Program-made: the position numbers and the translations under genes
Notes under the pieces: generated by a model
What the model saw: only the letters and a program-made list of their open reading frames with translations
Database searches by the model: none
What the model was told of the DNA's origin: nothing
NCBI GenBank assembly: GCA_963701085.1
Contig: OY969561.1
Span: forward strand, 896,001-960,000
Origin: an uncultured bacterium
GTDB lineage: Bacteria > Babelota > Babeliae > Babelales > Vermiphilaceae
Direction of reading: 5' to 3'
Length of the DNA stretch: 64,000 nt
Shown: piece by piece, positions 1-64,000 of the stretch
Layout: each line of letters opens with the position of its first letter
Numbering within the stretch: position 1 is the first letter of the stretch

Positions 1-18
1 ACATCACTCGAGGGAACC

Positions 19-501
19 ATGAAGCTCACCAGCCCCGCCTTTTCTCATAATGAAGCAATCCCCGCGCAATATACCTGCGAAGGTGCCGATATTTCACCGG
101 CATTGCAATGGACTACTCCCCCAAAAGATACTAAAAGTTTTGCCCTTATCGTTGATGATCCTGATGCACCGGGTAAAGTATGGGTACATTGGATATTATT
201 CAATATTCCCGCTAACGTGGATACTATAGCAGAAAACATGCCATCCAGTTCTTTTACTCCCTACTCCGCACAAGGCTTCGAAGGGCCTCGGCAAGGCGCA
301 ACTGATTTTAACGGCGCACAACACTATGGCGGCCCCTGCCCACCAAGCGGCAATCATCGCTACCATTTCACCCTCTACGCTCTGGATACCATGCTTGATT
401 TACCAGCAGGAGCAAGTAAACGACAACTTCTTGCCGCTATGCGCAACCACATTCTTGAAGAAACAACCCTCATTGGAACTTACCAACACAAAAATAAATA
501 A
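19..501 (+). CDS. YbhB/YbcL family (PEBP/Raf kinase inhibitor-like) protein
   Basis: Motifs DPDAP, WVHW, YGGPCPP, HRYHFTLYALD. Confidence 0.93.
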   Translation: MKLTSPAFSHNEAIPAQYTCEGADISPALQWTTPPKDTKSFALIVDDPDAPGKVWVHWILFNIPANVDTIAENMPSSSFTPYSAQGFEGPRQGATDFNGAQHYGGPCPPSGNHRYHFTLYALDTMLDLPAGASKRQLLAAMRNHILEETTLIGTYQHKNK

Positions 502-530
502 AAGAAGCCTCAAAAATAGGGCTCGTATTT

Positions 531-3260
531 TTACTCAGTCACTGCTTTCCAATCAACACCACTGCACGTACTCACTTCAAGTGGCACACTCCATTGCACC
601 ACCGATTCTAATACACGCTTCACTAACGCTTCAACAGCAGCTGCATCTTTTTCAGGAGCAGAGATAATTAACTCATCATGAATTTGTAATACTATGCAAC
701 TTTCTGCATATTGCGCTAATAATTCTTTACGCACCGCAATCATACCCAACTTCATAATTTCTGCGGCAGTACCTTGCGCAACGGTGTTAATTGCTATGCG
801 GCATGCTTCTTCATACATTGTGCGATTTTTTTCATAAATAGTTGGGATATAACGGCGACGTCCCCAGTATGTTTCCACATACTCATGCTTTTTTGCAAAT
901 TCAATTATCGATTCCATCCATGCTGAAACGTGGGGATATTGCTCAAAATAACGTTCAATATATTTTTTTGCATCTTTAAACGGAATACCTAAATCTTTTG
1001 ATAATCCGTACGGTGTCATTCCATACAACACACTAAAATTAATACGTTTACCAAGTTGACGTTGCTCATGCGTTACATTTTTAAGCTCAACATCAAATAA
1101 ACGTGCTGCTGTTTCTGTGTGAATATCATGTCCTTGTAAAAACGCATTCAACAAATTCGTGTCTTGCGATAAGTACGCAAGCACGCGCAACTCAATTTGT
1201 GAGTAATCAGCAGAGATAAACAAACGTCCAGCCCCAGCTTTGAATGCAGCACGCACTTCTATGCCATAACCAGTGCCATCCGCAGGAATGTTTTGCAAAT
1301 TAGGATTGGAGCTCGCAAGACGCCCCGTTGCGACTGATGTTTGACTAAATGTTGTATGTAAACGATGCGTATTTTTATTCACGTAGGTTGGCAATGCATC
1401 AATATACGTATTTTTTAATTTTGTTAACTCACGATATTTAATAATCAATGCAGGGATGGGATGCAACGCAGCAAGTATTTTTAGCACCTCTGCATCCGTT
1501 GAATATTTCCCCGTAGGACTCTTTTTTTGTGGTGGCAATTGCAACACACTAAACAACAAATATTCCATCTGACTTGGTGAATTCAGGTTAATTGTTTCTT
1601 TACCAACAACTTGCGCGATCGCTGATTCAATCGTACTGATATCAACAACAACTTTTTTATCAAGCTCATGCAAAAAATCAACATCAAGATTAACACCCTC
1701 TTTTTCCATCTCATACAATACTTCAATTAACGGATGCTCAATATGTGCGTATAAATCATGTATTTTTGGATCTTTTTTAAATGCATCTTCAATCACCGCA
1801 ACCAGGCGAAATGTTTGGTATGAATCAGCGCATGAATAAAGTGCTGCTAAGTCATGAGGAACAAAAGAAAAATCTTTATATTTGTTAGATTTAACGACAT
1901 CATCGAACGTCAGCATTTCTTCATTAAAAAAAGAGTGTGATAATTTTTTTAAACTTGCACTCTGCCACTCTTTAATAATAAGATTTGCACCAATCAATGT
2001 ATCAAGTGCAATGCCAGCAAGTTCGATACCATGCGTTGTTAACACAAGCTGATCATACTTTGCATTGTGCAAATATTTTTTATACTGCGTACTTTCCAAA
2101 ATTGGTTTTAACGCTGCAATAACTTCAGTGCATGGCAATTGCAGTTCATCAGTTTTATGTCCACAAGGAATGTAATATGCACTCTGCTCATCCAAACAAA
2201 ATGACACCCCAACCAACTCAACTTCCAATGCTTGCAACCCCGTTGTTTCAGTATCAACAGCAAATGCACCTTTGTTTTTTAGATGCTCACACAATTCATG
2301 CAATTGCTGCGTTGTGGTAATAGTGGTAAAATTGTGCTTTCTCCAATAATCAATCTTATCTTGCACATCGTTCGCACGCTCTTGTTTGGTTTCTCCCGCA
2401 CCAGCAGTGAGTGATTTAAAACCAAGCTCTTCAAACAATGGTCGTGCATTATTCCAGCCACGCGGATCAAAAAACAATTGCTCGGGCGTTAAATTGAGTT
2501 GATCATATTGCAGTAAAAAAAGCTGAAAGCTTAAAAATGCATTGTCTTTGTTGGTGAGCAATGCAGTTTTTACGCCAGCTTTTTTAATTTCATTAATGCG
2601 TGCATACATATCTTCCAGTGAATCAAACTGGTTAACCAAATCCACCGCAGTTTTTTTACCAATGCCGCGTACACCCGGAATATTATCAGAGCTATCACCA
2701 AGAAGTGCAAAATAAAATGGCATCTTTTCTACGGAAAATCCCATCTTTTGTTGCACTTGCGCAGCATCAGAGAATTGTTCTTTAAAAGCATCCAATAGAT
2801 ATATATTTTGTCCGAGCGTCAGTGCCTGGCCCATATCTTTATCAAGCGTTACAAACACAACGGCTTTATCTGGCTCATCAGTCATCCAATCTTTTGCCAA
2901 TGAGTACATCAAATCATCCGCTTCAATGCCAACCTGTGCAACCTGCGGCATACCAATCATTTCCGCAAACTGCAGTATATATTCTTTTTGATCAAACAAA
3001 TCACTTGGTGGTGCTTGGCGCGTAGCTTTATACGCAGGAAACATCTCATGACGTGTTGTTTTACCTTTACTATCCCACACCAATACAACATATTCCGGCC
3101 CATATACATCAATCAATTTTTTAATCATGCGGCAAAAACTAAAAACCGCTTGCACGGCAACACCTGATGGTGAGTGCAATGGTTTAAGGCCATAATATGC
3201 GCGGTATAAAAATGATGAACCATCAATAAGAAAGAGTGTTTTTTTAGGATCAAAATTCAT
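531..3260 (-). CDS. polA: DNA polymerase I
   Basis: 5'-3' exonuclease N-terminus (LIDGSSFLYRAY), DTET exonuclease motif, ADYSQIELR, QIHDEL. Confidence 0.98.
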   Translation of the reverse strand: MNFDPKKTLFLIDGSSFLYRAYYGLKPLHSPSGVAVQAVFSFCRMIKKLIDVYGPEYVVLVWDSKGKTTRHEMFPAYKATRQAPPSDLFDQKEYILQFAEMIGMPQVAQVGIEADDLMYSLAKDWMTDEPDKAVVFVTLDKDMGQALTLGQNIYLLDAFKEQFSDAAQVQQKMGFSVEKMPFYFALLGDSSDNIPGVRGIGKKTAVDLVNQFDSLEDMYARINEIKKAGVKTALLTNKDNAFLSFQLFLLQYDQLNLTPEQLFFDPRGWNNARPLFEELGFKSLTAGAGETKQERANDVQDKIDYWRKHNFTTITTTQQLHELCEHLKNKGAFAVDTETTGLQALEVELVGVSFCLDEQSAYYIPCGHKTDELQLPCTEVIAALKPILESTQYKKYLHNAKYDQLVLTTHGIELAGIALDTLIGANLIIKEWQSASLKKLSHSFFNEEMLTFDDVVKSNKYKDFSFVPHDLAALYSCADSYQTFRLVAVIEDAFKKDPKIHDLYAHIEHPLIEVLYEMEKEGVNLDVDFLHELDKKVVVDISTIESAIAQVVGKETINLNSPSQMEYLLFSVLQLPPQKKSPTGKYSTDAEVLKILAALHPIPALIIKYRELTKLKNTYIDALPTYVNKNTHRLHTTFSQTSVATGRLASSNPNLQNIPADGTGYGIEVRAAFKAGAGRLFISADYSQIELRVLAYLSQDTNLLNAFLQGHDIHTETAARLFDVELKNVTHEQRQLGKRINFSVLYGMTPYGLSKDLGIPFKDAKKYIERYFEQYPHVSAWMESIIEFAKKHEYVETYWGRRRYIPTIYEKNRTMYEEACRIAINTVAQGTAAEIMKLGMIAVRKELLAQYAESCIVLQIHDELIISAPEKDAAAVEALVKRVLESVVQWSVPLEVSTCSGVDWKAVTE

Positions 3261-3349
3261 AAATTAACCTATCTAATCAGTTAAGTTTTTATTACTATAA
3301 AAGTGTATTATTATTAATCAGTTTAATCCGTTTATCAGAAAGGTACATA

Positions 3350-4318
3350 ATGAAAAAAATGGCGCAACTTCTTGCTCTCTCAGTCACGCTCTGCAGTAGT
3401 CATAATACATTAACTATGGAGTCACAACCAAACACCCATCTTCTTGTTATCCCAGGACAAAATGGCATGGGTGGTCAAAACGTGGATAAAGTTTTACCAT
3501 ACTTTTCACAACATAACCGTAAACATCTCATTCCAACCCCTCTGCAAAAGCCGGATTTTGGACAAACAACCTGTCAAAATTATCTTAAAGAAGCATTAGA
3601 CATCCTTAAAGATGCAGGCGTTATTCGTAACAATGATCACCTTATTCTCCATGGATCATCGCAAGGAACCGCGACAACCATAAATTATGCTGCTAACAAT
3701 CCAACAAACATTAAAGCTCTTATTCTAGAAAGTGTGATGCTTACCGGCAATAGTGCCATATTCCACACCGTTGATAATATGATGATACCAGAATCATGTG
3801 ACCTACCAGATAGCAGCTATTACACATTACCTTACACAGCAAAGGTTATGTATTCAAATTATTCACCCACTGGTGAACAACCAATCAACAATATTGATAA
3901 ATTACCCAATGATTTACCAATCATAATTTTACACGACACTCAAGATTTCCAACTATCTTTTAAAGACGCACAAGCATTGTATGCTTATTTAACAAGCGTG
4001 AGAAAAAATGAAAATGTGTATCTTTTTGCTCAAGAAAGTCAACGAGGTGAACATATTAACTTATTAAAAAAAAACAATGAGCAAGAAATAAGTGCTATCA
4101 ATACCATTTTGATATTACATAACCTATTACCATTTGGTCGCAACCAAAAAATAATTAATTTAGAAAAATATCAACCTGAAGTGCAACTAGAATGGCTTGA
4201 TCATTTTGAAGCAATGCGCAATAAAGAACAGAACTTGGAATGCATCGATAGTTCAGTCAAAGTAACGAGCACAAGTTTTGGACTGTATGCATTAGGAAAA
4301 TGGTTGGGGATTATATAA
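3350..4318 (+). CDS. Secreted alpha/beta-hydrolase-fold protein
   Basis: Signal-like N-terminus; G-S-S-Q-G nucleophile elbow, IKALILES, PIIILH, C-terminal GEH. Confidence 0.7.
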   Translation: MKKMAQLLALSVTLCSSHNTLTMESQPNTHLLVIPGQNGMGGQNVDKVLPYFSQHNRKHLIPTPLQKPDFGQTTCQNYLKEALDILKDAGVIRNNDHLILHGSSQGTATTINYAANNPTNIKALILESVMLTGNSAIFHTVDNMMIPESCDLPDSSYYTLPYTAKVMYSNYSPTGEQPINNIDKLPNDLPIIILHDTQDFQLSFKDAQALYAYLTSVRKNENVYLFAQESQRGEHINLLKKNNEQEISAINTILILHNLLPFGRNQKIINLEKYQPEVQLEWLDHFEAMRNKEQNLECIDSSVKVTSTSFGLYALGKWLGII

Positions 4319-4391
4319 TCCTTCGACCCAGCCTTCGTTAAAACTTCGGCGGGCATGCAAAGTCCGCCATAGCCTTGGCGACGGCGGATAC
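4319..4391. repeat. Nested REP-like palindromes directly after a TAA stop
   Basis: CCTTCGA...TACA interrupted by GCCTTCGTTAAAACTTCGGCGGGC and TCCGCCATAGCCTTGGCGACGGCGGA. Confidence 0.7.
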
Positions 4392-4462
4392 AAACTTTCT
4401 TAAAAAACCGGAATTTTCATTCCGGGTTTTTTTACTATACTCAACGTACTAAAAAATATTAC

Positions 4463-4867
4463 TTAACGGAGTTCAGGAACCTCACCATTGTCATCAAAGT
4501 CCTGAATTTTTACAAAAAAATTATTTTTTTTATTAGCTTTAACAAGCGGGGTAATAGTTGCTATAAACGCTTCCCCTTTTAAATGATATGGTACTTTTAC
4601 TGTTTTATTTCCATTAAAAGCATCATCAAATCCTTTTTGAACAGCATCTTTATCATGTTTATTCAAAGACACTATATCAATAATATTTTTTCCTATAAAC
4701 GCCTCTGGCGGCATATCAAACCCCATGTTCTCTGCTGAATAACCTTTGATGCAACAATTATGCTTACAAAGAAAATTTAAACGTGCTGTATTCTTTTCCA
4801 TGCTCATCAAAGACCCGGTTGCACATACCGCGACTAATGACGCTAATAATAAATTTGATTTCATCAT
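4463..4867 (-). CDS. Small exported PAS-like domain protein
   Basis: Signal peptide; PEAFIGKNIIDIV and FIATITPL resemble PAS-fold segments. Confidence 0.5.
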   Translation of the reverse strand: MMKSNLLLASLVAVCATGSLMSMEKNTARLNFLCKHNCCIKGYSAENMGFDMPPEAFIGKNIIDIVSLNKHDKDAVQKGFDDAFNGNKTVKVPYHLKGEAFIATITPLVKANKKNNFFVKIQDFDDNGEVPELR

Positions 4868-4935
4868 CCCTCTCCTCTATTTAAATATATCTTATTATCA
4901 AGCAGAATATTACCATGCAACCAAACAACTTGCAA

Positions 4936-5466
4936 CTATACTACCTTGCCTTTAACAGCACACCTAAACTGCTTACCAGCCCCTTCATGCTGCAAAGAAA
5001 CAAGCTTAACGCCAGTAAATAATTCCGATGCAGACAATCTTTTAATAAACACGGTAGCATGTTCCGGCGTTGGACATAACAGCGTAAGTTCACAATCTTT
5101 TTTATTAAACCGCACCGCTTCCAATGATGCACCATCACCACATGCTTGGACAATCGCTGCAACATACTGATGAGGATTTTTTGGCGAATCATTATAATTT
5201 TCTATTTTCTTTATCCTCATCCGCAACGTATCATGCTCAACCGCCAATTCATTTTTGTTCTTGGCGATTTTTTCATAATCTTTTGTTACTTGCCGCAATG
5301 CACTCACCTCTTTTTTGAGCGTTATATATGCCAAAAACTGCGGCACAATAAAATACGCACTCACGAGCACACAACATACAAACAAAAAAAATGTCACCCA
5401 AAACCAACGAGCAATTGCATACTGTTTTTGTGGCGACAATGACGTAATAAAATTAACTTTTTTCAT
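4936..5466 (-). CDS. PilN-like pilus/T2SS assembly protein
   Basis: VNFI N-terminus, one TM helix, coiled coil, FIKRLSASELFTGVKL. Confidence 0.65.
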   Translation of the reverse strand: MKKVNFITSLSPQKQYAIARWFWVTFFLFVCCVLVSAYFIVPQFLAYITLKKEVSALRQVTKDYEKIAKNKNELAVEHDTLRMRIKKIENYNDSPKNPHQYVAAIVQACGDGASLEAVRFNKKDCELTLLCPTPEHATVFIKRLSASELFTGVKLVSLQHEGAGKQFRCAVKGKVV

Positions 5467-6207
5467 CTACTCTATCCTTTCAGAACAAAACAAACCCGCG
5501 GCAGCCCCCACCTCCGCTAAAGCGGAGTTTATCCTGAGCTCCGTCGAAGGAGCGGGCAGGGCAGATAAATCCAATGCGCTCATATTTATCATGCGTCGTA
5601 GCATATCAGCCGTTATAAGATCAGCAATATTATTATTGCACCGCATCATATCAACAGCAAGTTGACTACGCCTAAATGCTGTACCAAAAACATGTTGGTA
5701 CACAGATAATAGTGCCATTGTTTGCGTTGTGATGGTAATCAAATTGCACTGCGCAGCAACAGCAAGCATCTCATACTGCAATAATAAAAACCTTGGAACG
5801 CTATAGAGATAAAAAACAAACTGACCATCATCATTCGGGTACAAATACCGATATTCCCACAACAGATTCCGCGCGCTGTTTGCCATACCAAAATCAGTAC
5901 GATGCGGCGTTGATGTTGGCATTGCTACAAACTGCTCCGTAACAGCAGGGCCGTGTAATATAAATGCTATAAATGCATTTTCAAGATTATGTTCTTGTAA
6001 AAAAGACGTGATATGTTTTTTTATAACAGTGGGATTAAAAAGTATAAGGTTGGCAAGTTCAAGATTATCAAGCGGGTACCGTTTATATGCACGTAATACC
6101 AGAGGTGATGTTCCATTATTTGTTTTTTCCAACCAATAACAACTCAAGGCATCTTGAGCTAAAAAAACAGAAACAAGTTTATGTTCAAGTGCTGGAATTG
6201 GCCACAT
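5467..6207 (-). CDS. Divergent PilM-like protein with in-frame palindrome insertion
   Basis: Directly upstream of PilN-like gene; C-terminal GAAAG; start placed at ATG 6207. Confidence 0.45.
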   Translation of the reverse strand: MWPIPALEHKLVSVFLAQDALSCYWLEKTNNGTSPLVLRAYKRYPLDNLELANLILFNPTVIKKHITSFLQEHNLENAFIAFILHGPAVTEQFVAMPTSTPHRTDFGMANSARNLLWEYRYLYPNDDGQFVFYLYSVPRFLLLQYEMLAVAAQCNLITITTQTMALLSVYQHVFGTAFRRSQLAVDMMRCNNNIADLITADMLRRMINMSALDLSALPAPSTELRINSALAEVGAAAGLFCSERIE

Positions 6208-7102
6208 AGTCCACTCTCCCGGTAACAAAGCGGTCTTTGCCTTCTAAATCTTTATGCACAAGAACATCGTTATAACGAGCTGCTTCCATAAGATCTCTAA
6301 CAACTGCTCCCTGTGCATAACCAATTTCAATAACTACCTGAGGAATATTTTTATTTTTCATTTCATTATTAGGTTGTATGCATTGCGGCGCCTGCGCAAT
6401 AATCTTTTTAATAATTGCAAGTCCATCATCAGCAGCAACAAGCGCACCATGATCTTCCCAATTTGTCACCATTTTATCAAGTTCAGTAAATTCAGATGGC
6501 GTAATATAGGGAGGGTTGGAGACAATAATATCAAACAGCATGCCACATGGTAGTGATTCAAAAAGATCTGATTTGATAGCAGTAACATTCATCATTTTAT
6601 TATGTTCAATATTTTTTTCTGTTAATTCAAGAGCTGCATCAGCATTATCTGTTGCAACAATGTTTGCGAGCGGTAAATGATGAGCAAGAGCAATGGCAAT
6701 GCATCCTGACCCTGTACACAAATCTAAAATGTTGATTTTTTTATTATCCAAAAGTTGCAGATGTTCAATGATATGTAAACACCACTCTTCTGTTTCTGGA
6801 CGTGGAATAAGCGTTGGTGGTTCAACAAGAATATCACAATCATTAAATGGCACTGATCCAAGAATATATTGCAGCGGCTTTTTATCAACAACAAGCTCGT
6901 GAACCCACCGATCAATCTGCTCTTTTTGTGCATTGCTGAGCATCACGGTATCTTGCGCAATAAGCTCTGTTTTTGTTGTGCTACAAATCGCCTGCAAAAT
7001 CCACCATGCATATTGCTGACACAGTGTATCATCATCATAGCCCTGCGCAATCTTGTGCCGAATATCGTTAATATAGTGCATAACGTCATAATTAGTATTC
7101 AT
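6185..7102 (-). CDS. prmC: Release factor glutamine methyltransferase
   Basis: PLQYILG, LIPRPETEE, LDLCTGSGCIA, SNPPY. Confidence 0.95.
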   Translation of the reverse strand: MNTNYDVMHYINDIRHKIAQGYDDDTLCQQYAWWILQAICSTTKTELIAQDTVMLSNAQKEQIDRWVHELVVDKKPLQYILGSVPFNDCDILVEPPTLIPRPETEEWCLHIIEHLQLLDNKKINILDLCTGSGCIAIALAHHLPLANIVATDNADAALELTEKNIEHNKMMNVTAIKSDLFESLPCGMLFDIIVSNPPYITPSEFTELDKMVTNWEDHGALVAADDGLAIIKKIIAQAPQCIQPNNEMKNKNIPQVVIEIGYAQGAVVRDLMEAARYNDVLVHKDLEGKDRFVTGRVDYVANSST

Positions 7103-7264
7103 GGCAGCCAGTCTAGCACATTTTTATGAGACTCGTGAAGTAGTATAAAAAGGTAAGGCTAATGTTTTTGCTATAAAGTGCACGCAATTGAATATTGTGA
7201 TATAATAACAATTAAAATCCTCAGTATAGGCTGAGGATTTTTCAATTATGTTAAAGGATCTTTC

Positions 7265-8248
7265 GTGAATAACAATCGTGCTATCATTACACTCGGCATT
7301 ATCGCATCACTGCTCATGAGTGCCATTATTATCAAAAAATCTCTCGTTCGTTCACAAAAAACTGCGCAATGGAATATCGCGATCATCCAGACAGCTTCTC
7401 ACCCTGCACTTGATGCCGCGCGTGATGGATTTATCAATGGCCTACAAGACACATTAGGCAATGATATCGGTTTTACAATCCGCAATGGTGAAGGTTCTAT
7501 CAACACACTTTATGCCATTGCACAACAGTTCCATGCACGCCAAGACATTGATGCAATTTATGCAATCGCAACACCTGCTGCTCAAGCAATGGCATCGGTG
7601 GAAAAAGAAAAACCAATAATTATTGCTGCAGTTACCGTGTCACCAGAATTAGGAATAAATTTTGATGGACCCAATATATGTGGCGTCAGCGATATGATTA
7701 ATATACGCGCTGAGATTGAAGCAATGCAGCAGTTACTACCAAACATCAAAACTGTTGGTATTATCTTTACCACTGCTGAAAGCAATTCAGTTGCTACATC
7801 AAAAATAATGGTTACTGAATTAGAACGCGTAGGCTACACTCCCGTAACTATTGGCATAGCATCTGAATCGGATATAGAACCAGCCGTTATGAGTGCACTA
7901 CGTAAAGTTGATGCTCTCATTGCACCAACTGATAACACAATAGCAAATACCATCGCTCTTATTTCTGATTTAGCACGTAAGGCCGAAAAACCACTCATTG
8001 TCAGTGACAATATGCTCGTCAAATATGGTCCATTAATGGCTCGTGGTGTTGATTATCATCAAGCTGGCATTGATGCTGCTCGTATTGCTCTACAACTTTT
8101 AATCAATCATAAAAAACCATATGAGTTGCCCATTTTAGGTGCTGATAGTAAACAAATCTTTGTTAATATGAACACGGCTACCGCATTGAATGTGGAGATT
8201 CCTGCAAAATTAGAAAAATATGTTGTACCTGTTGAAATGATTGAATAA
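7265..8248 (+). CDS. ABC transporter substrate-binding protein (ABC_sub_bind, aromatic amino acid type)
   Basis: SHPALDAARDGF, AIATPAAQA, PTDNTI motifs. Confidence 0.85.
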   Translation: MNNNRAIITLGIIASLLMSAIIIKKSLVRSQKTAQWNIAIIQTASHPALDAARDGFINGLQDTLGNDIGFTIRNGEGSINTLYAIAQQFHARQDIDAIYAIATPAAQAMASVEKEKPIIIAAVTVSPELGINFDGPNICGVSDMINIRAEIEAMQQLLPNIKTVGIIFTTAESNSVATSKIMVTELERVGYTPVTIGIASESDIEPAVMSALRKVDALIAPTDNTIANTIALISDLARKAEKPLIVSDNMLVKYGPLMARGVDYHQAGIDAARIALQLLINHKKPYELPILGADSKQIFVNMNTATALNVEIPAKLEKYVVPVEMIE

Positions 8249-8296
8249 ACAACATGAGTTCAATCTAAAAAAAGTTAAAAAAAATCATCTAGTCTT

Positions 8297-8494
8297 GCGC
8301 GCTCGTCGAGCTATCTCCCATCTTCATTCTTTCGATGGGGACCCCAATTGGAATAAAGTGAAAATTGGGGCTAAAGGATATCTTAGAGTGCGCTCATTCT
8401 TTTTGATTATTTTAATTACCCTTTAATAATAAGAACTTTGTTGTATTATTATGAATGCGCTCGAGGAAACCCTTCAACAAGTTCAGGGCGAGCC
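8297..8494. repeat. Composite REP-like element (GGGGACCCC hairpin family plus CCTTCAACAAGTTCAGG arm)
   Basis: 8314-8370 matches reverse complement of 55921-55978; 8457-8494 matches arm of 13780-13853. Confidence 0.7.
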
Positions 8495-8536
8495 GGGAAG
8501 GCAATTTAATATTTTTCGATTTTAATAATCTCAGGA

Positions 8537-9427
8537 TCAACCTAACAACTCATTCACATATTCTTGCCCATCAAATTTTTTAATCTGATCAGATTGTTCA
8601 CCAAAGGTAAGAAAAACAACAGGAATAGCCAGTTCTTGAGCAATCCCAAATACAATACCACCTTTTCCCGTACCATCCATTTTGGTCAAAATAATACCCG
8701 TAACATCAGTGCTCTCTTTAAATAACTTTGCTTGTTCAAATGAATTTTGTCCAAGCATTGCATCAATAGTGAGCAATGTCGCAACATGCTGACCAGAAAG
8801 TTGTTTTTCAACAGATCGTTTTATTTTTGCAAGTTCATGCATTAAGTTTATTTTTGTTTGCAAGCGCCCTGCCGTATCAATGATAAGAATATCGTAGCCT
8901 TCAGTTTTAAACTTTTCACAACCTTGATATACCAGAGATGCTGGATCTTGCCCTTCTTTACCAACCAAAATATCAGCACCTGATTTTAATGCCCATTGAT
9001 TCAGTTGTTCTGGTGCGGCTGCACGGAACGTATCTGCCGCAACCAAGAGTACTTTTTTTCCTTGTTGTGTATATTTATGGGCAAACTTACCAATACTCGT
9101 TGTTTTGCCACTGCCATTAATACCCACGAAAAGAAATATCTGTTGTTTATCAATATCTGGCATGGAATATTGGATCAAAATATCTCTCAAAACGGTATGC
9201 ATTATTTGTTTGAGCTGTGCACCATCGATAATTCCTGCACCAATTTGTTTGCGTAATGCAGCAATAATTGAACGTGTTGTTGAAACACCAACATCACTGG
9301 AGATGAGTAAAATTTCTAATTCTTTGAGCGCAGCTTCATCGATAATAGTTCTACTAAAAAATGAACCTAACTTTGATGTGACGGTACTAAATATTTTTTG
9401 AAGTTTATCTTTGATAAAACTAAACAT
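8537..9427 (-). CDS. ftsY: SRP receptor FtsY
   Basis: GINGSGKTT, DTFRAAA, DTAGR, TKMDGTGKGG; likely start MFSFIKDKL at 9427. Confidence 0.96.
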   Translation of the reverse strand: MFSFIKDKLQKIFSTVTSKLGSFFSRTIIDEAALKELEILLISSDVGVSTTRSIIAALRKQIGAGIIDGAQLKQIMHTVLRDILIQYSMPDIDKQQIFLFVGINGSGKTTSIGKFAHKYTQQGKKVLLVAADTFRAAAPEQLNQWALKSGADILVGKEGQDPASLVYQGCEKFKTEGYDILIIDTAGRLQTKINLMHELAKIKRSVEKQLSGQHVATLLTIDAMLGQNSFEQAKLFKESTDVTGIILTKMDGTGKGGIVFGIAQELAIPVVFLTFGEQSDQIKKFDGQEYVNELLG

Positions 9428-9515
9428 GGGGCCTCTATATAAATGATGAATAATCTGAATTAGTTTTAACATTATAACAAAAAGATGCCTTTTTAGCGAT
9501 ACCAAAAACAGTTCT

Positions 9516-10493
9516 TTATGCAACAACAAGCACATCAAGCTGCGCAACAACACGCTCAACCTGACAACAATTATAATCAACAATCGCTTGTATATACTGT
9601 TTTTTTACTGAACTATACGTATACACCGCATCATGAGCACATTTCATCCACAAATCATATAACGCGTTTGCAGAATATTTATCAATAAGTTTATTTAACC
9701 AATCACGTACATGACTCAACGCCGTAACTTCTTTTGGTGATAATTGTTCACTATTAAGTCTGACTAAAAAGTCATAAGAATCTGTTGCAAGATGAGATAT
9801 AGACTTTAAATCCCATGTAATTGCGCTAGCTGAAGCATTGTTATTAAACCAATAAACAGAACTAAAAACACGATCCATATCAATTGCATAAAAATGAGCT
9901 GTTTGAGCATCAAAAAATAAATTACCCTGATGACGATCATAATTATCAAGATAGATATCAAGCGCTACAATAGAACAAAGTTCATCATTTTCAGTAATAC
10001 TTTGTAAATGAGCGAAACAACGCAACCCCCCATAAATATCAGCCTTTTCACACATGTTTGCAATATTACATACTTCTTTACCCGGCACGCAGGTATGAAT
10101 AGTGGCTACACAACCATCATCTTTACCAGCACAATGGATGTGCGGTGGAATTATTCTTACTTTATTAATACGAATACCAACCGATGCCCCAACATGGGCA
10201 CCCAGCGCCTCATGAATTGCTTGTTCAGGATCAGCATAACATTTAATAATAAAACTATGTTTATGACCATCTTTTAAAAAAGCGACTTTGTTAAAACTCA
10301 CCAGTGGTAATCTATCCGTATCCAAAAACAATGGCTCCTGATACGTAAAATCAGTACCATTAAGCACATTAACAACTGCACGATTTGGCGCAGCCAAGCG
10401 TTTTGCTTCAACAAAACCTGCTGCTGAAACCAATAAAGCAACAAAAAGTGCCTTTACGGCCATATATCGTCTATTTTTCTGTATAATGTTCAT
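9516..10493 (-). CDS. Exported HipA/PI3-PI4-kinase-like protein
   Basis: Signal-like N-terminus; FIIKC Lys, DNYDRHQGN catalytic loop, AIDMD. Confidence 0.65.
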   Translation of the reverse strand: MNIIQKNRRYMAVKALFVALLVSAAGFVEAKRLAAPNRAVVNVLNGTDFTYQEPLFLDTDRLPLVSFNKVAFLKDGHKHSFIIKCYADPEQAIHEALGAHVGASVGIRINKVRIIPPHIHCAGKDDGCVATIHTCVPGKEVCNIANMCEKADIYGGLRCFAHLQSITENDELCSIVALDIYLDNYDRHQGNLFFDAQTAHFYAIDMDRVFSSVYWFNNNASASAITWDLKSISHLATDSYDFLVRLNSEQLSPKEVTALSHVRDWLNKLIDKYSANALYDLWMKCAHDAVYTYSSVKKQYIQAIVDYNCCQVERVVAQLDVLVVA

Positions 10494-10598
10494 AACAACC
10501 CCCTTGATTAGATACTTAATCACTATATGACCAATATACATTAAAAATAGAATAAAGAAAAAAGCCCCCACAAAACACCTATCTAGCCGATAATTCTA

Positions 10599-11219
10599 TT
10601 AGAATGACAAATCTTGACAATTACCCAGCATATGCTCAGCTCGCTGCAAAAACAGCTTGATACGGCGATAATCGTTGCCAATCAGCAGCGAATACGTCTG
10701 CATAAACCCATTAATCTTATCTTTAGTGAGAATTTTAAGCTCAATATGCTGCTTTAAGAGCGCAAGCATAAGCTCATCCATATTAAAGATTTGTGCTGAA
10801 TGAGTAAAAAGAAGATGCATATAGCGCGTACTTGCAAAAAAAATCTTGCTGATCTCAGCATCTGGACGGGTAATAAAGGCATGAATTTTAGGGGGTTCTG
10901 GCGCAATAAGATACGACATAGACTTCTTTTCTTGATAGCCAATTGCTATGCATGAAAACGTTGTTTTAAGAAATTCAAATATTTGTGGCTGCTCTTTAAG
11001 CAGCTCTTCTTCTGTTTTTTGATAAGGGAATGGATAACGAACAGGATCCATTGAGCCTGTCTGCACCTGATGGACAATGCCAAATACCGTGCGTTTTTTA
11101 CCTTCTATGGCTACAAATGAACCAAATTCAGGAAATGTGTCCCAGGACCAGCTTTGGGCGAGCCAACCTGTTAAAGAACTTTCAATCACTTCCGCAAAAT
11201 ATTTCTCCTTGCTCATCAC
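10599..11219 (-). CDS. HAS-barrel domain protein
   Basis: AEVIESS...PEFGSFV...QPQIFEFLKT...PPKIH resembles HAS-barrel proteins. Confidence 0.65.
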   Translation of the reverse strand: MMSKEKYFAEVIESSLTGWLAQSWSWDTFPEFGSFVAIEGKKRTVFGIVHQVQTGSMDPVRYPFPYQKTEEELLKEQPQIFEFLKTTFSCIAIGYQEKKSMSYLIAPEPPKIHAFITRPDAEISKIFFASTRYMHLLFTHSAQIFNMDELMLALLKQHIELKILTKDKINGFMQTYSLLIGNDYRRIKLFLQRAEHMLGNCQDLSF

Positions 11220-11901
11220 TACTTATCTCCAGTTGTACGCTACTTTCACTCTCATTACTCAGTAATTTTTTTAAAAAACTTGTCCGGTGAATTATTGAAC
11301 TATGATGCGTTTTCAAAGCAAGCTTATGCACCACCGTGCCATATCCTTTATTATCTGCCAATGCATAACCAGGAATAGCACAATCGTACAACTCCATCAT
11401 GGCATCTCTGGTAACTTTAGCAACAATAGATGCTGCGGCAATAGAACTTGATTTTGTTTCACCTTTTGTAAAATAATGGACGGGAATATCATTAAATTGG
11501 GTATCAGACAGATCTAATGGCATGGCATCAATAAGAATTGCTGATGGGCGCTGAACAGACATTTCAAGCGCATGCACGAGCGCCTTTTTCATGGCGATAA
11601 GCGTCGCCTGGTAAATATTATGCTTATCGATGGTACGATGATGCACAATACCAACGCCATAGCCACAATTGAGCGTAATCCAATTAAAAGCATCATTCCG
11701 CTCTTCCGGCGTCATAATTTTTGAGTCTTTAAGCATGCGATGGGCTTTATTAAGCGGCAAAATAACGGCTGCAGCAACCAATGGCCCCGCCAAACAGCCC
11801 CTACCAACCTCATCAATCCCCACCACAACCGCTTGTTGTTGCCACGCTGCGCGTTCATGGGAATTCTTCTTTAAATTGCCTGTTTGTCTGATTATGACCA
11901 T
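11182..11901 (-). CDS. rnhB: Ribonuclease HII
   Basis: GIDEVGRGCLAGP, DSK, IAAASIVAKVTRD, KGYGT. Confidence 0.96.
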   Translation of the reverse strand: MVIIRQTGNLKKNSHERAAWQQQAVVVGIDEVGRGCLAGPLVAAAVILPLNKAHRMLKDSKIMTPEERNDAFNWITLNCGYGVGIVHHRTIDKHNIYQATLIAMKKALVHALEMSVQRPSAILIDAMPLDLSDTQFNDIPVHYFTKGETKSSSIAAASIVAKVTRDAMMELYDCAIPGYALADNKGYGTVVHKLALKTHHSSIIHRTSFLKKLLSNESESSVQLEISSDEQGEIFCGSD

Positions 11902-12009
11902 AAATTTTCATTTCCATTTGACAAAGTTGTCACGATGAGTACAATTAGAAATAATACAGTAGTTTCAATAGTACTATAAGTGTAACCACTTTTTAAGGAG
12001 ATATAAAGA

Positions 12010-12687
12010 ATGATTTCAGTATCTACACAATTACGAGTAAAAGAACTTTTAAGAGAAAAAGGTTGGACAACCAAGATTTTAGCAGAAAAAACTGGTATGT
12101 CTGAAAGCTATCTAACCCATATTAAAAACGGCACACGTCGTTGGAATGAAGATTCCTTGAGAAAATTATCTCAAGCGTTTGAAATCAGCCCAATCGATCT
12201 GTTTGCTGAACACCGCCAACGCACTGATGACATTGATAAAAATGTCAGCATGCCTGAACAATCTGACCTTGAATTACAAGTTAAAGTTGTTCCTGTTGTT
12301 GGTGAAGTACCATCAAACCCATCTCCATACAATAATCAATTAATGCAAGTTACTACTGGCTATAAAGATGTCTTTGTTCCCGTATTCAACTCAGCTGACA
12401 ATGCAATGTTTGCTCTTTGTGTTGAAAACAATGGAATGGCGCCAACATTTATAAAAGGTGATTATTTAATAGTTTCTCCAGAAGTATGGACACGCTCAGG
12501 CGATATCGCTGCTGTTGAATTTGGCAACGATACTCCTATTAAAGCAGTTATGCAAGTTACCTACACTGAAGATTTTATTGTTCTTGAATCAGTCAACCAC
12601 AAACAACCTCCTATAGCATTGGTTCGCGGCAAAGATCACTTCAGAATAATTGGTCGTGTTATCCAACGCAGCCAAAAATTTGCATAA
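12010..12687 (+). CDS. XRE HTH plus S24-like domain transcriptional regulator (CI/LexA-like, apparently non-catalytic)
   Basis: N-terminal HTH; C-terminal ...MAPTFIKGDYLIV...LESVN...IIGRV. Confidence 0.85.
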   Translation: MISVSTQLRVKELLREKGWTTKILAEKTGMSESYLTHIKNGTRRWNEDSLRKLSQAFEISPIDLFAEHRQRTDDIDKNVSMPEQSDLELQVKVVPVVGEVPSNPSPYNNQLMQVTTGYKDVFVPVFNSADNAMFALCVENNGMAPTFIKGDYLIVSPEVWTRSGDIAAVEFGNDTPIKAVMQVTYTEDFIVLESVNHKQPPIALVRGKDHFRIIGRVIQRSQKFA

Positions 12688-12759
12688 TCCTTCGATACAC
12701 CCCTAACGGGGCACTTCCTACTACGCGTGAAGCTTCGTAGGATAAACAGGATGACCGGA
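12688..12759. repeat. REP-like arm (CCTTCGATACA family) with nested hairpin, at stop codon
   Basis: TAA-TCCTTCGATACACCCC...GGGGCACT[TCCTACTACGCGTGAAGCTTCGTAGGA]...CAGGATGACCGG. Confidence 0.75.
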
Positions 12760-12772
12760 AGAAATAGTTTAA

Positions 12773-12814
12773 TAAATAGCAGAAAACCTAGTATTTCTCG
12801 GGTTTTCTGCTATT
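12773..12814 (+). terminator. Intrinsic terminator-like hairpin
   Basis: AATAGCAGAAAACC...GGTTTTCTGCTATT. Confidence 0.6.
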
Positions 12815-12913
12815 CTCGTTTATGAAGGGGTTTGTAAAAAAACCTCAATGAAACAGTCAAAGGCTAGTTTCATAGTTATATAATTAACTTCCAAATCATA
12901 TAAAGGTTCATCC

Positions 12914-13351
12914 ATGGCGGTATTGCGACAATACGAGGCTTTATTGCTCACCGTTCCGGAAATCACCGGTGACGAAGTAAAACACCTTGAAACCAATCTT
13001 GATAAAGCTATCAAGACAGGCACAGGTTCTACTATCTCTTTTGAACGTTGGGGAAAATACAAATTAGCATACGACATTAACAAAAATGAGTATGGCATTT
13101 TCTTTCTCATGCGTTTTGAAGCTCCAGAAAAATCAACACTCATCAACGATATGAAAACATTACTCAAAGTAAAACTGAATAACGTTGTTATGCGTGATAT
13201 GATTTCTGTTCTTAATCCAAAACATCCGCTTACTTACCAAAGACCTCGCTCCCTTGAAGAAGCTCCAGCACGTGAAGCTGATGGTTTTGCAAGAGATAAA
13301 GCGTCTAGCTACTTCTCTGCTGATGACAGAGATGACATTGACGAAGACTAA
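12914..13351 (+). CDS. rpsF: 30S ribosomal protein S6
   Basis: [16 protein letters not shown]; upstream of rpsR. Confidence 0.93.
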
Positions 13352-13383
13352 ATCATACTAAGAAAACTTTAGGATTTAACACT

Positions 13384-13671
13384 ATGACTAAGAAAATTAA
13401 GCTAAAAATAAGCGCTCGTTTGGTTAAGAAACGCTCACGTCGTGGCAACGGTAACCGTCCAAAAATGTGTCGTTTCTGTTCTGATAAAGAGCAAGTGTAT
13501 GGTATTGACTACAAAAACTCTACATTCCTTAAGGGTTTTTTGACTGAGCGCGGGAAAATATTACCTTCGCGCATTTCAGGTGCATGCGCACGTCATCAAC
13601 GTACTATTTCTCAAGAAATTAGAAAATCCCGTGTTATGGCATTATTGCCGTACTCAGGGCCAGCGTTTTAA
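13384..13671 (+). CDS. rpsR: 30S ribosomal protein S18
   Basis: [21 protein letters not shown]. Confidence 0.97.
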
Positions 13672-13779
13672 ATAAAACGCTCATTGCATCATGATATTTA
13701 AGAGTGATTCCACAAGAATCACTCTTTTTTTTGGGGTCCCCAACTTTCTAAGAACCTATCCCTAAATTAATTTTTTCCT

Positions 13780-13853
13780 GCGCTCGTCCTGAACTTGTTG
13801 AAGGATATCCTCGAGCGCTCGAAGAAATCCTTCAACAAGTTCAGGACGAGCGC
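13780..13853. repeat. Palindromic element with 26-bp inverted arms
   Basis: GCGCTCGTCCTGAACTTGTTGAAGGA / TCCTTCAACAAGTTCAGGACGAGCGC with central TCGAGCGCTCGA. Confidence 0.9.
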
Positions 13854-14067
13854 GAGTAAAACAGGAAAAATGTATTAATAGTATTCTGGATACCCTTATG
13901 AATCTAGGGTTTTAAATTCGATCGCCCTGTATATTGTTACAAAATTATTGCAATCTGAATAAATTATTTGCTATTTTTAAGATACCTAGAGACCTCTATG
14001 GTAAAAATAAGAGACATAGTGCATAGTGCAATATGCTCAACAATGTTCATGAAAAAGGAGAGTGATT

Positions 14068-14529
14068 ATGAAAAAGTACAATGTAAGTTTAGCGAGTTTA
14101 CTGTTGTTTTTTGCAACTGGTGCAGCAATTGCTATGCAAGGAAAAAGCCTTCAAGTGATGTTAGAAAATAGATCCACGCTTCCAATAAATGTGCTCATCA
14201 CCTATGATAGTGGTAAAGGTAAAGACATAATGTTTAAGCTCAAAGGCGGGGCATTAACTCCCATCAAGCAGGCGAACGACATTAAAAATATACAGGTAGA
14301 AGATTTTATGAGTGCCCTCAGTGGAGGACTTTCTAAATTTTCTAAGTATTCTGGTGAGCTATTTAAAATTATGGTTGGTTTTTATAGGAACAACTATTAT
14401 AAAATGAACGTACAAGCCACTGTAGTTGTTCAAGATGATTTAAGCATTAATATTGAGTGGGCTGATATGGACAATAATGGTGCACCAATGGCCAATGTTC
14501 TTACCGCCACCACTTTTAGAGAGCAATAA
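14068..14529 (+). CDS. Secreted hypothetical protein (leader shared with next gene)
   Basis: AAGGAG RBS; signal MKKYNVSLASLLLFFATGAAIA-M. Confidence 0.75.
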   Translation: MKKYNVSLASLLLFFATGAAIAMQGKSLQVMLENRSTLPINVLITYDSGKGKDIMFKLKGGALTPIKQANDIKNIQVEDFMSALSGGLSKFSKYSGELFKIMVGFYRNNYYKMNVQATVVVQDDLSINIEWADMDNNGAPMANVLTATTFREQ

Positions 14530-14747
14530 TCCTACATCAGATCTTTCCATGCCCCTTGAGGACTAGGCACGTTCAGCAAAGCATTTCCCGCCTATCCCCT
14601 ATATTTTATAAAATTATTGCAAAATTATTGCAATCTGAATAAATTACTTGCTAGTCTTAACATACCTAGAGGCCTCTATGGTAAAAATAAGAGACATAGT
14701 GCATGGTGCGCTACGCTCAACAATGTTCATGAAAAAGGAGAATGATT

Positions 14748-15221
14748 ATGAAAAAGTACAATGTAAGTTTAGCGGGTTTATTGTTGTTTTTTGCAACTGG
14801 TGCAGCTATCGGTATGGGAAACCAAAATCTTGAAGTTATTTTAAAGAATGATACCCAGCGTGATATAAAAGTAACTGTTGAGTATATAAATGAGGAAAAG
14901 GGATCATTTATACTGCAAGCAAATAAGCAGCAAACGATAGGTGCACAGGGGATGAAGGTTATGAGTATTATAGCTGAAGGTTCGGTGTCCCCTTATCCGA
15001 GTTCGCTATTTGATGCGATTAATACCTATTATAAAGCGAACTGCGCAAAACAACCTGTGAAAGCCATAATGAAAGTTATGGCAAAAAAAGAGGCTAATAA
15101 CGAGCTTGCTTTTATTGTTCACGAAATTGATTGGGTTGATCTAAATACGAAGAAAACAGTAATAACTTCTGTTACGCCTAAATTGGTACAGACTAAAATT
15201 TTTTCTATAACAAAAAAGTAA
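14748..15221 (+). CDS. Secreted hypothetical protein, divergent paralogue of 14068
   Basis: Near-identical upstream region and signal peptide. Confidence 0.75.
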   Translation: MKKYNVSLAGLLLFFATGAAIGMGNQNLEVILKNDTQRDIKVTVEYINEEKGSFILQANKQQTIGAQGMKVMSIIAEGSVSPYPSSLFDAINTYYKANCAKQPVKAIMKVMAKKEANNELAFIVHEIDWVDLNTKKTVITSVTPKLVQTKIFSITKK

Positions 15222-15457
15222 ATTAGCCATACATTTAAAGATTATGGGCATGGAGCTTGATGTTTCAAGTGAAATGCCCACAATCTTTATTTTTTTTTAG
15301 TTACTATCCCACCTTGAGGTTAAGCACGATCAGCAAGCTCTTTTCCTGCGTAAGCCCCTGCATAAATATAGACATTATTGACATATTGAAAATAATTTGA
15401 TAGACTTATAGATGAAGTAGATAAAACTCTATCCTCATTACATGAGAGGTTTTTATT

Positions 15458-15853
15458 ATGAATATTTCAAAAAAACTGTTTTTAATAGCTACATTTGGAC
15501 TTGGATTAGGCTTGCAAATCAGTGCATCTGAACCAGCAAGTACCTTAGACTTTGCAGATAAATTGGACAGAGTATCAAACACTGAACCCAAAAATATTGC
15601 CCGTTGGATCCGAGAAACCTATAACCGTGTTGATACTCGCGGCAAAGAAATAAATGAGAAACTAGAAGGTATAGTTAGTTCTAATAACTCTGATACAAAC
15701 AAAACAAAGGCTATCAAAACAATATGGGAACAAGAAACTACCCCAAAAAGCAATGAAGGTTACTTCTCTAACATAAGCACTTTCGCCAAGGTTGCGGCAG
15801 CGTTTATAGTAACTGCAAGCATTGCATCCTATTTCTATTTTACACGCCGATAG
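15458..15853 (+). CDS. Hypothetical protein with signal peptide and C-terminal TM helix
   Basis: GAGG RBS, hydrophobic N- and C-termini, downstream hairpin 15901-15933. Confidence 0.65.
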   Translation: MNISKKLFLIATFGLGLGLQISASEPASTLDFADKLDRVSNTEPKNIARWIRETYNRVDTRGKEINEKLEGIVSSNNSDTNKTKAIKTIWEQETTPKSNEGYFSNISTFAKVAAAFIVTASIASYFYFTRR

Positions 15854-15970
15854 ACACGACCAACTAATGACTAAAATCTACTTTTCTTAAATAATTATAA
15901 AAAAGCCCTGGCTAACTATGCCGGGGCTTTTTTGCGAGCATAATAACCTTTTTTATGCTATTCTAAAAGC

Positions 15971-16726
15971 ATGAAAGTATATAAATTAATCATAGCATAC
16001 GACGGTTCCGATTATTTTGGTTGGCAAGATCAACCAGAAAAGCCATCCGTTGCAGCAGCATTAAATCGTGCATTTACAACCGTATTTAAAATAGAAATGA
16101 AGGTGCTTGGCGCATCGCGCACTGATGCCGGTGTACATGCCCTGGGTCAAGTTGCACGCATAAAAACGGATCTTGCCATTACACCAGATCGCCTTAAATG
16201 GGCATGGAACAACGCGTTACCAGCAGACATAACTATTCGATCACTTGAAGAGATCGATAATTCTTTCAATCCATTTTGCAATGTTGCACAAAAAATTTAT
16301 CATTACCATTTTTTTACCGAGCGCCCTCTCCCATTTATCCAACGCTACGGTTCTTTTTACCCCTATAAAATAGATTTTGATTTACTCAGACAAGCTTTAC
16401 AATTTTTTGTCGGCACCCATGATTTTTGTGCTTTCAAAAGTAGTGAAGACACGCGCACAAACACTGTTCGAACCATTGATGCAATTTCACTTGAATACGT
16501 ACCGCGATATAAAGCGTATCGCATCACGGTTACAGGACAAAAATTTTTACGTCACATGATTCGGCGTATTGTTGGTGCAAGTCTAGCGGTTGCATCAAAA
16601 AACGGGCATACTTTAGAATCATTACAAAAAATAATGGATGCTTGTGATCCAAGACATACTTTACCTAATGCACCGGCACAAGGATTAATGTTATATAAAA
16701 TTATATATGATCAATGTAAGGATTAG
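15971..16726 (+). CDS. truA: tRNA pseudouridine(38-40) synthase
   Basis: AYDGSDYFGWQ, SRTDAGVHALGQV, FLRHMIRRIVG. Confidence 0.96.
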   Translation: MKVYKLIIAYDGSDYFGWQDQPEKPSVAAALNRAFTTVFKIEMKVLGASRTDAGVHALGQVARIKTDLAITPDRLKWAWNNALPADITIRSLEEIDNSFNPFCNVAQKIYHYHFFTERPLPFIQRYGSFYPYKIDFDLLRQALQFFVGTHDFCAFKSSEDTRTNTVRTIDAISLEYVPRYKAYRITVTGQKFLRHMIRRIVGASLAVASKNGHTLESLQKIMDACDPRHTLPNAPAQGLMLYKIIYDQCKD

Positions 16727-16728
16727 AT

Positions 16729-17289
16729 ATGTTCAATCATCGCATAAAAAAAATAGTTTTATTGATAAGCATCACTCTTGCTGCTTGCGGCGGCATTGGT
16801 ACATATATTTATTATGCAAATACACAACAAGAACAGATATCTGATTTTAATCCCGCGCGTGATACGCAAGCAATCATGGATATATTTAATCAAAATTGGT
16901 ACTGGCTTTTGGCCAGTGAAGAGTCTTCGCCGGCTTTTATGATTAAACACCGTACCCATGATACCAATCCTTTGCATTTTGGATCATTACATATTAAAGT
17001 ACTACGTAAAAACAACAAATTAGCTGGTTTTGCGGCATATTTTATGGAAAATCCACAAGAGGGCCGCATTCTCTTTTTAGCCGTTGGACATGATTTCAGG
17101 GGCAAGGGATATGGCAAAATATTAGCGCAACATGCGATGAAGGAGATGTTTGCAATGGGTGCCACCCATATTGCACTGTGGACACGCGTGAGCAACCTTC
17201 CTGCACAACGCATTTATAAAGAACTTGGATTTAAAGAAATGTTTGATGACAATGGCTATGTTTTCTTTGAATACTGGCCAAATAAATAA
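16729..17289 (+). CDS. GNAT acetyltransferase with N-terminal membrane anchor
   Basis: AVGHDFRGKGYG, NLPAQRIYKELGF. Confidence 0.88.
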   Translation: MFNHRIKKIVLLISITLAACGGIGTYIYYANTQQEQISDFNPARDTQAIMDIFNQNWYWLLASEESSPAFMIKHRTHDTNPLHFGSLHIKVLRKNNKLAGFAAYFMENPQEGRILFLAVGHDFRGKGYGKILAQHAMKEMFAMGATHIALWTRVSNLPAQRIYKELGFKEMFDDNGYVFFEYWPNK

Positions 17290-17298
17290 AAAATAATT

Positions 17299-18267
17299 AT
17301 GAACAACAAAATAATCATCACCATTACGACTGTATCATTATACGTTTCATCACACACCATCTGCATGGAGCAAGAGTTAGAACAATATTTGAATGGATGC
17401 AAAATAATACGTACATATAATGAAAAAAAACTTCAACGGTACAAAAATGAGCTGATTGCCAAAGACACTGAAGCCCTTGAACAAGAAAAAATTATTATAA
17501 AAAACAAATTTGCACGCTATAAAACCAATTTATTACAACAAAAACAAACACTCCTTAATAAAATCAAAAAGCACCATACTATAGATAAACATCTTTGGCG
17601 AATGTGCATAAGTACCATCAAAAAAATAGATTGCTATAATAAGCAACTTCAACATACTCCTTTAGATCATGCGTATCATGGTAACGCAATTGATAAACAT
17701 ATACTCCAATTTATGACAGAAAGATTAAAAAATAACGGTATTAACCCACTCAGAGTCACCATACGGAATGAACACAACCATCTTGGACATGTATATCGTT
17801 CAAACATACAGATTCCTCATATCTACAAATCACCACGTTCGTCAGAAAACAGCGCTCCTATTGAACTTATCTTTAACTGGAATATTTTCTCACAACTTTC
17901 TGCATCTCATCAGATAGCAGTAACTGCCCGCTTGGTTGAAGATGCAGTGCAAAACTCTTCAATAATAACACCTGGTCTTATTGCAGAAATTGAACCATTA
18001 GCAACTAATGAAGAAAACTCTATTATAGATAGTCCAGAGTTTATTGCATTACAAAAAATATGCTCAGAAACATTACCAACTTTTTTACCATGTCTGATCA
18101 ATCCTATTATTGCATCATGCATGCTCGATCTTTTGTCTGAAAATTATCGTCAGGATTTTAGCCTGAAAGATTACAAACTTTTGAGCAAAATCAACAGACA
18201 TTGGAACATCCTGAGATGGATTGAACAACTTGAAAAAATTCCGTATACACTGCGCGCAATACTATAA
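17299..18267 (+). CDS. Secreted hypothetical protein
   Basis: 322-aa ORF, signal-like N-terminus ending TIC-ME. Confidence 0.65.
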   Translation: MNNKIIITITTVSLYVSSHTICMEQELEQYLNGCKIIRTYNEKKLQRYKNELIAKDTEALEQEKIIIKNKFARYKTNLLQQKQTLLNKIKKHHTIDKHLWRMCISTIKKIDCYNKQLQHTPLDHAYHGNAIDKHILQFMTERLKNNGINPLRVTIRNEHNHLGHVYRSNIQIPHIYKSPRSSENSAPIELIFNWNIFSQLSASHQIAVTARLVEDAVQNSSIITPGLIAEIEPLATNEENSIIDSPEFIALQKICSETLPTFLPCLINPIIASCMLDLLSENYRQDFSLKDYKLLSKINRHWNILRWIEQLEKIPYTLRAIL

Positions 18268-19995
18268 TAACTTTATCATCTCACGAGGAACATCAAGCCC
18301 CATATTTTTTAAAATAAATGGAGCAACCTGAGATAACTCTGCAACTGGCAAGGTACTATCAGAATCTTTGAGCCTGCCCTTCGAAGCCTCGGCGAAGTAG
18401 GGCCTGTTATTAATCATCATAAATGGCACTGGATTATTTGTATGCGCCGTTCGTGGTTGCCCCGTTACTTCATCGTACATTTCTTCCGCTTTTCCATGGT
18501 CAGCAGTTATATACAACGTACCGTCCATCTGCTGCACAATAACATCGTACAAATTTTTTAATTGCTCATCCAAACATTCCACCGCTTTTACCGTTGCATC
18601 AAAATCACCTGAATGTCCAACCATATCCGCATTGGCATAATTGATCAAATAAAAATCAGCTGCATCTTTTTTTAGGGAATTAATTACTGCCTCAGTAATT
18701 AATTCCGCAGACATTGCAGGATTATTGATATAATTTTGTGCTACAATTGAGGGGATCATGACGCGTGTTTCTGCCTTCACCGGCAATTCATTCTCTCCTC
18801 TAAAAAAATATGTCACATGCGCATATTTTTCTGTTTCGGCAATAGTGAAAAGAGTTTTTCCATGATGTGCTAAAACATCTTTCAATGTGTTATGCACAGG
18901 GTCTCTTGGAAATAACGCTGTTGTAGGAAGATGGACATCATACACAACCGGCGTCATAAAAAAGGTAAGATTGAGAGGTTTAACAATAAATCATTCGATA
19001 CATTTTTGAGGACAAAAACACTCAGGACGAGCGGAGGAAGAGGAATTATCTTTTCCGCTCGCCCTGAGTGCCACGCAGTGGTGTATCGAAGGGTCAAGAT
19101 GAGCGGAAGAATCTAAAAATGCTGCTGTCAATTCACGCGCGCGATCAGGACGTACATTACAAAAAAATATACCATCACCATTGTGAATAACACCATCAGG
19201 ATCTAATTGTGTTGGGGGAATAAATTCATCAGTAATATTGTGCGCGTAATTACGCTCAAGAACTTTTTCCCATATTTCATATGATTGCCTGTCCTCCGAC
19301 GTGTCCTCCGTAGCTTTAGCGTAGGAGGAAGCCTTGGCGAAGGAGGATTTTTCAGTTAGCACACGATAACTTTTTTCTATACGATCCCAATTATGATCAC
19401 GATCCATCGCATAAAAACGTCCGTGTATTGAGCCAATAAAAACATGGCATTTATTATTGTTTCCTTCATTATATGGCTTTATAAAATCCGCCAACCGCTT
19501 TAAATAATCATATGCTGATTGCGCCCCAACATCACGCCCATCTAAAAAGGGATGAATAACAATTTTTTTTATTCCCGCATCAACTGCCACTGCAATAGAA
19601 ACATGTATCGCTTTTTCATGCGCATGCACACCAGCATCAGAGAGCAACCCCATAATATGCAATGCACCACCAACTTCTTGCAGTTGCTTAAATTTTTCAA
19701 GCAACACGCGATTACAAGAAAAAGAATTATTCTTAATACTTTCCAACCATACCGTCATGGGCTGTTTAATAATACGTCCAGCACCAATAGTCAAATGACC
19801 TACTTCCGAATTACCAATCCAACCATCAGGCAATCCAACGGCTTTGCCGGCAGCTTGTATAACAGCATGTGGATAGTGCTGCCACCATTGATTAAAATGT
19901 GGCATACGTGCACATGCAATGGCATTATGTTTTTTAACTACTGAATAACCAAAACCATCAAGAATGACAAGTGCAACAGGATGAGTGCTTTTCAT
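18262..19995 (-). CDS. gpmI: 2,3-BPG-independent phosphoglycerate mutase with three palindrome insertions and one in-frame TGA (18991-18993)
   Basis: LVILDGFG, GNSEVGH, DGRD, AETEKYAHVT, ADMVGH, TADHG; both ORF halves are in the same frame. Confidence 0.92.
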
Positions 19996-20002
19996 ACCTA
20001 CT

Positions 20003-20695
20003 CTATTTCTTATCTTTTTTTTGACCCGTATCTTTTTTTGATTCTATCTCTTTGCTTAATTCTATCTCTTTCCCTGAAATACTTTGTTTAACAAAAAGAT
20101 TTAATAATTCATTATCATTCGGCAAAACCATCACCTTACTTAATTCTTGATAAACATCTTGTGCACCTTTGTTAGATTTTTCCTGCTCCTTAGTCACAAA
20201 AGCCAAAAATCTACTTAAATCAAATTCATTCAAAATCCGCCGATGATGTTGTATACAAAAGAGAGCCAAATTAAGAGCATCAGGATAATTATCAAGCGCA
20301 ACTAACACTCGCTGACAAATCGCATTCCTGCGAGTAATAGCATTACAATCTTCTAAAAATGTTGGGTATGAAACCTGTGTGCGTATAGATTTATTAACTC
20401 TTTCATACATTGCCTTACTTTTCTCTAACTCTTGCTGAGCTATTAGATCTAAAGGTGGCCAACCCAATATTCTAAAAGCTGCATAATCAGAACAGGTATT
20501 AATGACAGTGCTGCTTAATGAATCAAAACTATTTGATACACAACCATATAAATATGAAGAAAGCCCATTTTGTTCTGGTGAAGACTTACTAGGAATCGCT
20601 CTAGCAATCGCTACTTGCTGCTGCTCCATAGCTAATGCAGCAGTCGTAATTATTACCAACAACCCACTCAAATTTATTTTATTCCCGATGCTCAT
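20003..20695 (-). CDS. Secreted hypothetical protein
   Basis: Signal-like N-terminus ending ALA-ME; start placed at ATG 20695. Confidence 0.6.
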   Translation of the reverse strand: MSIGNKINLSGLLVIITTAALAMEQQQVAIARAIPSKSSPEQNGLSSYLYGCVSNSFDSLSSTVINTCSDYAAFRILGWPPLDLIAQQELEKSKAMYERVNKSIRTQVSYPTFLEDCNAITRRNAICQRVLVALDNYPDALNLALFCIQHHRRILNEFDLSRFLAFVTKEQEKSNKGAQDVYQELSKVMVLPNDNELLNLFVKQSISGKEIELSKEIESKKDTGQKKDKK

Positions 20696-20856
20696 ACGTT
20701 TCTCCAAAATTGTTATGTCGATGAAATTAATGTTGCACATAAATTAACAGAGAAGTGCAGCATTATTGAAAAAAAAGAGCAGAAAATACACAGCCCTTTT
20801 TTTAAAAAAAATAATAAACTATTTTTTAAATAATAACTTCTACTTTAAAGTTAACA

Positions 20857-21931
20857 TCAGCCCATCTTATAACAATTGCGCTCATTACGCATACGATCAT
20901 TGCGATTGCGCAATTTTTCTAGTTCTACTCGATTACACTTTTCCAGAATTCTATTCTGTTCACGCATCGCCCAAACTCGCTCACGCTCTGCACACGCTTG
21001 CGCTTCAAGAGCCTGCAATTGCAAACGTTGCAAGCGAGCCTGTTCCCATTCATACAATTCTCCTGATTACGAGGATCGTTCACGATGATGTTTATTTCAA
21101 CAACTTCGTGTAGTAAGTCATTAACATACTGTCTCTTTGCAGGATAATTATATGCTAGGGAACGAATATATTTAAGGTTAGCTATATCAGATTCAATCTT
21201 AATAACAAATGTACACAATGCATATTGCCCACCATCGTTATTTACAACGCACGTTTCAGTTCTGATGATACTGAATAACGATTAGATTCAAGAATAGTAA
21301 GTTCTTCAAAATATCTGTTGCGCAACTTATCTACCATATAGTACAAATTAGAATAGCTTCTGTGGTGCTCAAGGCAATCAGCAAAACATGTCACATCTGC
21401 CAAAAGATCATTAGCTGCCGATAACAACTGACGCATTCTCGCCAATCTGCACAGATCTTCATACTTACAATTTTTTCTTTCAAGGGCATTAATACGCTTA
21501 CGCAATCCCTGAACAGATGTTTTTAATTGATTCTTTGCCGCAATAACACCTGAACGATACGCATGCTGGGTAACATTGCTATTCCATACACAGGTAGCAA
21601 ATTCATGTAATACTGATTCAGAGATAACACTTGGTTGATACGCATGAGAAGTCATACCTGAAATAAGCCCAAAGTAGTCCATTGTACCTTTATACTGAGT
21701 ATGAATAGCACTATACTCACCATTAATACGCGTAATCATCTGATCATCAGTTTCTGAAAAACACCAGTCTGCTACCGCAACAGCTCCTGCAACACCAAGT
21801 ATTGCTGCTCCTACTGCACATGCTCCTGCTATAAAACCATCATTATTTCCCGCATTACTCATACTACTGCTGCAAGCAAGTGACACCGCCAAAAGACCTT
21901 CCATTGCTCTATTGTTTCGCTTTTTCATCAT
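20857..21931 (-). CDS. Hypothetical exported protein, frameshifted into three ORF pieces
   Basis: Near-contiguous minus-strand ORFs 21242-21931, 20925-21218, 20857-21057; signal plus hydrophobic segment. Confidence 0.5.
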
Positions 21932-22142
21932 AGTTCCCTTCATGTTACACGACGTTACACGATGATTTATACTTAATATCACTGTAACACAGATACTATG
22001 GGGTGTAAAAAGCCCTCTTTTTTGCAATGACAAATAGAAAAAAACATAGTTTTTGCTACGTTTAAAGTTTATCCCTAAATTCAAATAAAACCATCGGCAA
22101 GCAATATCACCCTCACCGCCTATTTTTTTATTTAAACATTAT

Positions 22143-22172
22143 TGACAAATTGAATCAGAATTAGATATTATT
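22143..22172 (+). promoter_or_regulatory. Sigma70-like promoter, repeated before most array genes
   Basis: TTGACA-N18-TATTAT (variants TATTGT/TAGTAT); copies near 22753, 25078, 25662, 26557 and on minus strand near 43250. Confidence 0.7.
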
Positions 22173-22218
22173 GTAAGTGATAATTGTATTAATGTTTTTC
22201 AAAAAAAAGGAGTTTCTC

Positions 22219-22563
22219 GTGAAAAACACAAAAAAATATCTTAGCACAGGCGTAGCCCTGGCGATCACACTGTTTGCAGCAGTTCAAACAATTGCAATGG
22301 AACGACCAGTAAATCCTTATCTGAGTGAACAAGCTAAACAATTGATAAAAAGCAGGATCGAGTTTTTCTCATCTGCAGCTGAAGACCAGTTTGATCCAAA
22401 ATCTCAGTATTTTGAAGACAATCCGTCTAAAAGAGCAGTTACAGCGGCAATAATTAATGCATATAAAGACATGTATTATGGAAATAAACCTTATACTGAC
22501 GATGAAATAGAAGAAACAATGTCAAATACACGCAGGGCTACACTAGCTAAATTCAACCAGTAA
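22219..22563 (+). CDS. Small secreted array protein, copy 1
   Basis: AAGGAG RBS, GTG start, leader KNTKKYLSTGVALAI..FAAVQ..AM, VNPYL, YYGNKPYT. Confidence 0.88.
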   Translation: MKNTKKYLSTGVALAITLFAAVQTIAMERPVNPYLSEQAKQLIKSRIEFFSSAAEDQFDPKSQYFEDNPSKRAVTAAIINAYKDMYYGNKPYTDDEIEETMSNTRRATLAKFNQ

Positions 22564-22830
22564 AAATTCTTAAAATAACACAAAAATAGCGCTTACTTAC
22601 TTTCAGTAGGCGCTCATTTTTATGCGCTCACTTCTGCCGCAGACAGGGCAATAATTATCTATTTTTTAAGAAAAATCAGCATATCCCTAAATTCCAATAA
22701 AACCATCGGCAAGCAATATCAGCCCACTCACCTATTTTTTATTTAAAGATTATTGACAAACTGAATCATAATTAGATATTATTATAAGTGATAGTTATAG
22801 TATTATTCTCAAAAAAAAGGAGTGTGTTTC

Positions 22831-23166
22831 ATGAAAAGCACAAAAAAATATCTTAGCACAGGCGTAGCCCTGGCAATTGCATTATTTGCAGCAGTTCAAG
22901 TATCTGCAATGGAACGTCGAACAGTAAATCCTTATTTGAGCCCAGGAATCAAAAAAATGGTAGAAGACCAGATCACAACTCGTCAACGATATCTTGATCC
23001 AAAGTATAAACGCTATAGTGAACTAAGTGAGCTACAAAAAAGGGATATTCAAGCACTGATTGAAGGATACGAAGAAGTGCTTTATGGAAATAAGGATTAT
23101 AGTTTTAATGAAGTCTATAATATTGCTAATGGACATTTAGAACGTGCAAAAAGAGAAAATCAATAA
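22831..23166 (+). CDS. Small secreted array protein, copy 2
   Basis: Same leader and anchor motifs. Confidence 0.88.
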   Translation: MKSTKKYLSTGVALAIALFAAVQVSAMERRTVNPYLSPGIKKMVEDQITTRQRYLDPKYKRYSELSELQKRDIQALIEGYEEVLYGNKDYSFNEVYNIANGHLERAKRENQ

Positions 23167-23248
23167 CCAAAAATAGCACACATGACGGGCGCCTACTCAC
23201 TTAGAGTGATAATTATATTAATGTTTTTCAAAAAAAAAGGAGTTTCTC

Positions 23249-23599
23249 ATGAAAAACACAAAAAAATATCTTAGTTTTAGCACAGGCGTAGCCCTGGCAA
23301 TCGCATTATTTGCAGCAGTTCAAGTATCTGCAATGGCCCCCCAAGTAAATCCTTATCTGAATTTACACACCAAAATAATGATAGAAGATGAGATCGAAAG
23401 GCTTCAAGAACTCCTTGATCCAAGGGGTCTACGTTCTAAGAGAATGGGTGGGATTAGTGAGCTAGATAAAAAGACATTCCAAGCAGAGATTAAAGGATGG
23501 GAAGAAGTGCTTTATGGAGATAATAATTATACTTGGCAGCAAATACAGGATATTATTCAGAGACATGTAGACCGTGCGACAAGAGAAGTGCGACAATAA
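23249..23599 (+). CDS. Small secreted array protein, copy 3
   Basis: Same leader (2-aa insertion) and anchor motifs. Confidence 0.88.
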   Translation: MKNTKKYLSFSTGVALAIALFAAVQVSAMAPQVNPYLNLHTKIMIEDEIERLQELLDPRGLRSKRMGGISELDKKTFQAEIKGWEEVLYGDNNYTWQQIQDIIQRHVDRATREVRQ

Positions 23600-23710
23600 A
23601 ATAGCACACATGACGGGCGCCTACTCGCTTAGTAGGCGCTCATTTTTATAAGCTCATTTCTGCCGCAAACATGGCAAAAAAGCCCTTTTATGGCAGGGCC
23701 TAGATATTGA

Positions 23711-24895
23711 TTAATTTTTTTCCAATTTTTTAATAAGATATCCCGCAGATTTCCATCCTAAAACAGTCGCCTGGGGCCAATTTTGATTTTCTATACCACC
23801 ATAAATAACATAATGTTCTTTTGTTGGTAATTGTGTCAATTCTTGCCATTGATCAAACGCTTTAAAAAAATCAGTTGCCACCGTTTTGCCAGCCTTAATT
23901 TCAACAGGGACGGGATACGTTTGATCAAGAATACAATCAATTTCATTACCAGTATGATCACGCCAAAAATAGATATTTGGCTGTTGTTCTAAATTAAATC
24001 GCTGCTTACGCAAATCAGAAATGATAAATGATTCTATCAAACCACCTCGCAAATAATGATTATCCAGATCTTGTTCTGATTTAATATTCAGCAATGAGCA
24101 AGCAAGACCAGTATCAACAAAATAAATTTTGGGCGATTTAATAAGACGTTTACCAAAGTTTTGATAGTAGGGATATAAAGAAAAAATAATATAACTTGCT
24201 TCTAGCACAGAAAGCCATGCTTTTACCGTGCTGTGATTAACACCACAATCATTACCAAGTGATTCTAAATTAACAACCTGACCAATGCGTCCTGCACAAA
24301 GACGAATAAAGCGTTGAAATGTTTCTAAATCAGTAATCTGCCGCATCTGACGAACATCACGTTCAACATAAGTAAGGATGTAGTTGCTATAAAGGCGCGA
24401 TGGAATACTATCTTCAGCATACACTTGCGGATAGGCGCCTTTCCAAACCGCTGTTTCAATTTTATCGGGTAATAAATTCGCAAAATCAAGTTCACTTACT
24501 GATAAAGGAAGTAAGGTCAAAATAGCAATCCTTCCCGCCAGTGTTTGACTAATAGCTTCATGCACCAAGATATTTTGGGAACCGGTAACCACAAAGAAAC
24601 CTTTTTTCTTTTCTCTATCAACAATAGTTTGCATGTAGGAAAGTAGCTGTGGAGCATTTTGAATTTCATCCAAAATAATCCCAGAACTGCTCGGATATTC
24701 AGCAAGAAACTTCCGGGGATCAGCAAGAGCAAGCTCTCTCAAATCAAAATCTTCCAAAGATATATATTTGTGATCAGGAAAGGCCATTTGAACGAGAGTT
24801 GTTTTGCCAGATTGCCGAGGACCTAGCACTGCAATTACCGGATATTCAGTCGCCGCATCGAGCATTTGAACTTCAATTTCACGCTTTATAAGCAT
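23711..24895 (-). CDS. AAA_14 ATPase with DUF4143 domain
   Basis: GPRQSGKTT, LDEIQ, TGS, LAGR, KSPKIYFVDTGL, EID...PVEIK. Confidence 0.93.
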   Translation of the reverse strand: MLIKREIEVQMLDAATEYPVIAVLGPRQSGKTTLVQMAFPDHKYISLEDFDLRELALADPRKFLAEYPSSSGIILDEIQNAPQLLSYMQTIVDREKKKGFFVVTGSQNILVHEAISQTLAGRIAILTLLPLSVSELDFANLLPDKIETAVWKGAYPQVYAEDSIPSRLYSNYILTYVERDVRQMRQITDLETFQRFIRLCAGRIGQVVNLESLGNDCGVNHSTVKAWLSVLEASYIIFSLYPYYQNFGKRLIKSPKIYFVDTGLACSLLNIKSEQDLDNHYLRGGLIESFIISDLRKQRFNLEQQPNIYFWRDHTGNEIDCILDQTYPVPVEIKAGKTVATDFFKAFDQWQELTQLPTKEHYVIYGGIENQNWPQATVLGWKSAGYLIKKLEKN

Positions 24896-25155
24896 CTTTC
24901 TTACCCCTTATAGAAAATTGCGAATTCAATTATCAATTTTCTTATTATTATAAGATACCGTGGTAAAAAGAGCAATAATTACCTATTTTTAAGAAAAATC
25001 AGCATATCCCTAAATTCCAATAAAGTGATCTGCAAGCAATATCACTTCCCCTTGCCTATTTTTTTATTTAAACATTATTGACAAATTGAATCACAATTAG
25101 ATATTGTTATAAGTGATAGTTATAGTATTATTCTCAAAAAAGAGGAGCATATTTC

Positions 25156-25488
25156 ATGAAAAACACAAAAAAATATCTTAGCACAGGCGTAGCCCTGGCA
25201 ATCGCATTATTTGCAGCAGTTCAAATATCTGCAATGGCCCCAAAAGTAAATCCTTATCTGAGTCCAGAACAAAAAACAGTGATAGAATCCAATATCAAAC
25301 ATCTACAAGATGAACTTAATCCAAAATCTAATTTTTTTAAGCAATATTTTGAGTCACAGAGAGCACTAGCACGAGCAATGATTAAAGGATTTGAAGAAGT
25401 ATACTACGGAAATCAACCTTATACTTATCAGCAAATTCAAGATACTGTTAGTGAATATCATGACCGTGCATTAGCTGCATTAAAATAG
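25156..25488 (+). CDS. Small secreted array protein, copy 4
   Basis: Same leader and anchor motifs. Confidence 0.88.
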   Translation: MKNTKKYLSTGVALAIALFAAVQISAMAPKVNPYLSPEQKTVIESNIKHLQDELNPKSNFFKQYFESQRALARAMIKGFEEVYYGNQPYTYQQIQDTVSEYHDRALAALK

Positions 25489-25739
25489 CACATATGACAA
25501 GCGCCTACTCGCTTGGTAGGCGCTCATTTTTATAAGCTCATTTCTGCCGCAAACGGGGCAATAATTACCTTTTTTTAAGAAAAATCAGCCTATTCCTAAA
25601 TTCCAATAAAACCATCGGCAAGCAATATCACCCTCACCGCCTATTTTTTATTTAAACATTATTGACAAATTGAATCATAATTAGATAGTATTGTAAGTGA
25701 TAATTATAGTATTATTCTCAAAAAAAAGAGGAGCGTGTT

Positions 25740-26087
25740 ATGAAAAGCACAAAAAAATATCTTAGCACAGGCGTAGCCCTGGCAATCGCGTTATTTGCAG
25801 CAGTTCAAACAATTGCAATGGAATCGGGTCGAAAAGTGAATCCTTATCTGAGCCCAGAAATTAAACAAAGGGCAGAACGTGCGATCAAATCTTATGAAAG
25901 GATGATTGATCCAAAGAATAAAGTTTATGATGAGCCATTCAAAAAAATGCTCAGACAAGAGCTTAAAGTATATGAAGATGTGCTTTATGGAAATAAATAT
26001 TATACTTGGCAGGAATACCATGATACTGTCCGGAGACATCAAGAACGTATAGGGGAAGAGAACCCTGCAATAAGGGAAAATCAATAA
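25740..26087 (+). CDS. Small secreted array protein, copy 5
   Basis: Same leader and anchor motifs. Confidence 0.88.
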   Translation: MKSTKKYLSTGVALAIALFAAVQTIAMESGRKVNPYLSPEIKQRAERAIKSYERMIDPKNKVYDEPFKKMLRQELKVYEDVLYGNKYYTWQEYHDTVRRHQERIGEENPAIRENQ

Positions 26088-26134
26088 ACAACGATAGCAC
26101 ATATGACGGGCACCTAATAAAAGGAATATTTTGT

Positions 26135-26476
26135 ATGAAAAGCACAAAAAAATATCTTAGCACAAGCGTAGTCCTGGCAATCGCGTTATTTGCAGCAATT
26201 CAAATAACTGCAATGGAACCGGGTCGAAAAGTAAATCCTCATCTGAGCAAAACACAGAAAGACATGCTAGAATACGAGATCCAAAAAGCTGAAGGATTTC
26301 TTGATCCAAAGTCCGAATCTGTTATGAGAGGATCTGGACTATTCATAAGCCAACAACAAGCAAAGGTTGAAGGACTTAAAGAAATATACTACGGAAATAA
26401 ACCTTATACTGACCAGCAAATTGAAGATACTCTTTGGAATCATAAGCGCCGTGCAATGCTACAGGGAAACTCTTAA
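26135..26476 (+). CDS. Small secreted array protein, copy 6
   Basis: Same leader and anchor motifs. Confidence 0.88.
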   Translation: MKSTKKYLSTSVVLAIALFAAIQITAMEPGRKVNPHLSKTQKDMLEYEIQKAEGFLDPKSESVMRGSGLFISQQQAKVEGLKEIYYGNKPYTDQQIEDTLWNHKRRAMLQGNS

Positions 26477-26635
26477 AAATCAGCATATCCCTAAATTCCA
26501 ATAAGACAATCTGCAAGAAATATCACGCTACCCCATGTTTTTTCATTTAAATATCATTGACAAATTGAATCATAATTAGATAGTATTGTAAGTGATAATT
26601 ATAGTATTATTCTCAAAAAAAGAGGAGCGTGTTTC

Positions 26636-26953
26636 ATGAAAAACACAAAAAAATATCTTAGCACAGGCGTAGCCCTGGCAATCGCATTATTTGCAGCAGT
26701 TCAATTAACTGCAATGGCCCCAAGAGTAAATCCTTATCTGAGCGAAAGAGCGAAGCAATCGATAAAAGACCGTATCGAATATATACAAGAACTGCTTAAT
26801 CCAAAGTCTAAAGCAGATGAGCGACTCAGAAACAGTTACAAAGCACATCTTAAAGGATATGAAGAAGTATACTACGGGAATCAACCTTATAGTCTAGATG
26901 AACTTGAGGATATTATTCAGAGATACAAAGCTAAAGAAGGCTATCAACAATAA
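26636..26953 (+). CDS. Small secreted array protein, copy 7
   Basis: Same leader and anchor motifs. Confidence 0.88.
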   Translation: MKNTKKYLSTGVALAIALFAAVQLTAMAPRVNPYLSERAKQSIKDRIEYIQELLNPKSKADERLRNSYKAHLKGYEEVYYGNQPYSLDELEDIIQRYKAKEGYQQ

Positions 26954-26969
26954 AATAGCACATATGACG

Positions 26970-27002
26970 GGCGCCTACTGACTATAGTAGGCGCTCATTT
27001 TT
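26970..27002 (+). terminator. Intrinsic terminator of array unit (copies at ~22588, 23617, 25501, 42775)
   Basis: GCGCCTACT-loop-AGTAGGCGC followed by T tract. Confidence 0.8.
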
Positions 27003-27015
27003 ATAGGATCACTTC

Positions 27016-27171
27016 TGCCGCATAAACGTTGGTATATCAAGATCTTTAGAATCTACTGCGCACTCCTCCTTCGCATAAAGCTTCGGAGGACACGGCCAAA
27101 CGTTAGAGGTATCTATTCTATTTTTGCCGCATAAACGTTGGTATATCAAGATCTTTAGAATCTACTGCGCA
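27016..27171. repeat. Exact 47-bp direct repeat of the ftsZ 3' end flanking a palindrome
   Basis: 27016-27062 is identical to 27125-27171. Confidence 0.95.
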
Positions 27172-28368
27172 ACCAAATGTATTATCAGCCTGTTCAAAAA
27201 AATCCGCATGACTCTTTTTCATAAAATCATGCGTTTCTTCTGCCACCGCCTCAACTTCTGTTTGCAATGGTAATGGCTGCACAACCGGTTCCTGCTCTTG
27301 TATCACTGTCGCTACCATACAAACATGCGCAACGTCTTCTTGGTGCTGGATAACAGGCGCTTCTTCTTTTGCTTCTTGTACCTGTTGCGCCACTGGACGT
27401 TCAAAATCAGTTGCAATAATTGTAACAATAACCTCATCTTTAAGATTATCATCAATGACTGAACCGATAATAATATTGGCATCTTCATGCGCTTGTTCAT
27501 ACACCACTGATGCAGCTTCACTAATTTCATGCAGCCCAAGATCTTTGCCACCGGTAATGTTACACAACACACCATGAGCACCAACGACCGACATGTTTTC
27601 TAGCAACGGTGATGATATTGCTTGCAATGCTGCTGCACGTGCACGGCCAACACCTGATGCTTTTCCGGTACCCATTACCGCAAGACCACGATCTTTCATA
27701 ATGGCGCGAATATCAGCATAATCAACATTAATATGCCCTGGTCGCGTGATAATATCAGAAAGTCCACGAACTGACTGACTCAAAACTCCTTCATTGATCA
27801 TTGCAAATGCATCAATCATAGAAACATGTTCATCAACAACCTCGAGTAATTTTTGATTTGGTACAATAATCAATGTATCAACATCTGTTTTAAGTTTTTC
27901 AATGGCTGCATCTGCTACTTGCGAGCGACGTTTACCTTCAAATAAAAATGGTCGTGTAACAATTGCTATGGATAAAATACCTTTTTCACGCAATGCACGT
28001 GCAATTACTGGTAATCCTCCAGAACCTGTTCCACCACCCATACCACCAACAATAAAAACTATGTCTGCTCCACTGATAGCATCCATAACTTTGTCTAAAT
28101 CTTCTTCAGCAGCACGTTTTCCAATTTCTGGATTCGCCCCCGCCCCTAACCCTTTTGTTGACTTAACACCAATCTGGATCTTATGCTGCGCCTTTGAGAA
28201 TTCCAATGCTTGTGCATCTGTGTTTGCAACAACAAACCCAATTCCCTGACATCCTGATTCTATGATGCTGTTAACAGCGTTTCCCCCTGCACCACCAACA
28301 CCAATTACCTTGATTGATACCATCGACTTTTGACGCTGTAATGCTTCTTGTTCAAAATCTATCATCAT
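27118..28368 (-). CDS. ftsZ: Cell division protein FtsZ
   Basis: GVGGAGGNAVN, GGGTGSG, C-terminal DLDIPTFMR. Confidence 0.98.
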   Translation of the reverse strand: MMIDFEQEALQRQKSMVSIKVIGVGGAGGNAVNSIIESGCQGIGFVVANTDAQALEFSKAQHKIQIGVKSTKGLGAGANPEIGKRAAEEDLDKVMDAISGADIVFIVGGMGGGTGSGGLPVIARALREKGILSIAIVTRPFLFEGKRRSQVADAAIEKLKTDVDTLIIVPNQKLLEVVDEHVSMIDAFAMINEGVLSQSVRGLSDIITRPGHINVDYADIRAIMKDRGLAVMGTGKASGVGRARAAALQAISSPLLENMSVVGAHGVLCNITGGKDLGLHEISEAASVVYEQAHEDANIIIGSVIDDNLKDEVIVTIIATDFERPVAQQVQEAKEEAPVIQHQEDVAHVCMVATVIQEQEPVVQPLPLQTEVEAVAEETHDFMKKSHADFFEQADNTFGCAVDSKDLDIPTFMRQK

Positions 28369-28486
28369 TTTCTCCTTTTTTTATGATCCTACGTTTCTAA
28401 AAAAATCTGATTTAAAAAAAGTCGGTTACCATGATTTTAACCCCATGTTCCACTCTGTTTCACACGGGGACCCCATTTAAGATTAC

Positions 28487-29719
28487 TTAAAAAAAGTCGG
28501 CTACCCATGATTTCATTCGTTCAAAAACACGTCGCGTCAATGGTTCATCATTAAGATGCATTTTTATCTTTTTTTCATTCTGTAAGACATGTACTAACAA
28601 TCCATACCCTGTTGCATACAAAGGACTTTGTAATGTTTCAACCAAATCAAAGAGCACACGTGGCTTACCAATACGCACCGGACAATCAAAAATTTCTTCT
28701 GCCAATTCTCGCGCACCGGTGAGTAATGAACCACCACCCGTCAACACAATCCCATTCGTCATAAATTGTTGCAAATGATTTTTGTGTATATCTTCATTAA
28801 CTAAAACAAACAGTTCTCTCATGCGTGATTCAATAATAAGAACAAGGTCTGATAGTCGCACCACTTGCAAATCTTGCCCTTGCATCATTTCAACTTCAAC
28901 AAGTTCTTCCGTTTCAACCAGACTACTGATTGCAAACCCGTAACGTTTTTTTATTCTTTCTGCTTCACTCTTCATAATCCGCAATCCAATCGCTATATCA
29001 TTGGTTACATGATTACCTGCTACCGGCAAGACCATGGTATGCCGCACGGAGCCATTTTTATAAAACGCTACATCTGATGTGCCACCACCAATATCAATCA
29101 CACCAACACCCAATTCCCGCTCATCTTCACTTAAAACGGCATCGGCTGATGCAAGCTGTTCTAATATAATATCATTAACGCTTACGCCAGCACTTTGACA
29201 ACAATTTAATAAATTTTGCACAGATGAGACCGATCCCATAATAATATGAGCCTGAACTTCAAGACGAACTCCATGCATCCCAATAGGATCTTGCACACGA
29301 TCGGTACCATTAATAATAAAATATTGCGATAAAATATGTAAAATTTGACGTCCCTCAGGAATGGCAATCGCTTTTGCCGCTTCAAGTACCATATCAACAT
29401 CAGACTGTCTAATTTGACCATGTTTAATGGGTACCACACCACTTGAATTAACCGCGCTGATATGCCCACCAGAAATACCAATGTACGCCGATTCTATGGG
29501 CATACCTGCCATCATCTCAGCCTCTTTTACCGCAAGGCTGATTGAATTAATAGTTTTTGCAACATCAACAACAACTCCCTTTTGCAAACCATGCGATGGA
29601 GATTTACCGATACCAATAATTTCCAGTTGATCACCAATTTTTCGTGCTATCAAAACACAAATTTTTGTTGTGCCAACATCGATTGATGCAATAATCTGAT
29701 CCTTAATAAGTCGTGCCAT
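28487..29719 (-). CDS. ftsA: Cell division protein FtsA
   Basis: DVGTTKI, DIGGGTSD, LTGGGSLL, C-terminal amphipathic helix. Confidence 0.97.
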   Translation of the reverse strand: MARLIKDQIIASIDVGTTKICVLIARKIGDQLEIIGIGKSPSHGLQKGVVVDVAKTINSISLAVKEAEMMAGMPIESAYIGISGGHISAVNSSGVVPIKHGQIRQSDVDMVLEAAKAIAIPEGRQILHILSQYFIINGTDRVQDPIGMHGVRLEVQAHIIMGSVSSVQNLLNCCQSAGVSVNDIILEQLASADAVLSEDERELGVGVIDIGGGTSDVAFYKNGSVRHTMVLPVAGNHVTNDIAIGLRIMKSEAERIKKRYGFAISSLVETEELVEVEMMQGQDLQVVRLSDLVLIIESRMRELFVLVNEDIHKNHLQQFMTNGIVLTGGGSLLTGARELAEEIFDCPVRIGKPRVLFDLVETLQSPLYATGYGLLVHVLQNEKKIKMHLNDEPLTRRVFERMKSWVADFF

Positions 29720-29733
29720 AACATCCCCCTTTT

Positions 29734-30438
29734 TTAGGCCTTATAAGCAACAATATAATGCGCAAAACGTGTATCCGCGATCCATTTTACTCCTTTATCA
29801 AATGCACCTCGCGCATCAATGGTCTGTTTAACTGATTCACATTTCGCTAAAAGTTGTGGTGATTTTTCTTGCGCAAGAAAAGAGACAATAGTAAAATTCG
29901 GCTGTTCTTTATCAACAAAATGGACACAATGCTCATTAATAAGTTCAAGATTATATCGCTCATGGACTCCCTGCGGTGCCCCCTGCAATAAAGACCCCAC
30001 TTCGCTCTTACGAGCTTGCAAAGGCAAGCAACTCACAGCAATGTTAGGAATATCTACAATTGCTTCTGCTGAAAAGATATTTTTTGGAAAAAATTCATGT
30101 GCATCAGTAAGAATGGTAGAATTATTCACGGAGCATACTGGCTCATAAGCCGATATCATAACATGAGTAACTGAAGGACGATAAGAGAGTACTACCTTTT
30201 TGAGTACAGGAAACTGTTTTTTTAAATGATCAATTATAAGATGAGCCGCACAGTTTTCATTGAGCAGACCCGCCAATGCCGTATTAATCAATGCACAATA
30301 ATCGTCAGACAAAGATTCATCATGGATGCATGTATACGCTTTAACAGAGAAAAAGGGGGCTGAATTTTTCCTCAGCCCAATAAAGATCAATAATGATAAT
30401 GGAACTATGCCCGCAACCAAGAGTAAACTTTTTTTCAT
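29734..30438 (-). CDS. Divergent FtsQ/DivIB-like protein
   Basis: N-terminal TM, position upstream of ftsA, C-terminal DTRF. Confidence 0.55.
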   Translation of the reverse strand: MKKSLLLVAGIVPLSLLIFIGLRKNSAPFFSVKAYTCIHDESLSDDYCALINTALAGLLNENCAAHLIIDHLKKQFPVLKKVVLSYRPSVTHVMISAYEPVCSVNNSTILTDAHEFFPKNIFSAEAIVDIPNIAVSCLPLQARKSEVGSLLQGAPQGVHERYNLELINEHCVHFVDKEQPNFTIVSFLAQEKSPQLLAKCESVKQTIDARGAFDKGVKWIADTRFAHYIVAYKA

Positions 30439-30557
30439 TGCACACTCCCCCTTTTCTTTCTCTTCTTACTCTTTTGAAGGGGAATTAGTCAATGATAGAG
30501 ATTATTTTTATCTGTGCGCTTAATCCTTCAACAAGTTCAGGATGAGCGCCGCAGAAT

Positions 30558-31304
30558 TTATTTAAGCTTGCCTTGGCATGCTGAAATTAAGAAAAGTAAA
30601 ATACCGGCAGCAACAGATGCGTTATAAGAAATATCACTTGCTTTTTGTGGCAAGGTTACATGAATACCAGAAGATAAAATTGATTTGGAAATACCGCTAC
30701 CCTCACCACCAATTACGGCGCACATTGGGAATTTATAGTGACATGTTGCCGCATTTTCACCATCAAATGTTGCCAAGTACGGAGTATAGCCTGCATTTTT
30801 CAGCTCTATGATTGCAGCTGCAGCTGATTGTGCTGCATAAATTTCAAGATGTTCACTCAAACCGGCGGATGATTTAATTGCAACACCAGTCAATTGAGCT
30901 CCACCACGTTTGATAATAATAGCTCCATCAACACCAGTACAATATGCTGAACGTAGAATAGCCCCTAAATTACGTGGATCTTGTACGCCATCAACCATAA
31001 CCAAGAATTTATGTTTTTTAGGATCAAAAAATATTTTACGAAATGGAAATGGATGCGTCCATGCAACAACTCCCTGATGATCAGTAGTGCCTACCATGCG
31101 GTCAAGAATCTCACGTGCCACATACTGAATAGCTACGGGATACTTTGGCCATACCTTTTGAATCTCATCAAATGATTGTGGCGTTGGCTTGGTTGTATAA
31201 ACGGATATAAGCTTACGTCTTTTAGCCTTAAGAAGCTCCACAACGGGATGAATGCCAAAAATAAGTTCGCCTTTTGTTTCTTTATCTTTTTTCTTAATCA
31301 TCAA
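30558..31304 (-). CDS. rlmB: 23S rRNA 2'-O-methyltransferase (TrmH/SpoU family)
   Basis: FGIHPV, HQGV, DGVQDPRNLGAILRS, SYNASVAAGI. Confidence 0.88.
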   Translation of the reverse strand: MMIKKKDKETKGELIFGIHPVVELLKAKRRKLISVYTTKPTPQSFDEIQKVWPKYPVAIQYVAREILDRMVGTTDHQGVVAWTHPFPFRKIFFDPKKHKFLVMVDGVQDPRNLGAILRSAYCTGVDGAIIIKRGGAQLTGVAIKSSAGLSEHLEIYAAQSAAAAIIELKNAGYTPYLATFDGENAATCHYKFPMCAVIGGEGSGISKSILSSGIHVTLPQKASDISYNASVAAGILLFLISACQGKLK

Positions 31305-31523
31305 ATGTCCCTTATATTTTTATTCCGCTCACCCTGCGTGCCCTACGAAGCTTTATGCGTAGTAGGGAGTGTTTTTTGACCCCAAAATAAATATCTAAGG
31401 TATATAAAAAATATACTATACATAAGATATTTTGGCTATCTTGATATGCTTTCAAAAAACAAAAAAATAGGGCCCTTCTCATGAATTAACACAAGAAAGG
31501 CCCTATAATATAATTTATTAAAA

Positions 31524-32057
31524 TTATTTTGTTACAGATACAAAAGAAATTTTATTCGTGCGAGGATGGCTTCTCATCCATTTTCTAATCAATTCTGTTA
31601 CATTGTTCTGAACACCTGGCACCTGCAAAACATCTCGCTTGTCGTCCAAAGTATCCATGATGTAAGGATCAGCTCCATGCTCAAGCAACAATTTAGCTAT
31701 CTCAAAATAGCCATTTATAGCTGCCATCATCAATGGTGTTCTTTCACTAAAAACACCTCCCGTACCTACCGCCATATTAGGATCAGCTTTGTATACTACA
31801 AGCAACTTCTCTACTTGGTTTTTATCACCATCAAGGATTGCCGTGGCAAGCAATGTCATTCCATGAGAAGACGGATCATGATACGTATCGACAATACGTT
31901 CATTTCCAGATTTTTTAAGTATGTCATAAATGTCAGCCCATCTTTTGTTTCCTTGAAGAGCTTCAGTTATCCGTTTTTTCATGATGGTTTCGCTGGCATT
32001 CACACTTGCCGCAATACCCAAAACTATCATTCCCGATAGTAAATATGACTTCTTCAT
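31524..32057 (-). CDS. Secreted ankyrin-repeat protein
   Basis: Signal peptide; RTPLMMAAINGYFEIAKLLLEHGADP. Confidence 0.88.
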   Translation of the reverse strand: MKKSYLLSGMIVLGIAASVNASETIMKKRITEALQGNKRWADIYDILKKSGNERIVDTYHDPSSHGMTLLATAILDGDKNQVEKLLVVYKADPNMAVGTGGVFSERTPLMMAAINGYFEIAKLLLEHGADPYIMDTLDDKRDVLQVPGVQNNVTELIRKWMRSHPRTNKISFVSVTK

Positions 32058-32351
32058 AGAAATTCCCCTTTTTTTGAAAGTTAGAAATACTATTATTACA
32101 ATTATAATAATAATTGACAAGGGTGATAAAAAACAAGATATTTGTTAATATTTTTTGTTTTTGTAATAATTTACACTAGTATTTCTTATTATTACACCGC
32201 TCCTGAGGGGATTACTGATTATTTCTTCAATTACACAAAAAAACCTGTTTAGTATAAACTAAAACCACCTATAAATATGATACTATGCCCCACAAAGACC
32301 AAAAAAACTGGAAAAACAATGATTCTCCACAATAACCAAGCCATAAATATT

Positions 32352-33463
32352 ATGAATCAGCAACAACCAACGCTTCTCAAGCCCTCCAAACATGGCTTGA
32401 AATAAGCTCGGCCGCCTTTAATCACAATGTTGCCTATTACAAAAATAAAATTGGCCACCATAACCAATTGGCAGCTGTCATCAAAGGGAATGGGTATGGT
32501 CATGGGCTGCACCAAATGGCTTATCTATGCGAACAGAACAATCTTGTTGACTGGTTACTTGTTGCACATCTTTCAGAAGCCCTTGCCCTACAAAACATCT
32601 CCAAGCCAATATTGGTCATGAACTATAGCGATGTGAGCCCCGAATATGCGGTAGGCAAAAACATCCATTTTATGGTTGATAATCTTGCATATGCACAAAA
32701 CCTGCATAATATTGGCAAAAAACATTCCTACAATTTTCATATTCATATCAAAATAGATACCGGGCTATCCCGCATGGGGATTCTTGCTGATGATACACTC
32801 AACTTCATTACCCAATTACAACAATTAGATTACATCAGCATTCATGGCATTTGTAGCCATTTTTCCGCTTCTGATAGCAACCCAAAATTTACCACACAGC
32901 AATACACCCAATTTAATGATGTTCTTGCCTCCCTACAAAGTAACAATATCTGCATCCCCAACATACATTTAAGCAACTCTGCTGCAATCAGCACCGTTAC
33001 CTATCAGCCCCACTTTAACTTTTTCCGCATCGGCATTGGTCTTTATGGTCTTGGACAAGAATGCAGCAATCTTAAACCGGTCATGTCATGGAAAACGCAC
33101 ATAACCAATATTAAAAATATTCCTGCCAACTCATATGTCAGCTATGCCGGCACCTACAAAACAGAGAGGCCTACCCGTATTGCACTGCTACCGATCGGAT
33201 ATGCTGATGGCTATCAATTCAGGTTTTCAAACAAGACGTCTGTAATGATTAATGGCTCATATGCACCAATTCTTGGCCGTGTTGCCATGAATATAACGAT
33301 TATCGATGTAACCGATATCACCGCTTATATTGACGATGAAGTTATTATTATGGGAGCATATCCTAACATAGGTGCACATGATCTTGCAGAAATGGGGGAG
33401 ATTAGAAATGTACGTGAATTTCTTGTAGGAATAAATCCGACAATTAAGCGCATTGTTACATAA
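32352..33463 (+). CDS. alr: Alanine racemase (N-terminal frameshift near 32390)
   Basis: TWLEIS..AFNHN upstream in frame, AVIKGNGYGHG, KIDTGLSRMG, IGYADG, GRVAMN. Confidence 0.93.
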
Positions 33464-33527
33464 TAAAAAATTTATGCTACGCTCAAAAAAAAGCATACAC
33501 TGTTTTTTTTAGTTAAGGGATATTACC

Positions 33528-34013
33528 ATGCTTATTCTTGATGGATCCATCGGTTCAGACGTATCGGCATTTCTAGCGCGACTCAATGAAGACACTCCCC
33601 CATGCAAAATCATGCTGTACGCAGAATGGCTTGCAACGCACTCTCATTCTTCCCATTGCAATGATCATAAATCAGACCCTGAGGGTATAATCTACCTGCG
33701 CGTAATGCCAGAAATTGCTTTTGCTCGTATACAAAAACGGGCGATCCCAGCAGAATCAGGAATAACATTAGATTATATTCAACAGGTCTATGAACAAAAA
33801 GAAAGACTGTTTATAGAAAATAAAAACAGCCCCGCCGAACTACAAAACCTTCCCGTCCTCGTCTTAAACGGCAATATAGATTTCCAAACAGACTTTGCCC
33901 AATTTTATAATCACCTCTTTTATATCAAACGCTTACTCATGCAAATTCAGGAAAAAAAAGATATAGCGCTGGGTATTTATAAAGAAAAATCACCCCAGCG
34001 TCATTGCTGTTAA
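33528..34013 (+). CDS. Degenerate deoxynucleoside-kinase-like protein
   Basis: PEGIIYLRVMPEIAFARIQKR, ITLDYI, VLVLNGN; P-loop altered (DGSIGSDVS). Confidence 0.65.
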   Translation: MLILDGSIGSDVSAFLARLNEDTPPCKIMLYAEWLATHSHSSHCNDHKSDPEGIIYLRVMPEIAFARIQKRAIPAESGITLDYIQQVYEQKERLFIENKNSPAELQNLPVLVLNGNIDFQTDFAQFYNHLFYIKRLLMQIQEKKDIALGIYKEKSPQRHCC

Positions 34014-34025
34014 TAACAACTCTTC

Positions 34026-35375
34026 TTATTTTTTAACCTGTTCTTTGTCAGCAATAATTTTTCTAAAAATTTCATCGAACTTTTGCTCATAGTTTCTTAA
34101 CTGCGAATCAGTCGCTGCAGAATACCGGAATATTTTAACGCCTGATGACGGATTCAATAACACTGCTGGCGTAAAAATAAGACGCGCTTGAAAATTATTA
34201 ATACCCTCAATTAACTCTGGATGATTGCGATAAAAATGGAGAAAGTAACGAAGACTAAAATCCCCTGCCTTTACACGTTCCATCAAGTTTTTAAATATAG
34301 GATTGTTTTCCTGCTCATTTTTAAACAATGTTGAATAATAATCTAATGCAGAAGACGTTTTAGGAAATACCGTCTTTTCTACACTATGCAACACCATATC
34401 CATAGTTTTTTTATGCGCAGGATTGCCGCGAATCCACGATATATAGCCAATCTCATCAATGCGCTCTTTGGGAACAAAAACCTGCAATAGCATTTGCTCA
34501 TTGGTTTTATACACATTAACAAGAGACATTAGTTCTTTAATATATTTATGTGGCAACTCAAACTTATCAAAAATTTTTTCATAGACTACACGGCTGGGAG
34601 CCAAATGCCCGCGTGATTTTATAAAATATTGCCAGGTACATTCCGGTTGCACCCCAACATTGCCAAATAACGCTACATTAGCTGCAAAAAGAAAAGAACC
34701 CAATTCATGATCATTAATTAAACCACCTGCTTTGAGCTTATCAATAAGAAAATTTTGCACATTGGATGGCCCTCCAGATACATCTTCAAAACGCAAAAAA
34801 ATAAAGCTTTTCAGTAACTCTGCTGGCAGATGCTTAAAATGAAAATATAATCGCGTGTAGAGATCTTGTGGAACACGCCACGCATTATCGGCACAATGAT
34901 AAAAAACATAATAATCATCTTTATATTCCTTTTCACGCGCCAAAATTGTATCGATCATCTTCTGGTATGGTTTTGTATCATAAGTAGATGAAATCAGTTT
35001 TTTTATATCCAGCAATGACATGTGCGCTTCAGATTGGGTAAACGTATCAGACGAACTGTAAGAAGCAGGAAAAACCTTGCCACCCCTTGTAACACCAGCA
35101 CCCTGTCCATGCTCTGTTAATGCATGAATCTGCTCCAGTGATAATTTACCAGGTACGGCACTATCTGATCTCTTTTCTTCAACTACTTTTTCTGGAACAT
35201 GTACCGCAATATTTTTTTCAGCAAGAGGCTTGGGGAGTGGAGATTGCTGCGGTGCTATTTGATTTGTTTTAGTAAAAAGCGATTTTGAAACGGCAGTTTC
35301 CATAATCGTTAATAAAAACAGTGCCAACAAAATCACGCCTATTTTTTTATATACCGCACGCAGATTAATCTTCAC
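34026..35375 (-). CDS. Exported protein, paralogue family A (possible ADP-ribosyltransferase fold)
   Basis: N-terminal hydrophobic segment; VFYHC, LFGN, LLQVFVPK, QARL..LLNPSSGVKIFRY shared with two fragmented paralogues. Confidence 0.7.
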   Translation of the reverse strand: MKINLRAVYKKIGVILLALFLLTIMETAVSKSLFTKTNQIAPQQSPLPKPLAEKNIAVHVPEKVVEEKRSDSAVPGKLSLEQIHALTEHGQGAGVTRGGKVFPASYSSSDTFTQSEAHMSLLDIKKLISSTYDTKPYQKMIDTILAREKEYKDDYYVFYHCADNAWRVPQDLYTRLYFHFKHLPAELLKSFIFLRFEDVSGGPSNVQNFLIDKLKAGGLINDHELGSFLFAANVALFGNVGVQPECTWQYFIKSRGHLAPSRVVYEKIFDKFELPHKYIKELMSLVNVYKTNEQMLLQVFVPKERIDEIGYISWIRGNPAHKKTMDMVLHSVEKTVFPKTSSALDYYSTLFKNEQENNPIFKNLMERVKAGDFSLRYFLHFYRNHPELIEGINNFQARLIFTPAVLLNPSSGVKIFRYSAATDSQLRNYEQKFDEIFRKIIADKEQVKK

Positions 35376-35533
35376 ATGATCTCCTTTTTTGATACCTGCA
35401 CCTCTTTGTATCTATCCTAATTGAAATTTCAATCACAAATCAATATTACCCAAACCCTTGTTATCAATTTTTAATTTCAATTAAAGTAACATAAGAGAAT
35501 GGTTTTACATTTTTTCAAAAAAAGGGGGATGTT

Positions 35534-37047
35534 ATGACGAAAAATTTTCTAAAATCTCGTTATCTAAAACTATGTGTAGCTGCACTATCATGTGTTAGTC
35601 CCATTGAAAGTAAACAAATAACACCAGCAAACATACCGGTAAAAAAACAAACAATATCTCCGGTGCAAGCACAGCCAATAACACCCCCTGTACAACCACA
35701 ACCAAAGCCTATTTTAACCCCTCAGGGCAATGGTGTGCAGCCAACAAAAATGATCCTGAAATTTTAGATATTAATAAATCAGTCAAAGTAATTAATAATC
35801 AGCATGATTGTAATCCAGCCAAATAATAATAATCAGGAATCTGCATGCCAGTGCTGTTTAACCTATGGCAAAGGTCGCTTTGGAGAAGAACAAACAGCAG
35901 ATCAAATTATTGATCATTGCACGAATAAATCAAAACAATGCAATACATCTTCTATAAGCAGTATCAAGAGAAAATATAATGCACAGAATATGTCTTCAGA
36001 CGATTTTCTCAACACACTCTATAGCAACACTACCGTTGTACATAAAATGGCTATTAATCCTGCATTAATAAAATCAAATGGGAACCTAACAGAAGATGGC
36101 TTGGCCAGCATATTGGCCCAGGCATACGATGAAGGAAAATTAAAAAATAAAGATTTTAATGCAAAACAATGCCTAGAGGTTAAATCTCTTGGTTCTGGAA
36201 GCGGCTATAATACCGTACAACTGTTTAGAGTAACTTCAACATGTACCCCATCAACACCACCTCTTTTATACATTGTTAAAGAATCAAAAAAAGGACTCAC
36301 CGAATCAACCCATCTTAAACAAATAGAAGAATATCCTGGGATGAAAGACCTCATTGCACCAAAAATAGTCAAAGGCTTCCCAACTATATCATTGCCATTC
36401 TTTTATTTCTCCTATCATCCACACCACCAAAATATTCATTACATCGCAACAATGCCTGAGCAAAAGGCGATGTCTTATTTAAACTACTCACTCAATTCCG
36501 CGATAATAAATCAGGAGCAAATGCAGAAAGAATCAAAAAAGCATATGAAATTCTCGGAACAGAACTGGGTAATTTTCATAAAAATTTTATGACGCCAGTA
36601 CCAGGAAAAAAAATTGGTACAACAGTCGCTCATGGAGACTTGCATGTTAATAATATGTTCTATGATGAAAAACAGGACATTTTACCTTTATTGATAATGA
36701 AACAATGGTGCGATGTTTCAAAAAACCAAAAGGCCCAAAAATTGATTTTATGCGATTAATATTCCCACCATTTTCAAGCAATGACACTATTTACCAATTT
36801 AAAGAAATCATTAAGGGTGTAAACCCTGGTACTTATCTTAATATAACACTCACGCCGTTTATTAAAGGATATATCTTTGCATACAATACCCAGGATAGAC
36901 AACAATTGTTACATGATTTAAAAGAAGAATATTACGACCAATATTAAAGCTAAACCTTTAAATTTTCATCCTAGTTATATAGAAGAAATTAACACCAAAT
37001 ACATTAATCCAATATTTGATAACATTGAAAAAACATTGGGTAAATAA
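35534..37047 (+). CDS. Exported kinase-like protein, broken by several frameshifts
   Basis: Signal peptide, GSGSGYN, YIVKE, AHGDLHVNN at ~36628-36655, FTFIDNE. Confidence 0.65.
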
Positions 37048-37116
37048 TTAATAAAAATGAGAAAAAGAAAGCAATGCAGTCATGCTCTCTTTTTCTCATT
37101 TTTTCATAAATGATTA

Positions 37117-38338
37117 TTATTTTTTTGATGCAACAATCTTCTGTATAATTTGATCTAAACGCTCTTCATATTTTTCCATTGATTTATGATCTACATCAGT
37201 ATATCTAAATATTTTAACCCCAGACGCAGGATTTAATAAAATATCATCTGTTAAAAGCAAACGCGCCTGAGCATAATTAATACCATGTAAATCTTCTGGC
37301 TTATTACAATAAATCTTCAAATACGCATTGATACTATAATCACCCTTTTCAATATTCTGATCATTCTTTTAAATAAAGGATCTTTTTCCTGTTCTTTTTT
37401 AAATTTATCTTTTAATGCTGCCAATGCCATCATATTTCCCGATTTACCTGGTTCACCTTTATATTTTTTGCGTTTTACATTAGTACGAACCCAGTAGAAA
37501 ATTCACCGTCAGCAGGAATACCGGTTATCCATGCTAAGTAAGCAATATCATCCACTATGTTTTTGGGAACAAATATTTGCAAAAGAGACTCATGCTTTAA
37601 GAACACTCCATCAAATCCCATTAATTCATCAATATACGTATAAGATAGTCCAAACTCATCCATTATAGCTTCATAATATGAGCGCTCCAGTTCCACATGA
37701 GACTTTTCTTCCATAAAATACGTCCATGTTGCTTCATTCTCAAAACCGGCATTTCCAAACGAGGTTATATTTGTTGACAACAACATCCCTGAGCTTCATT
37801 CTGATCATCAACAAGACCATGTGCTCTCAATTCTTTCACTAAAAACTCTTTTGCTTTGAGCTTACTCAACCCTTAGCCCTCAAAAGAACAAACTCTCCAC
37901 TCTTTTGTGTTTTTGATCAATTAAAATGATGAGATAATCTTGTTAATGCATCTTGCCAAACCATCCATTTTTGAGAAGTCCCGTGATAAAACGCCCAATG
38001 GGTATTTTTAAATTCAGTCTCTTTTGTAATTACCCGAGAAATAATATCAAAATAAGGCACCACTTGCTTTGAATAATTTTCTTGAATAAATCTCTTTATT
38101 TTCTTCAACTGTAAATGCGCTTGTGTCGATTATATAAATCAGAGTAATTTGAGATTGAAGCTCTGTCAGATTTACCTCTTGAACTCCTGCATGCCGCGCT
38201 ACCGTCTCTCGTTCTTTTTCTAATGCCATTTGCACAACAGGATTTTTAAGTTGTTTTGACAATACAGGTACAGTAGTCAAAAATGAGATAATAACAAAAA
38301 AAATTTTTATATACCAAATCTGTTATTTACGTTAAACA
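37117..38338 (-). CDS. Family A paralogue 2, frameshifted
   Basis: WAFYHGTS, LLSTNITSFGN, LLQIFVPK, AQARL..LLNPASGVKIFRY. Confidence 0.7.
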
Positions 38339-38339
38339 T

Positions 38340-39633
38340 TTTCTTCTCCTTCTTTTTCAACGATTATTTCATCAATTATCTCATTTAACCGTTTATAGTA
38401 TTCTTTTAATCTTTCCTTTGATACCGTTGAATAACGGTAAAACTGTACACCTGCTGCTGGATTCAATAAAACATCTGATAAAAAATAAGACGTACTTGTG
38501 TATTATTTATATCTGGCATTTCCCATGGTTTATTACGATAAGCTTTTAAATATCCATTCACACTAAAATCACCCGCCTGAACACTTTCTATAAGATCTTT
38601 AAATAAAGGGTTTTTTTATGTTGCCTTTTTTAAATTGCTTCGCCAAGTCCTCCAGTTGCCATTCAGCAACGTGCTTACCCTCTTTATGTGTTAGTAGTTT
38701 TTTTTCATATACTTTTTTATCCAATCAATTGATTCTTCATGCAAAGGCATACCTTTTGACCATGACTGGTAACCAATATCATCAATTCTATTTTGCGGGA
38801 CAAATATTTGAAGCAAGGTATTTTCTTTTGTGTCATACAATTCACAAGAGACAGTAATTCATCAATATATTTATGAGTTAACCCAAATTTATCCATCATT
38901 TTTTCATAAATTTTGCGATCAGGAACTTTATGTCCTATATCTTTTAAAAAATAATACCATCTACATGAAGTACATCTGTACCATTATTACCAAACAGTGA
39001 TACGTTTACTGATAAAAGAATTCCCTTTAAATCTCCCATATCATTAACAATCCCATTTTTCTTTAATTCATCAATCAAAAATTCTTTGGCATTACGTTCA
39101 GGCAAATCCTAAATCTTAAAAAGGAAAAAGTCTTTCCAATTTTTTTTCCTGACGGATTTTGCCGAATATATAACTGCGTATATACATCTGCGCAAGACGC
39201 CATTCATTATCAGTCGTATGATAAAAGGCATAATGATTGCTTTTCAATTCTTGTTCTTTTACCAAGCAATCAGAAATAATATTAAGATAAGGAATATATA
39301 TCGGGAACTTGACTCTTCTGTAAGTAAATCTTTTATACGCGTAAGCTGTAAAAAGGCTTCTGTTTGCGTAAATTGATCTGATGTTCCTTGTGCCTGAACA
39401 ACTCGCACTGGGGCTACCTGCGGTACTTTTGGTGCTATAGGAGCACCTATAAAAGGTTTTGATTCTATTTGAGGAATTTTTACAACAGGCTTTACTGCCC
39501 CCGACTGCACCTGTTTACCCTCAACCCCACCAAAAAACGATAGCAAGGCTACAAATAAACTTATCCGGCCCTGCCTTAACAAATTTTTAATTAACTGCTT
39601 CCGACTACCCTCTCCCCCTTTTAAATGCATCAC
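38340..39633 (-). CDS. Family A paralogue 3, frameshifted
   Basis: Read directly: HYAFYHTTDNEWR (~39200-39235), GILLSVNVSLFG (~38990-39025), NTQVRLIF (~38483-38505), LLNPAAGVQFYRY. Confidence 0.65.
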
Positions 39634-39766
39634 TAAAATTTACTACCTGATATTATTCTAGTAGAATCAGAAAACAAATAGCAACAATTGCATTAAAAGT
39701 TAATCAAAAAAGCGCTCCAGGATTAACCCAGAGCGCTTTTTTTAAACTACAAAAAAAACAAAGTCT

Positions 39767-40570
39767 TTATAAAAAATTTGTGGATATAACAAGCCGATTA
39801 ATATCATCAACGGTTTTAATTGCCATCAAATCTGTCGCCTGAGACAGATCAAATGGCCCTATTGCGGTACGAGCGAGCTGATAGGTCGTCGCACAGCTGC
39901 CTGCCCTACTTTGCTCTCCGCTCATCCTGCGTGCCCGAAGAAGCCTTGGCGAAGTCGGGAGCTCTACGAGCTCCGAAGGGCAAGCGCGCACAGCAATATC
40001 ATTAACCAGCGTACGAATGTACGTTCCATGAGAAACGCGTGCTTGAATAGTAAATTGCGGAGATTCATAGGATAAAAGCTGCAGTTCATATAATTGAACG
40101 GTCCTGCGCTTACTTTCAGCTATGCTTTGCAGCTCTTGCGTACTCATCACATTGTGACGAGCCAATGCATATAATCGAGCGCCTTGATGCTTAAGGGCAG
40201 AATACAGCGGTGGAATTTGCTCATATGATGAGCCAAAAGACAGTATCGAAACTCTTATTTCTTCTTCTGAAGGGATGTGTGCGCATGTTGCAACTATTGT
40301 ACCTGTATGATCAAGCGTATCAGTTAACTCACCACACTTGCCGGTTGCAACGTACGTTTTTTCCATCACCATGATACGGGAAAGAAGCCGCGTTGCTTCT
40401 CGTCCCAAGGCAACAATAAGAAGTCCAGATGCAAAAGGATCCAGGGTTCCTGCATGACCGATTTTAATTTTTTGCTTTAAAATACGTTTAAGATACCCAA
40501 TGCATCCGTAGGAACTCATGCCGGTGGGTTTGTTGATGAGGAGAAAACCAGAAGAAACAATATTATTCAT
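39767..40570 (-). CDS. truB: tRNA pseudouridine(55) synthase with in-frame palindrome insertion
   Basis: KIGHAGTLDPFASG, PPLYSALK, GTYIRTL. Confidence 0.95.
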   Translation of the reverse strand: MNNIVSSGFLLINKPTGMSSYGCIGYLKRILKQKIKIGHAGTLDPFASGLLIVALGREATRLLSRIMVMEKTYVATGKCGELTDTLDHTGTIVATCAHIPSEEEIRVSILSFGSSYEQIPPLYSALKHQGARLYALARHNVMSTQELQSIAESKRRTVQLYELQLLSYESPQFTIQARVSHGTYIRTLVNDIAVRACPSELVELPTSPRLLRARRMSGEQSRAGSCATTYQLARTAIGPFDLSQATDLMAIKTVDDINRLVISTNFL

Positions 40571-40595
40571 AATACAAGTTACAGTTATTCCGCAC

Positions 40596-40731
40596 CCTTC
40601 GATACACCCCTTCGGGGCACTCAGGGCGAGCGGAGGGGAAAATTTTTTGAATTTTTAAATTTGAAAACTATCTTCTCCCGCTCGCCCTGAGTGTCCTACG
40701 AAGCCTTGACGTAGTAGGATGTATCGAAGGG
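40596..40731. repeat. Paired inverted REP-like arms around an AT-rich spacer
   Basis: CCTTCGATACA...CACTCAGGGCGAGCGG and its inverse; same layout at 46184-46315 and 18994-19107. Confidence 0.88.
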
Positions 40732-40748
40732 TATGCGGGACAAATAAT

Positions 40749-41946
40749 TTATTTAATTTTATAAATACGGTGCTTACCAACCTTAACAATCATTCCTGAT
40801 TGCCATGTCACCACAGCCTTAAAATCAGTAACAGCCATATCATCCAAATGCACCGAGCCGGTTTCAATCAGCCGTTTTGCATCTGATGAGCTGTTTACCG
40901 CGCCTAAAACTTTAAGGAAATCAACAATCCAGACCGGATTTGCAAAATTATCAGGCAAAGCAACTTGCTCAGCTTTGGAATAATCATGTTTTTGGAATAA
41001 AGCTTCAAACTGCTGACGCGCTTGAACAGCATCATCAGCGGACCAAAAACGTGCAATAATGTTTTGTGCCATATCTTTTTTGAGCTGCATTGGATGCAAC
41101 TTGCCAGCACTAATTTCCTTTTTCATTTCCTCAACCTGTTGCGAAGTTTTACTGAGCAACAAAACATAATACTGCCACATAAGCTCATCAGACATAGACA
41201 TCAATTTACCAAATGCATTACTTGCTGGCTCATTCAAACCAACAGCATTACCCAATGATTTTGACATCTTATGTACACCATCAAGACCAACAAGAAGCGG
41301 CGTTGTTATAGCAACTTGCCCTTTTTGACCATATTGCTCCTGTAAAAACCGCCCCATCAAAAGATTAAAGGTCTGATCTGTGCCACCCAATTCAACATCA
41401 GCTTCAAGAACTACAGAATCATATGCCTGAAAAACGGGATATAATAGCTCATGTAAGCTAATCGGTTCATTGTTTTTGATACGTTTTGCAAAATCATCAC
41501 GCTCGGTGATACGTGCAAGCGTTACTTTGGCAAGAATGCCAACCAAATCATTACTCGTTAACGTACCAAGCCATGTAGAATTATATTTAATAATAAGCGT
41601 TTTTGGGTCTAATATTTTACTTGCCTGATCAAAATACGACTTCAAATTATGTTGAATAACTTCAGGAGTTAAAGGCGGACGTGTTTTATCGCGGCCAGTA
41701 GGATCACCAATTTGTGCAGTAAAATCACCAATTAAAAAAATAACTTCATGTCCAAGATCCTGAAACTGTTTTAATTTGGAAAAAACAACCATATGCCCCA
41801 AATGTAAATCAGAAGCCGTAGGATCAGCACCAAGTTTTACTTTAAGCTTTTTTCCACTTTTAATTGCTGAAACCAATGAATCTTCAGAATAAATATTTAC
41901 CGTTCCTGAGCGTAAAAGCTCTAGCGTCTTTTTCTATTTTATCCAT
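40749..41946 (-). CDS. tyrS: Tyrosyl-tRNA synthetase (frameshift in poly-A near 41930)
   Basis: GADPTASDLHLGH, GGTDQTFN, KMSKS, S4-like C-terminus. Confidence 0.96.
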
Positions 41947-41962
41947 AATACTTTTTTACCTA

Positions 41963-42676
41963 TCAAGCAATGCCGATAACATGAGCAATAATAAGACCTA
42001 TATAAGAAATTAAATGTACTGATAACAACCGAAATAAAGGAGAAAAAAACAAAATAAGAAAAATCGGCAACCCGATTGTTATATACTGTGCATACTGAGC
42101 AATTTTATGATAATGATCTGCAAGGACAAAAAGAACATAATTACTGAAGTTAATAATAAAATACAACACACCAAGCACCACGTTAAGATACACAAATGCA
42201 AACACGATAAAGCCAATAGATACTATCAATGATGAAACATCGGGATACATGTTTGCGATAGGAAGATGTGATACATTATACGTCAAAACCATATACCGCA
42301 TCACCCCGATAATATTTACATCAAAAATAGCAAGCAATGCTATGATGCCAATTACACTCAACACAAAATGCATAAATGTATCACTTAAATATGCTGCTCC
42401 AAGTTTTAATGCGCGATGCGGCTCGGTAATCAGCAATGGATTAATGGGTACCATACGTCCCCATCCAAAATAGAAGCTAAAAAGAAAAAATAAACCAACA
42501 GGATCAATATGCACCATTGGATTCCAACTTGCATATCCCAAACGCATTCCCGTATCATCGCCCATCTCATAGGCAACCCACGTGCGAAACACGTTCGATA
42601 CGGTGATAACCACAAGATACGCAATAAAAAAACTAATAATGCCTATGAGCATTTCCGCAGTGTGTAATGTAATCAT
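41963..42676 (-). CDS. Site-2 protease (M50)-like membrane protein lacking HExxH
   Basis: WVAYEMGDDT...NPMVHIDPVG...FGWG.MVPINP. Confidence 0.75.
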   Translation of the reverse strand: MITLHTAEMLIGIISFFIAYLVVITVSNVFRTWVAYEMGDDTGMRLGYASWNPMVHIDPVGLFFLFSFYFGWGRMVPINPLLITEPHRALKLGAAYLSDTFMHFVLSVIGIIALLAIFDVNIIGVMRYMVLTYNVSHLPIANMYPDVSSLIVSIGFIVFAFVYLNVVLGVLYFIINFSNYVLFVLADHYHKIAQYAQYITIGLPIFLILFFSPLFRLLSVHLISYIGLIIAHVIGIA

Positions 42677-42816
42677 ATAATTATAAACTCATAAAAGTAG
42701 ATAGGAGTAACATAAAAAGTTTACCCCTATTTGACGTATGGGTCAAATTAGCACCTATTATCCAAAAAAATGAGCGCCTACTATAGTCAGTAGGCGCCCG
42801 TCATATGTACTATTGT

Positions 42817-43173
42817 TTATTGATTTTCTCTTGCCTTTATACGTCTATTCTCTTCTTTTGCAAGATCCCAATATTTATCAATAGTCTCGTCTATTTCCTG
42901 ATAAGTATAAGGTTTATTCCCGTAATATACTTCTTCAAATCCTTTAAGTCTTGCACGTACTTTGTTTAAGTATTTCGTATCTGGAAAAAAATTTTGAGAC
43001 TTTGGATCAAGAACGTCAGAAGTCATTTTGATTTCACGTTGTATCCATCTTTTAGTTTCTTCATTCAAATAAGGATTTACTGTTCGACGTTCCATTGCAG
43101 TTATTTGAACTGCTGCAAATAATGTGATTACCAGGGCTACGCCTGTGCTAAGATATTTTTTTGTGTTTTTCAT
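42817..43173 (-). CDS. Small secreted array-family protein, dispersed copy 8
   Basis: Same leader, motifs, promoter and terminator as the 22-27 kb array. Confidence 0.88.
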   Translation of the reverse strand: MKNTKKYLSTGVALVITLFAAVQITAMERRTVNPYLNEETKRWIQREIKMTSDVLDPKSQNFFPDTKYLNKVRARLKGFEEVYYGNKPYTYQEIDETIDKYWDLAKEENRRIKARENQ

Positions 43174-43470
43174 AAAAAAGCTCCTCTTTTTTGAAAATGA
43201 TACTATATCTATCACTTATAACACTATCTAATTCTGATTCAATTTGTCAATAAAAATTAAATAAATGTTGGAACTCTATGAAAATGTCACCTCTGAACTA
43301 TAGAAAAATATCACATTTGGATGGTGTAAATATAGGCAGTCGCCTTTTTATGGTAGGATATGGTAGGATGGGTTAAAACCTTCAAAATTTAACCTATAAA
43401 CCAAAAAAACTGGTAGAAAGAAATCACCTTCTTTACCCATTTTTCATATTTTTTAGGCAACAATAAGCTC

Positions 43471-43596
43471 TTAAATACCGAGTTTTTTAAAAAGTTCTTT
43501 AATATCTTTATATTCTGTAATACCCTTACCCTTTTCAGCATTTTTAATGGCCTTAAGAGTTTTTTTGTTAGGATACTTTCTTTTTTTTCTTTTCAT
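43471..43596 (-). CDS. 41-aa peptide resembling RelB/DinJ antitoxin C-terminus
   Basis: MKRKKRKYPNKKTLKAIKNAEKGKGITEYKDIKELFKKLGI, read directly (not in ORF track). Confidence 0.5.
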   Translation of the reverse strand: MKRKKRKYPNKKTLKAIKNAEKGKGITEYKDIKELFKKLGI

Positions 43597-43679
43597 ACCT
43601 AAAATCCATCATCTTGTCGAAGAACACAAACACTATATACTTATACATAAATTACTATGTTTTTTAAATCAGAGTCACC

Positions 43680-46178
43680 ATGGAAAAAAGATACGACCAT
43701 CAATTATGTGAAGCGGCGGCGCAACAAAAATGGGAAACGGATAAAACCTATGCAATGGAAAACAATCCAGGACCATTATACAGCATAGATACCCCCCCTC
43801 CAACAGTTTCTGGGACACTGCACATTGGTCATATATTTTCTTATACACAAACCGATATCATTGCCCGCTACAAACGCATAAACGGTTACTCTGTTTTTTA
43901 TCCCTTTGGATTTGATGATAACGGCCTTCCAACAGAACGTTATGTGGAAAAAAAACGCAATGTTCGCGGGCATGAAATGTCCCGTTCAGAATTTATCAGC
44001 TCTATGCATCCAAGAATCTCATGAAGCCGCTGAAATATTTAAAAAATTATGGCAAAAAATGGGACTTTCTGCTGATTGGAGTGAGACATATTCAACCATA
44101 TCAGATGATTCCCGCAAAATATCGCAAGAATCATTCATTGAACTGTTTAATAAAAATTATATCTACCGCAAACAAGAACCAGCTTTATATTGCACAACCT
44201 GCCGCACATCCGTTGCACAAGCAGAACTTGATGATTTGCAAGACTTACCATCATTTTTCAACGGATATTATTTTTAAAGATAGTGATGGCAATGATCTGA
44301 TTATCGCAACAACACGCCCTGAACTACTTCCTGCATGCGTTGCAGTACTCTATAACCCTGATGATGTTCGTTACACACATTTACATGGTAAAAAAGCAAT
44401 TGTGCCTCTTTTTGGTCAAACTGTGCCTTTTATTACCTGATGATTTAGTTGCAATCGATAAAGGCAGCGGCCTTGTGATGGTGTGTACCTTTGGTGATAA
44501 AACAGACATCATTTGGTACAAAAAACACAACTTACCCTATCGCCATGTTATTGGTCTTCGATGGCAAATGCACTGATAATGCTGGTTTTTTACAAGGTCT
44601 TAAAGTTGCAGATGCACGTGTAAAGGTTATTGAAACATTACGTGAACAAAATCTTTTACCACGGCAACAACCAATTACGCATTCAGTTAACGTTCATGAA
44701 CGGTGCAAAAAAGAAATTGAATACACTATTTTGCCACAATGGTTTAGTCAGTATTTTACCATACAAAGACAAATTTTTAGAAATGGCTGACAGCATCAAT
44801 TGGTACCCAACATTTATGAAATCTCGCTACAATGATTGGGTAGAAAATTTAGCATGGGATTGGGGAATATCTCGCCAACGCTTTTATGGCATTCCATTCC
44901 CTGCATGGCACTGCCAAGATTGCGGCAAAATCTTACTTGCGCATCCTTAATCAACTGCCTGTTGATCCACAAGAAACACCGCATTCCGGCCCTTGCCCTG
45001 ATTGCGGTAAAAGCAATATCAAACCTGATACTGATGTTATGGATACATGGAATACATCATCATTAACGCCGTACATTTGTTATGACGTCTTTCAAAAAAT
45101 TAATAAAGTTCGTCTTACAAGTCCTTTCGAAGAAGACGCCCTGCGTAGCTGGGGCTCAAATGTCCATGCGCCCACAAGCACATGATATCATCCGCACCTG
45201 GGCATTCGATACCATCGTAAAATCATGGATGCACAACGGAATCGCTCCATGGAAAGATATTGTTATTTCTGGTCACGTGCTCGCTGATAGTAAAGAGAAA
45301 CTTTCAAAATCAAAAAGCAATGCGAGGCATGGATCCGGTGACTTATTACTCCAACAATATCCTGCCGATGCAATTAGATACTGGACAACTTCAGGAAGAC
45401 TTGGTCAAGACATGATGTTCTCAGAAGAACAACTTAAAATTGGCCAAAAATTAATCACCAAGATGTGGAATGTTTTTCTTTTTGCACAACCACACTTGGT
45501 AAATTTTGTAAAACACCGCATACTACACCTAATCAAATTGGCGCGATTAACAAATGGCTCTTGCACACGATCTCTGCATGCTTTGAAAAATATCAGCAAT
45601 ACCTTGAACAACATGAATTTGGTTTAGCGCTCAACATGATCGAACAATTTTTCTGGAGCAACTTCTGCGACAATTACCTTGAACTGATTAAAAATCAATT
45701 ATTTAATCCTGAACAATATAAAGCTGAATGGAAGTGGAAGCAACGCGTTGGACATTGTACCATGCAGGATTGCGCATACTGCAACTGTATTCACCATATT
45801 TGCCGCATATCACGGAAACAATCTATCATGAACTATATGCGCAACATGAAGCCCTACAATCTATTCATCAAACACGTTACCAGGATGTACAAACTCCGTA
45901 TGTATTTGCAGCTGAAGCAGAAATTATTAATGCCGTTATCGCAATTGCAACACAGGTACGTAAATTAAAATCAGAAAAACAACTATCACTCAAAACACCG
46001 CTGACCACCATGAATGTTTTTACTCAAACACAATCAGTGACAATCAACAATTGAACAACATGATCAGTTGATCCGTGGCATTACGCAGGCAGTGTCTGTT
46101 GTCGATGCAGCTCATAGTGGCCAAATTTCACGCTTCACCGAAAAAGATGGCGCATGGCATGCTGAGGTGGTGCTCTGA
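43680..46178 (+). CDS. valS: Valyl-tRNA synthetase (archaeal/Rickettsia-like type), multiple frameshifts
   Basis: [57 protein letters not shown]. Confidence 0.92.
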
Positions 46179-46183
46179 GTAAT

Positions 46184-46315
46184 CCTTCGACACATCCTTC
46201 GCATAAAGCTTCGGGGACACTCAGGATGAGCGGCTAGAGAGTAAAATTCAATATTTTTATAAAATTTATTTACTCCTTCGCTCGTCCTGAGTGCCCCGCA
46301 GGGGTGTATCGAAGG
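46184..46315. repeat. Paired inverted REP-like arms after valS stop
   Basis: CCTTCGACACA[hairpin]CACTCAGGATGAGCGG ... CGCTCGTCCTGAGTGCCCCGCAGGGGTGTATCGAAGG. Confidence 0.88.
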
Positions 46316-46398
46316 ATAAAAAGCCTTTATATAGCTTGTTTTTTTTACAATTTCAGGCATACTAAAAAATAAAGTCCTCAATTAAAAATAGAGAGATT

Positions 46399-46895
46399 AT
46401 GCAATGGTTAATATAAACAATGAAGAATGCACCACAATCTAAAATAGAACAATCCGAGAAAGATGCCCAAAAAGTCTTATCTCATGGGATATGGGGATTT
46501 TGATTTGGGTATTTTATTAACCGATAATCAAGCAATTCAGTGTTTTAACCGTGATTTCCGCAGCAAAGATGAACCAACTGATATTTTATCATTCCCCTTT
46601 CATACAGACTTAAACCAGGAGAACAATGACTGTTGAAACTGAAGATGATAAAAATGTGGGCGATCTGATTATCTCACTTGAATATATTAAAGACCTCTGC
46701 GAACAAGAGAATAAAACAATTAATGAACATCTGCGCACATTGTTGTGCCACGGCATCTGCCATCTTCTTGGATATGACCACTACACAGAAAGTACTGACA
46801 AAGTCATGAAAGAAAAAGAAACATGGCTTGCTGCAAAATTGATAGAAGAAATGAATCCATCAATCAGTTTTTTATATTTCTATGTACGCTGTTAA
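46399..46895 (+). CDS. ybeY: rRNA maturation RNase YbeY (frameshifted)
   Basis: NRDFRSKDEPTDILSFP upstream; HGICHLLGYDH. Confidence 0.85.
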
Positions 46896-46947
46896 TGACA
46901 ATAAGTTCACTTAGTTCTTTTGGTATAGAAATAGAGATTGTATATGA

Positions 46948-47283
46948 ATGGATTCTGGAGATATATCAATAAAAAATTTTGCCATAACTCCACCACAGTT
47001 AGATAACGATGACTCATTTTCTGATGTAGCATTATATGAAGCTGCCATTATAACAAAAGCAACAGCCAAACAAATAATGCTTGTTTCCAATAAAGATCCT
47101 GAAAAAATTGCTTTACTGAATAAACAACTTAATGCTCTTATCGATACAAACAATGTTATTGATTTAAAAATCAATAAAGAAAAAGATAAAAAAAGGCAAC
47201 TTGCCCTTGCAACTCATGAAGAAAAAACTATAGCAAAAAACAAATTATCCCAATTTTTACAAAAAAATAACAAGGAAATTTGA
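46948..47283 (+). CDS. Hypothetical protein (true start may be upstream)
   Basis: 111-aa ORF in operon-like run. Confidence 0.4.
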   Translation: MDSGDISIKNFAITPPQLDNDDSFSDVALYEAAIITKATAKQIMLVSNKDPEKIALLNKQLNALIDTNNVIDLKINKEKDKKRQLALATHEEKTIAKNKLSQFLQKNNKEI

Positions 47284-47822
47284 TGATCAAAAATATGCAT
47301 AAAAAATCCTTAACTGTGTTGTGTTTATGTTTTTCTCTCTATCCTACTATCTTTTCTATGAAAACAATGGATGATTTTAAAACTGCTCTTAACAAGTCCG
47401 ATAAAAATTTAAATGAACTCATTAAATTAGCGGATGAATTATCAAAAGATAAAAAAAATTATCACAAAATTGCTCTATTAGTTCATCCAGACAAAGCACA
47501 GCTAGAAGAAAAAAAGGTATTCGAAGAAATATGTAAGGCTGCAAATAATAGCAACGAACAAGCAAATATAGCAATATCAATCACCAAGTCAGCAACTGCT
47601 GAAGATATAGAACGAGTCAAATTTCTTGATCAAGCAGATAATATTAAAAATGAAATCGAACAATTAAATACATTTCCTAGGAAAACGGTTCTACTAATAA
47701 ATCTTGCAAGTCAAATAAAACAAGAAATATCTCATTCTTTTATTGATCAAACAGTTGATGCATCATTCGGATTAATTTTAAAAAAACTAACTCCTGGCGC
47801 CATAAATAATATAGAATTTTAA
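47280..47822 (+). CDS. Secreted protein with J-domain-like HPD segment (may continue via frameshift)
   Basis: Signal ending IFS-M; KKNYHKIALLVHPDK..EEKKVFEEI. Confidence 0.6.
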   Translation: MMIKNMHKKSLTVLCLCFSLYPTIFSMKTMDDFKTALNKSDKNLNELIKLADELSKDKKNYHKIALLVHPDKAQLEEKKVFEEICKAANNSNEQANIAISITKSATAEDIERVKFLDQADNIKNEIEQLNTFPRKTVLLINLASQIKQEISHSFIDQTVDASFGLILKKLTPGAINNIEF

Positions 47823-47972
47823 AAATATTATATGATATAAAAGATCGATCTTCAAAAATGGATGATGCACTCACCATGCATGCTGAACATAGAAAAGACT
47901 TACAAAAAACAACTGCTAAAAATTATACTAACGCTCAAAAGAAATTACAGTCCCATCTTAAGAAAGAAAAAA

Positions 47973-48551
47973 ATGATCACCAAAAAAAGACTTTATTCAT
48001 TATCTATAATAGCTATTTTTTCAACTGCAGCTCTACATTCTATGGATCATCCCGAAGATAATCAAAAACAACCTGCTCGAGAAAAAACTCCACAAGAAGA
48101 ATTATATGAAGCACAAAAATATTTTTATGAACAAAAAGCGGCATCAAATAAAGCAATGCAAGATCTTCAGGAAAAAATACATGGTATTCCTGGCCATACG
48201 CAAAGAGCAGTAATTACCAAAGCTATAGACCTAGCTGGTACATGGACTGATCGTGGTATTACCACTGCATTCAATGAAATCAGAAAAAATAATGGATGGC
48301 TTACAGAAGAAGAAGAGATAGCTCTACAAATTCATAGAGAATTGCGTATAGCAAAAGAAAAAGAGAATATCTTAACGGAATCTACTACCGCAACTAAAAA
48401 AGCTGAAGAAATTTATTATAATAGTCAAACACTTAACGCAGAAATTGATGCTGCAATAAAACTGTGCCAAGGTAGAGCCTCAAGCGATACCCAATGTCGC
48501 GAGCTTACTGAAGAGTTATTTAAAAAATTAAAAGAACAAACAAAAAAATAG
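47973..48551 (+). CDS. Secreted coiled-coil hypothetical protein
   Basis: Signal ending LHS-MD; start placed at ATG 47973. Confidence 0.6.
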   Translation: MITKKRLYSLSIIAIFSTAALHSMDHPEDNQKQPAREKTPQEELYEAQKYFYEQKAASNKAMQDLQEKIHGIPGHTQRAVITKAIDLAGTWTDRGITTAFNEIRKNNGWLTEEEEIALQIHRELRIAKEKENILTESTTATKKAEEIYYNSQTLNAEIDAAIKLCQGRASSDTQCRELTEELFKKLKEQTKK

Positions 48552-48629
48552 ATCCCTCCCAAAAATAATACAAAAAAAAGAGCTCAGAATAACTCTGGAC
48601 TCTTTTTTTTTGTTTCCACCATTCGACGA

Positions 48630-49239
48630 TTACATCTGCTTTGATAAATAAGAAAGCGCTTGTCGCAACAAAAGATCAAACGTAACCAGCTCCCCTTTAA
48701 TACTCTTTTTTAAATAATCCATTGCACGTCCAATTTCCGGCCGAGAGTAATTTAATGATTGCAATGCAAGACTAACATCATGAAAGTGCGATACATCTTT
48801 TATATCACCAACATCAACAGTGCCAGACTCAATGAGTGTGGCAACTTTGTGTTTTAATGAAACAATAATTTGCTCCGCCTTTTTTTTACCAATGCCATTA
48901 ACTTTACTGAGCATCTGATCATCGCCGGTTGAAATTGCTTGCAAAAACCCCTGCGCCCCCCAGATCAGCCAAAATCGCCAAACCTATCTTAGGGCCAATG
49001 CCAGAACAGCTAATAATTACCTGAAAAATTGATCTATCCAACGGCTTTGCAAAACCAAAAAGACTCGGGCCATTTTCAGCATTCCAGTGCAGATAACTAT
49101 ACACTTTACTGGAAACACCTATCTCAAAACCCTGCACATTTGGCACCTGCAAAGAAATGCCTATCATGCCCACATCAAGAATAATTGTCTGATCCTGAGC
49201 CTCTTTTACTACCCCTACAAAATAATCTACCATAATCAT
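48630..49239 (-). CDS. ruvA: Holliday junction DNA-binding protein RuvA (frameshift near 48945)
   Basis: LFGF, SGIGPKIG, VNGIGKKKAEQI, ALQSLNY. Confidence 0.92.
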
Positions 49240-49387
49240 TATTCCCTACGTAATACAATAGAATCTTAAAGGTATCAAAAAAAGCGCTATCTAAGCAAAT
49301 AAATACCATCATTTATTGTTGACAAAAACTACACTCATGGTACCTTATCAATGTACTCTTACATTTTTGTAAAAGTCAGTTCTACAA

Positions 49388-49462
49388 GCGGGAATAGCTT
49401 AGCGGTAGAGCGTTGCCTTGCCAAGGCAAAGGTCGCGGGTTCAAATCCCGTTTCCCGCTCCA
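49388..49462 (+). tRNA. tRNA-Gly(GCC)
   Basis: GCGGGAA/TTCCCGC acceptor stem, anticodon loop TTGCCAA, GGTTCAAATCC, encoded CCA. Confidence 0.97.
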
Positions 49463-49505
49463 AAATTTTATCCTTTTTTTTATCTATCCACACAAGGTTA
49501 CCTTC

Positions 49506-50229
49506 ATGAAATCGATCATTGAACAAGCATCATCAATAATAAAAGCTATTGAAAAAGCATGGAATCAAGCAGAAAAACCAAAAGAATTTTCAATCAAAGT
49601 CTTTGAACAAGAAGAAAGAAACTTTTTTGGCATGGCTACCAAGCCAGCCAAAATTGGTATTTTTTTTAGTGACAAGCCTGTTATTTATGAAAAACCTACA
49701 TCAAGACCTCGTCAAGAGATAAAAGAATGTCGCCCCTCCTTTACTAAGACTGAAAACAAACCTGTTGTAAAACCAGCACCACAACCTGCACACAAAGCGC
49801 AGCCAACTCAACATAAGCCTTCTGCACCGCAGACAAAACCTGATACAGTTCAACAACGCACTTCCTCCTTCGCCAAGGCTACGGCGGACAGGTCAGACAA
49901 GGCAAAAACCCACGGAACAAACTCACGTAGCGGCTCCTCAAGCGGAAAAGGCACAGCGAATACCTACTACATGGAATGATACAATGATCGCTGCAACACA
50001 CAATTGGCTCAAAAAAACATTATCCCTCATGGGTTTAGGATCTATTGATTTCAGCTCAGAAATTGCTGGCAAAAATTTAAAGCTTACCTTTAATACGCCA
50101 TTAGTTGCTGACCCAATGCATGAAAAACAACTATTTCGCAGCTTTGCGCACTTGATTATGTCTTCTTTGCGCAATCAATACAAACAAGAAATTAAGGATC
50201 TTAAAGTGATCCTGATTCGCCCCGAGTAA
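49506..50229 (+). CDS. Jag_N-domain protein, frameshifted near 49950
   Basis: SIIKAIEKA...FFGMATKPAKI; directly upstream of mnmE. Confidence 0.65.
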
Positions 50230-50243
50230 ATTAAAAGTATCTC

Positions 50244-51623
50244 ATGCTATATTCTACCTCAAATGATGTTATTATCGCGCAATGCACGCCACAAGGCAGT
50301 GGTGCTATTGCTTTATTACGATTATCCGGTGACAATGCTTTTGCAATTGCTGAAAAAATAAGCAAACTCCCTGGCAACAAAACAATAAGTACCCAGCCAA
50401 CACATACTATTCATTATGGATGGGTAGTTGATAACAATGGCACGCATATTGATCAAGTACTTTTTTTATTAATGCGCGCTCCGCATACATTTACCGGTGA
50501 CGATACGGTGGAAATCACCTGCCACAACAACCCTTTTATTATCCAAAACATTATCCAAGTAGCCCTGCTTGCAGGCGCACGCCTTGCACAAGAAGGTGAA
50601 TTTTCTCGCCGTGCTGTAGGGAACAATAAAATTGATATTGTTCAAGCAGAAGCCATAAATGATCTTATTCATGCAAATACACAGCTTGCTCTGAAACAAT
50701 CACTATCACAACTTGAAGGCAGTTTTTCTCACTGGGTTACAACCATAGAAAAACAACTTATTAAAGCTCTAGCTCTATCAGATGCAAGCTTTGAGTTTCT
50801 TGATGAAGAAAATATGGAATTCAATCTCCAAATCAAAGAAATTATTGATTCAGTAATAACAACCATCAGTACACTCAAAAGTACATTTAATCAGCAACAA
50901 CAGATTAGAAATGGTATCCGTATTGCTATTATCGGGTCAGTCAATGCAGGAAAATCATCATTATTTAATGCACTACTCAATCAAGAACGGGCAATTGTCA
51001 CCAATATTGCCGGCACCACGCGTGATGCCATTGAAGCTGGTCTTTATAAAAATGGTAATTACTGGACCCTCATTGATACCGCCGGCCTGCGCACAACTGA
51101 TAATATTATTGAACAAATGGGTATCACACGATCCCACGAGCAAGCTCATAAAGCTGATATCATCCTACTCGTATTTGATGGGTCACAGCAGCTATCTGGT
51201 GCTGAATGCACCGTGTATCAGAATTTACTCGATACATACACAGATAAAATTATTATTGTCATTAACAAAACAGACCTACCTCAACAAGCTCATCAATTAA
51301 TAAGCAATAGAACAACTTATTCCGCATGCACCACTGATAAAAACAGCATCAAGGCGATTGAATCAGCGGTCCAAGACAAAATAAACTCATTGTTTGCATC
51401 TATTGGATCACCGTTCCTTCTTAATCAACGCCACTACAATAACTTACTTTCCCTTGAAAGCGGACTAACAGCAACTGTAAGCCTGCTTGGCGAAAAAACA
51501 AGCTATGAACTCGTCTCCTATCACCTCCAAGATGCTCTGACCTGCCTATCCGAACTAACCGGCAAAACAATCAGCGAAGCGGGTATGGATGCTGTTTTCC
51601 GTGAATTCTGCGTTGGTAAATAA
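50244..51623 (+). CDS. mnmE: tRNA modification GTPase MnmE
   Basis: FTGDDTVEI, NAGKSSLFN, AGTTRD, DTAG, FCVGK. Confidence 0.97.
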   Translation: MLYSTSNDVIIAQCTPQGSGAIALLRLSGDNAFAIAEKISKLPGNKTISTQPTHTIHYGWVVDNNGTHIDQVLFLLMRAPHTFTGDDTVEITCHNNPFIIQNIIQVALLAGARLAQEGEFSRRAVGNNKIDIVQAEAINDLIHANTQLALKQSLSQLEGSFSHWVTTIEKQLIKALALSDASFEFLDEENMEFNLQIKEIIDSVITTISTLKSTFNQQQQIRNGIRIAIIGSVNAGKSSLFNALLNQERAIVTNIAGTTRDAIEAGLYKNGNYWTLIDTAGLRTTDNIIEQMGITRSHEQAHKADIILLVFDGSQQLSGAECTVYQNLLDTYTDKIIIVINKTDLPQQAHQLISNRTTYSACTTDKNSIKAIESAVQDKINSLFASIGSPFLLNQRHYNNLLSLESGLTATVSLLGEKTSYELVSYHLQDALTCLSELTGKTISEAGMDAVFREFCVGK

Positions 51624-51727
51624 CATATCCAAAAAGAAATTATTCATAAAACTATTTCAATTGCTTATGCCAATATGATATATTTTACATAGAGAGACAA
51701 TATAGTTTAAAAACGAAGGATGATGAA

Positions 51728-52579
51728 ATGCTAAGTACAAAAAAGTTTTTTATACCATTACTAATCGCACTCAATATAATATCCATACGCAATATAACGT
51801 GCATGGAGAGTATCCAGACTTTTGACCTGGATACATATCGTTGTAAATCAGCTTCAGTAACACCAGTCTATACCCATAAGGACAAGCTCTGTGTCATCCC
51901 AACAAGGGAAGCTGAAGGTAAAGATCAAAAAAAGGGTGGTAAAAAATATACCTACGATGATTTTAGTGGTGGTAGCGAAAAAAAAGACACAAATCCATTA
52001 GCATCTGCTGCGCGAGAATTTTGGGAAGAAGCTATGTTACAAGAAACACTTGGATGGAACGTAGAAGACACAGAAAATTTTATAAAAGAAAATACATTAT
52101 ATGCTATTGCATATACAAAGGATCCAAATCCACATAACCCAAAAAGTAGAGACGTGAGAAACGTTACCTATATTGTCAATTTTGATAAATACGCGGACAA
52201 ATTATTTGCCAATTTTTATGATGCACGAAAAAGTGAACAAGCACGTTATAAAAAACTCGGCACAAGAAGAAAGCACCAACATACTACGGAAAAAGATAAG
52301 ATTGCTTCAATCTTGTGGGATGATTTAAAAGAAGCATCCATTACCAATAAAAAAACTATATGGGCTGCTGTTAAAGATCCACAAACAAAACGTTTTAAAA
52401 AAGAACAAGTTACGTTGAGACCATTTTTCCCATCAAAGTTACGTCCATTCTTCCTTGATATGCCATATGAACAAGGTGCAAATGATAACATAAGACATTA
52501 TCATGCGCGTCTAAGAGAAGTATACACATTTTCTTCTTCTTCAGAGGAATGCACCTGTTCTTCATCAGAGGAAATATAA
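51728..52579 (+). CDS. Secreted Nudix hydrolase-like protein
   Basis: Signal peptide; FSGGSEKKD...AAREFWEEA. Confidence 0.75.
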   Translation: MLSTKKFFIPLLIALNIISIRNITCMESIQTFDLDTYRCKSASVTPVYTHKDKLCVIPTREAEGKDQKKGGKKYTYDDFSGGSEKKDTNPLASAAREFWEEAMLQETLGWNVEDTENFIKENTLYAIAYTKDPNPHNPKSRDVRNVTYIVNFDKYADKLFANFYDARKSEQARYKKLGTRRKHQHTTEKDKIASILWDDLKEASITNKKTIWAAVKDPQTKRFKKEQVTLRPFFPSKLRPFFLDMPYEQGANDNIRHYHARLREVYTFSSSSEECTCSSSEEI

Positions 52580-52600
52580 AAAAACAAAAGGGAGTGTACC

Positions 52601-53374
52601 ATGATACTCAACAAAAAGTTTTTTACTCCATTAGTTATCGCATTAACAATAGTATCTAGTATCACTCCTCATACGTTTCACCTTGATCAATTTGATCATC
52701 TATCAGCTGCAGTGTTACCGACATTCACTCATCGCAATATAAAATGGGCGATTCTGAGTAGAGAAGGTTATGGTATCACCAAAAAGCATACGTATGACTC
52801 TTTTAGCGGTGGCAAAGATAAAGGTGAAACACATCCAATACAAACGGCTGCGCATGAGTTTCTCCAAGAAGCAATTTTAGAGCACGTACTCAACTGGAAT
52901 CTTGAAGATGTAGAAAAATTTATTGATCCAGAAAATGAATACACATGGGTTGTTATAGCCTATGAAAAAGATACAGATCTTAATAATCCAAAAAATAGAG
53001 CTGTTCGCAACGTTACCTACATCGTCAATTTTAATAAATACAAAACCAAGCTCTTTAAACAATTTTATGCTGCTCGTGAGCAAGAAATGGCACGCTATGA
53101 AGCTGCAGGCATCCCTGGAAAACATCGCACCACCACAGAAAAAGATCGCCTTGCTAAAGTACGCTGGAGAGATCTTGGAAATGCAATTCTTAATCAAGAA
53201 AATAAAAATGACCCTGTAACAGTATCGGCCTATGTACTCGATCCTAAAACACAAAAATTTAATAAAGAAATTATTACATTACGACCAATTTTAGTCATGA
53301 CATTACGTCCGCTCTTCCTTGGCTCCGAATATGAGCACGGAGAGAATGAAAAAATAAAATATTATGATGAATAA
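52601..53374 (+). CDS. Secreted Nudix-like paralogue
   Basis: Signal peptide; FSGGKDKGE...AAHEFLQEA; RNVTYIVNF and TTEKD shared with upstream gene. Confidence 0.72.
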   Translation: MILNKKFFTPLVIALTIVSSITPHTFHLDQFDHLSAAVLPTFTHRNIKWAILSREGYGITKKHTYDSFSGGKDKGETHPIQTAAHEFLQEAILEHVLNWNLEDVEKFIDPENEYTWVVIAYEKDTDLNNPKNRAVRNVTYIVNFNKYKTKLFKQFYAAREQEMARYEAAGIPGKHRTTTEKDRLAKVRWRDLGNAILNQENKNDPVTVSAYVLDPKTQKFNKEIITLRPILVMTLRPLFLGSEYEHGENEKIKYYDE

Positions 53375-53438
53375 AAAAATCCACCCCTTTGATTTTTTTC
53401 AAAGAGGCGGACAATTTAATTTAAAACTAATGAATTGC

Positions 53439-54120
53439 TTACGTGTAAATTACACGAACTTCAACACGACGGTTTGGTGCACGATGTTCACGTGATCCGT
53501 TAACCACTTTACCATTGATCAGCACTGGGCATTCTTGGCCACGACCAACAACTTTAATAGCACTTCTATCAACACCAGCTGCTACAAAAAGATCTGCCAC
53601 AACTTTTGCACGTTTTTCTGACAATGCCAAGTTATATGCAGGCGTACCTTCTTGACAAGCATGACCTTCAATTACCACGGTTGGTTGTGCTGCTCTGCCA
53701 GCTTCTGCTACCAACTGTTTTACTTGGTCAATATCATAGCTTAATGATTCTTTTTGATCTGCTCTTACGCCATAGTGATTGAATGAGAAATAGAGTTTTT
53801 TGAATTCATCATCTGTTTGAGCATCTATCCATGAAAATTCTTCATTTTCCTCAATAGTCATCAGATCTTCATCCTCGTCTTCATCTTCCTCGTGCATAGG
53901 AAGATCTTCGTCTTCATCCAAATCAAAACTTGCAAGATCTTCTTCCGTCAACTTCGTCCATGTCGAGGTCATCTTCATCAAACTCTTCAACATCAACATC
54001 GATATCCATGTATTTTTCAACAGCATTTTTTCTTACTGATTGCTTAGATGATTCTTGTTTTTTACCACAACCAGGTAAACTTACCACCAAAGCGAGGACT
54101 AAAAGAGACAATTTCTTCAT
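53439..54120 (-). CDS. OmpA/Pal family lipoprotein with acidic linker (frameshift near 53950)
   Basis: Lipobox LPGC; IEGHAC..YNLALSEKRA; NRRVE. Confidence 0.85.
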
Positions 54121-54299
54121 GTGTACTTCCTTAAAAAAAATAGATTTTACTTCAATTTACTCAATGCTGATGAGAATCTAACACATTTTTGACCATTTTT
54201 CTACCCAATATTGCACATAATCTGTATATTAGATAATAGGAACCTTATACATTATGAAAAATAAATAAAAAAACAACAAAAACCTCTATCCTAGGCCTT

Positions 54300-55809
54300 A
54301 TGAAAAAAATTATTATAAACGATAATCCGTGGCAAGTGCGAATAGCCATTATTATGGATGGCAAGCTACAAAACATCTACTTCTCTGCGCCAACCCACGA
54401 AGTCTCTAGAACGCGCCTACTTCAAGGGAACGGTAACCAAAGTGTTGCCTGGCATTCAAACAGCTTTTATTGAATTTGGCCAACAAAAGGCGGGATTCCT
54501 TCATATTTCAGAAATTGACCGAGAATTGGCCATGCAAAAACTGAGCAGCCAGTTGGAAGATGATGAAGATGAACCTAAAATAGAAAAAAAGGTCATCCAA
54601 AAGCGTGATATTAGCAAGATTCTCAATGAAAATGAGCCAATTCTTGTCCAGGTAAGCAAAGAGCCTGTCTATGAGAAAGGCGCAAAACTTACCACCTGCT
54701 TTACCCTGCCTGGCAGATTTATTGTACTCATGCCAAATATCCCCCGTATCGGCGTTTCAAAAAAAATTGAAAACCGCGATGAGCGCATTCGCCTCAAAAC
54801 TATTATTCGTGCACATTTGCCAGAAGGTATGGGCGCAATTATCAGAACAACATCGGAAGATCGTGCAGAAAAAGACCTTATTCAAGATCTGAATTACCTC
54901 GTACAAGAATGGCATACCATAGAAAAAAGGTTTGCAACGGCAAAACCATCAGAAAAAATACATGAAGATTTGCCACTCGTCTTGCAGATTGTGCGTGATC
55001 ATTTGGATAGTGATGTGGAAGCAATCATTACTGATTCTAAACAAAGCCAAAATGAACTCTATAAATTTGCCAAACAAATCGCTCCAGAATTTGCACACGT
55101 TATCCAATCCTACAATGATAACGTCAATATTTTTTCAGCCTATGGCATTGAAAAACAGATTGAACAAGCACTCAAGAAAAAAGTTTCCCTCAAATCTGGT
55201 GGATCTATTATCATTGAATCGACAGAAGCAATGACGGTTGTTGACGTTAATACCGGTCGCTTTATCGGAAAAACAAACCTGGAAGACACCATTCTAAAAA
55301 CAAATCTAGAAGCTGCTGAAGAAGTTGTTCAGCAACTAAGATTACGCAACATAGGTGGCCTTATTGTTATTGATTTTATTGATATGGGATCAGCATCTAA
55401 CCGTCAAAAAGTTTTTAGTTTTTTTGAAAAAATATTAAAAGAACGTGATAAATTCCAATCAGTGGTACTCAAAATTTCTGAATTTGGTCTGGTGCAGATG
55501 ACCCGCAAACGTTCTGGCAAAACATTGGTTCAACAACTGACCAATGATTGTTCAACGTGCCACGGCTTAGGATTTGTTAAATCATACCAAACTGAAAGCT
55601 ATGAAATACTGCGCGCTGTTCATGATGAAATGATCACACTGCCAACTGGTAAAAAAATTGAAATTCATCTCAACTCCCATATATTCAATTATATTACCTC
55701 AATTGAATATGATGCTATTTTGAAATTAGAAAACATCTACAATGTTAAAATTACCCTATTAAGCTCCAAAGACCTTCCTGTTGATACATACAAAATCGAA
55801 AAAAAATAA
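54300..55809 (+). CDS. rng: Ribonuclease E/G family (frameshift near 54390)
   Basis: VLPGIQTAF, DVNTG, LRLRNIGGLIVIDFIDM, CxxC; N-terminus MKKIIIND at 54300. Confidence 0.92.
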
Positions 55810-55863
55810 TAAACTAGTATCATTATATGCGCTCCCAAAGTCGTGAAAATCTTAATCTTTCCT

Positions 55864-56001
55864 GCGCTCGCCCTGAACTTGTTGAAGGGTCTCTTTGAGC
55901 GCTCGAGGATATCATTTATTCCCCAATTTCCACTTCGTTCCAATTGGGGTCCCCAGTCGAAAGGAAGTGAAGATGGGGTTAAACAAGCTCAGGACGAGCG
56001 C
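55864..56001. repeat. GCGCTCG..CTGAAC palindrome with nested GGGGTCCCC element
   Basis: Arms at 55864-55889 and ~55982-56001; nested 55921-55978. Confidence 0.8.
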
Positions 56002-56045
56002 GGAGAGTCGAAAAAAAAATAACATACTTTTTCAAGGACCATTTT

Positions 56046-57562
56046 ATGGCTGAACATACTACCTCTATACTCGATAAATACCCTGCTTATGAAACAACCA
56101 TCGGCATTGAAGTTCACGTACAACTCATGACGAACACAAAAATATTTTGCACATGCCAAAACACCGTAGCAAAAGATCCCAATTCACACATATGCCAGAT
56201 TTGTGCTGGATATCCCGGCGCAATGCCAATGCTCAATAAAAAAGTGGTTGATTTTGCAATTTTAGCAGGACTTGGAACCAACTGCACCATCAACCAACAA
56301 TCAACCTTTGATCGTAAACATTATTTTTATCCTGATTTACCAAAAAACTTCCAAATCACGCAACAAGCTGAACCAATTTGTACCGATGGCTATGTGCCAA
56401 TTAGACTGGAAGATGGCAGCATAAAAAAAATTAATTTAATTCGCATTCATATCGAAGAAGATGCGGGTAAAAATATTCACTCAAGCTATAGCAACGAAAG
56501 CTTTGTTGATTTAAACCGTGCCGGCACACCGCTGTTGGAAATTGTCAGTCACCCTGATATTTCATCAACGTATGAAGTTCGCACGTACTTAAAAACATTG
56601 CGCTCAATTGTGCAATATTTGGGCATCTGCACGGGTAATATGGATGAGGGTTCATTCCGTGCGGATACCAATATCTCCGTGCGCAAAAAAGGACAAAAAG
56701 AGTTGGGCACCAAATGTGAACTCAAAAACATCAACTCATTCAAATTTATTTCCGATGCAACGGAACATGAATTGGAACGTCAAATTAAAATTCTTGAAGC
56801 TGGCGGAAAAGTACGCTCAGAAACGCGCCTCTGGGATTCAAAAGAAAAAACTACTATCATGATGCGCTCAAAAGAAGAAACTGCGGATTATCGTTTTTTC
56901 CAGGAGCCCGATTTACCAATTATTTTTATTGATGATGCACGCCTTGAAAAGGCGAAATAAAATATGCCAGAGCTTCCACTCGCCAAATTTGAACGCTTTA
57001 CCAAAGAACTTGGCCTCAGTGAATACGAAGCGGATATTTTAATAGAAGATATTGATCTTGCAAACTATTTTGATGCAGCAAAAAAATATACCGCGAGCAA
57101 AAATCTTATTCATTGGATTTTACGTGATTTGATGGGTTACTTCAAAGAACAAAAAATCTCATTATCAGAATGTAAAGTAACGCCAGAACGTCTTGGCAAA
57201 ATAGTTGATTTGATTGATCAGGTGTTATCAACAGCCCTACCGCAAAAGAAGTTCTTGTTTTTGTTGCACAAGAAAATAAAGATCCGATGATTATTATTGA
57301 AGAAAAAGGCCTCAAGCAAATTGGTTCTGTTGATGAGCTTGAAGCTATGGTCAAAGAAATTATTGCGGCAAATCCTGGTCAAACGGCAGAATATCGCTCA
57401 GGAAAAGAAAAATTATTTGGTTTCTTTGTTGGGCAAATGATGCAGAAGACAAAAGGCAAAGGCAACCCGCAACTTATTAATGATCTTGATCAAGAAGCAT
57501 TTGAATACCCCGCGCTCGTCCTGAACTTGTTGAAGGATGTCTTCGAGCGCAATAAATTATAA
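56046..57562 (+). CDS. gatB: Asp/Glu-tRNA amidotransferase subunit B (frameshifted)
   Basis: IGIEVHVQL, RKHYFYPDLPK, RAGTPLLEIVS, FFVGQMMQKTKGK. Confidence 0.95.
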
Positions 57563-57669
57563 CAGTTAAATCCCATGGAATTCGTCAGGGATTTTTTATT
57601 TATAACATCTTTTGATATAGTCATCCTTATGCTATTAACATCAATAATCAATAATCGAAAGTAGTATGT

Positions 57670-58712
57670 ATGAAAAAATTATGCGTTTCGCTTGTATGCG
57701 CAATTATAATTACTACCCCAATCCACTCAAACAAGCCAATATCAAACAGTAGAAAACCTTCTATGTCTCTTAGGTAAAAAATGCTCACGATATAATTTAC
57801 AAATCTTTACCCCAATGGGAAACTCCTGCCAAAAGGAAAATTATAACTGTATTAGTAGCATCAATCGTAATTTATATAAAGCTCTCGAAAGGAAACGAAA
57901 TGACCCTATCACTACACGTGCTCATGATTAAACTCATTGCACTCAACATTCTACCAACTGAATGGCCATGTTGCGAACTAAGTTGCAACACTGAAAAGCT
58001 CCTGGGGCAAAAAGATGTATTCACCTCACAATGAATTATATCGTGAAGAGCTTACCGCAGAAAAGGTTGAAGAATTATATACAATGAGGGAGTTCTTAAC
58101 TACGATGCTTGCCCTCATTCTACATAATGATAAAGACCAATTGGCATTTCAAGACATATCCCATTTCTTACTGGGTTCCAAAGCCGTATTACAGAATATG
58201 GCCATAATACGAAAAACTTCCGCAATTAGGCGCAAACCACGATATGTATCATAAAATTAGCCAAGACTACTACCCATGGCAACATGCAATATATACTGGA
58301 AATATTTAAAAAATTAAACTATTATTAACTACAAAGCAAAAAAAATGTTGACGATTTATGTGCTATTTGGACTTGCAATAAAGAGTAAAAAATCACCAAT
58401 ATATAGATCTCCTTATTGCCAATTCCACCATGAGGAACTTAATGATGGACTAATCTGCCTGTATATGAGCCTATTAACATCAACCAAATTATGCAAAAGT
58501 TAATTGATAATGAAGCAGACCCTAGTATTGCGCTTTTCATGTCTTAGAAAAGATACAATATAAAAGAATTAAAGATAGAAAAAAGATTGATATTAATAAA
58601 AGTTCATATTCCTTTGTGATCAACGGAGCATATGATGCAACAACACTCAGTCAAGTAGAAAACATACACATTTTTAGCTCTCTTGCCATAAACTCGAAAA
58701 TAATACCCAAAA
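57670..58712 (+). pseudogene. Heavily frameshifted paralogue of 59842
   Basis: MKKLCVSLVCAI start, KRNDPIT, IMQKLIDNEADPSIAL match 59842 segments. Confidence 0.6.
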
Positions 58713-58835
58713 TAAAAATATCTCACAATTAACAACAAAAATCCCTGGCGAAAGCTGGGGATTTTTTATTGAACAAATAATAAATTAATACTATAGTAAC
58801 AGCCGTAATAATATTGCCTAAAAAAAAGGATATCC

Positions 58836-59717
58836 ATGAACAAGCTTTATATATCATTATTATCAGCAATGCTCTGCGTTCAACAAACACAAAGCATGGA
58901 AAAACAACTAATAACAAACCCCGTTAACGAGACATTTTATGATAGCAGCAGCAATACAAACAAAAAAAGATTTGTAGAATATACAACATGTGATGAATAT
59001 GGCGATTTAAACACAAAAACAGTAGATGTTTTGAGTTTAAAACTCTATAACCACAAACTTAATGAAAATGAGATAGAAAAATTAGTACTGCAAGGTGCTG
59101 ATGTTAATTATAAAATTCCTCATCGCCTTCGCGATCACCCATACCAAACGACAACAGTACCTGCTTTTTTTGCTGGTAATGAAACTGAACAGGGTATAAA
59201 AAATATGCAAAAACTTATTGCGCTTGGTGCGCATCTGCACCATACTCCTCAGCAAACAGAGACCCCTCTATTTATAGCAACCGACCTCAACAACACTCCT
59301 ATGATGCTACTATTACTCCCTTATGAAAAAATTGAAACTCCTACATCAAAAGAAAAAGAAACAAGATCTATGGTTATAAACCATTCCTTACGCAATCAAA
59401 AATTTGAAGTAATAAAATTATTGCTCCAACTAAAATTAATAACAGCCAACGAAGGATTACACAGATTGATTCACTTTAATATACCTAATCGGGAAATTTT
59501 TAATTATTTAATTGATAATGGTGCCGATAATTATAAAGATAATTGTAATACAATGAACTTGGCAAATAAAGTATTTTCAATCGATAGTTCTATCATATTC
59601 CTTGAGCTCATTTGCGCGCGCGGAGTCTTTGATGAAAAAATATTAACGAACATGCAGACCCTCAAAACACACATCGATAATACAATACAAAACCTAGAAA
59701 ATAACCGTCCAAAATAA
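58836..59717 (+). CDS. Secreted ankyrin-like protein
   Basis: Signal ending TQS-ME; LVLQGADVN, ETPLFIA, LIDNGAD. Confidence 0.72.
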   Translation: MNKLYISLLSAMLCVQQTQSMEKQLITNPVNETFYDSSSNTNKKRFVEYTTCDEYGDLNTKTVDVLSLKLYNHKLNENEIEKLVLQGADVNYKIPHRLRDHPYQTTTVPAFFAGNETEQGIKNMQKLIALGAHLHHTPQQTETPLFIATDLNNTPMMLLLLPYEKIETPTSKEKETRSMVINHSLRNQKFEVIKLLLQLKLITANEGLHRLIHFNIPNREIFNYLIDNGADNYKDNCNTMNLANKVFSIDSSIIFLELICARGVFDEKILTNMQTLKTHIDNTIQNLENNRPK

Positions 59718-59841
59718 AAAACAGCTCATTACTAATAAAAATCCTCGGCTAAATACCGGGGATTTTTTATTTACCACATTATTTGTTATAGTGGTGCCAA
59801 CAAACCACATAACCAACAATAATCGAAAGTAATAAAATCGA

Positions 59842-60915
59842 ATGAATAAATTATTAATTACACTCGTATGCGCCATTACCTTCACACCTCACATTTTTAG
59901 CATGGAAGAAAATTCACTTCAACAAGTGTCTCAAGCACTTCCATACAAATGCTCAAAAAAAATTCTCCTCGAACTATCTCAAAACTGTCATAGATATGCT
60001 GATAATTATGAATGGAACTGTACAAAATCCGCATTAGTATCTCGCATTATTTTCAACGTGAGCCTGGTAAACAAGGATTTATATCAAGAACTTGATAAAC
60101 AAAGAAATGACCCTATTACTGCACGTAGTATAATCATAAATACTAGACACCAATATCTCGATGATTCTTTTGCCTCAGATGACGTAGAAAACTTTGTCTT
60201 TCCTGGTGCAAAAAAGTGTCGTGAACTCACTGCTCAATTATATGATGACAACCTCACTGAAGACATGGTCGAAAAATTATTCCACCAAGGAGCCACTATT
60301 GATTACGATGTCAACGCATCCCGACATACGGTCCTACACTACCCCCCACTATTTTATTGGGGTTGCATATCACATAAAAATGAAGAGCAAAGCAAAGCAA
60401 TAATAAAAAAACTGCTTGATCTTGGAGCAAACCCTGATAAATGCGATGTTTTAACTTATGTTATAGATACTGAAAATATTGATTTAACTAAAATGATACT
60501 TAACTATAAACCAGTAATAAAATTTAATACATGGAGAGCTGTATCAGTTGTATCACGAAACATGCAAGAATATATTGATCTATTGCTACCATGTGCCACC
60601 CAAGATGAACTTAATGATGGATTATACTGCTTTGCTTGTAATAGCTTGGTCTATAAACCGGAAATTATGCAAAAATTTATTGATAATGGAGCAAACCCTA
60701 GTATCGCACTACATCAACTTATAACAAGGCTAACAAATTTCACACTTCTCGATGCCAATCATGACTTTATCAAAATTTTTAACTTTCTTTGTAGTAAAGG
60801 AGCATTTGATAAAAAAGCGCTCACCCACTTACAACATTTACAAGATATTCTTGGCTCTCTTATAAATGAACTAGACAGGAATCAACCATCAGACCCATTC
60901 GGTATGGAACAATAA
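59842..60915 (+). CDS. Secreted ankyrin-like protein (possible F-box-like N-terminus)
   Basis: Signal ending IFS-ME; LLDLGANPD, FIDNGANP. Confidence 0.72.
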   Translation: MNKLLITLVCAITFTPHIFSMEENSLQQVSQALPYKCSKKILLELSQNCHRYADNYEWNCTKSALVSRIIFNVSLVNKDLYQELDKQRNDPITARSIIINTRHQYLDDSFASDDVENFVFPGAKKCRELTAQLYDDNLTEDMVEKLFHQGATIDYDVNASRHTVLHYPPLFYWGCISHKNEEQSKAIIKKLLDLGANPDKCDVLTYVIDTENIDLTKMILNYKPVIKFNTWRAVSVVSRNMQEYIDLLLPCATQDELNDGLYCFACNSLVYKPEIMQKFIDNGANPSIALHQLITRLTNFTLLDANHDFIKIFNFLCSKGAFDKKALTHLQHLQDILGSLINELDRNQPSDPFGMEQ

Positions 60916-60917
60916 AT

Positions 60918-61640
60918 TTAACGCCCAAACAAAAACTTTAACCATTTTAGGAAAGTAGAGCTTTGCTTTGCATCTGCAACTTGTTGATGCGCATTGGCCA
61001 GTTGTTGCTGTGCAATTGTTTGTTGCTCTTTGGCTAAACTTTCTTTATAAATACTCAACTGAGTCAAATAATCTTTATGGTCTCTAATACGTTTAATTGC
61101 CTCCGATATATTCCCAAACAATGTCTTAGCTCGAGACAATGATGCATCACACTCTTCTTGCAACAAAACATTCTTGCCAACTTCTGCTGATGCTTTATTA
61201 ATTAAACTCAGTGTGTAATGCATTGTTGGCACCAACGCAATCAAATGATTATATGCGCTAATTAACGGTAAATCATCAGTCAAATACACATCCTGCACCG
61301 TATCAAAAAATGCCCTGTCACTATCAAAACATGTTCGCGCTAGGGTATGACGTGCAATATCATTAAGCAATGCATTCGCCCGTTTAATACGTCCGGCTGG
61401 CGTTGATTTATGCAAAACATAATATGACATTGCAGTTATTACACAACCAGCACCAACTAAAATACCAGGATTAATTTTCTGCTGCGTATCCGACCAGAGT
61501 TTGTAACCACCACCAGCACACAAAGATGCTATCAACACCGAACCTATATTTGCTGTTGAATCTTGAATGCCATGCAATGGAACATTGCATAACGATAATG
61601 CTACGACGAGAGATGTTATTGTTTTTATATTCTTAATCAT
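60918..61640 (-). CDS. Hypothetical exported/membrane protein
   Basis: Signal plus two hydrophobic segments, Gln-rich tail. Confidence 0.6.
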   Translation of the reverse strand: MIKNIKTITSLVVALSLCNVPLHGIQDSTANIGSVLIASLCAGGGYKLWSDTQQKINPGILVGAGCVITAMSYYVLHKSTPAGRIKRANALLNDIARHTLARTCFDSDRAFFDTVQDVYLTDDLPLISAYNHLIALVPTMHYTLSLINKASAEVGKNVLLQEECDASLSRAKTLFGNISEAIKRIRDHKDYLTQLSIYKESLAKEQQTIAQQQLANAHQQVADAKQSSTFLKWLKFLFGR

Positions 61641-61700
61641 TAATAATTCTTTCTATGAATAATCTATATTTATAATCTATCCCTAAACTAATTTTTTCCT

Positions 61701-61775
61701 GCGCTCGCCCTGAACGTGTTGAAGGGTTTTCTTCGAGCGCTCGAGGATATTCTTCAACAAGTTCAGAACGAGCGC
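61701..61775. repeat. Palindromic element, same family as 13780-13853
   Basis: Inverted arms and same left flank CTATCCCTAAAyTAATTTTTTCCT. Confidence 0.88.
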
Positions 61776-61817
61776 GGGAGACCAAAACGTTTTTACAACT
61801 CTAGAAATAAACTCTAT

Positions 61818-62639
61818 TTATGTAATTGAGTATACACCATTTACCGATTTTTTAATAAAATCTTCACCAATAAGTTTATCTATAATTTTTTCAACACGTG
61901 CCACATCTTTATTAACTGCACTCAAAATTTCATGATGCGATAGCTCTTCTTTTTCTGCAATAAGCTTTACTATCCGTGCCCGTATCTGCCGATCAGAACC
62001 TTCAAACTTAGATTGTTTGGTATGATGCGCACTTTTGCGACTCGGATTTATGTGCTGTGATTTGCACCACACACCATAATCCATCAATGCATAATACCAT
62101 TCTCGTGGATTATCATGATCAACGCTTGCGGCAATCAATGGTAACAACTCTTTATCAGTAACACCAACTGTATCTTTAAAAAAACAGTGGATAAATACGG
62201 TTCTGATATTAGTTTCAATAAACACGGTAGGCTTATTAAATGCGAATGCACCAATCGATCCTGCCGTTCCCGGCCCAATCCCTGGTAACGTTTCTAATAA
62301 GTGTTGATCTTGTGGCAAAACACCACCATGCTCATTAACAACAATCTGTGCTAACTGATGCAAGTAGCGCGCACGCCGGTAATAACCAAGGCCCTGCCAT
62401 ACCGAAAGAACATCACGCAACGAACTTACAGCTAGTGATTCAAATGTAGGAAATTCTGCAATAAACTGTTCATATTTATGTATCACGCGATGCGTTTGTG
62501 TCTGCTGCAACATCAATTCTGAAACTACAACATAATACGGGTTATCAACATGCCTCCATGCAAACTCACGCTTATTCTGATGATAAAAATTCCAGATAAA
62601 TTCTTTAAATGCTGCTATTTGATTCATAGTTGTGCTCAA
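61818..62639 (-). CDS. mutY: A/G-specific adenine glycosylase, short MutY-like form
   Basis: VSELMLQQTQ, WQGLGYYRRA, LPGIGPGTA, ALMDYG. Confidence 0.85.
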   Translation of the reverse strand: MSTTMNQIAAFKEFIWNFYHQNKREFAWRHVDNPYYVVVSELMLQQTQTHRVIHKYEQFIAEFPTFESLAVSSLRDVLSVWQGLGYYRRARYLHQLAQIVVNEHGGVLPQDQHLLETLPGIGPGTAGSIGAFAFNKPTVFIETNIRTVFIHCFFKDTVGVTDKELLPLIAASVDHDNPREWYYALMDYGVWCKSQHINPSRKSAHHTKQSKFEGSDRQIRARIVKLIAEKEELSHHEILSAVNKDVARVEKIIDKLIGEDFIKKSVNGVYSIT

Positions 62640-62713
62640 ACAAACAAATGGGGTATGAAAATTTACTCTTCATACCCCATTTTATCTTAATATCAACTTA
62701 ACTGCACATGCAA

Positions 62714-64000
62714 TTATCTGCCTGGCTCAAACTCAACTTGAATTCTTCTGCCTTTAAACGTTGTATCTTTTAACGTTTTAACAATAGCTTGCGCTTTTTT
62801 GTTATCATCAACGGTAAAGAATGAACGTGTATTTTGCATTGAAACACGTGATACACATGATCCATCAACAGCAGATGTTGTAGTGATAAACTTAATCAAC
62901 GCTTCTTTGTTCATGTAGTCAATTTTTCCTACATTAATAAAGAGTCGCGATTCATCTCTGCCATTACTGCTAAATCGGCTGCCTGATGAATAATTATCAG
63001 CACTACCATTACTTCCTCTGCCTCTGACTTCTCCTCTATTCCATCCCGCTCGTCCTGCTGAGCTTGCTGAAGAATCTCTATCTCTATACGCATCATAGCT
63101 ACTTGCAGATGTGTTTAGATTTGGCGATTTTTTGTAATGAAGCAACATTTCACTACACTGTAATGAAAATATACGTTCAATAATTTCTTCTTTAGTCAGC
63201 GCTTGCAATGATTGCTGAACTGCTGGTAAATAAGGTTTAATAACATCATTAACCGGAGTTTCAATCAATTTTTGTGCAAAATGATCTAACTGTTTTTGAC
63301 ACAATTGATCACCAGTTGGAACCTGGATAGGTTTAATAACAAGATTCAATTGCTGTTCTATCATTTTAATTTTACGCAATGATGAACCAATAATAATGGA
63401 TACACCAGATTTACCCGCACGTGCTGTACGACCACTTCTATGAGTGTAGTTTTCAATATCATCTGGTAAATTGCAATGCAATACATGAGTAACGCCTTCA
63501 ACGTCAATACCACGCGCCGCAACGTCGGTTGCAACGAGCACTTGTATTTTCTTGTCTCTGAACTTTTTCATAACTGCATCACGTTGTGGCTGAGACAAAT
63601 CTCCGTGCAATGCATCGGAAATATAACCAGCGCTAATCAACTGTGAACTCATTTCTTGTGCATCACGCTTAGTACGACAAAATACGATACCAAACATATC
63701 AGGATAAAGATCAATAAAACGTCTTACCGCGCCATAAATATCAGCACTTCTGACGATACAATATTGATGTTCAATATTAGTTGCACCACTATTACGTGAA
63801 CCTACCGTAATTTGTAACGGATTGCTCATGTATGTATGTGCTATTTTTTCAATTTTAGGTTGCATGGTTGCAGAAAACAACCATATTTTCTTTTCTTTTG
63901 GCGTAGACTTTAAAATTTCATCGATATCTTCTTGGAAGCCCATATCCAACATTTGGTCAGCTTCATCAAGAACAACACGACCAATATTACTTAAATTAAT
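62714..64000 (-). CDS. DEAD-box RNA helicase with DbpA-type RNA-binding C-terminus (5' end outside window)
   Basis: VLDEAD at window edge, FSAT, ATDVAARGID, HRSGRTAR. Confidence 0.93.
   Translation of the reverse strand: MNLSNIGRVVLDEADQMLDMGFQEDIDEILKSTPKEKKIWLFSATMQPKIEKIAHTYMSNPLQITVGSRNSGATNIEHQYCIVRSADIYGAVRRFIDLYPDMFGIVFCRTKRDAQEMSSQLISAGYISDALHGDLSQPQRDAVMKKFRDKKIQVLVATDVAARGIDVEGVTHVLHCNLPDDIENYTHRSGRTARAGKSGVSIIIGSSLRKIKMIEQQLNLVIKPIQVPTGDQLCQKQLDHFAQKLIETPVNDVIKPYLPAVQQSLQALTKEEIIERIFSLQCSEMLLHYKKSPNLNTSASSYDAYRDRDSSASSAGRAGWNRGEVRGRGSNGSADNYSSGSRFSSNGRDESRLFINVGKIDYMNKEALIKFITTTSAVDGSCVSRVSMQNTRSFFTVDDNKKAQAIVKTLKDTTFKGRRIQVEFEPGR

What the first reader, a model, noticed from the sequence alone, without database searches (positions are those of the whole stretch)
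22070..27002. Tandem cassette array of seven small secreted paralogues with constant leader and hypervariable body
Each unit is promoter + RBS + near-invariant leader of about 27-29 aa + ~80-90-aa body + hairpin terminator. Bodies keep only anchors (VNPYL, (D/N)PK, EEVxYGNxxY, I) between very divergent, probably helical segments, while non-coding DNA stays highly similar. I recognise no known family. Inference: a diversifying repertoire (effectors, binders, or immunity/decoy proteins) generated by amplification and segment exchange.
Basis: partly seen in the sequence, partly recalled or inferred. Interest (0 to 1): 0.85.

Follow-up and report, generated by a model that had tools for sequence, protein, structure and literature searches.

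The report
Fast-evolving exported three-helix protein array
An uncultured parasite of protists (phylum Dependentiae) carries eight copies of a small exported three-helix protein whose export leader is kept almost identical while the body changes unusually fast, which marks an undescribed family of likely host-contact proteins.

Summary
Seven paralogous genes of 105-116 aa lie at 22219-26953 (+), and an eighth at 42817-43173 (-). An unrelated ATPase gene splits the array. Only 5 of the 7 array genes have a promoter of their own and only 4 have a full terminator.

The genome is 1.2 Mb. Its FtsZ relatives are Dependentiae/Babeliales MAGs.

The leader reads as a Sec signal peptide. The body is predicted with high confidence (pLDDT 90) as a three-helix bundle. 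It matches no Pfam, NCBIfam, PADLOC or PDB family.

The family was found in one genus only, in 5 of its 11 genomes. It sits at a conserved spot between ftsZ and a neighbouring gene, with 0 to 7 copies there.

- Within this genome, synonymous divergence is 0.08 in the leader and 0.35-0.41 in the body.
- Body omega is 0.86. A site model with about a third of codons at omega near 8 fits far better (2dlnL 65-69).
- Recombination breaks at the leader/body joint in two genomes, in opposite senses.

Best reading: an exported binder or effector repertoire, diversified by duplication, positive selection and module exchange. Export, cleavage and target are inferred, not shown. It is a new variant of a known kind.

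The parts
22142..22171 (+). promoter of c1 (TTGACA, 18 nt, TATTAT)
   Evidence: 11 of 12 consensus positions
22219..22563 (+). c1, 114 aa, GTG start; the most divergent copy
22588..22614 (+). hairpin terminator after c1, followed by an ftsZ-tail remnant (TCACTTCTGCCGCA)
22753..22782 (+). promoter of c2 (probably drives c2-c3)
22831..23166 (+). c2, 111 aa
23249..23599 (+). c3, 116 aa; no promoter of its own; 82-nt gap to c2 with a truncated hairpin
23615..23641 (+). hairpin terminator after c3, followed by an ftsZ-tail remnant
23711..24895 (-). AAA_14 + DUF4143 ATPase that interrupts the array. It is a multicopy gene that matches the PADLOC candidate defence family PDC-S01. It is not a member of the paralogue family.
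25078..25107 (+). promoter of c4
25156..25488 (+). c4, 110 aa; the copy that was modelled
25500..25524 (+). hairpin terminator after c4, followed by an ftsZ-tail remnant
25662..25691 (+). promoter of c5 (probably drives c5-c6)
25740..26087 (+). c5, 115 aa; a mosaic whose 5' part is nearest c6 and whose 3' part is nearest c2/c3
   Evidence: (D8, D11)
26135..26476 (+). c6, 113 aa; 47-nt gap to c5, no promoter of its own, no terminator
26557..26586 (+). promoter of c7
26636..26953 (+). c7, 105 aa
26969..26996 (+). hairpin terminator after c7 (12 pairs)
27013..27062 (-). 50-nt duplicate of the ftsZ 3' end (49 of 50 nt identical). It still reads the last codons ...FMRQK plus a stop. It probably marks the old ftsZ/array junction.
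   Evidence: (D13)
27063..27121 (.). 59-nt spacer holding a REP-like hairpin element, between the duplicate and the real ftsZ stop
   Evidence: 25 copies in the genome at up to 5 mismatches
42817..43173 (-). c8, 118 aa; a dispersed eighth copy with its own promoter (43250-43221) and terminator (42799-42772) and without the ftsZ remnant

Best explanation
**What it is.** A lineage-restricted repertoire of small exported proteins in an obligate parasite of protists.

**How it most likely works.**
1. Each gene or short operon is read from a near-consensus sigma-70-type promoter with a GGAG ribosome site.
2. The first 26-28 residues are a Sec signal peptide: a KxxKK n-region, a hydrophobic core of about 19 residues, and a c-region ending in A.
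3. Signal peptidase I most likely cuts between A and M. That releases a body of 78-92 residues that starts with Met.
4. The body folds into an antiparallel three-helix bundle. The invariant anchors are VNPYL at its start, DPK after helix 1 and YYGNxPY before helix 3.
5. It acts as a binding scaffold. A conserved face of each helix packs the core, and the other positions are the variable contact surface.
6. The most likely targets are host (protist) molecules. They would be met after passage of the outer membrane, through the secretin/T2SS-type machinery that the genome encodes or in vesicles.

**How the repertoire changes.**
- By unequal crossing-over of a unit that once abutted ftsZ.
- By positive selection on about a third of the body codons.
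- By recombination that treats 'promoter + leader' and 'body + terminator' as separate modules joined at the cleavage site.

**Shown:** gene anatomy, paralogy, predicted fold, restricted distribution, conserved locus, selection and recombination statistics.

**Inferred:** export, cleavage site, final location, binding and target.
For: **Anatomy.**

**Signal peptide.**
- The n-, h- and c-regions can be read in the alignment. There is no Cys and no twin Arg in the leader.
- Pro follows AMA in c3, c4 and c7. By the established -3/-1 rule and the +1-Pro ban of signal peptidase I, a cut after AMA is excluded and A|M fits.
- The genome encodes one S26 signal peptidase, two secretins and two T2SSE-type ATPases.
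- The same '[AGSC]-M-[ED]' end occurs in 93 of 504 crude signal-peptide-like ORFs of the genome. At a control position it occurs in 6 of 437.

**Fold.** AlphaFold2 on a 68-sequence alignment gave mean pLDDT 90.2 and pTM 0.73, with helices at 37-54, 66-83 and 91-109.

**Real, maintained genes.**
- All 8 frames are open.
- 98 representative clusters match at E <= 1e-3 in 1.84 billion proteins, almost all about 100 aa long.

**Restricted and dynamic.**
- Found in 5 of 11 genomes of one genus, and in 0 of 69 genomes of 45 other genera of the same family.
- The locus ftsA-ftsZ-[array]-orf280-sp245-gpmI is conserved. It holds 0 (L021, L061), 4 (G007), at least 3 (G002) or 7 copies. In other genomes it holds other secreted genes.

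**Selection.**
- Nei-Gojobori body pS 0.41 and pN 0.41.
- ML M0 omega 0.86. My code and IQ-TREE both give lnL -2012.54.
- M1a lnL -1944.35 against M2a -1909.94, with 34% of sites at omega 7.9.
- The result holds on 77 ungapped codons (2dlnL 64.9), and in each half with its own tree (30.3 and 24.1).
- Selected sites cluster on one helical face in helix 2 (p 0.02) and helix 3 (p 0.045). In helices 1 and 2 they lie roughly opposite the constrained residues.
- Body dN/dS is also 0.5-1.3 in the copies of relatives G007 and G002.

**Module exchange.**
- In this genome, leader pS is 0.077-0.085 and body pS is 0.35-0.41.
- In G007 the leaders have pS 0.38.
- The G007 copies g7a and g7c have bodies identical at 206 of 210 nt and leaders identical at only 67 of 81 nt. 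The break is at the joint.
- The body tree puts c3 with an outside protein (support 99/93) and c2 next to them (96/92). The bodies therefore predate this genome's uniform leaders.

**Amplification.** An ftsZ-tail remnant follows the terminators of c1, c3, c4 and c7.

**Background.** In a cultured Dependentiae, 44% of genes carry signal peptides, enriched in ORFans (PMC6561590; passages read).
Against: - No experiment or expression data.
- No signal-peptide predictor was run. The hydrophobic core is long (about 19-20 residues) and carries a conserved AxxxAxxxA/S pattern, so an uncleaved membrane anchor is possible.
- The leader is better conserved across species than a plain Sec signal needs to be.
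- The omega estimates rest on 8 sequences with a tree length of 8.8 substitutions per codon. They come from my own implementation of the site models.
- Recombination, which is present here, is known to inflate such tests. Splitting the alignment only partly controls for that.
- Helix 1 shows no significant one-sided clustering (p 0.18).
- The one clear cross-species ortholog pair with DNA (g7b-g2b) has dN/dS 0.53, which is below 1.
- The host and the export route are unknown.
- Nothing links the family to any host-like domain. Proteins of relatives that carry the same leader on other bodies gave no F-box hit in Pfam, and only sub-threshold RING hits (E 0.005-0.03).
Confidence: 0.5

Rival explanations
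1. The proteins are bitopic envelope proteins. The 'leader' is not cut off. It stays as an N-terminal membrane helix that packs against a partner helix, and the three-helix bundle works in the periplasm on the parasite's own envelope or on transport.
For: - The hydrophobic stretch is about 19-20 residues long and is modelled as one helix, 5-25.
- The small-xxx-small pattern A13/A17/A21(S) and Q23 are nearly invariant in 68 family members, although the bodies are only 24-57% identical to c4.
- Leader dN/dS is 0.12-0.4 in relatives, with normal synonymous divergence. That means real protein-level constraint on the leader.
Against: - The c-region fits the signal peptidase I rule in all 8 copies (A at -1; I, V, T or L at -3).
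- The same end motif closes about 90 other signal-peptide-like N-termini in the genome.
- Omega near 8 on a third of the body sites is hard to reconcile with a housekeeping envelope role.
- The family was not found in 6 of the 11 genomes of the genus.
Confidence: 0.2
2. The proteins are a periplasmic inhibitor or immunity repertoire. The small bundles stay in the periplasm and neutralise incoming hostile proteins, such as host lysozymes, proteases or pore formers of the food vacuole, or toxins of competitors. Each paralogue would be tuned to a different attacker.
For: - Small Sec-exported proteins in tandem, diversified, with variable copy number.
- A positive-selection signature typical of arms races.
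- The organism's relatives enter their hosts by phagocytosis (PMC6561590, passages).
- Tandem arrays of small periplasmic immunity genes are a known design. This is recalled, not tested.
Against: - No match to any PADLOC model or to any Pfam or NCBIfam family, which include the known inhibitor and immunity families.
- No toxin or effector gene sits next to the array.
- The fold search gave only generic helical matches.
Confidence: 0.15
3. There is no adaptive diversification. This would be an old, decaying paralogue family under relaxed constraint, in a genome that is losing genes. Homogenising gene conversion happens to keep the 5' ends alike.
For: - Overall body omega is 0.86, close to 1.
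- Several neighbouring genes are split over frames.
- Gene conversion of the 5' part is needed in any case to explain leader pS 0.08 against body pS 0.35-0.41.
- Recombination can create false positives in site tests.
Against: - All 8 copies keep open frames, strong promoters and ribosome sites.
- A quarter of the sites are under clear constraint (omega 0.19), and M1a, the nearly neutral model, is rejected.
- The family persists in about 98 sequence clusters, with a confidently predicted fold.
- Ortholog-like pairs across organisms are recognisable.
Confidence: 0.1

Closest known systems
Venom and antimicrobial-peptide gene superfamilies of animals (conopeptides, mussel peptides)
   Same: The signal sequence is conserved even at silent sites, next to a hypervariable mature part, in multi-copy families with variable gene content. 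The conopeptide case is recalled. For mussels I saw only the search listing and abstract of PMC10138031.
   Different: Those are eukaryotic, Cys-framework peptides with introns and propeptides. Here the genes are bacterial and have no Cys framework, and the body is a three-helix bundle. The silent-site conservation of the leader is specific to this one genome and is explained by gene conversion.
Oomycete RXLR effectors with helical WY domains
   Same: It works alike on paper: a conserved N-terminal address module followed by a fast-evolving small helical bundle, in expanded, clustered families of a parasite of eukaryotes. This is recalled. I saw only the search listing and the start of the abstract of PMC3820680.
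   Different: There is no RXLR or dEER motif after the signal peptide (alignment). There is no sequence or fold match. The organism is a bacterium, and nothing shows entry into the host.
Mycoplasma hyorhinis Vlp-type variable surface lipoprotein clusters
   Same: Tandem genes share a highly conserved promoter-plus-signal-peptide block and have divergent mature parts (recalled).
   Different: There is no lipobox Cys. There are no internal tandem repeats in the body. The A-tracts lie after the -10 box (A6-A9 before the ribosome site) and in codons 4-6 (A7), not in the promoter spacer. Phase switching was not tested.
Small three-helix-bundle binders of Gram-positive cocci (staphylococcal complement inhibitor SCIN, protein A / GA-type modules)
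   Same: A secreted bundle of about 80 residues that binds through exposed helix faces. SCIN chains appear among the weak Foldseek rows (2qff, 2win; E about 2).
   Different: The matches are not significant. No Foldseek match reached E <= 0.001. The best VIA Z is 7.4, to an F-BAR domain, which is below the level that helical models reach by chance. There is no sequence relation.
The large predicted secretome of Dependentiae (Chromulinavorax destructans)
   Same: The same phylum and lifestyle. There, 44% of genes carry signal peptides, enriched in proteins without known relatives and regarded as host-manipulation candidates (PMC6561590, passages read).
   Different: The passages that my term search of that paper returned describe no such family or leader/body design. 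The term 'tandem' and words starting with 'paralog' do not occur in its main text.

Membership tests
Sec-type (signal peptidase I) signal peptide | Basic n-region, hydrophobic h-region, and a c-region with small residues at -1 and -3 and no Pro at +1 | tested here: met
   Read in the alignments. The leader reads MKNTKK, then LSTGVALAIALFAAVQ, then xxA|M. A is at -1 and I, V, T or L at -3 in all 8 copies. M is at +1. No predictor such as SignalP was run.
Sec-type (signal peptidase I) signal peptide | The processing enzyme is present in the genome | tested here: met
   Peptidase_S26 matches in one 340-aa frame, E 7e-22.
Bacterial lipoprotein (signal peptidase II) | Lipobox with an invariant Cys at +1 | tested here: not met
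   No Cys anywhere in the 8 leaders or at the joint.
Tat signal peptide | Twin-arginine motif in the n-region | tested here: not met
   The n-region is MK(N/S)TKK, without Arg.
Diversity-generating retroelement target genes | A reverse transcriptase gene in the genome | tested here: not met
   No RVT_1 match in the 92.6%-complete single-contig genome. The control genomes did give matches.
Diversity-generating retroelement target genes | A template repeat with adenine-specific differences to a variable repeat | not tested
   No such repeat pair stood out. The mutation spectrum was not analysed.
Vlp-type phase-variable lipoprotein cluster | A homopolymer tract in the promoter spacer, and a lipoprotein signal | tested here: not met
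   The spacers hold no homopolymer tract. The A-tracts lie downstream of the -10 box and in codons 4-6. There is no lipobox.
RXLR-type host-translocated effectors | An RXLR(-dEER) motif within about 40 residues after the signal peptide | tested here: not met
   The signal is followed by (E/A)(R/P)x(x)VNPYL(S/N). No RxLR occurs in any of the 8 copies.
Any curated protein family (Pfam-A, NCBIfam, PADLOC) or solved structure by sequence | A score above the family's cut-off | tested here: not met
   - Pfam: the best hits are at E 0.01-0.25, all below their cut-offs.
- NCBIfam: 0 families for the 3 copies tested.
- PADLOC: 0 for c4.
- PDB profile search: best E 0.034.
Known three-helix-bundle folds (protein A/GA, SCIN, spectrin-like and others) | A structural match clearly above background | tested here: inconclusive
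   Foldseek against the PDB gave 0 matches with E <= 0.001. VIA-align against 48,161 chains gave a best Z of 7.4. The tool's note puts the chance level for helical models at up to about 13.
AAA_14/DUF4143 ATPase (PADLOC candidate system PDC-S01), for the interrupting gene only | Both domains above cut-off | tested here: met
   DUF4143 E 7e-50 and AAA_14 E 5e-27. PDC-S01 E 8e-99.

The most novel reading that the evidence does not exclude
The array is a natural, genome-encoded library of three-helix-bundle binders. A protist parasite would keep retuning it against host targets. The unusually conserved leader, with its Met-Glu/Met-Ala junction, would be more than a Sec signal. It would be a portable address and processing module for a Dependentiae-specific delivery route, attached by recombination at a fixed joint to new bodies. 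The same '[small]-Met-acidic' junction on about 90 other exported proteins would then mark the organism's whole host-directed secretome. It would leave each delivered protein with a Met N-terminus like that of a native cytosolic protein.
Probability: 0.2. Interest if true: 0.8.

Novelty: new variant of a known kind. Interest (0 to 1): 0.6.

Why it matters
Dependentiae are widespread parasites of protists, and almost all are uncultured. Their tools for handling the host are unknown beyond lists of ankyrin-repeat and other eukaryote-like proteins.

This family gives a concrete, compact set of candidates. The proteins are short, confidently foldable and strongly expressed on paper, and their evolutionary signature is that of molecules in conflict with a partner.

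The family is also a clear bacterial example of two modules with separate histories. Promoter plus leader, and body plus terminator, are joined at the cleavage site, and the joint is visible in two genomes in opposite senses. That is useful for understanding how secreted repertoires are rebuilt in very small genomes.

If the junction motif marks the delivered secretome, it would allow effectors to be listed in this lineage directly from sequence.

Tried and rejected
- **Diversity-generating retroelement:** no reverse transcriptase in the genome.
- **RNA element in the 5' UTR plus leader, to explain the conserved silent sites:**
  - Single-sequence fold z-score -0.61; 50 of 200 shuffles fold as well.
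  - The consensus fold has 2 of 22 pairs with compensatory change.
  - Not supported.
- **Family and fold look-ups that gave nothing specific:** Pfam, NCBIfam, PADLOC, PDB by sequence, ESM Atlas (best 0.76, below the level of a lead), Foldseek PDB and VIA-align wide.
- **First scan of genome contigs with the family profile:** 199 pattern matches, none confirmed.
- **Long Gram-positive-type repeat proteins P0087, P0088 and P0097:** they match the body at E about 5e-6 to 2e-5 in several stretches. I read these as helical-repeat resemblance and did not follow them up.
- **Idea that the same leader sits on host-like domains in relatives:**
  - Pfam gives no F-box for P0092.
  - It gives only sub-threshold zinc-finger and RING hits (E 0.005 and 0.03) for a 301-aa G009 protein.
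  - Two other 'different bodies' (L020 8402-8743 and the G002 copy next to the ATPase) look like very diverged family members.
  - The idea is not used as evidence.
- **Sequencing runs:**
  - No RNA holder is listed.
  - Four DNA runs, of which two hold 18% and 5% of the sampled words.
  - Laid as low-depth contigs they cover only scattered pieces.
  - Most of the array is without cover, so nothing can be said on strain-level content or expression.
  - One contig of a relative joins the ATPase side to a c4-like leader. Another skips 26408 to 26941. Both are single contigs at depth about 3.
- **Earlier notes of this scan:** none on this genome, and none relevant by sequence or words.
- **Literature:** five full-text searches gave no paper that describes this family. 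Supplements are closed, so gene lists in the supplements of Dependentiae genome papers could not be checked.
- **Complex prediction:** not used, because the report claims no specific protein pair.

Full report
**1. What is there**

The region 22070-27002 holds seven ORFs of 105-116 aa on the plus strand:
- c1 22219-22563
- c2 22831-23166
- c3 23249-23599
- c4 25156-25488
- c5 25740-26087
- c6 26135-26476
- c7 26636-26953

A profile of the seven finds exactly eight places in the window's genome, at E 1.5e-43 to 4.8e-54. The genome is one contig of 1,198,634 bp with 37% G+C. The eighth copy, c8, is window 42817-43173 on the minus strand.

The seven are 40-52% identical to c1. Of their 30 invariant columns, 20 lie in the first 27 residues. 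The other 10 are the anchors V-N-P-x-L, K, I, P (of DPK) and Y-G-x-x-x-Y.

c1 starts with GTG, 8 nt after AAGGAG.

The array is not uniform.
- A minus-strand gene for an AAA_14 + DUF4143 ATPase (23711-24895) splits it.
- The consensus scan finds five strong promoters, before c1, c2, c4, c5 and c7. It finds four full terminators, after c1, c3, c4 and c7.
- The c2-c3 and c5-c6 gaps are 82 and 47 nt, with a truncated hairpin and no promoter. No terminator lies between c6 and c7.
- The likely transcription units are therefore c1, c2-c3, c4, c5-c6(-c7), c7 and c8.

**2. Whose genome**

FtsZ of the window (27118-28368, minus strand) has relatives in 50 loci of public genomes. The closer ones (54-82% identity) mostly bear titles such as Candidatus Dependentiae, Candidatus Babeliales or candidate division TM6. 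Some are labelled only 'uncultured bacterium' or 'uncultured Pseudomonadota'. Genomes of the same family and order have 0.8-2.4 Mb.

Cultured members of this phylum are obligate intracellular parasites of protists. In Chromulinavorax destructans, 44% of genes carry signal peptides, enriched in proteins without relatives (PMC6561590, passages read).

**3. The protein**

The leader reads MK(N/S)TKKYLSTGVALAIALFAAVQxxA|M. It has a basic n-region, a hydrophobic core, A at -1 and I, V, T or L at -3. It has no Cys and no twin Arg.

In c3, c4 and c7, AMA is followed by Pro. By the known rules of signal peptidase I, a cut after AMA is excluded, and a cut between A and M fits all eight copies. This is an inference. 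No predictor was run.

The genome encodes one S26 signal peptidase, two secretins and two T2SSE-type ATPases. No VirB4 was found.

The junction is typical of the lineage. '[AGSC]-M-[ED]' occurs at residues 15-40 in 93 of 504 crude signal-peptide-like ORFs, against 6 of 437 at residues 101-126.

AlphaFold2 was run on a 68-sequence alignment of the family.
- Mean pLDDT is 90.2 and pTM is 0.73.
- The leader is a helix (5-25).
- An extended VNPYL segment follows.
- Three long helices follow (37-54, 66-83, 91-109), with a short one at 59-63. The 10-residue blocks from residue 31 on have mean pLDDT 93-98.
- This is a three-helix bundle.

The look-ups gave no known relative.
- Foldseek found no PDB match with E <= 0.001.
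- VIA-align against 48,161 chains gave a best Z of 7.4, to an F-BAR domain. That is below what helical models reach by chance.
- Pfam, NCBIfam, PADLOC, a PDB sequence profile and the ESM Atlas gave nothing usable.

**4. Distribution**

- In 5.8 billion clustered proteins, c4 finds 19 proteins. Eight are the window's own, and all the named ones are 'hypothetical'.
- The full HMMER scan of 1.84 billion representatives finds 98 proteins at E <= 1e-3 and 62 at E <= 1e-10. Nearly all are about 100 aa long. A few carry two domains in one chain, for example P0108.
- Among species genomes, matches occur in 5 of 11 genomes of one genus (8, 8, 5, 3 and 3 matches). They occur in 0 of 69 genomes of 45 other genera of the same family. 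A looser search gave 6 of 41 genomes.
- The family is therefore narrow in range but very diverse in sequence.

**5. The locus**

The order ftsA-ftsZ-[array]-orf280-sp245-gpmI is conserved in the genus. What lies between ftsZ and orf280 differs.
- L021 and L061: nothing.
- L022: one unrelated 334-aa ORF.
- G005: an ankyrin + Prok-RING_1 secreted protein, a Nif11-domain protein, and one very diverged leader-bearing gene.
- G007: four family genes.
- G002: at least three family genes on the ftsZ side, before a contig end.
- G002 also has a second contig, in which orf280 is followed by one copy and by a 93%-identical ATPase in the same relative place as here.

The named loci L018, L020 and L023 give the same ORF hits as loci of G002, G005 and G007. 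They are not counted twice.

Between this genome and G002, only the promoter plus leader aligns at the DNA level, at 70-81%.

**6. How the array grew**

Behind the terminators of c1, c3, c4 and c7 lies TCA(C/T)TTCTGCCGCA....

After c7 this continues for 50 nt as a 49/50 copy of the ftsZ 3' end. The copy still reads ...FMRQK plus a stop. In G007 the last terminator abuts the real ftsZ stop in the same way.

The repeated unit therefore once included the tail of ftsZ. This points to unequal crossing-over of a unit at that junction.

Between the duplicate and the real ftsZ stop lies a 59-nt piece holding a hairpin element. That element has 25 copies in the genome at up to 5 mismatches.

c8 has its own promoter and terminator but no ftsZ remnant.

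**7. Leader against body**

Nei-Gojobori means over 28 pairs:

| Part | pS | pN |
|---|---|---|
| Leader | 0.075 | 0.067 |
| Body | 0.410 | 0.408 |

- Counting only codon pairs that encode the same residue, leader pS is 35/453 = 0.077 and body pS is 185/534 = 0.346. After VNPYLS it is 0.380.
- Upstream non-coding DNA differs by about 18%.
- The body columns with conserved residues have lower pS (0.26) than the variable ones (0.43).

The low leader value is special to this genome. Among four G007 copies leader pS is 0.38, and between the two genomes it is 0.30. In relatives, leader dN/dS is 0.12-0.6. So the leader is conserved as a protein everywhere, and in this genome it has in addition been homogenised as DNA.

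The mature-domain tree shows that the bodies are older than that homogenisation. c3 pairs with an outside protein (99/93), and c2 joins them (96/92). c1 falls with four outside proteins (93/81). The eight copies need 5 changes on the tree, at least 2 of them by well-supported branches. That tree has many unresolved forks and long branches.

G007 shows the mirror image. g7a and g7c have bodies identical at 206 of 210 nt and about 40 identical nt beyond the stop. Their leaders are identical at only 67 of 81 nt, and the break is right at the joint.

So 'promoter + leader' and 'body + terminator' recombine as separate modules.

Inside the body the evidence for exchange is weaker.
- The nearest neighbour changes along the gene.
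- PHI p is 0.042 for the whole gene and 0.029 for the body with a short window, but 0.36 with a 100-nt window.
- The two halves give different trees.

**8. Selection**

| Data set | Result |
|---|---|
| Body, 85 codons, M0 (IQ-TREE and my code) | omega 0.86, kappa 1.6, lnL -2012.54, tree length 8.8 |
| Body, M1a | lnL -1944.35 |
| Body, M2a | lnL -1909.94; 25% of sites at omega 0.19, 41% at 1, 34% at 7.9; 2dlnL 68.8 |
| 77 ungapped codons | 2dlnL 64.9 |
| Columns 1-33, own tree | 2dlnL 30.3 |
| Columns 47-82, own tree | 2dlnL 24.1 |

Sites with posterior above 0.8 cluster on one helical face in helix 2 (resultant 0.81, p 0.02) and helix 3 (0.61, p 0.045), but not clearly in helix 1 (0.36, p 0.18). 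In helices 1 and 2 they lie 138-166 degrees from the constrained residues.

Caveats:
- only eight sequences
- long branches
- recombination is present
- the site-model code is my own
- exposure was judged by periodicity only

In relatives, pairwise body dN/dS is 0.5-1.3. The one clear cross-species ortholog pair gives 0.53.

**9. How special is this within the genome**

Twenty paralogous families with three or more signal-peptide-like members were listed, and most have adjacent members. In most of them the first 25 residues are no more alike than the rest. Only this family (0.86 against 0.40) and one other show a constant leader with a divergent body. The other is MKKYNVxLAxLLLFFATGAAIxM, at 0.88 against 0.24, with two members at window 14062-15221.

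In this genome the leader of the family occurs on these eight genes only.

**10. Reading**

The best reading is an exported repertoire of three-helix binders directed at host molecules. It is enlarged by unit duplication, retuned by positive selection, and reshuffled at the leader/body joint.

The rivals are:
- a membrane-anchored envelope protein, because the leader is long and unusually conserved
- a periplasmic inhibitor or immunity set
- neutral decay with gene conversion

Export, cleavage, location and target are not shown.

Five full-text searches found no description of the family. Supplements could not be seen.

The design is known from other systems: venom and antimicrobial peptide families, RXLR effectors and Vlp clusters (largely recalled). 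The finding is therefore a new variant of a known kind, in a phylum whose host-interaction proteins are essentially uncharted.

Noticed in passing
whole genome; in the window e.g. 3350-4318, 4463-4867, 17299-18267, 20003-20740, 58836-60915: Signal-peptide-like N-termini very often end in small residue-Met-Glu/Asp ('[AGSC]-M-[ED]'). This occurs in 93 of 504 crude candidates at residues 15-40, against 6 of 437 at a control position. If the cut is before Met, about 90 exported proteins would start with Met-Glu or Met-Asp. I found no description of this in the papers searched.
   Followed up: partly
window 14062-14529 and 14742-15221 (also genome 351700 and 827190): A second small family has the same design. 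The leader MKKYNVxLAxLLLFFATGAAIxM is nearly constant (identity 0.88), and the bodies of about 130 aa are only 24% identical. No NCBIfam match for one member.
   Followed up: partly
window 27013-27171: The last 50 nt of ftsZ are present twice, 109 nt apart and 49/50 identical. The outer copy still reads ...FMRQK plus a stop. A 59-nt piece lies between them, holding a hairpin element that has 25 copies in the genome at up to 5 mismatches. This looks like an insertion of a REP- or MITE-like element with an unusually long duplication.
   Followed up: partly
window 20857-22084; 18262-19995; 43680-46054; 48630-49239; 56046-57562: Several genes are split over two or three frames. They are the orf280 homologue, a phosphoglycerate mutase, valS, ruvA-like and gatB-like genes. 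Homologues in relatives are whole. The cause is either indel errors of the assembly or real gene decay. All eight family genes are intact.
   Followed up: no
window 23711-24895 (-): The ATPase inside the array (AAA_14 + DUF4143, PADLOC candidate defence family PDC-S01) belongs to a multicopy family. Eight of the 10 other genomes of the genus have 2-11 matches each, and this genome has 4. A 93%-identical copy sits at the same place of the array in G002.
   Followed up: partly
L020 6322-8743 (relative G005, same spot between ftsZ and orf280): In this relative the spot holds three genes. One is a secreted ankyrin-repeat protein with a Prok-RING_1 finger (30.4 bits, cut-off 29.1). One is a protein with two Nif11 domains. 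One is a 113-aa gene with the family's leader and a very diverged body. The spot seems to be a general landing place for accessory exported genes.
   Followed up: partly
L012 847-1752 and L017 316-2733 (relative G009): A leader like that of the family is fused to quite different, longer bodies. These are a Gln/Pro-rich 42-aa-repeat protein and coiled-coil proteins ending in a Cys-rich RING-like motif, which is only sub-threshold in Pfam.
   Followed up: partly
window, all eight copies: 5' UTR and codons 4-6: Conserved A-tracts lie between the -10 box and the ribosome site (A6-A9) and in the coding start (ACAAAAAAATAT, A7). Slipped-strand on/off switching is conceivable. It could not be tested, because no reads were available and homopolymer lengths in this assembly may be unreliable.
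   Followed up: no

Follow-up and report, generated by a model that had tools for sequence, protein, structure and literature searches.

An array of small secreted-protein genes beside ftsZ in an uncultured Dependentiae bacterium carries relics of an older ftsZ end, probably as one duplication junction

Tandem gene amplification, in which an illegitimate duplication is followed by unequal homologous recombination, is a general bacterial mechanism. Integrons hold mostly promoterless, unrelated cassettes, each ending in the imperfect inverted repeat attC, and Rickettsia palindromic elements (RPE) and REP/MITE-type repeats are short palindromic repeats dispersed in genomes; to our knowledge, no 3'-end duplication linked to RPE or REP has been described. 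As for DNA found at the end of a housekeeping gene, PMC13626634 describes e14 as lying between icd, which reaches into the prophage on one side, and icdC on the other. A search of the literature, non-exhaustive and restricted to main texts, found no description of the locus or of the hairpin repeat reported here, and PMC4776705 makes no mention of palindromic, repetitive or tandem sequences, mobile elements or integrase.

The locus lies within a stretch of 64,000 nucleotides (the window, 896-960 kb of the contig), where seven paralogous genes, sp1 to sp7, stand between orf280 and ftsZ. Like a product of tandem amplification, it has head-to-tail units, one novel junction that is repeated, copies that are monophyletic within the genome and a copy number that varies between relatives; unlike the usual case, its junction reaches into an essential gene and keeps a dated relic of a former stop codon, and its copies are old, with a strongly diverged mature protein and a conserved promoter and signal peptide. 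It resembles an integron cassette array in its short gene units running in one direction, its fixed chromosomal point and the short repeat between units, but it has neither intI nor attI, its paralogous units come with promoters and terminators of their own, and its repeat, unlike the attC inverted repeat, is a gene relic that is missing from half of the junctions. As in the icd/e14/icdC arrangement of Escherichia coli, a housekeeping gene has an intact 3' end and a silently different, displaced C-terminal fragment beyond an insert; however, the 15-kb prophage e14 brings a site-specific recombination system of its own, whereas the insert here is 55 nt with a hairpin, those in the relatives G005 and L066 consist of ordinary genes (2 kb and 0.9 kb, respectively), and no integrase accompanies them. 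The hairpin is, like RPE, short, GC-rich and dispersed in the small AT-rich genome of a host-dependent bacterium, and it occurs in frame within protein-coding genes (the ftsZ linker of four relatives); it differs from RPE and REP in its size of ∼30 nt, in that no transposase was found with it, and in being linked to gene 3'-end duplication in three cases.

Regarding its layout, the variable region is bounded on the far side by the conserved orf280 (21242..22084, minus strand; ORF list), which matches no Pfam family, has homologues downstream of ftsZ in 8 of 10 genus relatives, and is listed with a TTG start that is probably too far upstream. The plus-strand genes found by the ORF list and homology are sp1 (22219..22563, supported also by the tree), sp2 (22831..23166), sp4 (25156..25488) and sp5 (25740..26087), and three further genes of the same strand are attached by junctions of other types: sp3 (23249..23599) follows sp2 across half a terminator that has been fused to the -10 region, sp6 (26135..26476) is fused to sp5 without terminator, relic or promoter, and sp7 (26636..26953) adjoins sp6 at the stop codon and has a promoter but neither terminator nor relic. 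The relic is absent from three of the six gene-to-gene junctions, these three being mutually different, and none lies on the far side of the unit nearest orf280. Spacer 2 holds an AAA_14/DUF4143 ATPase gene (23711..24895, minus strand; Pfam 5e-27 and 7.4e-50), whose closest genomic paralogue shares 49% identity with it. The hairpins of the array units are terminators, with a T-run after each, and the TTGACA promoter region is conserved in five of the seven units (83-92% identity). Between sp copies, identity is 83-92% in promoters and 91% in signal-peptide DNA, and only 65% in mature coding DNA; fast protein evolution or gene conversion blurs the relationships of the copies, and their monophyly could partly reflect concerted evolution.

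The repeat between units is a 14-nt motif, TCAYTTCTGCCGCA, with exact plus-strand matches at 22628, 23654, 25538 and 27009; the four copies in the window compare with a mean expectation of 0.00, four or more being reached in 0 of 100 shuffles, and they are the only exact matches in the genome (1,198,634 bases), where all others have 1-2 mismatches. Read on the minus strand, it is TG CGG CAG AAR TGA, or R-Q-K-stop, as the first-pass annotation had proposed. Its identification of these codons as the last of FtsZ is correct for a former end of the gene and not for today's, since ftsZ (27118..28368, minus strand; Pfam Tubulin and FtsZ_C) now closes with ATG CGG CAA AAA TAG, whose last 9 nt differ from the relic at four of nine positions, all silent. 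By its sequence, the motif is an older ftsZ end, synonymous with today's last codons, and it is a true former end because the working ftsZ of L031, a related Babeliales metagenome contig, ends in ATGCGGCAGAAGTGA. All four relics carry this one older end type, not a series of ends.

Three of the copies are internal to the array, and motif search and repeat comparison place them on the plus strand at 22628..22641, 23654..23667 and 25538..25551 as copies 1, 2 and 3 of junction J-A. Every motif copy, internal or not, lies just past a unit terminator, as had been noticed, 2-4 nt beyond the T-run of a strong hairpin (z -4.6 and -5.0 in the two hairpins whose folding was computed). The internal copies were also correctly said to break off at about one position: their similarity to ftsZ ends at the identical base, and the 40 nt that follow align locally with the ftsZ tail no better than shuffles do (p 0.92-1.0). 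A relic longer than 14 nt was rejected on these values, and an additional 4-8 nt seen by eye across a 2-nt gap was not established. A 96-nt block that starts at the sp stop, takes in terminator and relic and reaches into the spacer is common to the three internal copies with 68-100% identity, and a 38-nt block is common to all four motif copies with 89-100% identity; the flanks of the internal relics are homologous on both sides, with the terminator on one and promoter-upstream DNA on the other. Because breakpoint, terminator and promoter-upstream flank are all common, the comparison identifies the three internal relics as one junction, identical by descent.

As for the origin of that junction, the DNA at 23676-23696, past relic 2, resembles the orf280-side edge of the array at 22006-22026 (p 0.008 against genomic windows), as expected of a head-to-tail duplication junction, and from TATCCC onward the units align strongly with the same edge. 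The right side of junctions 1 and 3, taken alone, showed no significant similarity to the edge (p 0.51); the link between junction and array edge rests on copy 2 and the downstream homology.

The fourth copy runs on, as annotated, into a 47-bp duplicate of ftsZ. It is part of a displaced older end of 54 nt (27009..27062, minus strand; repeat comparison) that reads CAVDSKDLDIPTFMRQK-stop (TGA), and positions 27013-27062 match 27122-27171 at 49 of 50 sites, with 47 consecutive identical bases. The mismatches between ftsZ and the displaced end are clustered (0/47 vs 4/9; Fisher p 0.0003). A 55-nt insert (27063..27117; no strand; repeat search and folding) separates this end from the present ftsZ stop. 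The 54-nt copy is an event separate from the array junction, and the present end of ftsZ appears to be a replacement end placed upstream of the displaced older one. A third, degenerate copy of the ftsZ tail, in the 24 nt between hairpin and stop, was not established (p 0.043 against shuffles, 0.069 against genomic windows). At least two duplications of the ftsZ tail have taken place in this genome.

Within the insert, 27064-27093 is a copy of a dispersed GC-rich hairpin repeat that has 22 matches of at least 19 nt in this genome (90-100% identity) and copies in relatives too, including in-frame ones in the ftsZ linker of G007, G005, G003 and L031. Of the 22 hairpin copies, 4 have flanking direct repeats (at least 11 nt, spaced within 200 nt), and only at ftsZ is the repeat 40 nt or longer. 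The same scar is found at thrS of this genome, where a 56-nt repeat is 91% identical and its copies lie 137 nt apart, and at ftsA of G005, with a 25-nt repeat and copies 73 nt apart; the tail repeats of ftsZ are 109 nt apart, start to start. All three cases have an intact gene end, a short insert with the GC-rich hairpin and a displaced end, and the stop codons of the paired gene-end copies differ in 3/3. An Rfam scan of 21900-27400 returned one match at chance level (E 0.99).

The comparison of relatives downstream of ftsZ, which the first-pass annotation had proposed, found variable content: the gap between ftsZ and orf280 is hypervariable within the genus (10 relatives), and the sp copy number of species is 1, at least 3, 4 or 7. 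L031 has three sp genes convergent on ftsZ, and G007 has an independent 716-nt tandem unit (94% identity) without an ftsZ relic, which begins 45 nt past its ftsZ stop. Duplicates of the ftsZ tail flank inserted genes in two other Dependentiae genomes, G005 and L066, the latter of another genus; the duplicates extend over 57 nt in G005 (55/57 positions match) and over 34 nt plus the terminator in L066, and the inserts hold ankyrin/RING and Nif11 genes (2 kb, G005) and a nucleotidyltransferase and NTase_sub_bind pair of nucleotidyltransferase/HEPN type (0.9 kb, L066). Direct repeats of the ftsZ 3' end thus flank an insert, with the gene intact, in these two genomes and in the one studied here, which is not so for the array units. 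No recombinase gene was found in the G005 insert or among the 6 genes of G006, and no dispersed repeat at the end of the G005 ftsZ insert.

The earlier suggestion that the end of ftsZ is a hotspot can be retained in part, given the variable downstream content, the tail duplicates in G005 and L066 and a present end that is itself a replacement; an att-like site is unsupported for the internal copies. The sequence comparisons support in part that the ftsZ terminus is a recurrent rearrangement point, but nothing points to site-specific recombination there. The tail duplicates of this genome and G005 have left edges that coincide within about 2 nt; this and the repeated tail duplication in three genomes would not be predicted from random breakpoints and count against a simple tandem duplication. 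Common ancestry of these two duplicates was rejected on an ftsZ tree (one gene, weak) that joins G005 with G007 and G002, which have no duplicate, at 100/100; the present genome has no firm placement in that one-gene tree. Closer relatives exist, namely P0013 (a 105-kb contig) and others at 50-60% identity.

In a tree of 18 rows, all eight sp copies of this genome fall in one clade (support 98/96), apart from the copies of G007, G002, G005 and L031, and G007_b and G002_b pair across genomes. The eighth copy, sp8 (42817..43173, minus strand), is dispersed; it has the same promoter and terminator and no ftsZ relic, and its similarity to sp7 stops where the ftsZ stop codon would start. The corresponding site in G007 measures only ∼120 nt (synteny by tblastn), and aligning the sp8 locus with it was uninformative.

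The array is probably best read as one tandem-duplication junction that reaches 14 nt into ftsZ and was spread by unequal crossover, a possibility that the first-pass annotation had named as the alternative to its own. The common breakpoint and flanks, the single clade and the separate promoters fit it best, and the locus has what tandem amplification leaves, homologous head-to-tail units with one novel junction and within-genome copies that are mutually closest. By structure alone, unequal crossover would be indistinguishable from a process in which a circle left this array and re-entered it repeatedly. The annotation itself had favored cassettes docking at ftsZ and bringing replacement ends, with the last codons of ftsZ as the att-like core and circular cassettes, each with core and terminator, pushing older ends outward. 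Such accretion would account for the terminator that adjoins each relic, as it would each displaced end, for the relic-free DNA beyond the unit nearest orf280, as original downstream DNA should be, for a present ftsZ end unlike all relics, and for the wide variation of the gap within the genus; it is nevertheless most improbable, because the units are monophyletic paralogues of one family with their own promoters, the core is missing at half of the gene-to-gene junctions, sp8 moved without it, the four relics show a single end type, and the tail duplicates of G005 and L066 differ in extent. A nearby enzyme is lacking as well: the statement that the window has no integrase is borne out, the three Phage_integrase (PF00589) matches of the genome lying at 356.9, 437.8 and 575.6 kb. 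An orphan recombinase, which had been suggested as a target of the search, does exist, a tyrosine recombinase candidate of 245 aa that, like the two other candidates, both Xer-like, is more than 320 kb away, and resolvase, Y1 transposase and rve had no match across the genome.

The other explanations concern mainly the 54-nt relic. DNA of a related lineage might enter by a crossover in the conserved ftsZ and an illegitimate join, or by a Campbell-type crossover with a circle that carries the ftsZ tail, and would leave the insert between a new end and the displaced old one; such entry could cover the 54-nt relic and possibly the first 14-nt junction. It is consistent with the new end, CAAAAATAG, being of the G007 type and the displaced one of the L031 type, with a G004-like proximal ftsZ terminator in G005, where the displaced end is on an sp-type terminator, with differences between proximal and distal copies that are silent or stop-to-stop, and with inserts that differ between G005 and L066. 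However, the 47 nt beside the new end equal the relic, so the donor would have to be near-identical there or the crossover very near the end; the 10 genus relatives yielded no donor for the 24 nt that follow the new stop, and the monophyly of the array genes is left unexplained, all of which makes this route unlikely. Alternatively, the hairpin repeat may be a small mobile element that duplicates 25-56 nt of its target, so that the relics at ftsZ (54 nt), thrS and G005 ftsA would be target-site duplications. The single layout of these three small cases and the dispersal of the family, with its in-frame copies in ftsZ linkers, agree with this, but flanking repeats accompany few hairpin copies, no transposase of the searched families was found, the G005 ftsZ insert lacks a dispersed repeat at its end, and the duplicates would not have been identical at birth if today's differences (the stops in 3/3 cases, four positions in the last 9 nt of ftsZ) are original; we consider it very unlikely. 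A broader proposal, that 3' ends of conserved essential genes in Dependentiae are recurrent, integrase-free entry points for DNA at which 25-70 nt of the tail are duplicated and the gene stays intact, with the ftsZ end as an anchor for effector-like genes and the hairpin as part of the mechanism, is put forward tentatively and is doubtful at present. It draws on the ftsZ cases of three genomes (two genera), on thrS of the present genome and on ftsA of G005, and the effector-like genes would be the sp family, the ankyrin/RING and Nif11 genes and the nucleotidyltransferase/HEPN pair; the hairpin might be either a new element with very long target duplications or a means of homology-facilitated capture between lineages.

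If duplication followed by unequal crossover formed the array, its history, to judge from the relatives, would have started with a single sp gene with its own promoter and terminator, convergent with an ftsZ whose end, CGG CAG AAG TGA, lay within a few bases of the sp terminator. A tandem duplication that began between orf280 and sp and extended 14 nt into ftsZ may then have created a junction made of the terminator, the last 14 nt of ftsZ and promoter-upstream DNA. Unequal homologous recombination between units would have copied this junction and expanded the family to seven genes, further deletions or duplications would have given the three other junction types, and the ATPase gene would have landed in one spacer. 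Later, and separately, the ftsZ terminus would have been rebuilt with the new, synonymous CAA AAA TAG, followed by the 55-nt insert with the dispersed hairpin repeat and by the displaced 54-nt older end. The relics would thus be a rare dated record of an array that grew under an older ftsZ stop codon, the terminus being rebuilt afterward. If the tail duplications at ftsZ, thrS and ftsA have one mechanism, they would mark a new way for reduced genomes without the usual mobile-element enzymes to gain genes; if not, the locus would be a tandem amplification of the ordinary kind whose scar is exceptionally easy to read.

Regarding the gene products, the sp proteins have ∼105-116 aa with a signal peptide; against Pfam, six of the seven array proteins had no match and sp1 had only Dpy-30, below the cut-off (16 vs 22 bits). 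The AlphaFold model of sp (pLDDT 85.3) has the signal helix and 3-4 helices, and no fold in the PDB matched it at E 0.001 or better. Lineage-specific, fast-evolving small secreted helical proteins encoded beside the cell-division operon are plausible host-interaction factors in this host-dependent bacterium, of a phylum for which almost nothing is known about the gain of such genes. The assembly derives from an uncultured organism, and the contigs of three public runs span no array junction; these runs, one from soil with 0.20 of the words and two sister runs, gave 10, 5 and 0 short contigs at a depth of 2-5. One joint in those contigs, 24983 to 25059 (X2), comes from a relative that is roughly 90% alike.

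The genome under study (G000) is a single contig (C1) of 1,198,634 bases with 37% G+C, of which the window covers bases 896001-960000. Here, ftsZ occupies 27118-28368 on the minus strand (Pfam Tubulin, 4e-46, and FtsZ_C, 6e-32) as the final gene of an ftsQ-ftsA-ftsZ run, and it is convergent with seven plus-strand paralogues, sp1-sp7, each of 105-116 codons and encoding a small signal-peptide protein, with starts at 22219, 22831, 23249, 25156, 25740, 26135 and 26636 in the ORF list. At its other side the array is bounded by orf280 (21242-22084, minus strand), a conserved gene with no assigned function. The second array spacer contains a gene for an AAA_14/DUF4143 ATPase (23711-24895, minus strand; Pfam); its unit (23668-24975) has its own terminator and similar short sequences on either side, CATGGCAAAAAAG and CGTGGTAAAAAGAG, and three paralogues with 24-49% identity occur elsewhere in the genome.

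Regarding the motif TCAYTTCTGCCGCA, exact matches occur at 22628, 23654, 25538 and 27009, and these four are the only ones in the whole genome; none was expected, and a count of four was not attained in any of 100 shuffles. On the minus strand it reads ...CGG CAG AAR TGA, R-Q-K-stop, as reported in the first-pass annotation, which took it for the last codons of ftsZ. This holds with one correction: the present gene ends in ...CGG CAA AAA TAG, so that the motif corresponds to a synonymous, older ftsZ end. The latter is a true gene end, as seen in the metagenome contig L031: the ftsZ there, 76% identical over residues 213-416 and convergent with three sp genes, uses ...ATGCGGCAGAAGTGA as its working end, a few bases from the sp terminator. 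These relics of the older end are real and informative. A strong terminator hairpin precedes each of them (z -4.6 and -5.0 for the two hairpins folded), in line with their original placement just past the unit terminators; in the three internal relics, each of 14 nt, the similarity to ftsZ stops not merely at about the same base, as first described, but at one identical base, with none detectable past it (p 0.92-1.0). The fourth does extend into a duplicate of the gene end, with 27013-27062 matching 27122-27171 at 49 of 50 positions.

The best explanation for the three internal relics, and probably the correct one, is a single junction: a tandem duplication running 14 nt into ftsZ would have created it, and unequal crossover would have amplified it. 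Homologous sequence surrounds each of these relics on both sides: a 96-nt block runs from the sp stop codon across terminator and relic into the spacer (68-100% identity), and after it comes a 253-nt promoter block (61-100% identity); repeat families D7, D10, D12 and D1 cover both. From TATCCCTAAATTC onward, all units align with the orf280-side edge of the array. The stretch directly past relic 2, 23676-23696, resembles this edge at 22006-22026 (p 0.008 compared with random windows of the genome); taken alone, junctions 1 and 3 have no significant likeness to it on their right side (p 0.51) and there, by eye, appear to miss about 21 nt that copy 2 retains. This is the form expected of a head-to-tail duplication junction, in which the duplicated segment's far end, 14 nt within ftsZ, meets its near end in the orf280-sp intergenic region.

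The first-pass annotation had listed this duplication as its alternative, while favoring the ftsZ end as an att-like anchor at which each unit docks as a cassette with a replacement gene end and terminator. The recurrence of the ftsZ end had suggested such docking, which is now very improbable because the internal relics share both breakpoint and flanks. Three further junction types are present, so that the breakpoints are not restricted to one core: between sp2 and sp3, half of a terminator runs directly into the -10 region; the fusion lies at the ribosome-binding site between sp5 and sp6; and the sp6-sp7 junction, at the stop codon, has a promoter and neither terminator nor relic. Moreover, in a tree of 18 family members all eight G000 copies form one clade (98/96), while G007_b and G002_b, from two relatives of the same genus, pair across genomes (98/95), so that the family grew within the G000 lineage, though gene conversion could add to this pattern. 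The corresponding interval of G007, between ftsZ and orf280, contains four sp genes, including an independent 716-nt tandem unit (94% identity) that starts 45 nt past the ftsZ stop and carries no relic, the same process with a breakpoint just outside ftsZ. Also against cassettes is sp8, a dispersed copy (42817-43173, minus strand) with the family promoter and the very terminator sequence of sp7: its similarity ends exactly where the ftsZ stop codon would start, and the sp unit as such has no core. The sp8 unit (42677-43679) is inserted between two genes whose orthologues in G007 are ~120 nt apart.

As for enzymes able to mobilize cassettes, the window was correctly said to encode no integrase: the three tyrosine recombinases of the genome, two Xer-like (308 and 312 codons) and a 245-codon orphan, are all more than 320 kb away, and resolvase, Y1 transposase and rve had no match in the genome. 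An orphan recombinase, which the first reading had proposed to search for, exists, but no link between it and the ftsZ locus was found; it maps to C1 356766-357503 and apparently has no N-terminal domain.

Comparison of the ftsZ-orf280 region in ten relatives of the genus (G001-G010) bore out the expected variability downstream of ftsZ, though not a fixed site: the ftsZ end is a hotspot and is not site-specific. The gap is only 94-266 nt in G004, G003, G010 and G008; G009 has one gene of no assigned function in between, and G006 has 7.3 kb with six genes, including those for an aldehyde dehydrogenase and a WD40 protein, and no recombinase. In G001 an ankyrin gene follows ftsZ before the contig ends; in G002 at least two sp genes and a longer one sharing their signal peptide do so. 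In G005, finally, ftsZ is followed by an ankyrin/RING gene, a Nif11 gene, a 57-nt relic of the ftsZ tail (55/57), a terminator of the sp type, a single sp gene and orf280; the proximal terminator is similar to the one in G004.

The 54-nt relic (27009-27062) is an event distinct from the internal relics, and probably records a later rebuilding of the ftsZ terminus. This displaced end is separated from the present stop codon by 55 nt; over 47 nt the two tail copies are identical, and 4 of their last 9 positions differ (Fisher p 0.0003), each change being silent (CAG to CAA, AAG to AAA, TGA to TAG). The new end, CAAAAATAG, is of the G007 type, and a source for the 24 nt after the present stop was not found in the ten genus relatives. 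Within the insert, 27064-27093 is a member of a dispersed GC-rich hairpin repeat with 22 matches of at least 19 nt in G000. Two candidate routes to the rebuilt end are capture of related DNA anchored by homology, which is unlikely, and insertion of a hairpin element with a long target duplication, which is less likely still. The closest known parallel is icd with its displaced icdC fragment beside prophage e14 (PMC13626634), from which the rebuilt ftsZ end differs in that no integrase is present at the locus.

The tail duplicates of G005 and G000 have left edges that agree to about 2 nt. In the ftsZ tree G005 groups with G007 and G002 (100/100), and the position of G000 is not settled; because both of these partners have no duplicate, independent origin of the two would be the simpler reading on this one gene. 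Of 48 further Dependentiae loci, 42 allowed the ftsZ end to be placed, and two of them had another copy of the tail downstream: L035, which again represents G005, and L066, from another genus, where the last 34 nt of ftsZ and the terminator are repeated on either side of a nucleotidyltransferase/NTase_sub_bind (HEPN-type) pair (9233-10190). A 19-nt match upstream of ftsZ in L077 looks like chance.

The tail-duplication scar is not limited to ftsZ. Outside the window (C1 582765-582957), the last 56 nt of thrS, stop included, are duplicated with 91% identity around an 81-nt insert carrying a related GC-rich element; of the two copies the upstream one is intact, the relic borders directly on the start of the next gene, and the duplicate is absent from all ten genus relatives. 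The ftsA tail, used as a control, has a second copy in 1 of 45 loci, that of G005 (L035 7815-7912), where two copies of the last 25 nt, stop codon included, enclose a 47-nt insert bearing a GC-rich hairpin, GGGGCCCCCAAC..GTTGGGG. In these three small cases (ftsZ and thrS of G000, ftsA of G005) the stop codons differ between the two copies, and at 5/5 silent third positions an A in the working copy corresponds to a G in the relic.

The hairpin repeat itself is ~30 nt long, of the TCCTCC..GGAGGA type in an AT-rich genome (for example at C1 526474, 659926 and 1131961); some copies lie directly after tRNA genes, the copies are often clustered with related GC-rich repeats, and Rfam had no match for it in the scanned stretch, 21900-27400. 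The family also occurs in frame, in both orientations, in the ftsZ linker of G007 (L024), G005 (L027), G003 (L028) and L031, a variable region to which it adds peptides such as HVCLSAVASAKED. Such in-gene repeats recall the Rickettsia palindromic elements inside genes.

In each of the proteins sp1-sp7 a MKNTKKYLSTGVALAIALFAAVQ..AM signal peptide precedes a helical part that contains the motifs VNPYL, DPK and YYGN.PYT; none has a convincing Pfam family, with six lacking any match and sp1 only a sub-cut-off one to Dpy-30. Behind the signal peptide, the fold is predicted to be a small bundle of helices (pLDDT 85.3), to which no solved structure matched. This is a very small, lineage-specific family: it has 44 members in a collection of 5.8 billion proteins, and where they carry a name it is "hypothetical protein", except for a TRAP-transporter label on the weak match P0042. 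Among genomes of the genus, 5 of 11 have it; among 61 sampled family genomes it occurs in 5, of which three are marginal. At the DNA level (22050-27000), promoter (83-92% identity) and signal peptide (91%) are far better kept than the mature coding part (65%), which suggests either diversifying selection, the secreted part evolving fast, or conversion of the 5' segments. From context, a secreted role in host interaction may be guessed.

A second dispersed repeat, of about 80-150 nt and of the CCCGCGCTCGTCCTGA..GTTGAAGG type, has many copies in G000, including C1 208015-211060, 871276 and 951858 (window 55858), among others.
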